NCBI GenBank assembly: GCA_964592695.1
Contig: CAZQFO010000002.1
Location: 1 to 41,721 of the forward strand
DNA from: an uncultured Candidatus Peribacteria bacterium
GTDB taxonomy: Bacteria; Patescibacteriota; Gracilibacteria; UBA4473
Length of the DNA: 41,721 nucleotides
Direction of reading: 5' to 3'
Shown here: positions 1 through 41,721 of the stretch, piece by piece
Layout: every line of letters starts with the position of its first letter
Numbering within the stretch: position 1 is the stretch's first letter
Translations under genes and position numbers: made by a program
The notes under the pieces: generated by a model
Databases searched by the model: none
Seen by the model: the letters and a program-made list of their open reading frames with translations, nothing else
What the model was told of the DNA's origin: nothing

Positions 1-74
1 TCAGAATCTATAAAAAAGCAAATGATTTTATAAACACGCTCCTTTATCCTGAAATTTCGATTTTTAATTTTTGA

Positions 75-1409
<1,335 letters not shown>

Positions 1410-1663
1410 TTGTTTGATGTTTGTTGATGCAAGATGGAAGGGAGAGGAAGATTCGAGATTTGAGTCCGGTCTTCAATGCAAGGATGTGGAAATTGCTTGA
1501 AAATATTGGTTGTTTTAAACTAGATAACGCATCTAAAAGACCGGAGTCTATGGTGAAAGCAAAGAGTTGAGCTTGTGTGTTTTGTTTTTTGTTGAAAATC
1601 AGCTTGACAAAATCGAAAACATGGCCATATCAGGCTTATAATTACTTTTTAATTCTTTTAATT

Positions 1664-4003
1664 ATGTCACTTGAAGAATTGCAAACAGCTATGGATTCGT
1701 ATGTTCCTCCAAAAAAAATTAAGGGACCTCTTCGAACAAGAACATCCGACAAGGGAGGATCTATTGATCCCCGTACAGTATCTTATGGATCTCCAACAAT
1801 TCCTGAACATTGGGATTATAAGCCTTCTAGAGATGGAATTATGTATGATAAAAAGCATGAAAATCCTTTTGCAGGAAGGCTAGGATTTGAAACAACTTTA
1901 GGACCTGTTAAGGAAGAACATTTTCGAGATGATGGGACGGTGGATGAGTCGTTTAAACAGGATGTTAATGATTTTCAAAGTGGACACTATACTCCAGCAC
2001 CCGGTGATACTAAGGATGGATCGGATATGAATGACATGCAAGAAAAAGAAGTAGTAGTTGTGGATAAAATTGATAATTGGCGGTATCGAGAAGTGACTCG
2101 TCCTGTGGAATCAAAAAAAGGAGCTGTGATATCATTGTCTAAAGATTTAAAAGAAAGGGTAATGCGAAGAATTCAGGTTGAGAATACAGATGATATATTT
2201 TTGTGGGCAGATCGCGATAATACAATAAATGAGGCTGAATTTAGAGATCTTGCAAGAATGGTTGAGGAATATGAGAATGCGGGATTTAGAAGTGATGAAA
2301 TACAAGATTTAGTCCTTAATCAAAAATTGGAGAATTCTAATTCTGGGAAATTTCAAATGTTGTATTCAGGAGAAGCAGATCCTAGTCGAAAAATAGAAAG
2401 AGGAACTCTTTCATTTTCAGATGATAAAGACCAAAAGGAGGGAAAGTCGCTAAGAAATAAATATGGAAATAGAAACCTTCCTTTTGCGAAAGATGCAGAT
2501 AGAAACCCAATGTTATCTGGTTCAAGTAGACGTATTTCAGAGGAGAAAAAAGTTCGAGTGTTTGAAAATAAGTATTGGAGTTCAGAGGCAGAACGATTGG
2601 ATTTGATTTTGAAAGCGAAAAAGGAAAAAACACGAATTGCTGAAAGAGTTAAATGCTTGGAAGTGTTGTCTCTTTATTGTTTTGAGGATAAAAATGGAAG
2701 ATCTCTTTTGGATCGAGTTATGGCTGGGATAAATACAAATTCTAGTTGGTTCGTTGAGATTATAACAAGCAATGCATTTAGTTCAAAAGAAGCGATGGGA
2801 TATAGCAAGGAAATTCGAGAAGCTCAGTCAGAAATAGATAAATTATGCAAAGTATTGGATAAAATCCAAAATCTTGAAGGAGAAATTGATCCAGATCAAA
2901 CAATTCCAGGACTGTCTGTTTATTCAAAAGACAGGGTAGTTTCAGATCGTCGAAAAGATAATACGCTGAGATTGATCGAGCATAAACATCGAAGAAGCGA
3001 GCGAAAATTAGCTAAGAAAATTCGAAATGATATTATGTGGAGTGTGTTTGATGGAGATGCTGGTAAAGAGGTTGTGTATACAAGCATATTGGATGAGTAT
3101 ATGGCAGATGAGATGATGGAGGAAGTTCCTCATCCTACGATGACCAAAGAGGAGGCAGAATATTATGAAGGATTGGAGGAGCAGGAGAATCAAAGATTTC
3201 AGTACATTTTTGAGGATCAAAGTTTAGAATTAGATGATCATTTCAATCTTGGGGGATCTGTTCAAGAGTATGTAGATGGTTTTTCGCGATGTGATAATTA
3301 TTGGAATTATGATGATTATGATTATTGGGGTGAAGAGTATTGGGAAGATGATCGTGATGAGGGATGTCATGATTACAAGGATTATGATGCTTATGAATAT
3401 TGGGATGATGGTGATCATGATAGTATGAAGACATCAAGCCAGTATTCAGGAGAAACTATGCCAAATTGGAAACAAGCATATGGTGAAGATGAATCTAAAA
3501 GTCCTTTTTCTTACCGTATAAATGAGCGTGTAAATACGACAAAACGCAAAGATAAAAGAGTCTCGATTCCAGTAAGAAGAGCTCGAAAATTAGCCGAATT
3601 GAATACATTTGACGGGAATAATGGGAGAGATAGTGTGTACCTGGCAGAAGAGAAGGAAGCAAGTATGGAGCATCCTACAATGACTGAAACGGAGGCAGTA
3701 TATTATGAAAAATTAGCCGAAAAAGAGGCTAGAGACTTTTATAGGAAAGAGGAGGAGAAAGATAAAAAGAGAGAGAATGAGGAATATTATATTAGAAAAT
3801 TATTTGAAGATGGAGGAACTATGGATGACTATGTCGATGATTATGAAGTAGATTCTTTTTATGCTCTACAAGAATGTCAATATCAAAAAAAGGTAGATGA
3901 ATGTCAGAATCCTCATGATGGCAAAATGGAAGAGCGCCTACTACAAAGGAGGGCTATTCAAAACTTCATGGATAATGTAATGGAAAATCCTCTCACAAGA
4001 TAG
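1664..4003 (+). CDS. Hypothetical acidic protein with internal repeats and a D/Y/W-rich low-complexity segment
   Basis: Uninterrupted ORF of about 780 aa in AT-rich DNA. The ORF track starts at GTG 1577, but the first 29 codons look non-coding and ATG 1664 (MSLEELQ) is the more plausible start. No recognisable domain. A terminator follows at 4041-4067. Confidence 0.75.
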   Translation: MSLEELQTAMDSYVPPKKIKGPLRTRTSDKGGSIDPRTVSYGSPTIPEHWDYKPSRDGIMYDKKHENPFAGRLGFETTLGPVKEEHFRDDGTVDESFKQDVNDFQSGHYTPAPGDTKDGSDMNDMQEKEVVVVDKIDNWRYREVTRPVESKKGAVISLSKDLKERVMRRIQVENTDDIFLWADRDNTINEAEFRDLARMVEEYENAGFRSDEIQDLVLNQKLENSNSGKFQMLYSGEADPSRKIERGTLSFSDDKDQKEGKSLRNKYGNRNLPFAKDADRNPMLSGSSRRISEEKKVRVFENKYWSSEAERLDLILKAKKEKTRIAERVKCLEVLSLYCFEDKNGRSLLDRVMAGINTNSSWFVEIITSNAFSSKEAMGYSKEIREAQSEIDKLCKVLDKIQNLEGEIDPDQTIPGLSVYSKDRVVSDRRKDNTLRLIEHKHRRSERKLAKKIRNDIMWSVFDGDAGKEVVYTSILDEYMADEMMEEVPHPTMTKEEAEYYEGLEEQENQRFQYIFEDQSLELDDHFNLGGSVQEYVDGFSRCDNYWNYDDYDYWGEEYWEDDRDEGCHDYKDYDAYEYWDDGDHDSMKTSSQYSGETMPNWKQAYGEDESKSPFSYRINERVNTTKRKDKRVSIPVRRARKLAELNTFDGNNGRDSVYLAEEKEASMEHPTMTETEAVYYEKLAEKEARDFYRKEEEKDKKRENEEYYIRKLFEDGGTMDDYVDDYEVDSFYALQECQYQKKVDECQNPHDGKMEERLLQRRAIQNFMDNVMENPLTR

Positions 4004-4040
4004 GGTGGCATAGCTGTATGAAATAAATTAAGTAAAAAAT

Positions 4041-4067
4041 GCGAAATCTTTTGATTTCGCTTTTTTT
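4041..4067 (+). terminator. Rho-independent terminator after the 808-aa ORF
   Basis: gcgaaatc-tttt-gatttcgc perfect 8-bp hairpin (4041-4060) followed by a T7 run (4061-4067). Confidence 0.85.
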
Positions 4068-4076
4068 GTTTGTGTA

Positions 4077-4258
4077 GGGATCTCTATCCGGCTCTGCATA
4101 TTTGTTTTTTATATTGTGGTAGAGGTTCGCCACCTTTCTCTTAACTTTAAGAGAAAGGTTTTGATGTTTGAATTATATGGAAACCTCTCTTGTTTTTTTA
4201 AGAGAGGTAGTGAAGAGCTTATGCGATAATTACTCATGTATGAAGAGCTGGAGAGATT
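4077..4258. repeat. Structured repeat copy A, upstream of the DUF559 gene
   Basis: Direct repeat of 4674-4839. Shared blocks: atctctatccggctctgc, ttcgccacctttctctta...aagagaaaggtttt, aacctctctt...aagagaggt, and ...gagc.ggagagatt. Contains two pyrimidine/purine-arm hairpins. Confidence 0.85.
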
Positions 4259-4319
4259 CTTTTTGCAGATATTTTTTGTTTCGCTTATTCTATTAGACAT
4301 GAACAGAGAAGGAATAAAA

Positions 4320-4661
4320 ATGACAGTTCGCGCTCTTCGCAGAAATCAAACTCAAGCCGAGAAAAAATTGTGGGAGCTTTTGCGAAGAAAACAACTGCTT
4401 GGTAAGAAATTTTACAGACAGTATCCGGTGATTTTCAAACAGGAAAAAATTGTCCGCTTTTTTGTAGCGGATTTTTATTGTCGAGAAATCAAATTAGTAG
4501 TTGAAATTGATGGAAAAATTCATGAAGATCAAAAAGAGTATGATGAGATTCGAACGTATATTATGAATGTTTTGGGGATAACTGTTATTCGATTTTCAAA
4601 TAAGGAAGTGCTGGAGCAATCTGATAAAGTTCTAGAAAAGATAAAAACATGTTTTTTGTGA
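4320..4661 (+). CDS. DUF559 / Vsr-like endonuclease-domain protein
   Basis: RALRRNQTQAEKKLWELLR..., FYRQYP..., FVADFYC...LVVEIDG..H, and IRFSNKEV are the typical DUF559 (restriction-endonuclease-like fold) pattern. The ORF track starts at 4236 inside repeat A; ATG 4320 (MTVRAL) or ATG 4299 is more likely. Confidence 0.85.
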   Translation: MTVRALRRNQTQAEKKLWELLRRKQLLGKKFYRQYPVIFKQEKIVRFFVADFYCREIKLVVEIDGKIHEDQKEYDEIRTYIMNVLGITVIRFSNKEVLEQSDKVLEKIKTCFL

Positions 4662-4673
4662 GTGTTTTATTCC

Positions 4674-4839
4674 GGAATCTCTATCCGGCTCTGCGTATTT
4701 AGTTTCCTATTATGTCAGTGATTCGCCACCTTTCTCTTAATACCAAGAGAAAGGTTTTCATATTCGAAAACCTCTCTTTTAAGAGAGGTCGCGAATAGCT
4801 TGCTTTGTAGTTTATTTAACTTGCAGAGCGGGAGAGATT
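4674..4839. repeat. Structured repeat copy B, downstream of the DUF559 gene
   Basis: Direct repeat of 4077-4258. The 5' arm aatctctatccggctctgc pairs with the 3' arm gcagagcgggagagatt and encloses two hairpins (cctttctctt/aagagaaagg and cctctct/agagagg). The hairpins are followed by U-runs on both strands, so they could also act as bidirectional terminators. Confidence 0.85.
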
Positions 4840-4845
4840 TATTTT

Positions 4846-6969
4846 TTAATTCAACTTCTTCAAATCATTCAATCCTTTCATCGTCAACTTCGCTCGTCCC
4901 ATATTATCAATCCCAATCAGTTTGACTGTTATCTTTTGCCCTTCTTTTAAGTAATCTGTTACTTTGTCCACTCTGGCATCAGTGATTTCAGAGATGTGTA
5001 CTAAAGCTTCTTTCTTCGGCAGATATTCTACAAACGCCCCGAAGTCCATGATGTTTTTTACGATTGCATCTTCAAACACATCTCCAACCTGTGGTTTGTA
5101 AGCAATATTTTGAATGATTTTCTTTACTTTAAGTCCGTTTTCTTGATTGCTTGCAGTTACCATCACTAGTCCATCATCTTCCAAATCGATCGATACATCG
5201 TAATCAGCACAGAGCCCTTGAATAGTTTCTCCGCCTTTTCCGATTACTTCTCGGATGTATTCCGGATCAATGTAAAATGAATCAATTCTTGGAGCATGCT
5301 GGTTCATTTCTTTTCGTGGTTCTGGGATCACAGCTTTCATATCTTTGAGCAATGACTGTCGAGCTACTTGAGCTTTCTCAAGCGCTTGTTTCAATAGATT
5401 TAAGTCTAATCCTTTTACTTTGATATCCATTTGCAATGCGGTAATACCTTCTTCATCACCTGCTACTTTAAAATCCATGTCTCCATCGAAATCTTCAAAT
5501 CCTTGGATATCAGTTAAAATCTCATATTTGCCATCATCTTTCATAAGTAGTCCCATGGCGATTCCTGCAATAGCTCTTTTGATGGGGACTCCGGCATCCA
5601 TCAAACACAATGTTGACCCACAAACAGAAGCCATCGATGATGATCCATTACATGACAAAATTTCTGATACCACTCGCATAGTGTAGGCAAAGTTATCTTT
5701 TGTGTCTGGAATCATTGGCAATAGGGCTCTTTCTGCCAGAGCGCCATGTCCGATTTCTCGTCGATTTGTTCCACGCATCGGTTTTACCTCCCCTACTGAA
5801 TACGGAGGAAAATTGTAGTGATGGATATAAGTTTTTTTGTACTCGGCTTTGTGAGGCGTGTCAATCAACTTCGCATCTCCAGGACCAGCCAATGTAGCAA
5901 CTGATAGAGCCTGGGTTTCACCTCTTTGGAAAAGTGCAGACCCATGAAGCCTAGGAAGGACTCCTACTTCTACAGTGATAGGACGGATCTCATCTACGGC
6001 TCGACCATCGAGTCTTTTCCCCGTTTCAAAAACTCGTTTTCGCATGCTCTGAGCAATTGCTTTGCCGAGTTCTCCTTTGAGTTTACCTGCATTCAGTGTT
6101 CCTTCTTCGATCTCTGCTTCACAGGCTTCGATTAATTTGTCTTCCAGTGCATGAGTTTTGTCTTTTACATCATGTTTAAGTCCTGCTACATTATCGAGTT
6201 CTGCTTCTGAAATATGTTTAGAAACCGCTTCTTTTTCTGCTTCGGCTTCTTCTTTAAACATTGGTTCTTTTGGTTCTATAGAATGTTGAGTAGCAAACTC
6301 TTTCTGAGCCTTACAGATCTTTTTAATTTCTTTGTGTGCAAATTCAAGAGCAGCAAGCATTTCTTCGTTTGATACCAATTGTGCTCCTGCCTCCACCATC
6401 ATGATAGCATCTTCTGTTCCTGCTACGATCAGATTTAGTTTTCCATTTTCAGCTTCATCATAACTAGGTTCGATGATAAATGAACCATCTTCTTTCATTC
6501 CCACTTGTACTCCGGCAATTGGAGCCTCGATTGGAATCCCGGAAATTTGAAGAGCCATAGAGGCTGCACACATCGCCACGGAAACAGCTGATCTTTTTTC
6601 ATCAGTTTGTAGCATAGTACAGATTACCTGTACATCGTTTTTCATTCCCTTAGGAAAAAGTGGTCGTAATGGACGATCAATAAGTCGTGAATTTAAAACA
6701 GAAGTATCTGAAGGTCGACCTTCTCGTTTTACAAAACGAGAACCTTTCATTTTTCCGGCAGCATAGAATTTTTCTTCAAAATCTACCATTAATGGAAAGA
6801 AGTCGATCCCTTCTCTCGGATTTGGAGCCATTCCTACGGTGGCCAAAATAGCAATATTGCCATGTGTTGCAAAAACGGCACCTTGTGCCTGTTGAGCCAT
6901 TCGGCCAGTTTCAAAAGTCATTTCTTCTCCTCCGAAATCAACGGAAAATTTTTTTACATCTTTTGTCAT
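4846..6969 (-). CDS. pnp: Polyribonucleotide nucleotidyltransferase (PNPase)
   Basis: 707 aa. Two RNase PH-like domains, a KH domain (GKGGETIQ) and a C-terminal S1 domain. Conserved position downstream of rpsO. Confidence 0.97.
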   Translation of the reverse strand: MTKDVKKFSVDFGGEEMTFETGRMAQQAQGAVFATHGNIAILATVGMAPNPREGIDFFPLMVDFEEKFYAAGKMKGSRFVKREGRPSDTSVLNSRLIDRPLRPLFPKGMKNDVQVICTMLQTDEKRSAVSVAMCAASMALQISGIPIEAPIAGVQVGMKEDGSFIIEPSYDEAENGKLNLIVAGTEDAIMMVEAGAQLVSNEEMLAALEFAHKEIKKICKAQKEFATQHSIEPKEPMFKEEAEAEKEAVSKHISEAELDNVAGLKHDVKDKTHALEDKLIEACEAEIEEGTLNAGKLKGELGKAIAQSMRKRVFETGKRLDGRAVDEIRPITVEVGVLPRLHGSALFQRGETQALSVATLAGPGDAKLIDTPHKAEYKKTYIHHYNFPPYSVGEVKPMRGTNRREIGHGALAERALLPMIPDTKDNFAYTMRVVSEILSCNGSSSMASVCGSTLCLMDAGVPIKRAIAGIAMGLLMKDDGKYEILTDIQGFEDFDGDMDFKVAGDEEGITALQMDIKVKGLDLNLLKQALEKAQVARQSLLKDMKAVIPEPRKEMNQHAPRIDSFYIDPEYIREVIGKGGETIQGLCADYDVSIDLEDDGLVMVTASNQENGLKVKKIIQNIAYKPQVGDVFEDAIVKNIMDFGAFVEYLPKKEALVHISEITDARVDKVTDYLKEGQKITVKLIGIDNMGRAKLTMKGLNDLKKLN

Positions 6970-7207
6970 AATATAAGGGGGATAAAATAATAATTATCGA
7001 TTTTCATTTACCAATTATTATTTAATTGTCAATGCTTCAATTTTCAAACGGACAAAAAAAATGAGCAGTTTGATAATTTGGCAATTGTAAATTCAATGTA
7101 AATTGATTACTGAAAATTGTTGGGAATACTTTTTTTAAAGCATTCTCGATATTGATATTCCCCGTAAATTGAATAGATCGGAACAACGCTTAGGAATTCT
7201 TCTAGAC

Positions 7208-7237
7208 AAAAGAAAAACGCCCGGTCTTGCTCCGAGC
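7208..7237 (-). terminator. rpsO terminator/attenuator ahead of the pnp leader
   Basis: On the minus strand, GCUCGG-AGCAAGA-CCGGGC followed by UUUUUCUUUU, starting 8 nt after the rpsO stop. Same layout as the known rpsO-pnp arrangement. Confidence 0.7.
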
Positions 7238-7244
7238 AATTTAC

Positions 7245-7508
7245 TTATTTACGGATACCTAAATCTTTTGTTACTTTTGTGTACTGATGAGCATCATTTA
7301 GTTGGAGATGTTTTAGCTGTCGTCTTCGAGCTCCTACCATCCCCAAAAGTCCTCGTCTGGAGTGTGTATCTTTTGGATGCTTTTTGAGATGGTCAGAAAG
7401 AGAGTTAATCTTTTCTGTTAAAATTGCCACTTGCACCTGAGATGACCCTGTATCTTTTCCATGCGTCTGGAACTTTTTGATAGCCGCTTTTTTCTGCTCT
7501 TTTTTCAT
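7245..7508 (-). CDS. rpsO: 30S ribosomal protein S15
   Basis: 87 aa; GKDTGSSQVQVAILTEKINSLSDHLKKHPKDTHSRRGLL is the canonical S15 sequence. Confidence 0.97.
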   Translation of the reverse strand: MKKEQKKAAIKKFQTHGKDTGSSQVQVAILTEKINSLSDHLKKHPKDTHSRRGLLGMVGARRRQLKHLQLNDAHQYTKVTKDLGIRK

Positions 7509-7548
7509 AATGGTTTGAGGTTACTAAGTACTTCAATCAATGGAGATC

Positions 7549-8184
7549 TTAGTCATATTCAGATTCTTCGTCAATATTTTCTGCTATAAATTTCATAATC
7601 CACTCCGTGGGGATGGCATATGAACGGTTTAAGGTAGTATCTCCACCAACAATCATTCCCCAAGTTTTACCACTTTTATCAAAGATAGGAAGACCAGAGC
7701 TCCCGTAGGTAACTACTCCGGAAAATGTTAATAGATTCTTTTTCGTTTCATTTCCAATTTTTAGTTCCGTATCTTGTGAAATTATTGATCCGGAATGGAG
7801 TTGGCTTTCCTGGTTCCAAAATATTTCCATATTTGCTGTTGGGAGTGTTTTTGATAGTTGTAAAAAATTTTGACTGATTGGGGTTTGAAGTGAAAAAACC
7901 AGGAGATCATGTTCAAAGTCTCGTGCGAGGATGATGATTTCTTGTTCTTCTATGAATAAATCATCTTTATCATCAAGGATATGATCGGTGGTGACAAAAA
8001 TGGTTGGGCGAATTTGGATGGCATTTCCTATGCTTACTCCAGAAGTGTTCTGAAGTTTTATGTGGGCAGGTGGGTTTACTTGGTTAGGTTCAATATTTTT
8101 TGTGGGGTCGTGGAAACATCCGCATAAGAGGGCAGAGGAGAGAATAAATGTCTTTTTTATGTTGATAAATGACATAGTTATCAT
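7549..8184 (-). CDS. Trypsin-like serine peptidase, putative lipoprotein
   Basis: N-terminal signal with an LCGC lipobox-like site. Catalytic-triad-like motifs TTDHIL (His), DLLVFSL (Asp) and YGSSGLPIF (GxSG Ser). Confidence 0.6.
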   Translation of the reverse strand: MITMSFINIKKTFILSSALLCGCFHDPTKNIEPNQVNPPAHIKLQNTSGVSIGNAIQIRPTIFVTTDHILDDKDDLFIEEQEIIILARDFEHDLLVFSLQTPISQNFLQLSKTLPTANMEIFWNQESQLHSGSIISQDTELKIGNETKKNLLTFSGVVTYGSSGLPIFDKSGKTWGMIVGGDTTLNRSYAIPTEWIMKFIAENIDEESEYD

Positions 8185-8533
8185 GATTTTGCGAATAAAG
8201 CGTGTAAATTATCATTTATCGTTTATCATTTATCAATTAATAATACCGAAATTTATGTTTGGTGTGGAGTGATTGGGATTTTTTTCTGATTTTTTTCCTG
8301 ATGTAATTACTCCAATCCCGTACCATGAAAACAACAAGTAAATGCTGTAAATTGGCTCTATAAAAAAGATATGCTAAAATAATAGATCTTCGCCAAGATG
8401 CGATTTTCATTGGACTCCTTGGCTGATAAATCAGCCTTCGTCGTCCATGAAAATCGCAAAAACTACAACTTTAGTTTTTTTTACTGATACGTCATTGGGG
8501 AGTAATTACTTCCTGATTACTTCCTGATTCGGC

Positions 8534-8562
8534 TTGACATTACCACTTCCTTGTGATATATA
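8534..8562 (+). promoter_or_regulatory. Near-consensus sigma70-type promoter for the 246-aa ORF / GHKL gene pair
   Basis: TTGACA (8534-8539), 17-nt spacer ending in TGa, then TATATA (8557-8562). Lies about 100 nt upstream of ATG 8663. Confidence 0.55.
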
Positions 8563-8662
8563 CATTTTAGTTTTAATTCCTCTCAATCTAAAACATAACT
8601 ATCATGCCTTTTGTGGTCAAATCTAATCAAATGGTCATTATTTCGCTTCTAGCACCTAAATT

Positions 8663-9403
8663 ATGAAAAAAGCAAAAAACTTCGCACCAAATAAGGTTAT
8701 AAACCTTAAAGAAAGCCATCAATTACTTGCAGATGTAATGCGAGGTGATGGTGTTGATTTGTATAAACAAAATCCCCATACATATAGAGCGGATATCGTT
8801 ACAACAAAGTCAAGTATTGATTCTGTACTACGAGAGCATTTTGGCAGAAGATTCGATGAGTTAGATTCTCTTTCTCTACAAGAGCTTCAAGATATTCGCA
8901 CATCATTTTTACAGCACTATAAAAAATCCTGTGAAGGCAGTGAAACACTGAAGAAATGGACTCCTCTTAATCAATTAGTTGGATACACTGAAACACTGGT
9001 TGCGAGTGCTTACATGCAATTAAACGCTCAAATAGACAGGGATCTTTCCCGACAAGATGATTCTTCAACCTCAAAAACACCTTTGGAGCATACTCGAATA
9101 CAGATTTTGAATGCCCTGAAAAAGGGAAATCAAGGGAAATCAGATGATGAAATTCAAAAGGAGGTTACCGATTGTGTTACAAAGACCGGAAGAACGTTTG
9201 ATAGAAGCCTGTTTGATCAGTGGAGAACTCTATTCGAGCAGATTAATACCCCTTTACAAGAAAACTACGCAGAACATATGCAGTTTATGAATGTCAATGA
9301 ACAAATTCGAGATCTACGCTTTCGAGAACAAAAACAATCAGAATTAGTATCCTCCCAAAATTTCAGTGTAACGCCTTCACATGAAATGCGGGAAACTGCA
9401 TAA
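8663..9403 (+). CDS. Hypothetical protein (246 aa), upstream partner of the GHKL giant
   Basis: Clean ORF with no recognisable motif. Ends 7 nt before the ATG at 9411 that is in frame with the GHKL gene. Confidence 0.65.
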   Translation: MKKAKNFAPNKVINLKESHQLLADVMRGDGVDLYKQNPHTYRADIVTTKSSIDSVLREHFGRRFDELDSLSLQELQDIRTSFLQHYKKSCEGSETLKKWTPLNQLVGYTETLVASAYMQLNAQIDRDLSRQDDSSTSKTPLEHTRIQILNALKKGNQGKSDDEIQKEVTDCVTKTGRTFDRSLFDQWRTLFEQINTPLQENYAEHMQFMNVNEQIRDLRFREQKQSELVSSQNFSVTPSHEMRETA

Positions 9404-9668
9404 ACACTGGATGAAGAAATTGGATTTTTAGGATTTACATTGGAATTTTGGGAGGATACCAGAATTATTACAAAATCTTGTAGGAACAGCCAAAAGAAAT
9501 TGGAAACCGGATGATTTAGAACATGACATTCACTCGCAATCCGCTGAAGCTAATAGATCTGTTGTAGAACTGATTTGTAATAGTATTGATGCTAATCCAG
9601 ATGAAAATAATAGAGTTGATGTAAATATCCACGAAAGTGGGTATAGCGTTCAGGATTATGGAGGTGGA

Positions 9669-12600
9669 ATGAATCCCTATGTTGTCCTAGAAAAACTAAT
9701 GATTCCAAGAGTTTCTGGAAAAACAGGAAAGGAAACTATAGGGAGATTTGGTGTTGGTTTTTATACCGTTCTCGCCCATCTAAAAAAAGAAAATGACTTT
9801 GTTCGGATTAAGACAAGTGATGGGACCAGAGGACATGTTATCGAATTTCGAATTCATGAAAGATCCGGGGATATTTTTGTTCACACTGAAAGAGATGATA
9901 GCTTGTCTCAAGGAACGAACGTTCAGGTAGAGGCAGAAGATTTTGATGCTACTGATGCAGAAATATTATGCTTGGACTTACTTGAGTGTAATGACAAAAG
10001 TGAAATCATTTTGAATGAGGAGAGGATAAATACTTTGGAAGGATTTGAAACCATTCGGGGTGAAAACACTTCTGTAAAATTTACTCCTGAAACATCGGGG
10101 AAATCCAAAATATCATTACTCATAAATGGAGTTCGTATTGAGCATTTTGAAATTACAGGAGTAAATGTTTGTAGAGAATTAGTTCTTGATTTTCCTCTTG
10201 ACTGTTCACTACCAGAAAACAGGTCAGAGCTTGAAATTGACGAGGTGGCTGTTTCCAGTTTAAGAGAAATGATAGATATCGTCTTGCATGCTGATATTTC
10301 TGATGACAGTAAGGTATCTCTTTGTAATTCTCTTGATCCGCTTTTGAAAGAATTACAGCAACGCTCTCGAATGAGCAGGCAGAAAGACAATCTAAGCACT
10401 TCTTTCTATAACACCATTTCAGATTATTTTGAGAAACAAGGAAAAATTTTTCTTCCCAATGAAAAAGAATATCAGATGTTAGATGTGCCCAATGCCATTT
10501 ATGTGAATTCAAGTGTCTGTAAAACAAATCTGGAAAAAATTCCTGGAGTTGAGAAATGTCACTCGTTTTATTCAAATAAGGGCTATTCTTTATATACTGC
10601 TGATCTTAGAGAAGGTGTGAATCATTTCGTCGCAGAAATAAATAAAGAACGATTATTAATTATCGACAGGGGCGTATACGAAAGACATAGAGACTGTCCA
10701 GCAGCTCTGAATGCATATTTCTCAAGTCTAGATCCCTTAGGAAAAACTTTAGAAATAAACAAAGGAAAAATTATGGAGGATAAATATATACGTACTAGCG
10801 ACATATCTTGGACGGAAGATGATCTCGATGCATTAGATATCAACGAAGAATCTCGCGGAACGGTTTTTATGCGCGCCTCGGAGGAATCACAAAGAATGAT
10901 GATGAGAGAGGTAGCACTTAAGAGAATCGAAGTTGAGGCTATGGATGGAAACGAAATAACGTCAGCAACAGAGCGTAAAATTATTGATGAGGTAAAAACA
11001 ATAATAACTAAGTATGAAACAGAGGAGTGGAATTCATGTTTAAGTGATATCAAAAAGAAACAAAAAGTGAAGATTTTTTATGGTGATCTTGAACTATATT
11101 ATATGTCGGATTCCCATCTAAAGAGTATTGCTGTGCGGAAAAATCCGGAATTTGCACAATTATTTATAGCCTGGAAGCAGAAGCAAAGGTGGCGTGATCA
11201 GAGCCTTTTTCTTTTTATCGATGCACTGTGCAACTTGCACAGTCTTGTCGATATGAAAGATCAATATTCAGAGCAATTATTATTTAATTTTTTGAATTTA
11301 TTTGCAGATATTACTGAGAAAGCAGCAAATAATCATGGCAGAGTGCGACAGTCTTTTTTTGAAGGAACAACCAAAAGGAGGACATTTTTTGAAAGGGTGC
11401 AAAAATCATATATCGAGAAGCTTTGGAAGCTGCAGGATTATGATCTCGAGGAATTTGTTAAGTACCTGACTCCTGAGATACGGAGGTGGAGGAGATATAA
11501 AGAAGATGTTGATATTAATACTCATGATTACTCACACATTCCGCATGAAATGAGAGGTTACGTGGTATACGCTTTTGAGGGCAGAGACTTATTAAGCAGA
11601 AGAAGTTTTGATGAAGCTAGTATACAACTAGATAATTATGAGGAACGAATCACCCTTAGTACATTAGTGCAAGCTAAAAAAGATGCTGAAGGATTTTTTC
11701 AGGATTTTGAAGGAACTCCTGCTGAAATCGTAGAATTTGCTAAAAATTCACAAAGAGGCATTGACCCAAGTAAAGCGATGCGAGATATAATGCACTCAAC
11801 AAATAACCAAATATCAAATAACAACTATCTTTGGCTTCGTGAGTTATTGCAGAATAGTTTGGATGCCGTTAAAGAGCATGCTTTAGATGGAGCAGATGAA
11901 CCACCAGGTATTTCTGTTAATGCTTTTATTCAAAATAAAGAAGACGAAGAAGAATTAATCATTGAAGCGGCAGACCCAATTGGAATGGATATCCAAACCA
12001 TTATCAATTATCTGCTCATTCCAAATGAAAGTAGTAAAAAGGAGAATGAAGAACTTACTGGAAAATTTGGGCAGGGATTCTTTACTGTTTTTGGAAATGC
12101 TAAAGAAGTGCTTATAAAAACATCAAAAGGAGATGGGAGAGTTCAATATATGAAGATTGCCCCAATAAAGGATGCAGAGGGACAAACGCTTGATTTTGAT
12201 GTTGAAATGTCGGAAAAAGGCGAAATGTTTACTGGAACGGTTATACATAAAATTGTTGACACAGATATGCCAGAGGTAGAAGCCGGTTTTTGTAAAGGAG
12301 CAGTAATGAGCTATGGAGGATTAATTGATAGAAATTCCGTTCGTGTTGATTTTGGAGAAACAGAAATCAACACTCCAAAAACGGTACTTGCACAAGCAGA
12401 AATACCATCATTGGGAGGCATTAGAATATTGGATTCAAAAGAAAATGCTATGACTCAAAGTGGTTTGTTTATCAAAATGCTTGATAACGATCTATTAGCC
12501 CATGTACCACCACATCTGAGAAAGGAATTGGGCGATACAAGAATGGTTGTTGATATTCCAAAAGGAATACATCTTGTTAAATCAAGAGGAGACATTGCGA

Positions 12601-13508
12601 GAAAAAAAGAAGTTCTCCCTTTATTACAAGAGCAAATTCCTTCTTTAGTATTACAGGCTTATTTAGAGCTCGTTAAAGGAGGGAAAATTCCAGATTTTGA
12701 TGGTGTTCCATATCAATATTTTGAATTTGAAGAGTATCGTCAAGTTCCTCCTAGAATTAAACAAGATGCAAACAAGATTATTGCAGGAAAAAAGGTTGAT
12801 AGTTATGAATCATACTTACAGGAAAGACGGGATTTAAAACAACTACTGACGCTTGTACCATGTATTTCCGTGGGAGAAGATTTAATTTCTCTTAATGAGC
12901 TAGCGAAAAGGGTAGCCGAAAGCCCAGATTCAATTGATATTAATAGTCTTCCTGAATCATTGAAATGGAAAGTCATGGATGCTCTTCAAAAGAAAGAAAA
13001 GAAGAAGGATTCATCTTCAGACGAAGAAAATGAAGATGTCGCAAAAAGAGTTTGTAATGATCTGCCTGATGATCCCGAATCTAGAGAAAAATTACGCACA
13101 GTCTATGCATTTGATTATCTCGCTCGATCAATTTTTGAATTAATCGGTGCTCAAGAAATTCACCCTCAGTATTATTCTGAATCTCTTACTTACGAGGTCT
13201 GCACTTCCCCGGGAAACAATAAAATAGGCTTCAATCTTTCAAAAATGAAGTCTGTATTAGAAGGGTTAGAAGAAATAATTGAAGAAATGCCTTCAGTAGA
13301 AAGTCCTGAGGCTCAAAGAATCTTGGAGGAAATAATCAAACTTGCTACACATGCAAGACAGCATCATTTAGAAAATACTGATAAAGCAGTATACAACTAT
13401 GAATTTTTTGAGAGACAACGAGTACTTATACAAAGAATGATAGAAAATAGAGAGGTTAATTTTGAACAAATATTTTCTGAAATGTATGAAAAATTTTCGA
13501 GAGCTTAA
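9669..13508 (+). CDS. Giant protein with two Hsp90/sacsin-like GHKL (Bergerat-fold) ATPase modules
   Basis: Module 2: LRELLQNSLDAV (11835-11870), AADPIGMD, GKFGQGFFTVF (about 12060-12092). Module 1: IGRFGVGFYTV (9741-9770), while its N-box ELICNSIDA (9567-9593) and G1 box QDYGGGM lie in the same frame upstream of the track start. The open frame runs from 9432, and an ATG at 9411 is separated from it by a TAG at 9429. Confidence 0.8.
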   Translation: MNPYVVLEKLMIPRVSGKTGKETIGRFGVGFYTVLAHLKKENDFVRIKTSDGTRGHVIEFRIHERSGDIFVHTERDDSLSQGTNVQVEAEDFDATDAEILCLDLLECNDKSEIILNEERINTLEGFETIRGENTSVKFTPETSGKSKISLLINGVRIEHFEITGVNVCRELVLDFPLDCSLPENRSELEIDEVAVSSLREMIDIVLHADISDDSKVSLCNSLDPLLKELQQRSRMSRQKDNLSTSFYNTISDYFEKQGKIFLPNEKEYQMLDVPNAIYVNSSVCKTNLEKIPGVEKCHSFYSNKGYSLYTADLREGVNHFVAEINKERLLIIDRGVYERHRDCPAALNAYFSSLDPLGKTLEINKGKIMEDKYIRTSDISWTEDDLDALDINEESRGTVFMRASEESQRMMMREVALKRIEVEAMDGNEITSATERKIIDEVKTIITKYETEEWNSCLSDIKKKQKVKIFYGDLELYYMSDSHLKSIAVRKNPEFAQLFIAWKQKQRWRDQSLFLFIDALCNLHSLVDMKDQYSEQLLFNFLNLFADITEKAANNHGRVRQSFFEGTTKRRTFFERVQKSYIEKLWKLQDYDLEEFVKYLTPEIRRWRRYKEDVDINTHDYSHIPHEMRGYVVYAFEGRDLLSRRSFDEASIQLDNYEERITLSTLVQAKKDAEGFFQDFEGTPAEIVEFAKNSQRGIDPSKAMRDIMHSTNNQISNNNYLWLRELLQNSLDAVKEHALDGADEPPGISVNAFIQNKEDEEELIIEAADPIGMDIQTIINYLLIPNESSKKENEELTGKFGQGFFTVFGNAKEVLIKTSKGDGRVQYMKIAPIKDAEGQTLDFDVEMSEKGEMFTGTVIHKIVDTDMPEVEAGFCKGAVMSYGGLIDRNSVRVDFGETEINTPKTVLAQAEIPSLGGIRILDSKENAMTQSGLFIKMLDNDLLAHVPPHLRKELGDTRMVVDIPKGIHLVKSRGDIARKKEVLPLLQEQIPSLVLQAYLELVKGGKIPDFDGVPYQYFEFEEYRQVPPRIKQDANKIIAGKKVDSYESYLQERRDLKQLLTLVPCISVGEDLISLNELAKRVAESPDSIDINSLPESLKWKVMDALQKKEKKKDSSSDEENEDVAKRVCNDLPDDPESREKLRTVYAFDYLARSIFELIGAQEIHPQYYSESLTYEVCTSPGNNKIGFNLSKMKSVLEGLEEIIEEMPSVESPEAQRILEEIIKLATHARQHHLENTDKAVYNYEFFERQRVLIQRMIENREVNFEQIFSEMYEKFSRA

Positions 13509-13509
13509 A

Positions 13510-15084
13510 TCAGTTTCCTCCTTCAGAAAAATGCACCGCCTGATAAGTATACCACAACATGTCATTGTTTTTCCATGCATCGGGTTTAAATCCGGCTTTT
13601 TCGCATAAAGAACTGAGAAAAAGATCTTTATCCGGCAATTGCCCCCAAACTTGTGGCAGATACGTTGACTGTAAGCCATTCAGTTGCAATACGAGGCCGT
13701 CGATTCCAGGACGAAGTTTTTCATATTTTTCTTCCACATTTTTACCGGTTAACAAGGTCGGCACAGAGAGGATGGATATTTCTAAATCAATATCGGATAA
13801 CTCAGATGTGCTTACCGGAGAAAATCTGGAATCGTGCAGAGCTGCACTCCGTGCATTGTCTATCACGGCTTGGTATATCGATTTCTGTGGAGCTATGTAT
13901 CCGATGCATCCTCGCAGTTGATCAGATTCTTCCAGTGTCACAAAAACACCTTGTTTGGACTTCAACCTGTCATCAACTTTTGAAGAATTTATAGGGGTAA
14001 TAGGTTCATTTTTCACAGATTTATGTAGAGATTCTTGTGCCAATTTTGTCAGATATTTTTTTTGAGAATCTGTTAGGTCTAGATCTGTTTTTTCATAAAA
14101 TGCAAATGAAGCGTAGCTGACAGAATTGGTATAATCTGCAGTTAATTCTCCAGAGGTTTGGTAGTCCAGAAGTTTTGATTCGGCATCTGGAAAAAGATGT
14201 AACAAAACCGGAACAACACTTCCTCCATCTATCGTAACTTTGGAATCTCGAACGTAGTTAAAAAAGCCCTCAGCAGCTTTGTTCCGAATTAAATCAAAGG
14301 CTTTTTGGTCGATGGTTTTGATATTTGCTTCGTGGTTATCTGTAAAAGGAACATATCCATAATTTGGTCCGTAGTGTGTAAAGTCGGTACTTACTACGAG
14401 CAATGTTTTATCATCCAAGTAGGGTTTTAATGATTCGGCGATTTGTTGTACTTGCTCAAAACTATTGGCACTGCCGATCAGGACAGGAATTAATTCGAAA
14501 TCCCCCAGCACTTCCTGTAAAAATGGTAGTTCGACTTCCAGTGCATGTTCTTCGTTATGAGCGGTTTCATGAGAAAAAAAGTGATCATTTTTTAGTAGTA
14601 CTTGCGTCACTTCTGATACTTCAATATCTCCAATCGGAGTTTGATAATGTGTCACATCCGGAATAGACGCCCCTGCGAAATATTCTCGATGAGATGGTCC
14701 GATGAGGATTACTCGATCATAGTCCCATCCAGTTAATTGACCAAAACCATGAGCCGCTGTGGCTCCTGAATACGCATATCCGGCATGTGGAGTGAGAATA
14801 GCTTTTGGGGGAGCCAATTTCAAAGGGACCGTATTATCCAAATATTTATGGACTATTTTGGTTAGGTCGTTTGGATCTTTCGGATAAAACTGACCGGCGA
14901 CTGAGGGGGGGCGAATTTTTTTCATGAAGGAGGGATTATCAGGATGTGTAAAAAACCAGGATTTGAGTTGATCGAGTAGTCGTTCGAGGTTTGTGTTTTT
15001 GGTGAGGAGGGTTTGAGCAGGTACGGGTTGAACAGGAAAAAATCCAACACATGCGAATAACAGAAAAATAATGAATTTTTTCAT
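13510..15084 (-). CDS. Memo-like (AmmeMemoRadiSam protein B) fused to AMMECR1 (protein A), with an N-terminal signal peptide
   Basis: Memo motifs: AGQFYP, ILTPHAGYAYSG, ILIGPSH, EHALEVELPFLQ. C-terminal AMMECR1 motifs: GVFVTL, LRGCIGY, DSRF, STYLPQVW. The N-terminus MKKFIIFLLFACVGFFPVQPVPAQ looks like a Sec signal. Confidence 0.85.
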   Translation of the reverse strand: MKKFIIFLLFACVGFFPVQPVPAQTLLTKNTNLERLLDQLKSWFFTHPDNPSFMKKIRPPSVAGQFYPKDPNDLTKIVHKYLDNTVPLKLAPPKAILTPHAGYAYSGATAAHGFGQLTGWDYDRVILIGPSHREYFAGASIPDVTHYQTPIGDIEVSEVTQVLLKNDHFFSHETAHNEEHALEVELPFLQEVLGDFELIPVLIGSANSFEQVQQIAESLKPYLDDKTLLVVSTDFTHYGPNYGYVPFTDNHEANIKTIDQKAFDLIRNKAAEGFFNYVRDSKVTIDGGSVVPVLLHLFPDAESKLLDYQTSGELTADYTNSVSYASFAFYEKTDLDLTDSQKKYLTKLAQESLHKSVKNEPITPINSSKVDDRLKSKQGVFVTLEESDQLRGCIGYIAPQKSIYQAVIDNARSAALHDSRFSPVSTSELSDIDLEISILSVPTLLTGKNVEEKYEKLRPGIDGLVLQLNGLQSTYLPQVWGQLPDKDLFLSSLCEKAGFKPDAWKNNDMLWYTYQAVHFSEGGN

Positions 15085-15137
15085 TGCACGCTAAGGATAA
15101 CATTATGTGTTGAATAAAAGAAGAGCAATGTGTTTTT

Positions 15138-18100
15138 TTATTCTTCCCATTTTTCTCCACCTCTTTTTGCTACATAGGCTCTCAAATTTCGTTCAATTCT
15201 ATCAGTGTTTTGAAAAAGTAATTCATCCTCTGCAAAAAATTTAGAAGCGATTTTTTGATTTGGTTTAGAGTCCTCCTCTATTCTTCCTGCTTTCTTTTTT
15301 AACTTTACAAAATCATCTATCAATTCTGAGTTTTCTTTTCCTGCATCTTTAGTAACCTTTTCCATTAGGTCATCTATCCATTCTTTAGATTCTGATGCTT
15401 TAGGAGAATATGGATTTTCTCTATCCCAAGTATTTCCTTCGAAAACTGTAACATTTTGATTTCCTTCTTTATGGTTTCCTGAGAGCACTTGTGATACTGC
15501 ATAACCTGCCTTGAGACGATTTCCAATGTTTATAAGTGTCTTATCTTTCATTTCTTTCCACCCTTTTTTACATTCTGATGGGGCTTTTTTATATTGGCTA
15601 TCTAGATCGTCTAGATAAATAACCATTTGTCGAAAATATAAATCATATCCCCTAAGCATCCGTCTCCAGAAGTCATCTGGATGTTTGCCTACCATCGTGG
15701 AATCAGTAGCTATTTGTTGCATTACGGTTCTATAGTCCCAAACTGCAGCATGCATAGCTCCATCATCGGCATCAGCTTTTCCTTTTGCGCCAACTTGTGA
15801 ACGCCCCGCACGTCCACTAATATGCTCAGAAGCCAGCATTGTGTGATAAAAAAATTTTATTGTTCCTTGTTTGCTTTTAGCGTCTTTAAATTTAAAATCC
15901 GATTCGGTCCCGATTAGTTTTCCCCATGCCATGATATCCTTGTAATTCCATTGACCTTCATGAGATCCGGGAGTTCCTTTGGGGACAATTTTTCCATTTT
16001 TTTTCCATCCGGTAGTGTCACTAAAAAATTCCATTTGTGGAACTTCTCCCAGTAGATCATTTGCAAATCTCTTTAGTATCGAATGAGAAAGAATAGTCTG
16101 ACCTAAAGTGTTTTTCATAGTTATTCCCATAATTAAATAATACCACCTCTTGTCTGGTTGCCCATTCATGCGTCCCTGTTGAAATGATTTTTTTAAAAAA
16201 CATTCATATTTCGCCGGATCTACATTTTTTGTGTCATTTCTTTTCCATCTCTGGAGCATGTCGGTCATGAGCACTTCTCGTCCTCCTTCCATTTGAAGCT
16301 CTTCGAATTCTTTTTCAAATCCATCAATTGCAGAGTTAAGTCCGCTTTTGAAATCATTATCCCAAATCTTGAATATATCACCACTATATGGCCATATACC
16401 TTTACAGGCTTTCATGAGTTTGGATTTCAGCTCAACATCTGTTAGGTTTACATCTTCTTCTATAGAAAAAATTTTACCCCCTGGATAAAGCCGGTTAAAA
16501 ACTTTCCATAGTTCCGGGTCATCCCACGAAAGAAATCCTCTTTTTATCAGTAGATTTATACAGGCTCGTACTTCATCTGCATCATTTATATTTTTTGCTG
16601 CATATAACTTTTCCCTTATGGTCCAACCTTCTAGGTTCGCGTAAGCCTTTTCAAATTCCCCTATACGTTCTTCTTCCGAGCTCTGAGCCATTCGTAAAAA
16701 TTCATTTCCATAAGTACCTTCTCCAAAAATTTTGGACCCAAGTTCTCCTATATTTTTCTCATTCTTTCTTTTTCTTCGTCGTTCCCATATTTCAAATGAT
16801 TGTTTGAGCATTCCCCATACTGATTGGAGTGTATATATTTTCACGGTCCATTTGTTTTTCTTGATTTTTCCGGTTATGGAAAGATTTTCTTTGTTCCATT
16901 TTTCGTTTCCTTCGTTCCAGTCTTTCCAGTCTTTAGTATTTTTGGCTATGACCTCAATAGCTTCCGTTACATTTTTCCAATCCGAAAACTCGTCAATAAG
17001 ACAGGACACAGTCCTCGGGTCGCCTTCTTTGTATTTTTTAATCCATTCAGGAAAAAAATCCGGTTTGCTGTATTTTTCCCAGATTTCTTCAAACCCACCC
17101 TGATAATTCTTGATATCGGCTAGTAACTTTGTATAATAATCTTTTGGAACCCCATATTTAGTATGGAAGTCATCATCATCAAATCGTTCCAAATCTTTTG
17201 TTATACTGTTTTCCAGTTCTGTAATAGTTTTTTTGTATTGATCAAATTTTTCGGTGTAGTCTTTTCTGAGTTCTTCATATTTTTCTTCCGCTTGATCTGT
17301 GTTGTTTGCGCTATCAAAAACACCTAATTTCCTTAAATATTCTAAGTTTTCTGGTTGTTGACGAAATTCATTATGCCAAGCGGTTTTTTCTTGTTGGATA
17401 AATCCTCCTGCAGAATCAAAATCTAAGTAGTTTTGTAAATTATCTAAGTTCTTTACAATGCTTTTTTGGAATTCTTCTGAATCAGTTTCTTCTGACTGAA
17501 TAGTACTATCAATTTCTTCTAGGGTTTTTTCGATTTTTGTTTCAAAAAGCTCCTCTTTAAGTCTTTCGAAATTAATACCAGAATCATTATTGAGAAATTG
17601 CAGATCATAAATTTCTTTTATCTCTGCGATCTGACTCACCAATTTAGGATATAACGCTGTCCAATTATTTTTGAATGTATCAAAATTTTGATTATCAGAC
17701 TCACTTAAACTTTCTTTTAGTGATGACAAAATATAGCTGATTTTTTTCTGTTGATGTGTGGTCTGATTGTTGAGCCATGCAGTCATTTGGTCTATGTCTC
17801 TTATGTCGTCAGTCCAGATACCTATGGCGTCCATATTTTTGGCATTGGTTCCCTCTAATGGTTCTTTGGACTTAACACGAATGCCTAAAGCTTGTTTGGC
17901 TTTTTTATTAACCGCTTTTGCTGTTCGTGCCGAATCAGATTCCAATTGAGCGTATTTATTGTAACGTTCGGCAATTTCTTCTCGAAAAAAAGGCAGTCCC
18001 GGGGAAAAATGTTTACGCATTTGATTCCAGAATTCTGTCTTTTTAGCGACATCTTCTGTGCTTGTTTTTGCATGCAATTTTCCATCTATGATATCAAAGA

Positions 18101-20027
18101 TTTCTTCTCGGAAATGAATAGTTAATCCATTTACGATTTCTTGCTGGATTTGTGGATTTTTAAGGAGATTGTTTGCGTTGTTTTTTACATAGTCTAGCAG
18201 CGATTTTGCCCCTACTTTTTCTTTTATTTTTTTTACCCATTCTTCTGGATTATCCTCATCAAAACTAACGGTTTCTAGTCCGGTTAGTACATGTTTAAAT
18301 TTATCTCGAAGTTCAAATATAGTTAATGTTTCTTCTGAATGAGGGGTATCCTTCGTAATGAAATCTTCACAACACTGAATGTCCCACAATACTTCTAAAT
18401 CACCAGAATGAAGTTGATGATTTGTAATACGTTTTTGTAGTCCTGCTTGATGTGATTTGAGTAATTTGTCGGATACTTCGGGTTGTTCTTTGAAATATTT
18501 AATATCTTCTTCGGCAATTAGTTGTTCTGTGGCTATGTCATCCCATTTTTTATTCAATTCTTCTACTTCTTTTTCCAGAGCTTTCGCTTTTTTTAATGCT
18601 TGATCTCCTTCCGGAGTTTTTTCTGCAAACTTATTCTCATCAAAATTATATCCTAAGTCTGTTAATTTTTGTCTTATAGCAGGCTTTTCGGTATCTTGGA
18701 TTTCTCGTAATCGTTCTTCTATGGGTTTTCGTTTCCAATTCCATTCGAAAAAATCTATTTTAAATTCAGGATTTGGCCAGGTGGCACTTCGTATCTCCAG
18801 GAGAGCATCATACTCCATCTTGGTAAATACTTTTGTTTTGCGTTTGTCGAAATATGCCAGAGCTCGAACGGCATTAGCATGCTTGATCTTTTCGCCTATT
18901 AGTTTTTTTTCTAATTCTATATCATTATCTTCGATAAATGGTAATATCAAATCCCACGTAAGCAATAAATCTACGTGTTGGTCTTGGTTGGTTAGATTTT
19001 CAGCAATTTTTTTAGCGAGAGCTTTTGTGTGTGTATTAATTTCATTTATAAAATGACTGTTTTGCTGATTTGCATCAGGAGATGATTTAAGAATTTTATT
19101 AATTTCCAAAACCTGAAGCATTTCAGCGGTTTTAAATTTATCAGGATTGGAAATGTCGTCTTTCCGTTTTGAATAAAAATTCCCCTGCCATTTGGCAAGT
19201 ATCTCAATAATTAATTTGCAGGTGTTGGATAATTCTGGTTTTTGTGCGAAGTAGTTGTAGAGAGTGCATATTCTGGATATTCCCGATGCAGATAAGTCCG
19301 CGTTATCATTTTTATTATCTAGTATATTTATTATTTTCTTTGTTTCCAGATCAATAAATTCTTCTAGTTTGATAACCGTTTCAGAGGTCAATAGCCCCAT
19401 CAAATTATTCGAAAATTTGACAGCAAACAGTATTCGAGGAGAAAAAACACCGGAAAGACGGCCACTGTTTTGTTCTATTTCGCAATGGTAATTTATGAGT
19501 TCTCGGAATCTATGAATTCTTCCTTCTTGTTCTTTCCCTTGTTTGCCTTCTTCATTTAGAAGTAGTTGGATATGTTTATCCAAAAATTCTACTCCACTGA
19601 CGGAGAAATGTAGAGGATTCCTGAGTATGTGATCAATTTTTGCTCTGTCTTTCTCTTTATTAATAGCTTCATTTACCTTTTCCCATGTATTGTTTTCTTC
19701 TAAGATTTTTTTGAGATTTTCATCGTCATTAGATATCGTGTTTATTAGCTTCTGAGCCCAGACTTTTTCTTCTCGTTTTAGTATGCATTGTACGAGTTTT
19801 CGATAATCATCATTTATACCTAATTTTTCAAAAGAAGATACATGTGCATGCAGCGTGTGCATATCTTCTACGCTAACATCAAGGATTGATTTATTTAGAA
19901 TTTCTTCCAGCTTCTTTTTAATGGATGTTTCTTCTTCAGTAAGCGTAAGCGGTGTGGTAGATTCCACAAAAACCCACCTCCCCTCCCGGGATTCAAAATC
20001 TCGATAGACGTGTGTCAAAAACTTCAT
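15138..20027 (-). CDS. Giant hypothetical protein (1629 aa), K/E/N-rich, no recognisable domain
   Basis: 4.9-kb uninterrupted ORF in stop-rich AT-rich DNA, with its own promoter-like site upstream. No signal peptide or TM segment visible at the N-terminus. Confidence 0.85.
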   Translation of the reverse strand: MKFLTHVYRDFESREGRWVFVESTTPLTLTEEETSIKKKLEEILNKSILDVSVEDMHTLHAHVSSFEKLGINDDYRKLVQCILKREEKVWAQKLINTISNDDENLKKILEENNTWEKVNEAINKEKDRAKIDHILRNPLHFSVSGVEFLDKHIQLLLNEEGKQGKEQEGRIHRFRELINYHCEIEQNSGRLSGVFSPRILFAVKFSNNLMGLLTSETVIKLEEFIDLETKKIINILDNKNDNADLSASGISRICTLYNYFAQKPELSNTCKLIIEILAKWQGNFYSKRKDDISNPDKFKTAEMLQVLEINKILKSSPDANQQNSHFINEINTHTKALAKKIAENLTNQDQHVDLLLTWDLILPFIEDNDIELEKKLIGEKIKHANAVRALAYFDKRKTKVFTKMEYDALLEIRSATWPNPEFKIDFFEWNWKRKPIEERLREIQDTEKPAIRQKLTDLGYNFDENKFAEKTPEGDQALKKAKALEKEVEELNKKWDDIATEQLIAEEDIKYFKEQPEVSDKLLKSHQAGLQKRITNHQLHSGDLEVLWDIQCCEDFITKDTPHSEETLTIFELRDKFKHVLTGLETVSFDEDNPEEWVKKIKEKVGAKSLLDYVKNNANNLLKNPQIQQEIVNGLTIHFREEIFDIIDGKLHAKTSTEDVAKKTEFWNQMRKHFSPGLPFFREEIAERYNKYAQLESDSARTAKAVNKKAKQALGIRVKSKEPLEGTNAKNMDAIGIWTDDIRDIDQMTAWLNNQTTHQQKKISYILSSLKESLSESDNQNFDTFKNNWTALYPKLVSQIAEIKEIYDLQFLNNDSGINFERLKEELFETKIEKTLEEIDSTIQSEETDSEEFQKSIVKNLDNLQNYLDFDSAGGFIQQEKTAWHNEFRQQPENLEYLRKLGVFDSANNTDQAEEKYEELRKDYTEKFDQYKKTITELENSITKDLERFDDDDFHTKYGVPKDYYTKLLADIKNYQGGFEEIWEKYSKPDFFPEWIKKYKEGDPRTVSCLIDEFSDWKNVTEAIEVIAKNTKDWKDWNEGNEKWNKENLSITGKIKKNKWTVKIYTLQSVWGMLKQSFEIWERRRKRKNEKNIGELGSKIFGEGTYGNEFLRMAQSSEEERIGEFEKAYANLEGWTIREKLYAAKNINDADEVRACINLLIKRGFLSWDDPELWKVFNRLYPGGKIFSIEEDVNLTDVELKSKLMKACKGIWPYSGDIFKIWDNDFKSGLNSAIDGFEKEFEELQMEGGREVLMTDMLQRWKRNDTKNVDPAKYECFLKKSFQQGRMNGQPDKRWYYLIMGITMKNTLGQTILSHSILKRFANDLLGEVPQMEFFSDTTGWKKNGKIVPKGTPGSHEGQWNYKDIMAWGKLIGTESDFKFKDAKSKQGTIKFFYHTMLASEHISGRAGRSQVGAKGKADADDGAMHAAVWDYRTVMQQIATDSTMVGKHPDDFWRRMLRGYDLYFRQMVIYLDDLDSQYKKAPSECKKGWKEMKDKTLINIGNRLKAGYAVSQVLSGNHKEGNQNVTVFEGNTWDRENPYSPKASESKEWIDDLMEKVTKDAGKENSELIDDFVKLKKKAGRIEEDSKPNQKIASKFFAEDELLFQNTDRIERNLRAYVAKRGGEKWEE

Positions 20028-20115
20028 GATAATTGGATTTAAAAATTGTGATTACCGATGCTGCTTCGGAAAAAACTTGTTTTTTTTTCCGTTAATCGCA
20101 ATTTTTTATCCAAGT

Positions 20116-20153
20116 ATTGTATCATGTATACACAAATAAATCAAGAAAGTCAA
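20116..20153 (-). promoter_or_regulatory. Overlapping sigma70-type promoters upstream of the 1629-aa gene
   Basis: Minus strand: TTGATT (20144-20139), 17 nt, then TGaTACAAT (-10 at 20121-20116). Alternatively TTGACT (20153-20148), 17 nt, then TATACA. The ~85-nt leader contains a small hairpin, ccgaagcagcatcgg. Confidence 0.5.
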
Positions 20154-20275
20154 TATTTTTAATGGTACCCCCCTTACACACGTCATCCTGAGGAGCTCTA
20201 ACAAAATAGAATAACAAATAGAAAATTACTTTTAATGAGCAATTCTCTTTCTAGCAGAAAATAATTTATCTGTTA

Positions 20276-20500
20276 TCAGAAAGGAGATTTGTATTTTAGA
20301 AGAAGTTCATTAAGCATTTCTTTTTTCATTTCATCGTCAGACAAGATCCCATTATAAGGAATGTCTTCTTCAGAGAGACTACCAAGTTCCTCCTCTAACT
20401 TTTCTCCTAAAGCCCTTTGTAATAGCTGAATTTCTTGAAGAGTTAGAAGCCTACCCAAATCTGCACTTGTCACAATTGCACCGCCTCTTAACTCTTCCAT
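20276..20500 (-). CDS. Small hypothetical acidic protein (74 aa)
   Basis: ORF between the 731-aa and 1629-aa genes on the same strand, with no known motif. Coding status is uncertain. Confidence 0.4.
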   Translation of the reverse strand: MEELRGGAIVTSADLGRLLTLQEIQLLQRALGEKLEEELGSLSEEDIPYNGILSDDEMKKEMLNELLLKYKSPF

Positions 20501-20813
20501 TTTAAAAGATTGATTAGATAATATTTATAATTTTTCGGTTCTTTCTCTTTGAGATTAAGTCTATTCAGCACAAACCTAATGGATTTATTTTTTGGCGCTT
20601 CATCAGTCTTCGCTCTACGAGCTTCGACCGACAGGCGAGGGCGACCGTCGGGAGCCTTCAGGAAAAGCGCCTTTATCGCAAATATAAACCATAATAGTTA
20701 CTACTTCTTTGCAGATGCGATGATAGTACATATTTCTATTGTGCTTGCTGAATACGAAATTAATAAACTGCATAAATACTCATCACACATGAGGTGGCCA
20801 GCTTATCAATCTC

Positions 20814-23009
20814 TTATGAATTACCGACTTTTGCCTCTCTAGGAATAAACTGATCATAGAAGTTCATCCATCTTCTTACATTTTCTCTAAATTCCAAATC
20901 AGGGATTGTTTTTCCTTTTTCCGTTTTGCACTGATTGCTAAAGGAGTTCAGCCATCTTCTTACTTTTTCTCCAAATTTCAATTTAGTAGGGATTGTTTTT
21001 CCTTTTTCTGTTTTGCACTGCCTGTTTACGAATTCAACTCCTCTCTCCCGTGTGGAAAGAAATCTTTCTTCATAATCATCCTTCCCCCATTTTGATACAT
21101 ATTCAGCTCTTTCTGGGAACCTTCCTTCTATATCTTTCATACAGATTGCCAACGCCCAATCAGAATCCATGGAATCTTTTTCTCGTTCAGACAATCCATA
21201 GGTACTCGACATACGCTTAAGTTTTTCTTTTGTATCAAAGGCTGTTGTCAAGTCTACTGGCTCTATCATTTCTGCACTTCTATATATCTTTCGCCCTTCA
21301 AAAATGATGTTAGCTACAACAGCATTAGCCCAGTAGACGTTAACATTACACTCTCTTATCATTTCTCGTAATCGTTCATATTCCGATATAAACTCCGAAG
21401 GAGCTGCGATATTCGCTACTTCAACCTCTAGACTTTCTTTAACATTTTTTGTTATCAGCTCTACACATCTATCCCTAAGAACTCCTTTTCCATGACTGTC
21501 CAAATTCTCAAAGACCTCATAAACTTGTTCCATCGATTCAGCTAGTCTTTTTTTGTCTTCCTCTCTGTTCATGTCGATGGGCTCCCTAAACAATCTTTCA
21601 ACAAATTTTGATAAATGTTCCATGATGATCGGTTGAAGATGTCTTTTTTCAGTAGATGTATTTGGATCTCCTAAGAACTCCAACAGTCCTGCTGCATTGA
21701 GGATTGCAATTTCTTGAGTTGGATCGTTTGTTATTTGTTCTACAATCTCTTCTACATTATTTGATGTCATTCCAGCTTTAGATAAGTTGGTTCTGATTTC
21801 TTCTATTAGTACTACTTTGTCTTCCTCAACTTCATGATCACGTAATATTTCCAAAACCAATATTGCAGCTATTAAGCTTTCTTTTTCTTGGCCTTCTTTT
21901 GTGCTTGCTTCTTCTCCAATAAGCGTATCCAACGCTTTTCCAGACAATCCCAAACTTCTTGTTATTTTTTTAATATCTTTTCTAAAATAATAAGGCCGTG
22001 AAGTTTTTTTGATTACTTCTTTTTTCAGATCACAAAACATTCGTCTTGCCGTCAACAATTGAGCCTTTTCTTCAAGTAAATCGAAGTCTTCCCTTGCTTC
22101 TTTGGCTTCTGTAGTATCTCCTGATTGTTCTAAATGAAATCGTACTTTTTCAATGTGTTCAGGACATAACATATAATCATGATCTTTTTTTTCGTCTGGT
22201 ATTCTTCCTCCTAAGGGAATTGCTCTCTCAATGAAGTCTAATTGTTTTTTTGCTTCTTGGAGATGAGAACCTTGTTTTATTTCTTCAAATTGATCTGCGG
22301 TAATGTCTAAAGCCTCTATCCCTACTCCCGCATGATTAATATTTTTTGTGATTTCATCATAAGTTCCACCTGTAATATCGTCAAAATATAATCCACCTAG
22401 TTCTCTGCTCATTCCTGCAAATTCTTGACCTTCAAGAAATCCAGTATCTCCAAAAGTTAGTCCTATTCCTTCTGCTCCATTTCTGAGAACATCCAAATAG
22501 CCATTAGCTACGGAAATATAGGCCTTTCTTTCGATTCCTCTTAACCCTTTTTCATTAACGCCTAATGTCTCAACAACTGCTCCAGCCTCCTTCAATTCCT
22601 TCCTTATTTTTTCAGATAATTCCTTTATGCTTTTTTCTCCTTGTATCCTGTCAGTATTTATTCCGTGAGGATGATTAATAATACTCCTTAAAACTTCTAG
22701 CGATTCAGCAGCCTCGAAAATTATGAAGACTTCATTTTCACTATGCCCTAAAAGTCTAGAAGCAACTTCATAGAGTTTTCGAGAGTTTGAATAATTTTGA
22801 TAACCAATAGGACCTGTCATACTTGGTTTTTTTCCTTTTCTTCCTCGTTTTGCTTTTTTATTGGCATGCATAACTACCTCAAGGGCTCTCCTCCTGTATA
22901 GGAAATCGGTAGATTTAAACCTTTTCAACCCTTCTCCGTCACTGAGAAGGCCTTCCTCTTGTATCTTCTGAATAAGCTCTGCATTTGTTGTGAAAAATTC
23001 TTGTTTCAT
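20814..23009 (-). CDS. Hypothetical protein (731 aa) with a C-terminal tandem repeat
   Basis: Long clean ORF. Basic patch KKAKRGRKGKKPS near the N-terminus. The C-terminus carries two copies of QCKTEKGKTIP...VRRW[LM]N, encoded by a tandem DNA repeat. No recognisable catalytic domain. Confidence 0.8.
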   Translation of the reverse strand: MKQEFFTTNAELIQKIQEEGLLSDGEGLKRFKSTDFLYRRRALEVVMHANKKAKRGRKGKKPSMTGPIGYQNYSNSRKLYEVASRLLGHSENEVFIIFEAAESLEVLRSIINHPHGINTDRIQGEKSIKELSEKIRKELKEAGAVVETLGVNEKGLRGIERKAYISVANGYLDVLRNGAEGIGLTFGDTGFLEGQEFAGMSRELGGLYFDDITGGTYDEITKNINHAGVGIEALDITADQFEEIKQGSHLQEAKKQLDFIERAIPLGGRIPDEKKDHDYMLCPEHIEKVRFHLEQSGDTTEAKEAREDFDLLEEKAQLLTARRMFCDLKKEVIKKTSRPYYFRKDIKKITRSLGLSGKALDTLIGEEASTKEGQEKESLIAAILVLEILRDHEVEEDKVVLIEEIRTNLSKAGMTSNNVEEIVEQITNDPTQEIAILNAAGLLEFLGDPNTSTEKRHLQPIIMEHLSKFVERLFREPIDMNREEDKKRLAESMEQVYEVFENLDSHGKGVLRDRCVELITKNVKESLEVEVANIAAPSEFISEYERLREMIRECNVNVYWANAVVANIIFEGRKIYRSAEMIEPVDLTTAFDTKEKLKRMSSTYGLSEREKDSMDSDWALAICMKDIEGRFPERAEYVSKWGKDDYEERFLSTRERGVEFVNRQCKTEKGKTIPTKLKFGEKVRRWLNSFSNQCKTEKGKTIPDLEFRENVRRWMNFYDQFIPREAKVGNS
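20862..21020. repeat. Tandem duplication of about 85 bp inside the 3' end of the 731-aa gene
   Basis: The block gttca.ccatcttcttac.ttttctc.aaatt...gggattgtttttcctttttc.gttttgcactg occurs at 20862-20933 and again at 20946-21020. Confidence 0.8.
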
Positions 23010-23344
23010 TTTTAAAATATTTTAAAGAAATAATGAACTACGAAACCCATATATCTTATTTTTTTTATTATGTCAAACTAAAAGTTCTGATTTTTCCAAA
23101 AACTCATGAGGCATAACCATAACAAAGCTGATTAAATGAACGATAAAAGGGCATAAAGTCAAAATCAAAAAAAGTGCATTTTTCTAGAAATATTTTTAGA
23201 GAACTAAATGTGAGCTTTGGAATTTCCCGTGGTTTTTGTGATAAAACTCAATAAAAGTCTTCAATAGTTTTTTGATAAACAGCTAAAAACCAAGACCTGT
23301 CGTCCTTGCTTTTTGGTAATGTCAGAAAAATTGTTTTTCTACGG

Positions 23345-23745
23345 TAATTTTAATAAAGGGCCCCTCCTGGCATGAACAAGCCAGGAGGGTGAAGGACAGA
23401 TCACCAGATCGAATTAAGGAAATCCATCCTCGGCTCTGGGACGAATCCATTTCTGATTCGCATTGGATGTTGGTTCACAATGCTAAACCAGCGCGGTCAT
23501 CGTTGCCGGATAGTGAACCAGACACAATTTCACAGGTCCCTACCCCCCCACTGGTCAGCCCGGTATTATTTTTCATGCTCCAGGAGCCCCAATTGCTATT
23601 TTGGGATGTACTACCCCCATAAAAAGGTGCTGGCATGACTTTCCTCCTTCAACTAAAGAAATATTCAAGGCTCTCCTCTCCATGAGTAAGAGCGAAAAAA
23701 CTTCAATTATACATGAAGTCTTATCGCTCCTACTCAGTTAATCTA
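23345..23745 (-). ncRNA. rnpB: RNase P RNA (bacterial type); boundaries approximate
   Basis: Minus strand carries the universal P4 5' strand GGAGGAAAGUC (23647-23637), preceded by a P3-like hairpin (23735-23684). It also has GACCAGUG, a G-rich GGGGGGGUAGGG block, and CCUGGCUUG as a candidate P4 3' strand near 23375. The region is a GC-rich island in AT-rich DNA. The plus-strand ORF 23389-23622 is therefore spurious. Confidence 0.7.
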
Positions 23746-23949
23746 AAAAGATTATGAGATAGATTTTAATTCGATGTGGCAAAGATCTGTAGATCGTTGT
23801 TGCCGGAAACTCAGATGATTCTGGTTTTTGAGCAAACAAAGACCTACGTGTTAGTTTATTTGGAATTTTAGAAATTGCAATTTTTTTTGTATTTGTATCT
23901 TTTTATTATCCTTTTTTAGAAAATTTATAAATAGTTTTTATAAATAATT

Positions 23950-23978
23950 TTGACATTCAAATTTGAAAAATTTAGATT
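23950..23978 (+). promoter_or_regulatory. Sigma70-type promoter placing the TSS at or next to the start of the 125-aa ORF
   Basis: TTGACA (23950-23955), 17-nt spacer, TAGATT (23973-23978). GTG 23985 is only 6 nt further on, and an alternative ATG lies at 24009. Confidence 0.45.
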
Positions 23979-23984
23979 TAATTC

Positions 23985-24362
23985 GTGACTGATCAAGAAT
24001 TTCAAAAAATGGTTTTGGAGCAATTTCAAGTGTTTTCTAAGACATTGGGCACTATTGCTGAAAAAGTTGACACTCTTACAGGTAGAGTAGATACGCTTAC
24101 AAGTAGGGTGGATATGCTTTCGAAAGAACAAAAAATGCTTTCTAAAAATCAACAGTTGCTTTTTGTAGAGCAGAAAACTTTTAAAGAAGAGCAAATGGCA
24201 TGGAACAAAAAGCAAGATAAATTTAACGACCAATTATTTAGTATTATCGAAGATAATGTACTAGAAAAGCTTGGTTTCTTTTCAGATAATAATCAGATGT
24301 ATACAGATAAAAAGATTGTAAAACACGAGGAAAATTATCAGTATACTCCTACTTTTGCATAG
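23985..24362 (+). CDS. Hypothetical coiled-coil protein (125 aa)
   Basis: Heptad-like repeat KVDTLTGRVDTLTSRVDMLSKEQKMLSKNQ. Ends 11 nt before hflX, so it may be co-transcribed. Confidence 0.5.
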   Translation: MTDQEFQKMVLEQFQVFSKTLGTIAEKVDTLTGRVDTLTSRVDMLSKEQKMLSKNQQLLFVEQKTFKEEQMAWNKKQDKFNDQLFSIIEDNVLEKLGFFSDNNQMYTDKKIVKHEENYQYTPTFA

Positions 24363-24373
24363 TACCCATTGTA

Positions 24374-25492
24374 ATGCTATCAGATAAAACAAAGCTTCTC
24401 AAAACCCTCATCCTCGATATCATCGACAAGGATGCTGATCGTCGAATGGCTGAAGAAAATTTGACCGAACTGCAAGCCCTTATCGATGCAGTGGGTGGGA
24501 TCGTTGTGGAAAAAATTATTCAGAAACGTGGACGCCCATCCGCCAAGACTTTTTTAGGATCTGGAAAAATCAGAGAAGCAGCTAATTTTGCAAAAGAAGA
24601 AAACATTGAGCTGATCATACTCAATGGCATGCTCAAACCAAATCAGTACCTGCATCTGCAAAAAGTATTTCCCAAAATGAAACTGTGGGATCGAGTGGAT
24701 TTGATTTTAAATATTTTTGATAAACATGCTACCTCTAGCTTAGCTCAAACACAAATCAAACTGGCTCGTATGAAACACGAAATTCCTAAAATCTATGCTC
24801 GTCAAGCGACTACTCTTTTTGAAAGAGCTGGTGCTGGAATTGGAACTCGTGGAGCCGGAGAAAGAGGAATAGAAGAGGAGAAGAGGCATATCCGTCGACA
24901 GATTAAACAGCTAGAAGACCAACTATCTCTAGCGCAAACCAAACAAGGACAACAGAGAAAACGTAGAAAGCGAACAGGAATGATTACAGCTACATTAGTA
25001 GGATATACAAATGCGGGCAAATCTTCACTCATGAGACATTTAACTAAAAAAAAGGGGATAATCTCGAACAATGCATTATTCACGACTCTGGAGACAAAAT
25101 TAGGACGATGCTGGAATTCTGTTTTGCAACAGGAAATTTTGATAGCCGATACCATTGGATTTATCCGAGATTTGCCACCATCATTGATTTCTTCATTTCT
25201 TGCGACTTTAGAAGAGGCAAAAAAATCAGATATTTTAGTACATGTGATTGATGTGAGCGATCCCAAGTTTTATGAAAAAATTAAGGTTGTAGAGGAAATA
25301 TTAAAACAAATTGGATGTGAAAATATCCCACGAATATATGTTTTCAATAAAATTGATCAGAAAAAAAGAGTCCCCATCAAAACTATAAATCGAAGGTTTA
25401 AGAAGTTTTTTCCGGTATTTATATCCTGCGTAAAAAAAGAAGGAATAGAGGATTTAAAAACACAGATTGGAAGCTTGATAAATTTTCTCTAA
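24374..25492 (+). CDS. hflX: GTPase HflX
   Basis: HflX N-domain (GSGK...EL), then GAGERGIEEEKRHIRRQI, G1 VGYTNAGKSSL, G3 DTIGFI, G4 NKID. Confidence 0.93.
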   Translation: MLSDKTKLLKTLILDIIDKDADRRMAEENLTELQALIDAVGGIVVEKIIQKRGRPSAKTFLGSGKIREAANFAKEENIELIILNGMLKPNQYLHLQKVFPKMKLWDRVDLILNIFDKHATSSLAQTQIKLARMKHEIPKIYARQATTLFERAGAGIGTRGAGERGIEEEKRHIRRQIKQLEDQLSLAQTKQGQQRKRRKRTGMITATLVGYTNAGKSSLMRHLTKKKGIISNNALFTTLETKLGRCWNSVLQQEILIADTIGFIRDLPPSLISSFLATLEEAKKSDILVHVIDVSDPKFYEKIKVVEEILKQIGCENIPRIYVFNKIDQKKRVPIKTINRRFKKFFPVFISCVKKEGIEDLKTQIGSLINFL

Positions 25493-26023
25493 AAAAAACT
25501 TTACAAAATATTTCACCCGATTATACATCTTTTGCGCACAAGCGTTGTTCTTTTACGTTTCGTTAACAAAGAGCCATCTGTTCTTTCTTTGTGGAAAAAA
25601 TGTTCATGAATTTGTGAATCATTTCTTCTCTGTCTTACGAGAACAGGTTCTCTCTTTGTTAAGTTCGATTAAAATTCATCTGGTATTTGTTCGGCTTTGA
25701 AAATTTGAAAAGAATTATTTTCTTTTTAGTTTTTCTTAGCCGAAATACCACCATCATTACTGAATAGGGAGATCGTCCGATGTTAACGCCACCAATAGTC
25801 ACCTGCAATTTCATGCTTACTTGCTACGCAGCCATTCTCATGGGGCTTCCGGTTACCTCGCGATGCAAAAATGCATTGGAGAAAGAGAGGATTTCAGACC
25901 CAGAAAAGGCCCGTGAAGCTGCGCAGGAAGAGTACTACATGCGAGAAGATGATGCCGAGGCTCCATGGATGAATTATCAAATTCGGCGTCCAATCGAAAC
26001 TTGACAACCGAGAGAATTTCCAA

Positions 26024-26060
26024 AACGGACCGCCACCTTTTGTGTGGCGAGTCCGTTTTT
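26024..26060 (+). terminator. Strong rho-independent terminator closing the GC-rich island
   Basis: aacggaccgccac-cttttgt-gtggcgagtccgtt hairpin (13-bp stem with one bulge) running into TTTTT (26056-26060). Confidence 0.8.
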
Positions 26061-26148
26061 AATCGTAAGAAAAATTCACCACAAAACCTGATCTCTGCAG
26101 GATTACAAGAGGATTCTTTTTTATTTTCACAAAATGGGATTCTCATTA

Positions 26149-27291
26149 TTACAGCTCAGCAATAAACTCATCAAACAAATATTCCGCATCCTCTGGACCA
26201 GCACATGCTTCTGGGTGAAATTGGACTGAAAATATTGGTTTGGATTTATGTCGAATTCCTTCTACTGATCCGTCATTTAAGTTTTTGAACCAGACTTCAA
26301 AATCAGAAGGTAAGGATTTGGCATCAACTTCGTATCCATGATTTTGTGTAGTGATCAAACAACGCCCTGCATTTATTTTTAATTCTTAATTTTTCATTTT
26401 CAATTCGATAACTGGCTGATTTACCCCCCGATGTCCATATTTCATCTTTTTGGTTTTTCCTCCTGCTGCTAATGAGAGGATTTGATTTCCCAAACAAATT
26501 CCAAATATTGGAATATTCTTCTCTAGTGCTTGCTTTGTAATCTCAATAGTTTCAGTTACTTTTTCTGGATCTCCGGGACCATTGGAAATAAACAGTCCAT
26601 CAATCCCTCGACTGAGTTCAGGACAGGATTTTTTATCTAAATCAAATGGCGATTGATTAAACGGTAATCGAATAATTCGAATCCCTCGATTCAAAAAATT
26701 TCTAAAGATTCCGTTTTTAGCTCCACAGTCTAGGAACACAATAGTTTTATTTATTTTTCCTGTAGAGGCGCCCAAACTGGGTGACTCTACAGGATTTAAG
26801 ATTTCTATTTTTTTAGGAGAAACCTCAGGAACAAATCGACCATTGAGTGGATCTTCAAAAACTTTAGGTTTTGTATCATTTATAGCTCCCAGGATCGTCC
26901 CGTGTTCTCGTAATTCTTGGGTTAGTTCTCTCGTATCGACACCAGATATGGCAGGAATGCCTTCCTCTTTTAACCAGTTGGCAAACTGTTGGATGGAATT
27001 TTCATGAGAATGTTTTATGGCATCTTCAGTAAGTATAACTCCTCTTGCCCAGATGCGATTACTTTCGTACATTTCGTCTATACCTTTAACCAATTCTTTT
27101 TTATCAAATACTCCGTAATTTCCGATCAGTGGGAATGTAAAAACAATGATCTGTCCAAAATAACTCGGATCCGTCAGTGTTTCTAGATATCCGGTCATGC
27201 CGGTAGTAAAAACAACCTCTCCTTCAGTGGTTTTATTTGCTCCAAATGAATGTCCTTCGTATGATTTTTCGTTTGCTAGGTAGAGTTTCAT
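26149..27291 (-). pseudogene. carA: Carbamoyl-phosphate synthase small (glutaminase) subunit, interrupted by an in-frame TAA
   Basis: The 301-aa and 69-aa ORFs are in the same frame, separated by a TAA at 26388-26386. N-terminal CarA domain, catalytic GICLGNQ, YGHRGVNQP, then [11 protein letters not shown] and FHPEA after the stop. No carB is present in the window. Confidence 0.85.
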
Positions 27292-27312
27292 TGGTTAGTT
27301 TATACTTAATTA

Positions 27313-27924
27313 TTAGTAGACATCAATTAATTCTGGGAAATTTAATGAAGTGTAATGCCAATCCTCTGAAAGCCTATGTTTTATGAAGTTGTATGCAGTA
27401 TATCCGTGGTGTTCAATAAGATCTTTTTCGTTTCTGATGATGTGATCGTGGAAAGATTTTTGCCATTTGAATTTTTTAAAAGAAGAAACTGATTCATATT
27501 TTTTATGAAATAATCTGTGAAACTGTTCAACTTGTTTATCAAATTTTTCTAACAACTTTCGTTCCTGCCAGAAAGCGCGGTCTGCAGATCGCGCTTTCTC
27601 ATCGAGGTTGTATCTTTTGATAGAAAAATCATCTAACATAACTCTATTCGCATTTCTAGAAAAATTTGTTTTTAAAGATCTCATAATTTCAGATAAATCC
27701 TTACCATTTTCCACTTTCAAAACCATATGAAAGTGGTCATAGCACAAACAAAAAGAATTAATCTCAAATGATTTTAGTTTTTTGCACAATATCAACTCCT
27801 CAATCCATAAATCACAAAATATTGGTTCTTTAAAAAATAGAGATTTATCCTGAGTATTCACTGTCACGAAATAGGGATACTCATGCTGATAAATCCTCTT
27901 TTGAGAGTTTTTGTACACCATCAT
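27313..27924 (-). CDS. Y1 HUH transposase-like protein (IS200/RayT-like, COG1943-type), apparently without IS ends
   Basis: HUH motif in YDHFHMVLKV. C-terminal YTAYNFIKHRL...WHYTSL resembles the catalytic-Tyr region of RayT-like proteins. Only 21 nt and 4 nt separate it from its neighbours. Confidence 0.65.
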   Translation of the reverse strand: MMVYKNSQKRIYQHEYPYFVTVNTQDKSLFFKEPIFCDLWIEELILCKKLKSFEINSFCLCYDHFHMVLKVENGKDLSEIMRSLKTNFSRNANRVMLDDFSIKRYNLDEKARSADRAFWQERKLLEKFDKQVEQFHRLFHKKYESVSSFKKFKWQKSFHDHIIRNEKDLIEHHGYTAYNFIKHRLSEDWHYTSLNFPELIDVY

Positions 27925-27928
27925 AAGT

Positions 27929-28861
27929 TTACGGCTGTAGATTTATCAATGGAATAGCTGAACTCTCTGCTCCGAAATAAGTCGATGGATAAGCTCCATT
28001 CCATTTACCAATAGCATTTTTAGCATTTTCTAGTCGTTTATAATCCAAGACATTCTCCGTTATCTCCTGTTGGATGAGCTTATTATATTCAGCGATTCCT
28101 TCTCCTTCTAGTATTTTTGCTTGTTTATCGGCTTCTGCTTCTTTGATTTTTTGTTGCACTCGAATTTCTTTTTGTTGAAGAATGTATTCTTCTTTTTGAG
28201 CCTTTTGTTCTTCTATTTGTTTTTGCTCAATAGCAGCCTTAAACTGATCATTGAAATCAAAATTGGTAAGACTCACATCTTCTAGAACAATATTATCTAT
28301 CGCCAATGTATTCTTCAAATCTTCAAACACTTTGTTTTTAATTTCTTCTCGCTTGGTCAGAATATCGGCCACTTTGTACTTTGCAGTAAATGTTTTAACC
28401 GAATCAATCGCTCGAGGAATAACCTTTTTGTTTTCGTAATCAGTCCCCACCTCTTGATATAGTTTTGATACGGATCCCGGCTCTAAATGATAGGTTACAA
28501 CTGCATCTACATATACATCTTGCAGATCAGAACTAGCCGCAAACATTGATCCATAGGTCTGAGCTCGTGAAGAAAAAGACATAGATTTGTTGTACGAAAG
28601 TTGTTTGTTACTTTCGCTTGAAAATATTATCTTTTGAGTTCTGATCGGAATTTGCACTACAGATTGAAAAAACGGAATTCGAAAATGAAGCCCCTCCATC
28701 ATCGTTTCGGATTGCACACCTCCTCGTAATTTATCAAAAACCACCCCTCGATGTCCTGCTTCAATATTTACGAAGGGATTCACAGAAAAGAAAGCAATAA
28801 TCGCAACGATAATTACTACTGTCCACTTAGTAGTGGTGAAAACGGATTGAAGACTGGTCAT
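27929..28861 (-). CDS. SPFH/Band-7 (prohibitin-like) membrane protein
   Basis: N-terminal TM segment, then GHRGVVFDKLRGGV...EGLHFRIPFFQ and a C-terminal coiled-coil QKQIEEQKAQKEE. Confidence 0.85.
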   Translation of the reverse strand: MTSLQSVFTTTKWTVVIIVAIIAFFSVNPFVNIEAGHRGVVFDKLRGGVQSETMMEGLHFRIPFFQSVVQIPIRTQKIIFSSESNKQLSYNKSMSFSSRAQTYGSMFAASSDLQDVYVDAVVTYHLEPGSVSKLYQEVGTDYENKKVIPRAIDSVKTFTAKYKVADILTKREEIKNKVFEDLKNTLAIDNIVLEDVSLTNFDFNDQFKAAIEQKQIEEQKAQKEEYILQQKEIRVQQKIKEAEADKQAKILEGEGIAEYNKLIQQEITENVLDYKRLENAKNAIGKWNGAYPSTYFGAESSAIPLINLQP

Positions 28862-29644
28862 TTTATTTTGGGTTAGTTTTTATTTTTTGTAATCAAATTA
28901 GTTTTTGCAAAATAATTAGTCAACAAAAAAACCATCGTCAGATTATTCCCCTTAGATGGTTTTTTGTATAGTTTGTGTTTTTGTTCTTTTTATCGATTTA
29001 TTTTTTTTGTTTCTTTCGTTATGAATTATGTTACTAATTCACAATAGCTTCTGTTTTTTTAATTGAATGAGCTTATCCAATTCTAACACCCCATGAACCC
29101 AATAGGACCACTAGATTGTTAATAGAAATAAGTGGGTTACCCTTATTAAGGGCTTGGGAAAAAATAACCTTTCCAATTTCATCATAGCTTCACATCATCT
29201 AAATTTCTAAAAAAGTCTCAACATATCCCGATATCTTTCGATTTTTTATAAATCTATCTGATGCAAATCTATGCGAACTTGAAAACTTATTTTTTCCCAA
29301 GCCCTAATTACTTTTCTATTCACTTTTGGCATCCTTTATATAGTAATTTCGGATGAGAAGTTTTCTTTTTTTGGTACTTCTTTTCAATGTATTTCTACGA
29401 TTTACTTACCTCTAGGTACTTCATGTCATTAAAGTTTTCTAGATTTTTCCTTTTTTTTTCTGATTAAATCAGTTTTTTTTGACATAGGGAAAGATTTCTT
29501 CTTTCAATAGATTTAATATTTTTCATGTATTAAACCAGAAACAAATTTTGAACAAACTGTAAAAGAACGAACACTTTAATCAATTAGAACTAGCTAACTG
29601 ATTAAAGTATTATAACACATCAAAAATTAAAACACAAGACTTTT

Positions 29645-29672
29645 TTGCACTTTTTTTAAAATACTGTATAAA
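29645..29672 (+). promoter_or_regulatory. Promoter-like element immediately upstream of tilS
   Basis: TTGCAC (29645-29650), 16-nt spacer, TATAAA (29667-29672). ATG at 29682 implies a leaderless or very short-leader transcript. Confidence 0.4.
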
Positions 29673-29681
29673 TCTATCTAG

Positions 29682-30578
29682 ATGAACATAAAGAAAGTAT
29701 TTCAACAGTTTATAGATCAGGAAGGATTAGTGAACCAAAAGTGTTTACTGATGGTGTCTGGCGGAATCGACTCACGAGTATTATTTGAAATGGCGATTAA
29801 AAATTTACCTGTAAATAATATTGCTGTTTTTCACTTGGATCATAATACAAGAGATAACTCCGACACTGATTTTAATTTTGTACAATTGCTATGCAAACAA
29901 GCAAAGGTGACGTTTTTTGGTAAAAAGCTAGACATATTACCCCAAAAGAATAAAGAAGCTACCTGGAGAGAATCTAGAAGAAATTTAGCACAAAAAGCTA
30001 AGAAGCACTTTGGGGCGGATCGCATACTAACAGCTCATCATGCTACTGATCTGGTAGAGACTATGATTTTTCGACTAACAAAAGGATGTGGTCCAGATGG
30101 ACTGTCTCCTTTTGATACTTCAACAAAACCTTTTTGGAGAATTCCAAAGTCAGATCTGATTCTATATGCGAAAGAACATAATCTTGAATTTCGATCTGAT
30201 GCTTCAAACGAAGATATAAATTTTCATAGAAATTTGATTCGAAAGAATGTACTTCCTGAATTACGAAAAATCACACCGAACCTCGAACAGGTTTTTGTGA
30301 GAGAAGCAAATACGTTTGGATTGGTTTCAGATTATCTTTTTGACTCAGTCGATATGGATATGTCAAAGGGCATAATGGTTTCTGATTTTTTAAATCTTCC
30401 GGTAATCCTGCAATATGAATATCTGCGAAAGCTAGTGGATTATCCGGTAAGTACTTCTGAATTGGATGATGCCCTGAGATGGCTGAACAATAACCCTAAA
30501 GGAAACTCTAGAAAAGGGTTGGGAAAGATAATTCTGAAGGTTGTAGCAAATCAGTTGGTTAAAGAGTCGCTCTTCTAA
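29682..30578 (+). CDS. tilS: tRNA(Ile)-lysidine synthase
   Basis: PP-loop LLMVSGGIDSRVL, with HLDHNTR and TAHHATD motifs. Short form (298 aa). Confidence 0.88.
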   Translation: MNIKKVFQQFIDQEGLVNQKCLLMVSGGIDSRVLFEMAIKNLPVNNIAVFHLDHNTRDNSDTDFNFVQLLCKQAKVTFFGKKLDILPQKNKEATWRESRRNLAQKAKKHFGADRILTAHHATDLVETMIFRLTKGCGPDGLSPFDTSTKPFWRIPKSDLILYAKEHNLEFRSDASNEDINFHRNLIRKNVLPELRKITPNLEQVFVREANTFGLVSDYLFDSVDMDMSKGIMVSDFLNLPVILQYEYLRKLVDYPVSTSELDDALRWLNNNPKGNSRKGLGKIILKVVANQLVKESLF

Positions 30579-32653
30579 ACTAACACCTTAAAATCCACAC
30601 AAACAGCTCTATCTTCTGTCATAATTACTGGATTAATATCTATGGCCTTAATTCCTGGATAATTCAGTGCTAGCTGTTGAAGCTTTTGCATGATTTCGAT
30701 GCATTTTCCAATGGCTTTTGGGGCTTCATTTCGGGTACCTTTTAGTATGTGTGAAATTTTTGTCTCATTGATCATTGTTTCAAAATTTTGTATAGGAAGC
30801 ACTCTCAAGCTAGTATCTGCAAAAACTTCTGTATAAATCCCTCCTGCCCCAAAAATCATCACTTTTCCAAAATTTGGATCGGTATTAATCCCCAGGATTA
30901 TTTGCAGTCCTTCCTCTATTTGTGCTTGAATTTGAATTTCGGCATTTATTAACCCCTGTTGTAAAATTGATTGACATAGGTGGTCCCAAGCATGATCAAA
31001 CTTATCAAGTGCCACTACATCCAAAAACACTCCATCCATTTCGGTCCGATGCAACACATCCGGGGCTACTAATTTCATTACGGCTTTATGAGGAAAAAGT
31101 GTTTTTATAAACTGCCTTGCCTTTTCTTTATCTATAAATGTCGATGACAAAGGAATATCCAAATTATAAATCTCCAAAAGCCTTCTGACAGATGAATGGG
31201 GAAGTGATTTTAACTCCTTTGATTTTGCCTCATTTATCATTGTCTCAATTTCAGGATTTGGAATCGACAAAAATTTGTCTTCCGGACTACATTCAATCTG
31301 ATTTTTATAATTAGCTATCAATCCCATTGTAATTATAGCATCAGCTGGAAATTCAAATGATGGTATTTTGTTTTTTTCTAAAATCTTTCTTCCAGAAACG
31401 ACTTGTTCACCACCTATAAAACTCGCAACGATGTTCTTATTAGTTTTCTTAGAAAGTGTTGATAATAACTTTGCCGTTTTATCGACTTCTGTCGTACTTT
31501 GGGGGGTAAGCAATACCAAAATCTGATCTACTCCATCCTCATCCAAAAGAATTTCTAGAGCTTTTTGATATCGGATTGCAGGTGCATCTCCTACCAGATC
31601 TACAGGATTATGAACATTAGCTTCTGCGGGCAAAATAGCACGTAATTTTTGCTTTTTTTCTGAGGACAAGGCACTAAGCTGCAGACTGTTTTCTTCAATT
31701 AAATCGGTAGACAGAACTCCAATACCTCCGGCATTCGTCACAATACAAACCCTTGAACCAAGATTTTTATTTTTAGAAAAAGTCAAAATCTCAATCCCCT
31801 GAAACATTTCTCTCATAGATTGCACATGGATAGCTCCAGAATACTGAAACGCAGACTGCAAAACACGATAATCAGGGGCTAGATTTCCGGTATGAGATTG
31901 AGCAGCTCGTTGTGCATTTTTAAATTTTCCTGGCTCAAGAATAATCACTGGCTTTTTTCCTGATATTCGACATATTAATTTAAGTATACGGTGTCCATCC
32001 TTTTGAGATTCAAGATAAAGTGCAAACATCTCAACTTTTGAATCATCTGCTAGTGATTCTAGGAAATCAATCTCAGAGAGATCTGCCTTATTTCCAAGGG
32101 AAATAAAATGAGAAAATCCAATGTTTTTTTGATTCGCCCAATCTAATATAGCCGTACAAAAAGCACCCGACTGTGAAATAAATGCGATATTCCCTTTTTT
32201 AGGTTGTCCATCAGAAAAACTGACATTCAGATTTTGATGAGGAAATATCGCCCCAAGACAATTAGGACCCAATAGATTTATTCCATGAGCTTTGCACTTA
32301 GAGGCTATTATTTTCTCTTTTTCTAATTCTCCAATTTCAGAAAAACCAGAAGAAATAATGATTATATTTTTAGTTTTGTTTTTTACACAATCATCTATCA
32401 CCGATTCTACATATTCAGATGGAACTACTATAGCGACCAAATCTATAGACTCTTTAATTTCTGCTAAAGATTTATAACAATTTTTGTTATAAAGTTTTTT
32501 TCCTGCATATTTAGGATTGATGGCATAGAGTTTCTTAGAATATCCTGATTCAATTATGTTCTGAAAAACAACTGAACTAACCTTGGATTTTTTTTTAGAA
32601 ACTCCAACTACTGCGACTGTTTTAGGACGAAAAAAAGTATCTAGATGGTTCAT
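30575..32653 (-). CDS. ADP-forming acetyl-CoA synthetase / acetate-CoA ligase family (fused alpha-beta)
   Basis: N-terminal CoA-binding VAVVGVS...INPKY, GPNCLG, SQSGA, VTNAGGIGV, and a C-terminal ATP-grasp domain. 4-nt convergent overlap with tilS. Confidence 0.88.
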   Translation of the reverse strand: MNHLDTFFRPKTVAVVGVSKKKSKVSSVVFQNIIESGYSKKLYAINPKYAGKKLYNKNCYKSLAEIKESIDLVAIVVPSEYVESVIDDCVKNKTKNIIIISSGFSEIGELEKEKIIASKCKAHGINLLGPNCLGAIFPHQNLNVSFSDGQPKKGNIAFISQSGAFCTAILDWANQKNIGFSHFISLGNKADLSEIDFLESLADDSKVEMFALYLESQKDGHRILKLICRISGKKPVIILEPGKFKNAQRAAQSHTGNLAPDYRVLQSAFQYSGAIHVQSMREMFQGIEILTFSKNKNLGSRVCIVTNAGGIGVLSTDLIEENSLQLSALSSEKKQKLRAILPAEANVHNPVDLVGDAPAIRYQKALEILLDEDGVDQILVLLTPQSTTEVDKTAKLLSTLSKKTNKNIVASFIGGEQVVSGRKILEKNKIPSFEFPADAIITMGLIANYKNQIECSPEDKFLSIPNPEIETMINEAKSKELKSLPHSSVRRLLEIYNLDIPLSSTFIDKEKARQFIKTLFPHKAVMKLVAPDVLHRTEMDGVFLDVVALDKFDHAWDHLCQSILQQGLINAEIQIQAQIEEGLQIILGINTDPNFGKVMIFGAGGIYTEVFADTSLRVLPIQNFETMINETKISHILKGTRNEAPKAIGKCIEIMQKLQQLALNYPGIKAIDINPVIMTEDRAVCVDFKVLV

Positions 32654-32700
32654 TATTTGTATTATAGACGAACTTAAATAAAAAAACTAAAATCTCAATA

Positions 32701-33423
32701 CTAACTTGCAGTTAACACCATATTTAGAACATAATCTCCTGCTTCCTGTTGCATTGGGATGTTCTGAGACATCGGAACCTCACGAAGCACATAAGATGCA
32801 TAATCATCTGCAGAATTATCTGCAGTAAAAACAGTAATACTATTAACGGTTCCTTCCAAAAATGTAGCATCTGATCCGGCCGTCACTCCCGTAATAGCCC
32901 CTGCACTCGAATCGACTGAATCGATCTGCCCATTTGACGCATCATAATTGACTTTTGCGATAACAACTCCTGCATCCTGCGGAGACAAACTTAACCGCCC
33001 TTCACTGTTAGCAGCTAGCCCATTAAAATCCATAGAATTCGTCCCATCTGACCACTCTGCAGTCGGCCCATCTGTAGCCGCCAATGTCACTGTCCAGGCT
33101 TCGGTATCAGTTGGATTTGACAATAATATTTGCTGAGTGGTAGATGGTGTTCCTACTGAAAACGGAGGATCCGTATCACCCGCCATTATCCCCAAGGTTC
33201 CATCTGTTGCTTGATCAACAAACTGTGTCGTAACTGGCACAAAAGGCACTTCTGGAGCTGGAACCAAATCTCCCACATCATCCACAATAGACACGGTCAA
33301 GATACCTGGATCTACAGTAATGGAGAGCTCTGTCTCATCCAGTGCGGACACACTGTTTAATCCAAAACCTATGACTAATGAAAGAATCGAAGCCGATGCC
33401 AGTAAAGAGGAATACTTTTTCAT
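32701..33423 (-). CDS. Secreted WxL-like surface protein
   Basis: Likely start is ATG 33423 (MKKYSSLLASASILSLVIGF signal). T/D/S/G-rich protein with AWTVTL (WxL-type) and a C-terminal GDYVLNMVLTAS that resembles a degenerate second WxL motif. Adjacent to a DUF916-like gene. Confidence 0.5.
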   Translation of the reverse strand: MKKYSSLLASASILSLVIGFGLNSVSALDETELSITVDPGILTVSIVDDVGDLVPAPEVPFVPVTTQFVDQATDGTLGIMAGDTDPPFSVGTPSTTQQILLSNPTDTEAWTVTLAATDGPTAEWSDGTNSMDFNGLAANSEGRLSLSPQDAGVVIAKVNYDASNGQIDSVDSSAGAITGVTAGSDATFLEGTVNSITVFTADNSADDYASYVLREVPMSQNIPMQQEAGDYVLNMVLTAS

Positions 33424-33544
33424 TTTATGATTTAAAAACTTAAAAGGTACAAAAGAATTATTCAACAAATTAATCGTATCATCTATCAAAAAAAAGTGCA
33501 AAATTTTCAAATTGAACCGCCCCTACGTTTATTATAAAACACTA

Positions 33545-34756
33545 CTATTTTTTTGGTGGAACGCGCAATTTATCCCCTTTGTTCAATATATAAGGCTGTC
33601 CAATTCCGTTCACTTTCGCTAGAAACTCCCAGTCGATATTATGTTCTTTTGCTATTTCAGTTATTGTTTCTCCCGCTTTAACTTTCTGAACCACCCAGCC
33701 TTTCCCACTATACTTTATCTTTCGGTACACACTAAACAGCGTCAATAAAATCACGCCTGATACCGTAGCTAAGACAACGGACAAGATATCATTCTTTGGA
33801 TAGGTCATCGTTGAGAAAGTCCTTTCTCCCAAAAACGTCTCCACCCCATTTCGATCAATCATAGAAACTTTTGACACGAGCTCGATTTCCCCATATTTTG
33901 GCAGGTTTGGAATCGCCCCATTGTAATCGAAGGTGGCTCCTGGTGACACACGAAAAATAGGTGGCTTCTCTGAATTATCAAAGATAACCTCTCCTTCATC
34001 TCCAGATATGTCTTTCGCTATAGTTTCAAATTTCACTTGAGTCGAGATATTTCCAGCACTTTTAATTTTGTGAGAAAATGCATATGATTTAATCCCTTCC
34101 CTCGGCAGAAAACATCTTAACTTCGTAATAGAGGACATTTTTTTAAAGCACTCTTTTCGAGTAACATCCTTTACCTTCAGCTTCGCAGAAGACCCTTCTA
34201 ATAGCGTCAACTCTTCTACGACGTTCCCTGGTATAGTGTTGTAAACCCGAGTCCCTGTCCGCAAAGAAATCCGAACCCCCGTTCCTCCTGAAAAAGTTGG
34301 TTTTTCTTTTTCTTCTGGGCTCTTTTTTTCCATCATGATAGCTCCCGCAACCTCTCCTGGTATAGCATCTTGAGGTATACTAATGGTAAAAGGAATTTTC
34401 TTCGCCTGTCCAGCTTTTAATAATATTTCATTGGTGGCCATTTTTATCCAAACCCCCATTGCTTCCATTTTTTCAACTTTTTGCTTAAGTGCAAACCCCC
34501 CACTAGAAGAAGGGATTTGATCGGCAGGATAAACTTCTACAAGCCAGTCCTGATTTGTGGTGTTTTTCACCACAAAAACATCCTCATAACTCTCTCCTGC
34601 ACCAAGCTGATACATAAACCATCCTTTGTGATCTGGATTAAGAGGATTAAGAGGAGCTCCTCCAACTCCTCCAACGGCATATGTCAAACTCGCCATCCCC
34701 CCAAAAGATAATATCCCACATAGAAACATTACAAATACTCGAGCTCCTTTTTTCAT
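33545..34756 (-). CDS. DUF916/DUF3324-like cell-surface protein with C-terminal TM segment and LysM domain
   Basis: Signal peptide, then WFMYQLGAGESYEDVFVVKNTTNQDWLVEVYP (DUF916-like). TM segment ILSVVLATVSGVILLTLFSVY, followed by LysM (VKAGETITEIAKEHNIDWEFLAKVNGI...LNKGDKLRVP). Confidence 0.6.
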   Translation of the reverse strand: MKKGARVFVMFLCGILSFGGMASLTYAVGGVGGAPLNPLNPDHKGWFMYQLGAGESYEDVFVVKNTTNQDWLVEVYPADQIPSSSGGFALKQKVEKMEAMGVWIKMATNEILLKAGQAKKIPFTISIPQDAIPGEVAGAIMMEKKSPEEKEKPTFSGGTGVRISLRTGTRVYNTIPGNVVEELTLLEGSSAKLKVKDVTRKECFKKMSSITKLRCFLPREGIKSYAFSHKIKSAGNISTQVKFETIAKDISGDEGEVIFDNSEKPPIFRVSPGATFDYNGAIPNLPKYGEIELVSKVSMIDRNGVETFLGERTFSTMTYPKNDILSVVLATVSGVILLTLFSVYRKIKYSGKGWVVQKVKAGETITEIAKEHNIDWEFLAKVNGIGQPYILNKGDKLRVPPKK

Positions 34757-34893
34757 TTTGATTTTGGTTAAAAAATAATGAATAACGCGTGGTATTTTCG
34801 TGGTTATTCATAAAAATGCAAACTTTTTTTCTTTACTTTTCTTGTAATTTTTTTTAAAAAGAAGTCTCTCATATGATTTAAACTATCTTAAGC

Positions 34894-35439
34894 ATGTCTG
34901 AAAAAATTGATTTTTTGGCAATCGGCAAGCCTGCACCTGATTTTACCGCTCCCGCCTTTACAAAGGGTAGCGTTGACGAAAAGATTTCCCTTTCTGATTA
35001 CAAGGGGAAATGGGTACTGCTCTTCTTTTATCCGCTTGATTTTACGTTTGTCTGTCCCACAGAACTGATTGAACTAGGAAAAATACGAGAAGAATTTGAT
35101 AAAGTAAACTGTCAGATTATTGGCGCTTCTGTTGATTCTGTTTTTTCTCACAAGGGCTGGGCTGACGCAGATGAGCAGATTGCAAAACTAGGTTTCCCAC
35201 TTCTTTCAGATCTCACAAAGGATATCTCCTATGATTATGGAATCCTCCATGATGATGGCATGAGTCTCCGTGGAGCATTTATCATCGATCCTGATGGGGT
35301 ATTACAATCTATGACAATTAATAATTTACCAGTCGGACGAAATCCGCAGGAATTACTTCGAACAGTAAAGGCATTTCAGACTGGAGATCTGTGTCCGGTA
35401 AATTGGGACGAAAGAAAAGCAACTCTAGGAAAAGCTTAA
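34894..35439 (+). CDS. Typical 2-Cys peroxiredoxin (AhpC/Tsa family)
   Basis: FFYPLDFTFVCPTE peroxidatic Cys motif and resolving Cys in DLCPVNW. Confidence 0.93.
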   Translation: MSEKIDFLAIGKPAPDFTAPAFTKGSVDEKISLSDYKGKWVLLFFYPLDFTFVCPTELIELGKIREEFDKVNCQIIGASVDSVFSHKGWADADEQIAKLGFPLLSDLTKDISYDYGILHDDGMSLRGAFIIDPDGVLQSMTINNLPVGRNPQELLRTVKAFQTGDLCPVNWDERKATLGKA

Positions 35440-35583
35440 GGGCTACCGCTACGCGGAATTAAAAAATGAAAAATTAAAGTAACAATTCAGCAGTCACATA
35501 AGAAGTCTGCAGTATCATCATATCTGCAAAGGAGCCGTAACTATTATGATTGACATTTGCACGTCTTGCTTTTTACCAACTCT

Positions 35584-35925
35584 CTAAAGATCTGATTTAT
35601 AATCCGGACTTAGTAGGTGCAGATGCGCATGTGGCACGACCTGCCCTCCTTCTTCGTCCACATTCATATGCAGCTTGTATCCCATTAAATTATTTTGTTC
35701 TGCTACATATCTGGCAACAAGAAAAAGCTCTCCAAAAAGGGAGAGATTATTTTCATCCACTTCTTTTGCTGTTACTATTTCGGCTTTTGGTATTATTATG
35801 ATGTGAACCTTTGCTTTGGGATTAATATCCTTAAATGCCATAACCCGCTCATTTTCGTATACAATGTCGGCTGGAATTTCTCGGGAAATTATTTTTGCAA
35901 AAATGTTGGTGTCGAGAAAGGACAT
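35584..35925 (-). CDS. HIT-family (histidine triad) nucleotide hydrolase
   Basis: 113 aa; VPHAHLHLL histidine triad and FAKIISREIPA N-terminus. Confidence 0.9.
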   Translation of the reverse strand: MSFLDTNIFAKIISREIPADIVYENERVMAFKDINPKAKVHIIIIPKAEIVTAKEVDENNLSLFGELFLVARYVAEQNNLMGYKLHMNVDEEGGQVVPHAHLHLLSPDYKSDL

Positions 35926-36099
35926 GTTTTTTAAAATTTAAACAATTATGCACTACATAAAAGTTATAGTTTGTTTTTTACTTTCGTCAAACACAAGTTT
36001 CAAGTAATTACAGTTTCAAATATTTGCATGTGTAATGGATATTACTCATTGATCATTATTCATTAATCATTACTCTCCGATCCGCAAGTTTTCTTTAAC

Positions 36100-36999
36100 A
36101 TGAACATCCCCTATCCAATTGCAGATACTCACACTCACGTCTATTTTCCAGCATTGGACAACACTCGATCAGAGGTAATGAAGCGTGCTGAAAAACATGG
36201 AGTACAGCTCCAAGTTCAGATTGGTTGTGATGAAATTTCCTCGCTTGCAGCGCTTGATCTGGCAAAAAAAAATAAGGGACATTATTCTACTCTCGGATTA
36301 CATCCTACGGATGTACACAATCTAGGAAAACCCCAACAGCATCGAATTTCCGGATTTGAGAATTATGAATTGCATTGTAAAAATTTAAAGGAATTAATGG
36401 TCTGGTTTGAGCAGGTATTTGAGCAAAACAAAGATCATATCGTTGGATTTGGAGAAACTGGGTTTGATTTTTATCATAATGATTCTGCCGAACTCAGAGC
36501 CGCTCAAGAGACTTCTTTTCTTTTTCACATAAAACTGGCACAAAAATTTAATCGAACGATAATCATCCATTCTCGATCCGCTAGAAATGAAACTCTTGAA
36601 TTTCTTCGTAAAAACAGCTTAGACTTGAAGTATGATGATATCACACCAATAAGAGGGACTATTCATTGTTTTACGGAAGATATAGATTTTGCTCAAGAGA
36701 TAACTCAATCTTACGGTTTTTTTATTGGGATCGGTGGAATTGCTACTTATCCAAAGGCGGAAAACATCCGAAACGTCATAAAAAATATCCCAATAGAATA
36801 TATAGTTACTGAAACTGATGCCCCATTTCTCGTGCCACAAGGATTTAAAAATCAGCATAAGTTAAATGAGCCTTCATTTTTGACTGATGTAGTGGAACTA
36901 ATTGCTGATTTAAAAAATATGTCAGTAAATGAAACTGCCGAAATCCTATATGAAAATGCAAAACGACTTTATGATCTTAACGATACAAATCTGAAGTAA
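36100..36999 (+). CDS. TatD-family metal-dependent hydrolase
   Basis: IADTHTHVYF, GLHP, GETGFDFY, IIHSR, ETDAPFL motifs. Confidence 0.9.
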   Translation: MNIPYPIADTHTHVYFPALDNTRSEVMKRAEKHGVQLQVQIGCDEISSLAALDLAKKNKGHYSTLGLHPTDVHNLGKPQQHRISGFENYELHCKNLKELMVWFEQVFEQNKDHIVGFGETGFDFYHNDSAELRAAQETSFLFHIKLAQKFNRTIIIHSRSARNETLEFLRKNSLDLKYDDITPIRGTIHCFTEDIDFAQEITQSYGFFIGIGGIATYPKAENIRNVIKNIPIEYIVTETDAPFLVPQGFKNQHKLNEPSFLTDVVELIADLKNMSVNETAEILYENAKRLYDLNDTNLK

Positions 37000-37004
37000 T
37001 AATT

Positions 37005-37427
37005 TTATTTTCTACCAACACCCCGATGAGGGGAATTATAAAAATTTTCCAGTTCTGCAATTCGAGATTGCACGGAAGCCATAACGTCCTCCTTTTTCAA
37101 TTTATTACCCTGCACAAGAGGCTCCCCGTCATAAGAAACTAAAACGGTATCATATCTTTCACTTTTGGGATCGTAGTCAATAATCCTTCTTACACGCACT
37201 CCCACACCTCTTACTTTTTCTATAAACTCAATAGATCCAACAGCTTGTGAGGGATTTCCATCCAAATCAAGTTTATATACATCTGCTGTGGTACTAAATG
37301 ATAATATGGGAGGAAACTCTTCTGTTTGTCCGCCCATTTTTGAAGGATCCATTAAATAAACTAGATTCTCCTTTTCTTGATCAAACGAAAGCCGACATTT
37401 GAGTTTTTTCATTTTGAGTTTTTTCAA
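37005..37427 (-). CDS. Hypothetical protein (140 aa)
   Basis: Clean ORF with no known motif. The N-terminus MKKLKMKKLK is encoded by a 15-nt tandem duplication, so the real start may be the second Met. Confidence 0.5.
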   Translation of the reverse strand: MKKLKMKKLKCRLSFDQEKENLVYLMDPSKMGGQTEEFPPILSFSTTADVYKLDLDGNPSQAVGSIEFIEKVRGVGVRVRRIIDYDPKSERYDTVLVSYDGEPLVQGNKLKKEDVMASVQSRIAELENFYNSPHRGVGRK

Positions 37428-37456
37428 AAATTCAGCGTATTATAGCAGAATTTAAT

Positions 37457-37484
37457 TTGAAATGCAAGCTATTTTTCTTACAAT
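37457..37484 (+). promoter_or_regulatory. Promoter of ruvB with a very short leader
   Basis: TTGAAA (37457-37462), 16-nt spacer, TACAAT (37479-37484). ATG 37496 is 11 nt after the -10 element, and there is no SD. Confidence 0.5.
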
Positions 37485-37495
37485 AAAATCCACCC

Positions 37496-38563
37496 ATGAT
37501 CATAGAAGAAAACACTGCAAAAAAAACCAAGACAACTTCTGTCACTTCTGCTACAAATACAGAAGAAACAGATACATTTGATAACAAACTTCGTCCACAA
37601 TCATTTGATGATTATGTAGGACAAAAAGAAGTAAAGCAAAATCTAACGGTTTTTTGCCAGGCGGCTAAAAAAAGGGAAGAGCCTTTAGATCATACGCTCT
37701 TTTATGGGCCTCCGGGATTAGGAAAAACTACTCTTGCAATGATTTTGGCTTCGGAAATGGGAACGCAGCTACGCATAACATCCGGCCCAGCACTAGAAAA
37801 ACCGGGAGACCTGGCTGCTATTTTGACAAATCTCAAACCAAATGATTTACTTTTCATTGATGAAATTCATAGACTCAGAAGACCGGTAGAAGAGATACTC
37901 TATTCCGCCATGGAAGATTTTGCAATTGATCTGGTTGTGGGAAAAGGGCCTTCTGCTCGAACAATGAGACTTAATGTACCTAAATTTACGATGGTAGGAG
38001 CCACGACAAAAGCTTCTATGCTAGCTAATCCTCTGAGGGATCGATTTGGTCATGTGGAGAAATTGAGGTTTTATGAACCGAATGAAATCCAGCAAATTAT
38101 AGTGCGGTCCGCAAAAATATTAGGTATAGATATACATTCTGAAGCAGCTGAACATTTGTCTAAATCAGCACGAAGAACTCCTAGAATCGCCAATAGGCTC
38201 CTTCGCAGGATGCGTGATTTTGCTGAAATCTTGCACGAAGGACTCATAACAACTCCTGTCGTAAAAAAGGGGCTACAAGACCTCTCTGTTGATCACAGGG
38301 GGTTAGATTATTCTGATCAGGAATACATACAGGCGCTGTGTGAAAAATTTAGTGGTGGACCGGTAGGACTCTCAACCATAGCTGCTGCAATTGGAGAGGA
38401 TGAAAACACTGTAGAAGAAATGATTGAACCGTTTCTTATTCGGGAAGGGCTTTTACAAAAAACTCCAAGAGGTCGTTTGGCGACCAATGCTACATTTGAA
38501 CATTTGGGAATGACAATCCCCACGAAAGATCCGAGATCTCAGAGTCAGACATTGGGAATCTAA
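37496..38563 (+). CDS. ruvB: Holliday junction branch-migration helicase RuvB
   Basis: Walker A GPPGLGKTTLA, Walker B LFIDEIHRL, sensor regions and a winged-helix C-terminus. ruvA is not adjacent. Confidence 0.96.
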   Translation: MIIEENTAKKTKTTSVTSATNTEETDTFDNKLRPQSFDDYVGQKEVKQNLTVFCQAAKKREEPLDHTLFYGPPGLGKTTLAMILASEMGTQLRITSGPALEKPGDLAAILTNLKPNDLLFIDEIHRLRRPVEEILYSAMEDFAIDLVVGKGPSARTMRLNVPKFTMVGATTKASMLANPLRDRFGHVEKLRFYEPNEIQQIIVRSAKILGIDIHSEAAEHLSKSARRTPRIANRLLRRMRDFAEILHEGLITTPVVKKGLQDLSVDHRGLDYSDQEYIQALCEKFSGGPVGLSTIAAAIGEDENTVEEMIEPFLIREGLLQKTPRGRLATNATFEHLGMTIPTKDPRSQSQTLGI

Positions 38564-38611
38564 AAAATCGACGACAAGATAAACCTGCCGCCGATACATT
38601 TCGTCTGTATT

Positions 38612-41721: not shown

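Follow-up and report, generated by a model that had tools for sequence, protein, structure and literature searches.

Read on the forward strand, positions 8534-13508 of the window (the whole stretch of DNA analysed, 41,721 nt) hold a promoter-like site, two collinear coding segments and a short non-coding insert that separates them. The site (8534-8562) comprises a -35 hexamer TTGACA (8534-8539), a 17-nt spacer and TGa followed by TATATA (8557-8562). Whilst these elements of the near-consensus promoter claimed in the original prediction are all present, a consensus promoter scan did not list the site because the final base of the -10 hexamer is A, not T, and the sequence is suggestive of a promoter-like element only. 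The first coding segment (8663-9346) supplies codons 1-228 and the second (9468-13508) codons 229-1574 with a TAA stop; between them lie an insert of 113 bp (9347-9459, inverted repeat I1), which no homolog has, and the right copy (9460-9467) of an 8-bp direct repeat, CAGAATTA, a target-site duplication whose left copy (9339-9346) ends the first segment (repeat family D2, spacing 121).

Deletion in silico of the insert and one repeat copy (121 bp) joins 8663-9346 to 9468-13508 in a frame of 4,725 nt and 1,574 codons, with its sole stop at the end, encoding a protein of 1,574 residues. The resulting junction (...QSEL|LQNLVGT) aligns without a gap to 10 homologs, with P0008 reading ...SELL... 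at this position, and the empty site is in this way recognisable in the relatives, at the protein level only. We consider it highly probable that 8534-13508 is one gene whose product belongs to a rare group of giant proteins with tandem Hsp90-like units, and that a MITE-like insert of 113 bp breaks this gene after codon 228.

The N-terminal segment and its homologs

The 246-aa ORF at the 5' end of the locus is composed of 228 native codons followed by 18 codons read from the insert, the latter giving a tail, VSSQNFSVTPSHEMRETA, that ends in TAA (9347-9403) and has no counterpart in homologs. It had been put forward as an ORFan; judged by homology, it is the same gene's own N-terminus. The ORF is 49% identical to residues 1-234 of P0004 (E 1e-69) and 40% identical to the N-terminus of P0010 (E 3e-51), and the full-length homologs that it matches N-terminally are 1,660-1,870 aa long. 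Among 1.84e9 representative proteins this domain occurs solely as the N-terminus of giants of 1,367-1,822 aa, apart from two short incomplete calls, one of 417 aa that runs on into GHKL module 1 and one a fragment of 103 aa. Both parts of the gene are fused in every full-length homolog, in the alignment as in the search of representative proteins, and in neither set is any family member other than the window copy split after the N-terminal domain.

The original prediction had placed here a conserved two-gene module with a role in defence, chaperone function or host interaction, made up of an independent small ORFan and a giant GHKL gene, and two same-strand ORFs read as lying 7 nt apart, with a promoter-like site 5' of them, would suit such an arrangement. 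However, the ATG thought to open the GHKL frame 7 nt beyond the 246-aa ORF (9411) meets a TAG (9429-9431) after six codons, the boundary of the small ORF coincides exactly with an insert bounded by terminal inverted repeats (TIRs) and a target-site duplication, and a comparison of five homolog loci revealed no conserved neighbouring gene. The refuting outcome named with the original prediction, that homologs of the large gene never co-occur with a separate homolog of the small ORF, came about in an unexpected way: a counterpart of the 246-aa protein accompanies them in every case, as part of one and the same chain. Given the N-terminal homology, the fusion in homologs and the frame of 1,574 codons restored by removal of 121 bp, we rejected the two-gene module, to which we attach almost no probability.

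The 113-bp insert

The insert ends in TIRs that are perfect over 16 of 16 positions (GTATCCTCCCAAAATT at 9347-9362 and AATTTTGGGAGGATAC at 9444-9459), with arms that continue imperfectly out to 41 nt at 78% complementarity. Its predicted RNA fold has an energy of -47.5 kcal/mol (z = -8.5), which none of 200 shuffled sequences equalled. Stops are found in all three forward frames (9369, 9382, 9401, 9412 and 9429), and 121 bp corresponds to 3n+1, so that the insertion is not in frame. The hairpin would have entered after codon 228, duplicating 8 bp of its target, shifting the frame by +1 and bringing stops into all frames.

Bacterial MITEs such as Correia elements, RUP and ERIC measure about 100-150 bp, lack coding capacity and carry TIRs, a target-site duplication and a strong hairpin. 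The insert resembles them in size (113 bp), in being non-coding, and in its TIRs, target-site duplication and strong hairpin; the MITE hallmarks of TIRs, target-site duplication, small size and absence of coding capacity are thus all found in it, and by its anatomy it looks like a MITE. Rickettsia palindromic elements sit inside protein-coding genes, in frame, and add a peptide segment. The insert likewise lies within a protein-coding gene but, in contrast to these, is out of frame with stops in all frames, so that it breaks the gene and adds no peptide segment. It also differs from both kinds of element in that a single copy is known and no parent insertion sequence was found: searches of the 41.7-kb window of the source genome, of 185,579 representative genomes and of JGI metagenome contigs detected neither a second copy nor a parent with the same ends, the GTDB representatives and JGI contigs yielding only unrelated hairpins sharing the 11-12 nt searched.

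A single known copy in a metagenome assembly, where hairpin artefacts do occur, raises the question of a chimeric or palindromic assembly or sequencing error concealing an intact gene. We rate this as very improbable: the same broken gene calls (the 246-aa protein and a truncated one) appear in three records (NCBI, JGI/IMG and ENA), the arms of the insert are not copied from flanking sequence, and an exact 8-bp target duplication next to 16-bp perfect TIRs of foreign sequence is not expected from an artefact.

The same anatomy bears on whether the interruption is overcome, with full-length protein made either through a ribosome hop from TTA 9344-9346 to TTA 9465-9467 or through precise excision in part of the population. 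Owing to the 8-bp duplication the take-off and landing codons are identical, the stem of the hairpin opens with the base that directly follows the take-off codon, an SD-like GGGAGGA (9450-9456) lies within the right inverted repeat 8 nt 5' of the landing codon, and the frame beyond is intact; matched codons with a hairpin characterise T4 gene 60 and the mitochondrial 'byp' elements of Magnusiomyces, and gene 60 also has an SD-like element. Yet ribosomes would have to cross 121 nt, compared with 50 nt in gene 60, and the take-off codon is not followed by a stop, the next in-frame stop lying 18 codons downstream; moreover, a second such element is absent from the window and from the collections searched, so that nothing suggests an adapted system. 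We accordingly give a bypassed or excised insert very little credence; a bypassed coding gap would, if true, be the first chromosomal case in bacteria of translational bypassing borne by a mobile element, in a Patescibacteria genome.

Two Hsp90-like units and the downstream frame

Returning to the reading as one interrupted gene, the second segment encodes both GHKL motif sets. Hsp90-like unit 1 (residues 243-583, 9510-10532) contains motif I ELICNSIDA (9567-9593; E262, N266 and D269), motif II QDYGGGM (9651-9671; D291, G293 and G295) and motif III IGRFGVGFYTV (9738-9770; G320, G323 and G325), and then a beta-rich middle-like domain that carries DFPLDCSLPENRSEL (from 10188). Unit 2 (residues 1000-1373, 11781-12902) contains motif I LRELLQNSLDAV (11835-11870), motif II AADPIGMD (11967-11990), which is one residue short (DPIGM, from D1064), and motif III GKFGQGFFTVF (12060-12092), together with DIPKGIHLVKSRGDI (from 12552). 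All six motifs were found where they had been reported and in a single frame, and in the alignment their residues are conserved family-wide. The catalytic Glu, the Mg-binding Asn and GxxGxG are retained in both GHKL N-domains, and the middle-like domain after each has a conserved SR motif.

Profile searches recovered both sets. Pfam HATPase_c_3 matches two stretches (E 1.6e-13, 51.3 bits against a cutoff of 25) and 11 of 12 family members, and NCBIfam NF047352 (sacsin N-terminal ATP-binding-like) matches the same number of stretches, by a narrow margin (54 bits against a cutoff of 50). The internal duplication, inferred originally from shared motifs, is borne out and proves longer than described: residues 243-583 align with 1000-1373 over 312 columns (hhalign probability 96.7%, E 4e-10), giving a repeat of about 340 residues, and BLASTP detects 41% identity over 54 aa (E 7e-7). 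One of those motifs, [IL]KTS.GDG, fits module 2 only, module 1 reading IKTSDGTRG.

The predicted folds agree with this assignment. An AlphaFold model of unit 1 (pLDDT about 85-90) matches the N and M domains of TRAP1 and GRP94 (Foldseek E 3e-11, 375-460 columns), and of its top 50 matches only those at rank 28 (the ATPase domain of a phage topoisomerase II) and rank 49 (MORC3) fall outside the Hsp90 family. The model of residues 905-1574 (mean pLDDT 75) matches full-length Hsp90 and TRAP1 (E 1.5e-13, about 700 columns), the top matches of unit 2 being Hsp90-family proteins throughout. TM-scores to Hsp90 are low (0.25-0.48), domain orientations differing and the models resting on an alignment of 12 sequences, and confidence in the models is medium; the lid is predicted to be flexible in both units, with low pLDDT. 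Profiles and folds together support the original description of a giant, uncharacterised protein with two Hsp90/sacsin-like GHKL modules. The family architecture begins with a family-specific N-terminal domain of about 230 aa and unit 1 (a GHKL N-domain and a middle-like domain). A helical linker of variable sequence leads to unit 2, which has N, middle and C-like parts, and a conserved helix containing HExxH lies near the C-terminus.

The downstream segment comprises 1,346 codons without an internal stop, and is open from 9432, but the stop-free stretch has no ATG, GTG or TTG upstream of motif I of unit 1, and translation from a canonical start therefore cannot yield a complete module 1. The first such codon is ATG 9669, preceded at 4 nt by GGAGG (9660-9664), and from the sequence this candidate (9660-9671) is the only plausible re-start. 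It lies past motifs I and II of unit 1, and the ORF of more than 1,279 aa said to hold two full motif sets is thus, when counted from its start codon, the 1279-aa ORF 9669-13508, which lacks two of the six; start calls for the truncated protein differ (1279 aa at JGI, 1269 aa at NCBI and ENA).

At columns otherwise invariant in the family the window copy deviates in 41 of 350 cases, compared with 36-48 for P0007, P0008 and P0010, and thus shows no excess of decay over other deep branches. Among these 41 window-specific changes are E1524A and H1537Y: HARQH (13350-13364), which falls within a confidently predicted helix, replaces the HERQH of all 10 homologs that reach this region, and nearby VYNYE stands in place of (W)THN(D). 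Given this level of change, together with a downstream frame that has stayed open, we infer either that the insertion is recent or that the 3' part is still in use. The full-length protein is presumably not made in the present genome, although a gene that remains in use, through a split product or by read-across, would also account for the long intact frame, and this would weaken a description of it as inactivated.

Such use could take the form of the 246-aa N-domain cooperating with the 1,279-aa product from ATG 9669, a de facto two-gene module made by the insertion. Consistent with this are the open downstream codons, an untouched unit 2, the GGAGG before ATG 9669 and the lack of excess change at invariant positions. 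However, the product from 9669 is without both the motif I helix of unit 1, with its catalytic Glu and Mg-binding Asn, and DxGxG, so that the ATPase of unit 1 cannot be intact; the GGAGG merely represents Gly-Gly-Gly codons of a conserved motif; no other family member is divided at the same place; and in the C-terminal HExxH region only this copy has the changes E1524A and H1537Y. A functional split protein therefore appears distinctly doubtful to us, less so than a bypassed insert, and a broken gene remains our preferred reading.

Relatives and putative function

This rare and uncharacterised family of tandem Hsp90-like proteins amounts to 22 clusters among 5.8 billion proteins; the five with organism names come from Patescibacteria, Omnitrophica and Elusimicrobia/Elusimicrobiota. 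Its rarity, its patchy distribution over three phyla, its variable genomic position and the presence of integrase, resolvase, IS110 transposase or Fic genes near some copies would also fit a GHKL protein that acts against phages or in other conflicts, as single-gene Tiamat (TmtA) or MORC types do, rather than a chaperone-like clamp. TmtA is similarly a very large standalone protein (models of 1,486-1,782 positions) with an N-terminal GHKL domain of HATPase_c_3 type, PADLOC gave weak TmtA matches (4.5e-6 for P0004 and 4.5e-4 for the window protein, 16-22.6 bits), and the viral proteins of matching fold include phage rIIA. The TmtA match is, however, confined to the GHKL core, over about 100 positions (46-148 of the 1,486 in the profile), and is absent for P0008 and P0012; no sign of a defence-island context was seen at five homolog loci, and loci other than those with the genes just named have plain housekeeping surroundings; profile searches of the window protein and family members detected no nuclease or other effector domain; and the closest structural resemblance, over N+M(+C), is to chaperones of the Hsp90 family and not to MORC or MutL. 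We regard a conflict protein, and with it a defence role, as unlikely, albeit the least unlikely of the alternatives.

Other parallels are found among chaperone-like proteins. Sacsin (SACS) and bacterial NF047352 proteins are likewise giant single chains with several tandem Hsp90-like ATPase units, and the family shares with them a motif I of ELxxNxxDA type and passes the NF047352 cutoff. In contrast to sacsin, with three units, the family has two, and it is prokaryotic and rare, with its own N-terminal domain of about 230 aa and C-terminal HExxH helix; the Pfam SACS model (PF25794) reaches 14 bits against a cutoff of 32.8 (best E among 12 members 0.028), and profile searches of the window protein and the family detected no UBL, DnaJ or HEPN domain. 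The Hsp90 family (HtpG, TRAP1, GRP94, Hsp82) provides the best sequence matches among solved structures as well as the best fold matches, with unit 1 resembling N+M and unit 2 N+M+C. The protein differs from them in that the Hsp90/HtpG equivalogs score far below cutoff (NF010683, 36.5 bits against 455; NF003555, 27.6 against 371), sequence identity is 13-17%, unit 2 has a shortened motif II (DPxGM), and two units reside in one chain whereas Hsp90 is a homodimer of one. The fold similarity suggests that the intact relatives may act as ATP-driven clamps of the Hsp90/sacsin type, in which the two GHKL N-domains of a single chain could come together to form an intramolecular pseudo-dimer.

One gene, disrupted in this genome

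The ORF listing places on the forward strand a 246-aa ORF (8663-9403) and, downstream of it, a 1,279-aa ORF starting MNPYVV... (9669-13508), which the original prediction read as a candidate two-gene module of an ORFan partner and a giant GHKL ATPase. The start of the larger ORF lies 3' of the first two ATPase motifs quoted in that prediction; on translation, ELICNSIDA and QDYGGGM are encoded in an upstream same-frame stretch that follows a TAG (9429-9431), is open from 9432 and contains no ATG, GTG or TTG up to the 1,279-aa ORF. A coordinate check confirmed all six of the quoted motifs. The ATG at 9411, put forward as the start of the giant, meets that TAG six codons on.

Comparison with homologous proteins locates the break. 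These read ...EQKRSxxIQNLVG..., whilst the window reads ...EQKQSEL and then, 121 nt later and in another frame, LQNLVGT. Joining 8663-9346 to 9468-13508, i.e. deleting the intervening segment together with one 8-mer, gives 4,725 nt (1,574 codons) with a terminal stop only, and the resulting in-silico empty site reads ...CAATCAGAATTATTACAAAAT.... When aligned with ten full-length homologs the restored protein is gap-free at the junction, where one of the family, P0008, reads ...SELL.... A non-standard genetic code was rejected as an explanation of the break because the stops that block the frame are TAA and TAG, and ORFs called in the window terminate at each of the three stop codons; the genome's code is standard.

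The 246-aa ORF matches the N-termini of two giant homologs, P0004 (residues 1-234, 49% identity, E 1e-69) and P0010 (residues 1-240, E 3e-51), and the large ORF has its closest relatives among single polypeptides of 1,660-1,870 aa. An exhaustive search of residues 1-228 against 1.84 billion representative proteins returned nine matches, comprising the ORF of the window itself, the N-termini of six giants (1,367-1,822 aa), and two short incomplete calls; no free-standing homolog was found among them. By this homology the supposed ORFan is the gene's own N-terminus. Nor was any conserved partner gene found across five inspected homolog loci, at which the neighbours are entirely different, including NusA/NusB/RNase III, aspartyl-tRNA synthetase and glutaredoxin, and elsewhere an HTH protein, integrase, resolvase, IS110 transposase or Fic. 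With one gene, no free-standing N-domain homolog and no common neighbour, the two-gene module does not stand: the interval is a single gene whose copy is disrupted in this genome, and the apparent module is an artefact that arose when a gene interrupted by a small insertion was annotated.

One of the two short calls (P0021, 417 aa) has a normal N-domain and the GHKL motifs of unit 1, followed by an out-of-frame-looking tail (…HERTGDVLRIWSETILWNRAPKCRWKRK…); it could represent another disrupted copy or reflect a sequencing error. Repeats are abundant upstream of the split gene (8300-8530), with a 14-nt inverted pair (8300-8313 / 8499-8512), a hairpin with 29-nt arms (8399-8458) and two tandem copies of the 11-mer TTACTTCCTGA (8506-8529) immediately before the -35 TTGACA; these are possible operator sites.

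The 113-bp insert and its consequences

The insert (9347-9459; 113 bp) has perfect 16-bp inverted-repeat ends (GTATCCTCCCAAAATT / AATTTTGGGAGGATAC) within imperfect arms that reach 41 nt, and is flanked on either side by CAGAATTA. Its RNA folds as one long hairpin (-47.5 kcal/mol, z = -8.5; 0 of 200 shuffles fold as well), and stop codons occur in all three forward frames. With terminal inverted repeats (TIRs), a target-site duplication, small size and a lack of coding capacity, the insert has the anatomy of a MITE and is a putative MITE-type (small transposon-like) insertion.

No further TIR copies with up to three mismatches were found in the window, no second copy of the paired-TIR pattern in 185,579 representative genomes or in JGI metagenome contigs, and none by blastn-short of the insert against all fetched loci; a parent IS with the same ends was likewise not found in any of these four sets. 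Eight matches from the copy searches were rejected as unrelated hairpins, common only in the 11-12 nt searched. Across the whole window no Rfam family reached its gathering score, the insert itself giving only sub-threshold matches to plant-miRNA-precursor hairpins, and no tRNAs were present. The literature on MITEs in Patescibacteria yielded nothing informative.

Other hairpin-bounded sequences were observed. On two unrelated contigs, one metagenomic and one from Lachnospiraceae, CCTCCCAAAAT / ATTTTGGGAGG occur three times within ~250 bp as hairpin ends (L009 7551-7812, L002 3759-3978), with a hairpin interior unlike that of the insert. Within the window, a second hairpin element (29144-29310; 35-nt arms, 83% complementary, TTAAGGGCTTGGGAAAAAATAA... 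/ ...TTATTTTTTCCCAAGCCCTAA, 97 nt apart) sits in an AT-rich intergenic gap (28862-29681) and could be either a further MITE-like element or a structure with a regulatory role. Near-identical 28-nt palindromes (ACCTTTCTCTTAA...TTAAGAGAAAGGT) at 4132-4159 and 4728-4755 stand either side of a small DUF559 (endonuclease-like) gene (4236-4661), an arrangement that resembles a small cassette, mobile or bounded by hairpins.

That the insert was instead introduced during assembly is unlikely, given that the same split calls, a 246-aa and a shortened product, are carried by three public assemblies (NCBI, JGI/IMG and ENA), and that its arms are not copied from neighbouring sequence.

From the disrupted gene, the predicted upstream product comprises 228 native residues and the tail VSSQNFSVTPSHEMRETA. 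The first canonical downstream start is the ATG at 9669, from which the predicted product would be without motifs I and II of unit 1; the GGAGG that lies 4 nt before it simply belongs to the codons for Gly-Gly-Gly in motif II. The start was called at 9669 by JGI and at 9699 by NCBI/ENA. The 1,346 codons downstream of the insert are intact, and in a leave-one-out count for relaxed selection the window deviates at 41 of the 350 columns at which the other nine close homologs do not vary, as against 36-48 for other deep branches. There is hence no sign of long decay; the lack of excess deviations over equally deep homologs provides no dating evidence either way. Two changes near the C-terminus involve otherwise conserved residues: HERQH, present in all ten homologs that reach the region, is HARQH in the window (13350-13364), a window-specific Glu to Ala change, and within 13350-13400 the window has VYNYE vs (W)THN(D) in the same 10/10, replacing a conserved His by Tyr.

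Two Hsp90-like units in one chain

The two ATPase modules of the original prediction are real: in the 1,358-aa translation of 9432-13505, both Pfam HATPase_c_3 (E 1.6e-13, 51.3 bits, cutoff 25) and NCBIfam NF047352 (sacsin N-terminal ATP-binding-like; 54 bits, cutoff 50) match two stretches. The internal duplication likewise holds, residues 243-583 (unit 1) aligning with 1000-1373 (unit 2) by profile-profile comparison (probability 96.7%, E 4e-10, 312 columns). As the aligned region includes a D[FI]P...SR motif, common to both halves and well beyond the nucleotide-binding domain, the duplicated unit spans ~340 residues. The catalytic Glu, Mg-binding Asn and Gly-rich lid are kept in both units, and unit 2 has a shortened motif II, DPxGM.

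Scores against the HSP90 and HtpG equivalogs fall far short of the cutoffs, and the family profile gives weak matches to PDB sequences (E 0.03-0.1), to Hsp90-family N-domains only. AlphaFold models were built from 12-sequence alignments, with mean pLDDT 69 for residues 229-972 (~85-90 over unit 1) and 75 for residues 905-1574. The top Foldseek matches in the PDB are nearly all Hsp90-family chaperones. The search matched the unit 1 model to the N and middle domains of TRAP1/GRP94 (E 3e-11, 375-460 columns), the non-Hsp90 entries among the top 50 being a phage topoisomerase II ATPase domain (rank 28) and MORC3 (rank 49), and aligned the model of unit 2 and the C-terminus along full-length Hsp90 (E 1.5e-13, ~700 columns). 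TM-scores to Hsp90 are low (0.25-0.48), as expected from differing domain orientations. The best matches among viral models are giant-virus histidine-kinase-like ATPases and phage rIIA proteins. A zinc-protease assignment for the C-terminal HExxH helix was rejected, with no match to a protease family or fold, and the helix is left as a conserved motif.

Family distribution and possible role

The family is very rare, a profile search of 5.8 billion proteins giving 22 clusters (90% identity) of 783-2,590 aa, mostly 1,400-1,950 aa, labelled only "ATP-binding protein" or "hypothetical". A source is named for only five clusters (one Patescibacteria, one Candidatus Omnitrophica, three Elusimicrobia/Elusimicrobiota), lineages that are represented almost entirely by metagenome assemblies. 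The closest named sequences to the window's PNPase are from Peregrinibacteria and Gracilibacteria (59-63% identity). Three other large ORFs without a Pfam family on record occur in the window, at 1577-4003 (808 aa), 20814-23009 (731 aa) and 15138-20027 (1,629 aa), the last on the opposite strand one gene downstream of the split gene, past a Memo-AMMECR1 gene.

At the domain level the protein qualifies as GHKL with a sacsin-like ATP-binding domain; at the family level it fails as Hsp90/HtpG, as the Pfam SACS domain and as the Tiamat anti-phage protein TmtA. The closest architecture is that of the animal protein sacsin, likewise a giant in which Hsp90-like units follow one another in a single chain, but the family has its own N-terminal domain and the HExxH helix. 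Intact members would act as ATP-driven clamps in the manner of Hsp90 and sacsin. GHKL ATPases work through nucleotide-dependent pairing of two N-domains, which, with two units per chain, suggests that the N-domains of one chain may pair as an intramolecular pseudo-dimer, possibly asymmetric given the shortened motif II of unit 2. A Tiamat-type conflict role is less likely: its support is limited to a PADLOC match that is weak and confined to TmtA's GHKL core, and to the family's patchy distribution; no match was found in PHROGs, and the literature on Tiamat yielded nothing informative.

The insertion is an ordinary event and the protein an unusual but already recognisable kind; nothing suggests that the system is of a new kind. 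The main value of the finding is the correction of an apparent ORFan-plus-giant module. It also provides a clean, datable example of a MITE-type insertion into a coding gene of a Patescibacteria genome, and, with two Hsp90-like N+M units per chain, the family could serve as a tractable prokaryotic model of tandem-unit cooperation.

Follow-up and report, generated by a model that had tools for sequence, protein, structure and literature searches.

A giant, predicted all-helical protein of a Candidatus Peribacteria bacterium belongs to a family found so far only in Patescibacteria

Introduction

The Firmicutes-type type VII secretion system (T7SSb; EssA, EssB, EsaA and EssC) brings together three transmembrane (TM) proteins, one small, one bitopic and one polytopic, and a cytoplasmic protein larger than 1000 amino acids (aa), followed by a large exported substrate. 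The monoderm (MPF-FATA type) type IV secretion system (T4SS) of Patescibacteria is the subject of PMC12102498, according to which no VirB6 homologue is detectable in the class Gracilibacteria and the VirB3 and TrsD homologues of this class are not adjacent to virB4.

The window analysed here is a stretch of 41,721 nucleotides from an uncultured Candidatus Peribacteria bacterium, the minus strand of which carries three ORFs of 731, 74 and 1629 aa. The largest encodes a member of a family for which we coined the name F0; the family is uncurated and was delimited by an exhaustive HMMER scan. Many relatives sit in a cluster, F3-Fmid-F2-F0-F1, and the window copy lies outside such a cluster. The operon logic of this cluster is akin to that of T7SSb, as an analogue in organisation and not by homology: F0 has no FtsK/SpoIIIE P-loop domains and shows no sequence or fold similarity, and no WXG100 protein was found. 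Like the MPF-FATA T4SS, the relatives' operon joins a small protein with 1-2 TM segments and a large polytopic protein, the tail of which is cytoplasmic, to a large surface protein, but the cluster has neither VirB4 nor a coupling ATPase and F0 resembles no T4SS component. We propose that the three ORFs are not one system and, at somewhat less than even confidence, that F0 forms the cytoplasmic portion of an envelope or surface apparatus specific to Patescibacteria, a reading drawn from gene context in other genomes.

Results

Organisation of the three-ORF block

The three ORFs were found on the minus strand at 20814-23009 (731 aa), 20276-20500 (74 aa) and 15138-20027 (1629 aa, hereafter the giant), as the first-pass annotation had reported. 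Its statement that no motif could be assigned also stood, as the three proteins had no match in Pfam, NCBIfam, PADLOC (0 matches for each), PHROGs or the PDB sequences; no defence or toxin model was matched, and Pfam gave only sub-threshold noise (E 0.16-0.9). None of the three is assignable to a known family by profile searches of all three and structure searches of the giant. The stop codon of the giant is located 53 nt before the gene of a secreted Memo-AMMECR1 fusion (13510-15084, minus strand; Pfam E 4e-60 and 4e-45, with an N-terminal signal-like segment), exactly the gap first noted, and the two genes are possibly co-transcribed. The spacers inside the block measure 313 nt (between the 731- and 74-aa ORFs) and 248 nt (between the 74-aa ORF and the giant), compared to 8-165 nt before the giant in the cluster of the relatives. 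By codon usage, the genes of the 731- and 1629-aa proteins are native and genuinely coding.

The 731-aa gene encodes a soluble protein with no TM segment, and its codon signal is native and in frame. The basic N-terminal patch described earlier is present (KKAKRGRKGKKP). The duplicated C-terminal unit corresponds to direct repeats in the DNA at 20858-21020, spaced by 84-87 nt and 84-97% identical; the 3' end of the gene carries a recent tandem duplication. The protein had no profile or PDB match, a word-index search returned the self match alone, and nothing similar was seen in related loci, in a metagenome pattern scan, in phages or in plasmids. The gene is real and native, with no family assigned.

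The 74-aa ORF ends with TGA directly followed by TAA, and its product is acidic as claimed (16 D+E versus 8 K+R). Its in-frame codon score (0.046) was below one of the off-frame scores (0.162), and no homologue was present in related loci. Gene calls in further assemblies from this population include it, and we keep it as an unverified candidate gene without codon-usage support.

The 313-nt spacer holds the 78-nt GC-rich element expected there (20595-20672, minus strand; 63% GC inside a 38% GC spacer), closed by a GGCGCTT/AAGCGCC stem. Its fold of -33 kcal/mol was not significant (z = -1.75), and no Rfam match or tRNA was found in it. Immediately upstream lies one copy of a 76-nt repeat (20678-20753, minus strand), the second copy being at 35485-35560 on the other strand with 79% identity. 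Each copy begins about 45-60 nt past the stop codon of a gene, the 731-aa gene in the first case and ahpC in the second.

The region upstream of the giant (20028-20144, minus strand) contains a promoter-like site and a leader with an A-run/T-run hairpin. The promoter, previously described as near-consensus, did not withstand a count: it is a 9/12 match, TTGATT-17-TACAAT with TG (20144-20116), and 35 such sites were found where 35.1 were expected by chance. The leader fared better, with a fold of -21 kcal/mol for the 98 nt at 20028-20125, which span the leader of about 85 nt (z = -4.69 versus shuffles).

The block is no conserved unit

The idea of a shared syntenic system was not borne out. Searches of 30 non-redundant related loci and of locus L044 by tblastn and HMM found no homologue of the 731-aa or 74-aa proteins near the giant. 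The Memo-AMMECR1 fusion and a 1279-aa neighbour were also absent from the same loci, and Memo-AMMECR1 was unlinked to the giant in every relative locus examined. The block is no conserved unit: a conserved gene now stands beside lineage-specific genes, and the 731-aa gene has no demonstrated tie to F0.

It is highly improbable that the three genes are expressed and work together as a single novel module for host interaction or conflict. They are adjacent on the same strand and all unassignable, and several assemblies of this population show them in an identical arrangement, but these assemblies are 99.97% identical and thus carry no evolutionary information on the block. Besides the missing synteny, the long spacers with their repeat element and promoter-like site, the PADLOC result for all three proteins, the nil phage and plasmid result for the 731-aa protein and the lack of coding support for the 74-aa ORF all argue against it. 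The host-interaction or conflict function suggested for such large ORFans was split by the searches: conflict or defence found no support in PADLOC or in phage and plasmid matches of the 731-aa protein, whereas host interaction is plausible for the F0 family, though only through the context seen in other genomes.

The giant belongs to a family of Patescibacteria

The giant had been called an ORFan, which it is not: the exhaustive HMMER scan yielded 255 relatives with an E-value of 1e-3 or less, of which 60 reached 1e-30 or better. The alignment is near full-length in about 60 relatives of 1600-2100 aa, and the best matches (E 3e-214 to 1e-100) comprise about 25 proteins of this size. The N- and C-terminal matches are co-linear in the relatives. 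All named relatives are Patescibacteria (Peribacteria, Gracilibacteria, Altimarinota), and every one of 26 F0 genome loci came from Ca. Peribacteria, Ca. Gracilibacteria, Ca. Altimarinota or an entry named Patescibacteria group. F0 as found so far is restricted to the ultra-small Patescibacteria, mainly to the Peribacteria/Gracilibacteria/Altimarinota branch.

The hallmarks of the family are a conserved N-terminus, a variable helical middle and a core of about 430 residues. The window copy shows homology over much or all of its length and shares the all-helical, cytoplasmic character, with no TM segment or signal peptide. Its richness in K, E and N (11.5%, 10.3% and 6.4%, respectively) was as described, and so was the missing signal peptide; since the hydropathy scan gave neither a TM segment nor a signal peptide, the protein is predicted to be cytoplasmic. 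It is not of low complexity, because sequence entropy is high throughout. The N-terminal pattern MKFL...RDF...W..VF is common to the relatives and favours a start at the ATG at 20027 and not the database call of 1609 aa.

Two relatives illustrate the range of the family. MCK5461307.1 (P0009; Candidatus Gracilibacteria bacterium, 1791 aa) is homologous to the giant over much of its length (E 4e-149), whereas MEK7672827.1 (P0098; Patescibacteria group bacterium, 1409 aa) is shorter and more distant and matches the core only (E 1.9e-17). Both are entries from MAGs named "hypothetical protein" and have the core motifs in common with the giant.

Predicted structure and conserved core

AlphaFold2 predicted both parts of the giant as all-helical, with a pLDDT of 76.7 for residues 1-830 and of 88.8 for residues 830-1629, mostly above 90 in the core. 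The models show helices packed into compact domains around a conserved polar core, with no long coiled coils. The C-terminal part is thus a folded and conserved domain, as the first reading of its last third as globular had it. Structure prediction by segments followed by Foldseek, the check proposed at that stage, gave two confident all-helical halves and no known family: at E<=1e-3 the PDB was empty for either half and BFVD for the C-terminal half. The only Foldseek neighbours were alpha-solenoid scaffolds (karyopherins, catenins, HEAT/ARM proteins), which are likewise all-helical and repeat-like. With E 0.03-0.6, a TM-score <=0.22 and an rmsd of about 20-50 Å, these scores are generic helical noise and homology was rejected.

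The conserved core (residues about 1062-1480; 15588-16844, minus strand) is the stretch shared with distant relatives, and the only part of the giant in common with the shorter distant members (1000-1800 aa). The best-matched stretches of the latter lie at positions 633-916, extending up to about 1040, of a query made of residues 430-1629. The highly conserved columns include E1079, R1087, G1097, E1109, E1118, D1151, A1155, G1164, W1168, D1169, D1170, W1174, P1271, E1275, G1285, G1301, P1330, G1345, D1364, R1406, D1419, D1421 and D1422. R1406, D1419, D1421 and D1422 are near-invariant together with several Glu, Asp, Trp and Gly, and the core looks like a candidate binding or catalytic pocket.

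The D-x-D-D motif (residues 1419-1422; 15762-15773, minus strand) reads DADD in the window. It is DHDD in 126 of the 147 members with a residue at the His column, the His being replaced in the other 21, window copy included; the H1420 to A substitution of the giant is found in 14% of members. With this exception the core motifs RWDDP..LW, VDP..YE, GK...YYLI.G and R...DHDD are present in the window copy, which keeps 33 of the 39 highly conserved columns (six deviations compared to a family median of four). Judged by these residues, the copy is not degenerate.

HD-domain phosphohydrolases and class II terpene cyclases were considered because a DHDD/DxDD motif occurs here in an all-alpha protein. 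Both were rejected: there was no Pfam HD or cyclase match in the giant or in 36 relatives, and neither an HD-domain fold nor an (alpha/alpha)6-barrel among the Foldseek PDB results for the giant.

The C-terminus had been called enzyme-like, and of this description the conserved charged residues stood while no enzyme fold or family emerged by sequence or structure. The acidic motif is equally compatible with a free-standing enzyme, an observation that speaks against an apparatus. It is unlikely, in our estimate, that F0 is a free-standing soluble all-alpha enzyme linked to membrane proteins by a shared pathway and not by a complex. Its pocket would be formed by DxDD, R1406 and conserved Glu, Asp and Lys residues, for instance for metal-dependent phospho- or glycosyl-transfer or hydrolysis. 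The clustering of near-invariant charged residues at helix ends and loops of the 430-residue core fits an enzyme, as does the persistence of F0 alone in several genomes. However, no likeness to any enzyme was seen, the His of DHDD is replaced in the 21 members counted above, and 1600-2100 residues of helical scaffold would be odd for a simple enzyme.

Gene neighbourhood of F0 in relatives

F0 is the fourth or fifth gene of the same-strand cluster F3-Fmid-F2-F0-F1 in many relatives, and no protein of this cluster has a Pfam family assignment. F3 is a small protein with 1-2 TM segments, Fmid a bitopic protein of 500-850 aa with a single TM segment, and F2 a protein of 650-850 aa with a signal peptide, about seven TM segments and a long C-terminal tail. 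F1, directly downstream of F0, has a signal peptide and a length of at least 3200 aa, up to 4443 aa. In 13 of 21 informative loci the gene of the polytopic F2 preceded F0 on its strand, and the F1 supergiant was downstream in 13 of 26 loci. The relatives' cluster encodes no ATPase or other energy source and no component with a recognisable domain, and both observations count against an apparatus.

The remaining 8 of the 21 informative loci, including the window and its nearest relatives, have F0 without membrane partners, which indicates that F0 is able to work, or at least to persist, apart from them. In the closest relatives (Peribacteria) the giant stands alone next to a convergent folD. 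In the window, the upstream place of F2 is held by the soluble 731-aa and the 74-aa ORFs, the F2 HMM giving -0.3 bits on the 731-aa protein. The F2, F3, Fmid and F4 HMMs found nothing credible among the window proteins (best E 0.015 or worse, a few bits). There was no credible F1 match either, the downstream gene being Memo-AMMECR1; the sole F1 match below 0.001, to an IS110 transposase at 40450-41247 (E 7e-4, 6.9 bits), was regarded as spurious.

The distant short-form loci have the same upstream genes directly after rpsF-ssb-rpsR. This housekeeping neighbourhood, and the all-helical, very long, K/E-rich and cytoplasmic nature of F0, would suit a protein of the cytoskeleton or a scaffold that serves cell shape, division or the organisation of the nucleoid and has no part in secretion. 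We hold this to be very unlikely, as the models show compact domains around a polar core and not long coiled coils, and the genes tightly linked to F0 encode membrane and secreted proteins and are not division genes.

We judged it quite unlikely that F3-Fmid-F2-F0 is an extremely diverged membrane translocon of the monoderm T4SS type with F0 as a lineage-specific accessory. The polytopic F2 with its long tail and the small F3, reminiscent of VirB3/PrgI, would fit this reading, and so would the report on Gracilibacteria, with its undetectable VirB6 and its VirB3 and TrsD away from virB4 (PMC12102498). One F2 member matched Pfam TrbL/VirB6 (PF04610; E 8e-5), but this sole hint of a domain in the cluster concerns one of 12 F2 members and is below threshold (23 bits versus a cut-off of 25.9); F2 is not encoded in the window. 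Moreover, no PDB chain of VirB6 or TrwI was matched by the F2 profile, and F3 had no PrgI or VirB3 match. AAA_10, VirB4 and TraG models matched neither the window block nor any cluster gene of the relatives, the only VirB4/TraG-type ATPase being in one locus of the relatives, 8.7 kb away and on the opposite strand.

Discussion

Our best guess remains the envelope or surface apparatus, its role and its link to a surface protein being read from the gene neighbourhood in other genomes. The apparatus would span the envelope, with F0 as its scaffold or working subunit on the cytoplasmic side. F0 may dock on the polytopic membrane protein F2 and take part in the assembly, export or anchoring of F1, the giant surface protein, which would probably be a cell-contact tool of these episymbiotic bacteria. 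The window lineage, like its closest Peribacteria relatives, would have its F0 gene separated from the cluster partners, and the gene is now placed between the 74-aa ORF and the secreted Memo-AMMECR1 gene.

The Giant Protein Belongs to a Family

The largest of three consecutive ORFs on the minus strand (15138–20027) encodes a protein of 1629 aa, which the first-pass annotation had considered an ORFan. This was refuted by an exhaustive HMMER search using residues 430–1629 as a query, in which 255 proteins were retrieved at E ≤ 1e-3, including 60 at E ≤ 1e-30. The best matches (3e-214 to 1e-100) were proteins of 1600–2100 aa, and a new search with the full-length sequence showed co-linear matches in the N-terminal 450 and the C-terminal 800–1150 residues. 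We call this family F0. In distant members, 1000–1800 aa long, the common part was reduced to a core corresponding approximately to residues 1062–1345 of the giant, and extending up to about 1480. The consensus motifs were DE.KAC..LL..KG..RWDDP.LW, VDP..YE, GK...YYLI.G and R..K..R......DHDD. Thirty-nine columns, including R1406, D1419, D1421 and D1422, reached a conservation of 75% or more over at least 110 sequences.

The copy present in the window retained 33 of the 39 conserved columns, compared to a family median of four deviations, and is therefore a normal member of the family and not a decaying one. The DHDD motif was found in 126 of 147 members; the window copy has DADD. The loss of the histidine was considered as the mark of a dead copy, an explanation rejected because this residue is absent from 14% of the members and the conservation of the window copy is otherwise normal. 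An assignment of DHDD to the signatures of HD domains or terpene cyclases was similarly rejected, having support from neither fold nor profile.

A taxonomic scan with one genome per species yielded 26 loci, all from metagenome-assembled genomes labelled Ca. Peribacteria, Ca. Gracilibacteria, Ca. Altimarinota or Patescibacteria, with the exception of two with generic labels (“bacterium” and “uncultured bacterium”). The closest relatives of the window copy were from Peribacteria, with 36–41% identity, and the window probably belongs to this lineage itself. Named members were “hypothetical protein” entries of Candidatus Gracilibacteria or the Patescibacteria group. The giant is a conserved, vertically inherited gene. 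A description of the family was not found in the literature; in the Vampirococcus paper, membrane proteins of giant size are mentioned in general terms only.

Predicted Structure of the Giant

The two halves of the giant were modelled with AlphaFold2 using the family alignments. The mean pLDDT was 76.7 for residues 1–830 and 88.8 for residues 830–1629, with a pTM of 0.72 in both cases, and mostly exceeded 90 in the conserved core. Both halves were predicted to be essentially all alpha-helix. At E ≤ 1e-3, Foldseek showed no match of either half among 350,000 PDB chains, and none in BFVD for the C-terminal half; the top “hits” were solenoids of the karyopherin and catenin type with TM-scores not higher than 0.22. 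When the family alignments and profiles were compared to PDB sequences, only coiled-coil noise was observed, at the N-terminal helical region. No Pfam domain was detected in 36 distant members.

The Three ORFs Do Not Form a Conserved Block

The giant gene is preceded by an ORF of 731 aa (20814–23009, minus strand) and an ORF of 74 aa (20276–20500, minus strand), and it ends 53 nt before the gene of a Memo-AMMECR1 fusion, which has a signal-like segment at the N-terminus. The main sequence features reported by the first-pass annotation were recovered. The 731-aa protein has a basic patch at the N-terminus and is duplicated at the C-terminus, where the DNA repeats are spaced by 84–87 nt with 84–97% identity; the 74-aa product is acidic in composition, and the giant is rich in K, E and N with no hydrophobic segment. 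The first spacer, between the 731-aa and 74-aa ORFs, includes a 78-nt element with a GC content of 63%, and the leader of the giant gene has a hairpin whose fold is much stronger than those of shuffled sequences (z = −4.69). The promoter attributed to the giant gene was not supported, being a 9/12 match to the consensus in a region where 35 such matches were counted and 35.1 are expected by chance. It was also confirmed that the three proteins could be assigned to no known family, as Pfam, NCBIfam, PADLOC, PHROGs and PDB sequences returned sub-threshold noise or nothing.

By their codon statistics, the ORFs of 731 and 1629 aa are native, truly coding genes; the 74-aa ORF received no coding support. 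The genes surrounding the block encode Obg, PNPase, S15, HflX, CarA, TilS, RuvB, TatD and AhpC, showing that it resides in a bacterial chromosome. An alternative code with UGA read as glycine was considered, as some relatives are labelled Gracilibacteria, and was rejected since table 11 leaves the giant ORFs of the relatives intact and no real gene of the window contains an in-frame TGA, so that the code is the standard one.

Synteny was searched in 30 non-redundant related loci and in the additional locus L044, with flanks of up to 10 kb and clustering of the ORFs. By tblastn and HMM, relatives of the 731-aa and 74-aa ORFs were present in none of them, and the same was true of the Memo-AMMECR1 fusion, of the 1279-aa neighbour and of HflX. 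The three-gene unit, proposed by the first-pass annotation as a candidate host-interaction or conflict system, consequently fails by the lack of synteny that this annotation had itself named as a refutation. The other copies of the block were all in 99.97%-identical assemblies of the same population. These differed in the block by one SNP, which is synonymous, so dN/dS from the population is uninformative. The spacers measure 248 and 313 nt in the window; in the clusters of relatives, the gap before F0 is 8–165 nt. As neighbours of the giant, the 731-aa and 74-aa ORFs are specific to the lineage, and the long spacers that separate them from it contain a repeat element and promoter-like sequence. 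The 74-aa ORF was compared by eye to an ORF of the same length in the related locus L026, and the two were plainly unrelated.

The spacers gave nothing in Rfam and tRNA scans. A 76-nt sequence exists in two copies on opposite strands (20678–20753 and 35485–35560, 79% identity), beginning approximately 45–60 nt past the stop codons of the 731-aa gene and of ahpC, in the same orientation relative to the gene. The first copy is followed by the 78-nt GC-rich element. This repeat may serve as a 3′ element or as a promoter module.

The 731-aa protein is real, native and soluble, with a very recent internal duplication. No relative was found by a pattern scan of metagenomes or by tblastn against phages and plasmids. 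For this protein as for the giant, a word-index search among 5.8 billion proteins retrieved self matches only, and again when rerun with a 150-sequence alignment. It overlooked relatives of the giant with 36–40% identity over more than 1000 residues that exhaustive HMMER recovered, likely because K/E-rich words filled the list of 8000 candidates. The apparent lack of homologues of the 731-aa protein consequently carries little weight, and the same warning applies to any such result of a word-index search.

A Conserved Neighbourhood in the Relatives

In the relatives, F0 is accompanied by genes with the same-strand order F3, Fmid, F2, F0, F1. F3 (about 170 aa) has one or two transmembrane (TM) segments and a W.A.DYHPH motif. 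Fmid (500–850 aa) is bitopic, with one TM segment, and is sometimes followed by a protein of 320–400 aa. F2 (650–850 aa) has a signal peptide and about seven TM segments, and F1 carries a signal peptide and measures at least 3200 aa, with 4443 aa in the record L007. Of the 21 loci whose upstream sequence was long enough, 13 had F2 upstream of F0; F1 was found downstream in 13 of 26. The loci showing the cluster were L008, L014, L017, L020, L021, L025, L026, L028, L029, L031, L037, L044 and L045, an example being positions 1492–22321 of L020. In three distant loci with the short form, the cluster directly follows rpsF-ssb-rpsR. In the closest relatives of the window copy (L003, L005 and L006), F0 stands alone with a convergent folD. 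The possibility that the 731-aa protein is a diverged F2 was rejected, as BLASTP gave nothing, the F2 HMM scored −0.3 bits, and TM segments number zero versus about seven.

No protein of the cluster reached a Pfam gathering threshold, and PDB sequence searches with F1, F2 and Fmid gave nothing. Two sub-threshold matches were observed, to Glyco_hydro2_C5 in an F1 protein (26 bits, cut-off 32 bits) and to TrbL/VirB6 in one of 12 F2 members (23 bits, cut-off 25.9 bits). The latter bears on the reading of F0 as a diverged accessory protein of a type IV secretion system (T4SS). This reading is attractive because a 2025 survey of class Gracilibacteria found VirB6 undetectable, and VirB3 and TrsD unlinked to virB4 (PMC12102498). 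Against it, the tests yielded this single sub-threshold match and the cluster has no VirB4. F0 fits none of the curated families and solved folds searched, and its conserved partners are just as dark; in this sense, the family is new.

Other Features of the Window

The 1279-aa protein (9669–13508, plus strand), convergent with the Memo-AMMECR1 gene, contains two GHKL ATPase modules resembling sacsin and HSP90, with GRFGVGFYTV near the N-terminus and GKFGQGFFTVF near residue 790. It matched the NCBIfam sacsin P-loop domain (E 5e-10) and, weakly, PADLOC TmtA (E 4e-4). Two other ORFs, of 808 aa (1577–4003, plus strand) and 246 aa (8663–9403, plus strand), were without a match in Pfam and resembled neither the block proteins nor the families of the F0 cluster. 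Between the 808-aa ORF and pnp, two direct copies of about 95 nt (4077–4172 and 4674–4768, 79–88% identity) are located 596 nt apart, each with a 28-nt palindrome, ACCTTTCTCTTAA...TTAAGAGAAAGGT.

The 975-nt gap upstream of the 731-aa gene is empty apart from a 53-aa ORF rich in Gly, Ser, Thr and Asn (23475–23636, minus strand; MPAPFYGGSTSQNSNWGSWSMKNNTGLTSGGVGTCEIVSG...). This ORF has a strong AGGAGG ribosome-binding site in front of it, and the terminator-like hairpin that comes after it (23362–23389, minus strand; 10 bp, 8 GC) is the best of the region. No Rfam match was found there; the ORF could encode a small secreted peptide or be part of an RNA. In carA (26386–27291, minus strand), four base differences clustered at 26369–26388 distinguish the window from every other assembly of this population. 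They introduce a TAA, which shortens CarA to 301 aa as compared to 380 aa elsewhere, and are due to strain variation or to a local error of assembly. As mobile-element genes, the window showed only an IS200-like Y1 transposase-related gene (27313–27924, minus strand; weak Pfam match) and an IS110-family transposase (40450–41247, minus strand), neither of which adjoins the block.

Proposed Role and Significance

F0 might be a free-standing enzyme or a cytoskeletal scaffold. Judged by gene neighbourhood only, the most economical reading is that it represents the cytoplasmic component of an envelope-spanning assembly. F0 would cooperate with the membrane proteins of the cluster, polytopic and bitopic, and would have a functional link to the huge secreted protein F1, its conserved charged core being a putative docking or catalytic site. 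As a bolder and rather doubtful extension, F0 and the small TM, bitopic, 7-TM and 3000–4400-aa secreted proteins could form an unrecognised envelope machine specific to Patescibacteria. This might be a new type of system for secretion or attachment, or else the T4SS translocon “missing” in class Gracilibacteria, diverged beyond recognition. Its product would be a giant surface structure for episymbiotic contact, with F0 serving as the cytoplasmic engine or platform of novel fold.

About half of the genes of Patescibacteria have no assigned function, and giant proteins of unknown role are common in this group. To our knowledge, little is understood of how its members attach to other cells and exploit them, except in Saccharibacteria. 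Here, an apparent orphan becomes a defined family across one branch of the Patescibacteria, offering a confident structural model with no known relative and a short list of near-invariant residues. The conserved cluster ties this family to a polytopic membrane protein and to one of the largest secreted proteins of these genomes. We regard F0 and its cluster as a concrete candidate, open to testing, for an apparatus of cell contact or export.
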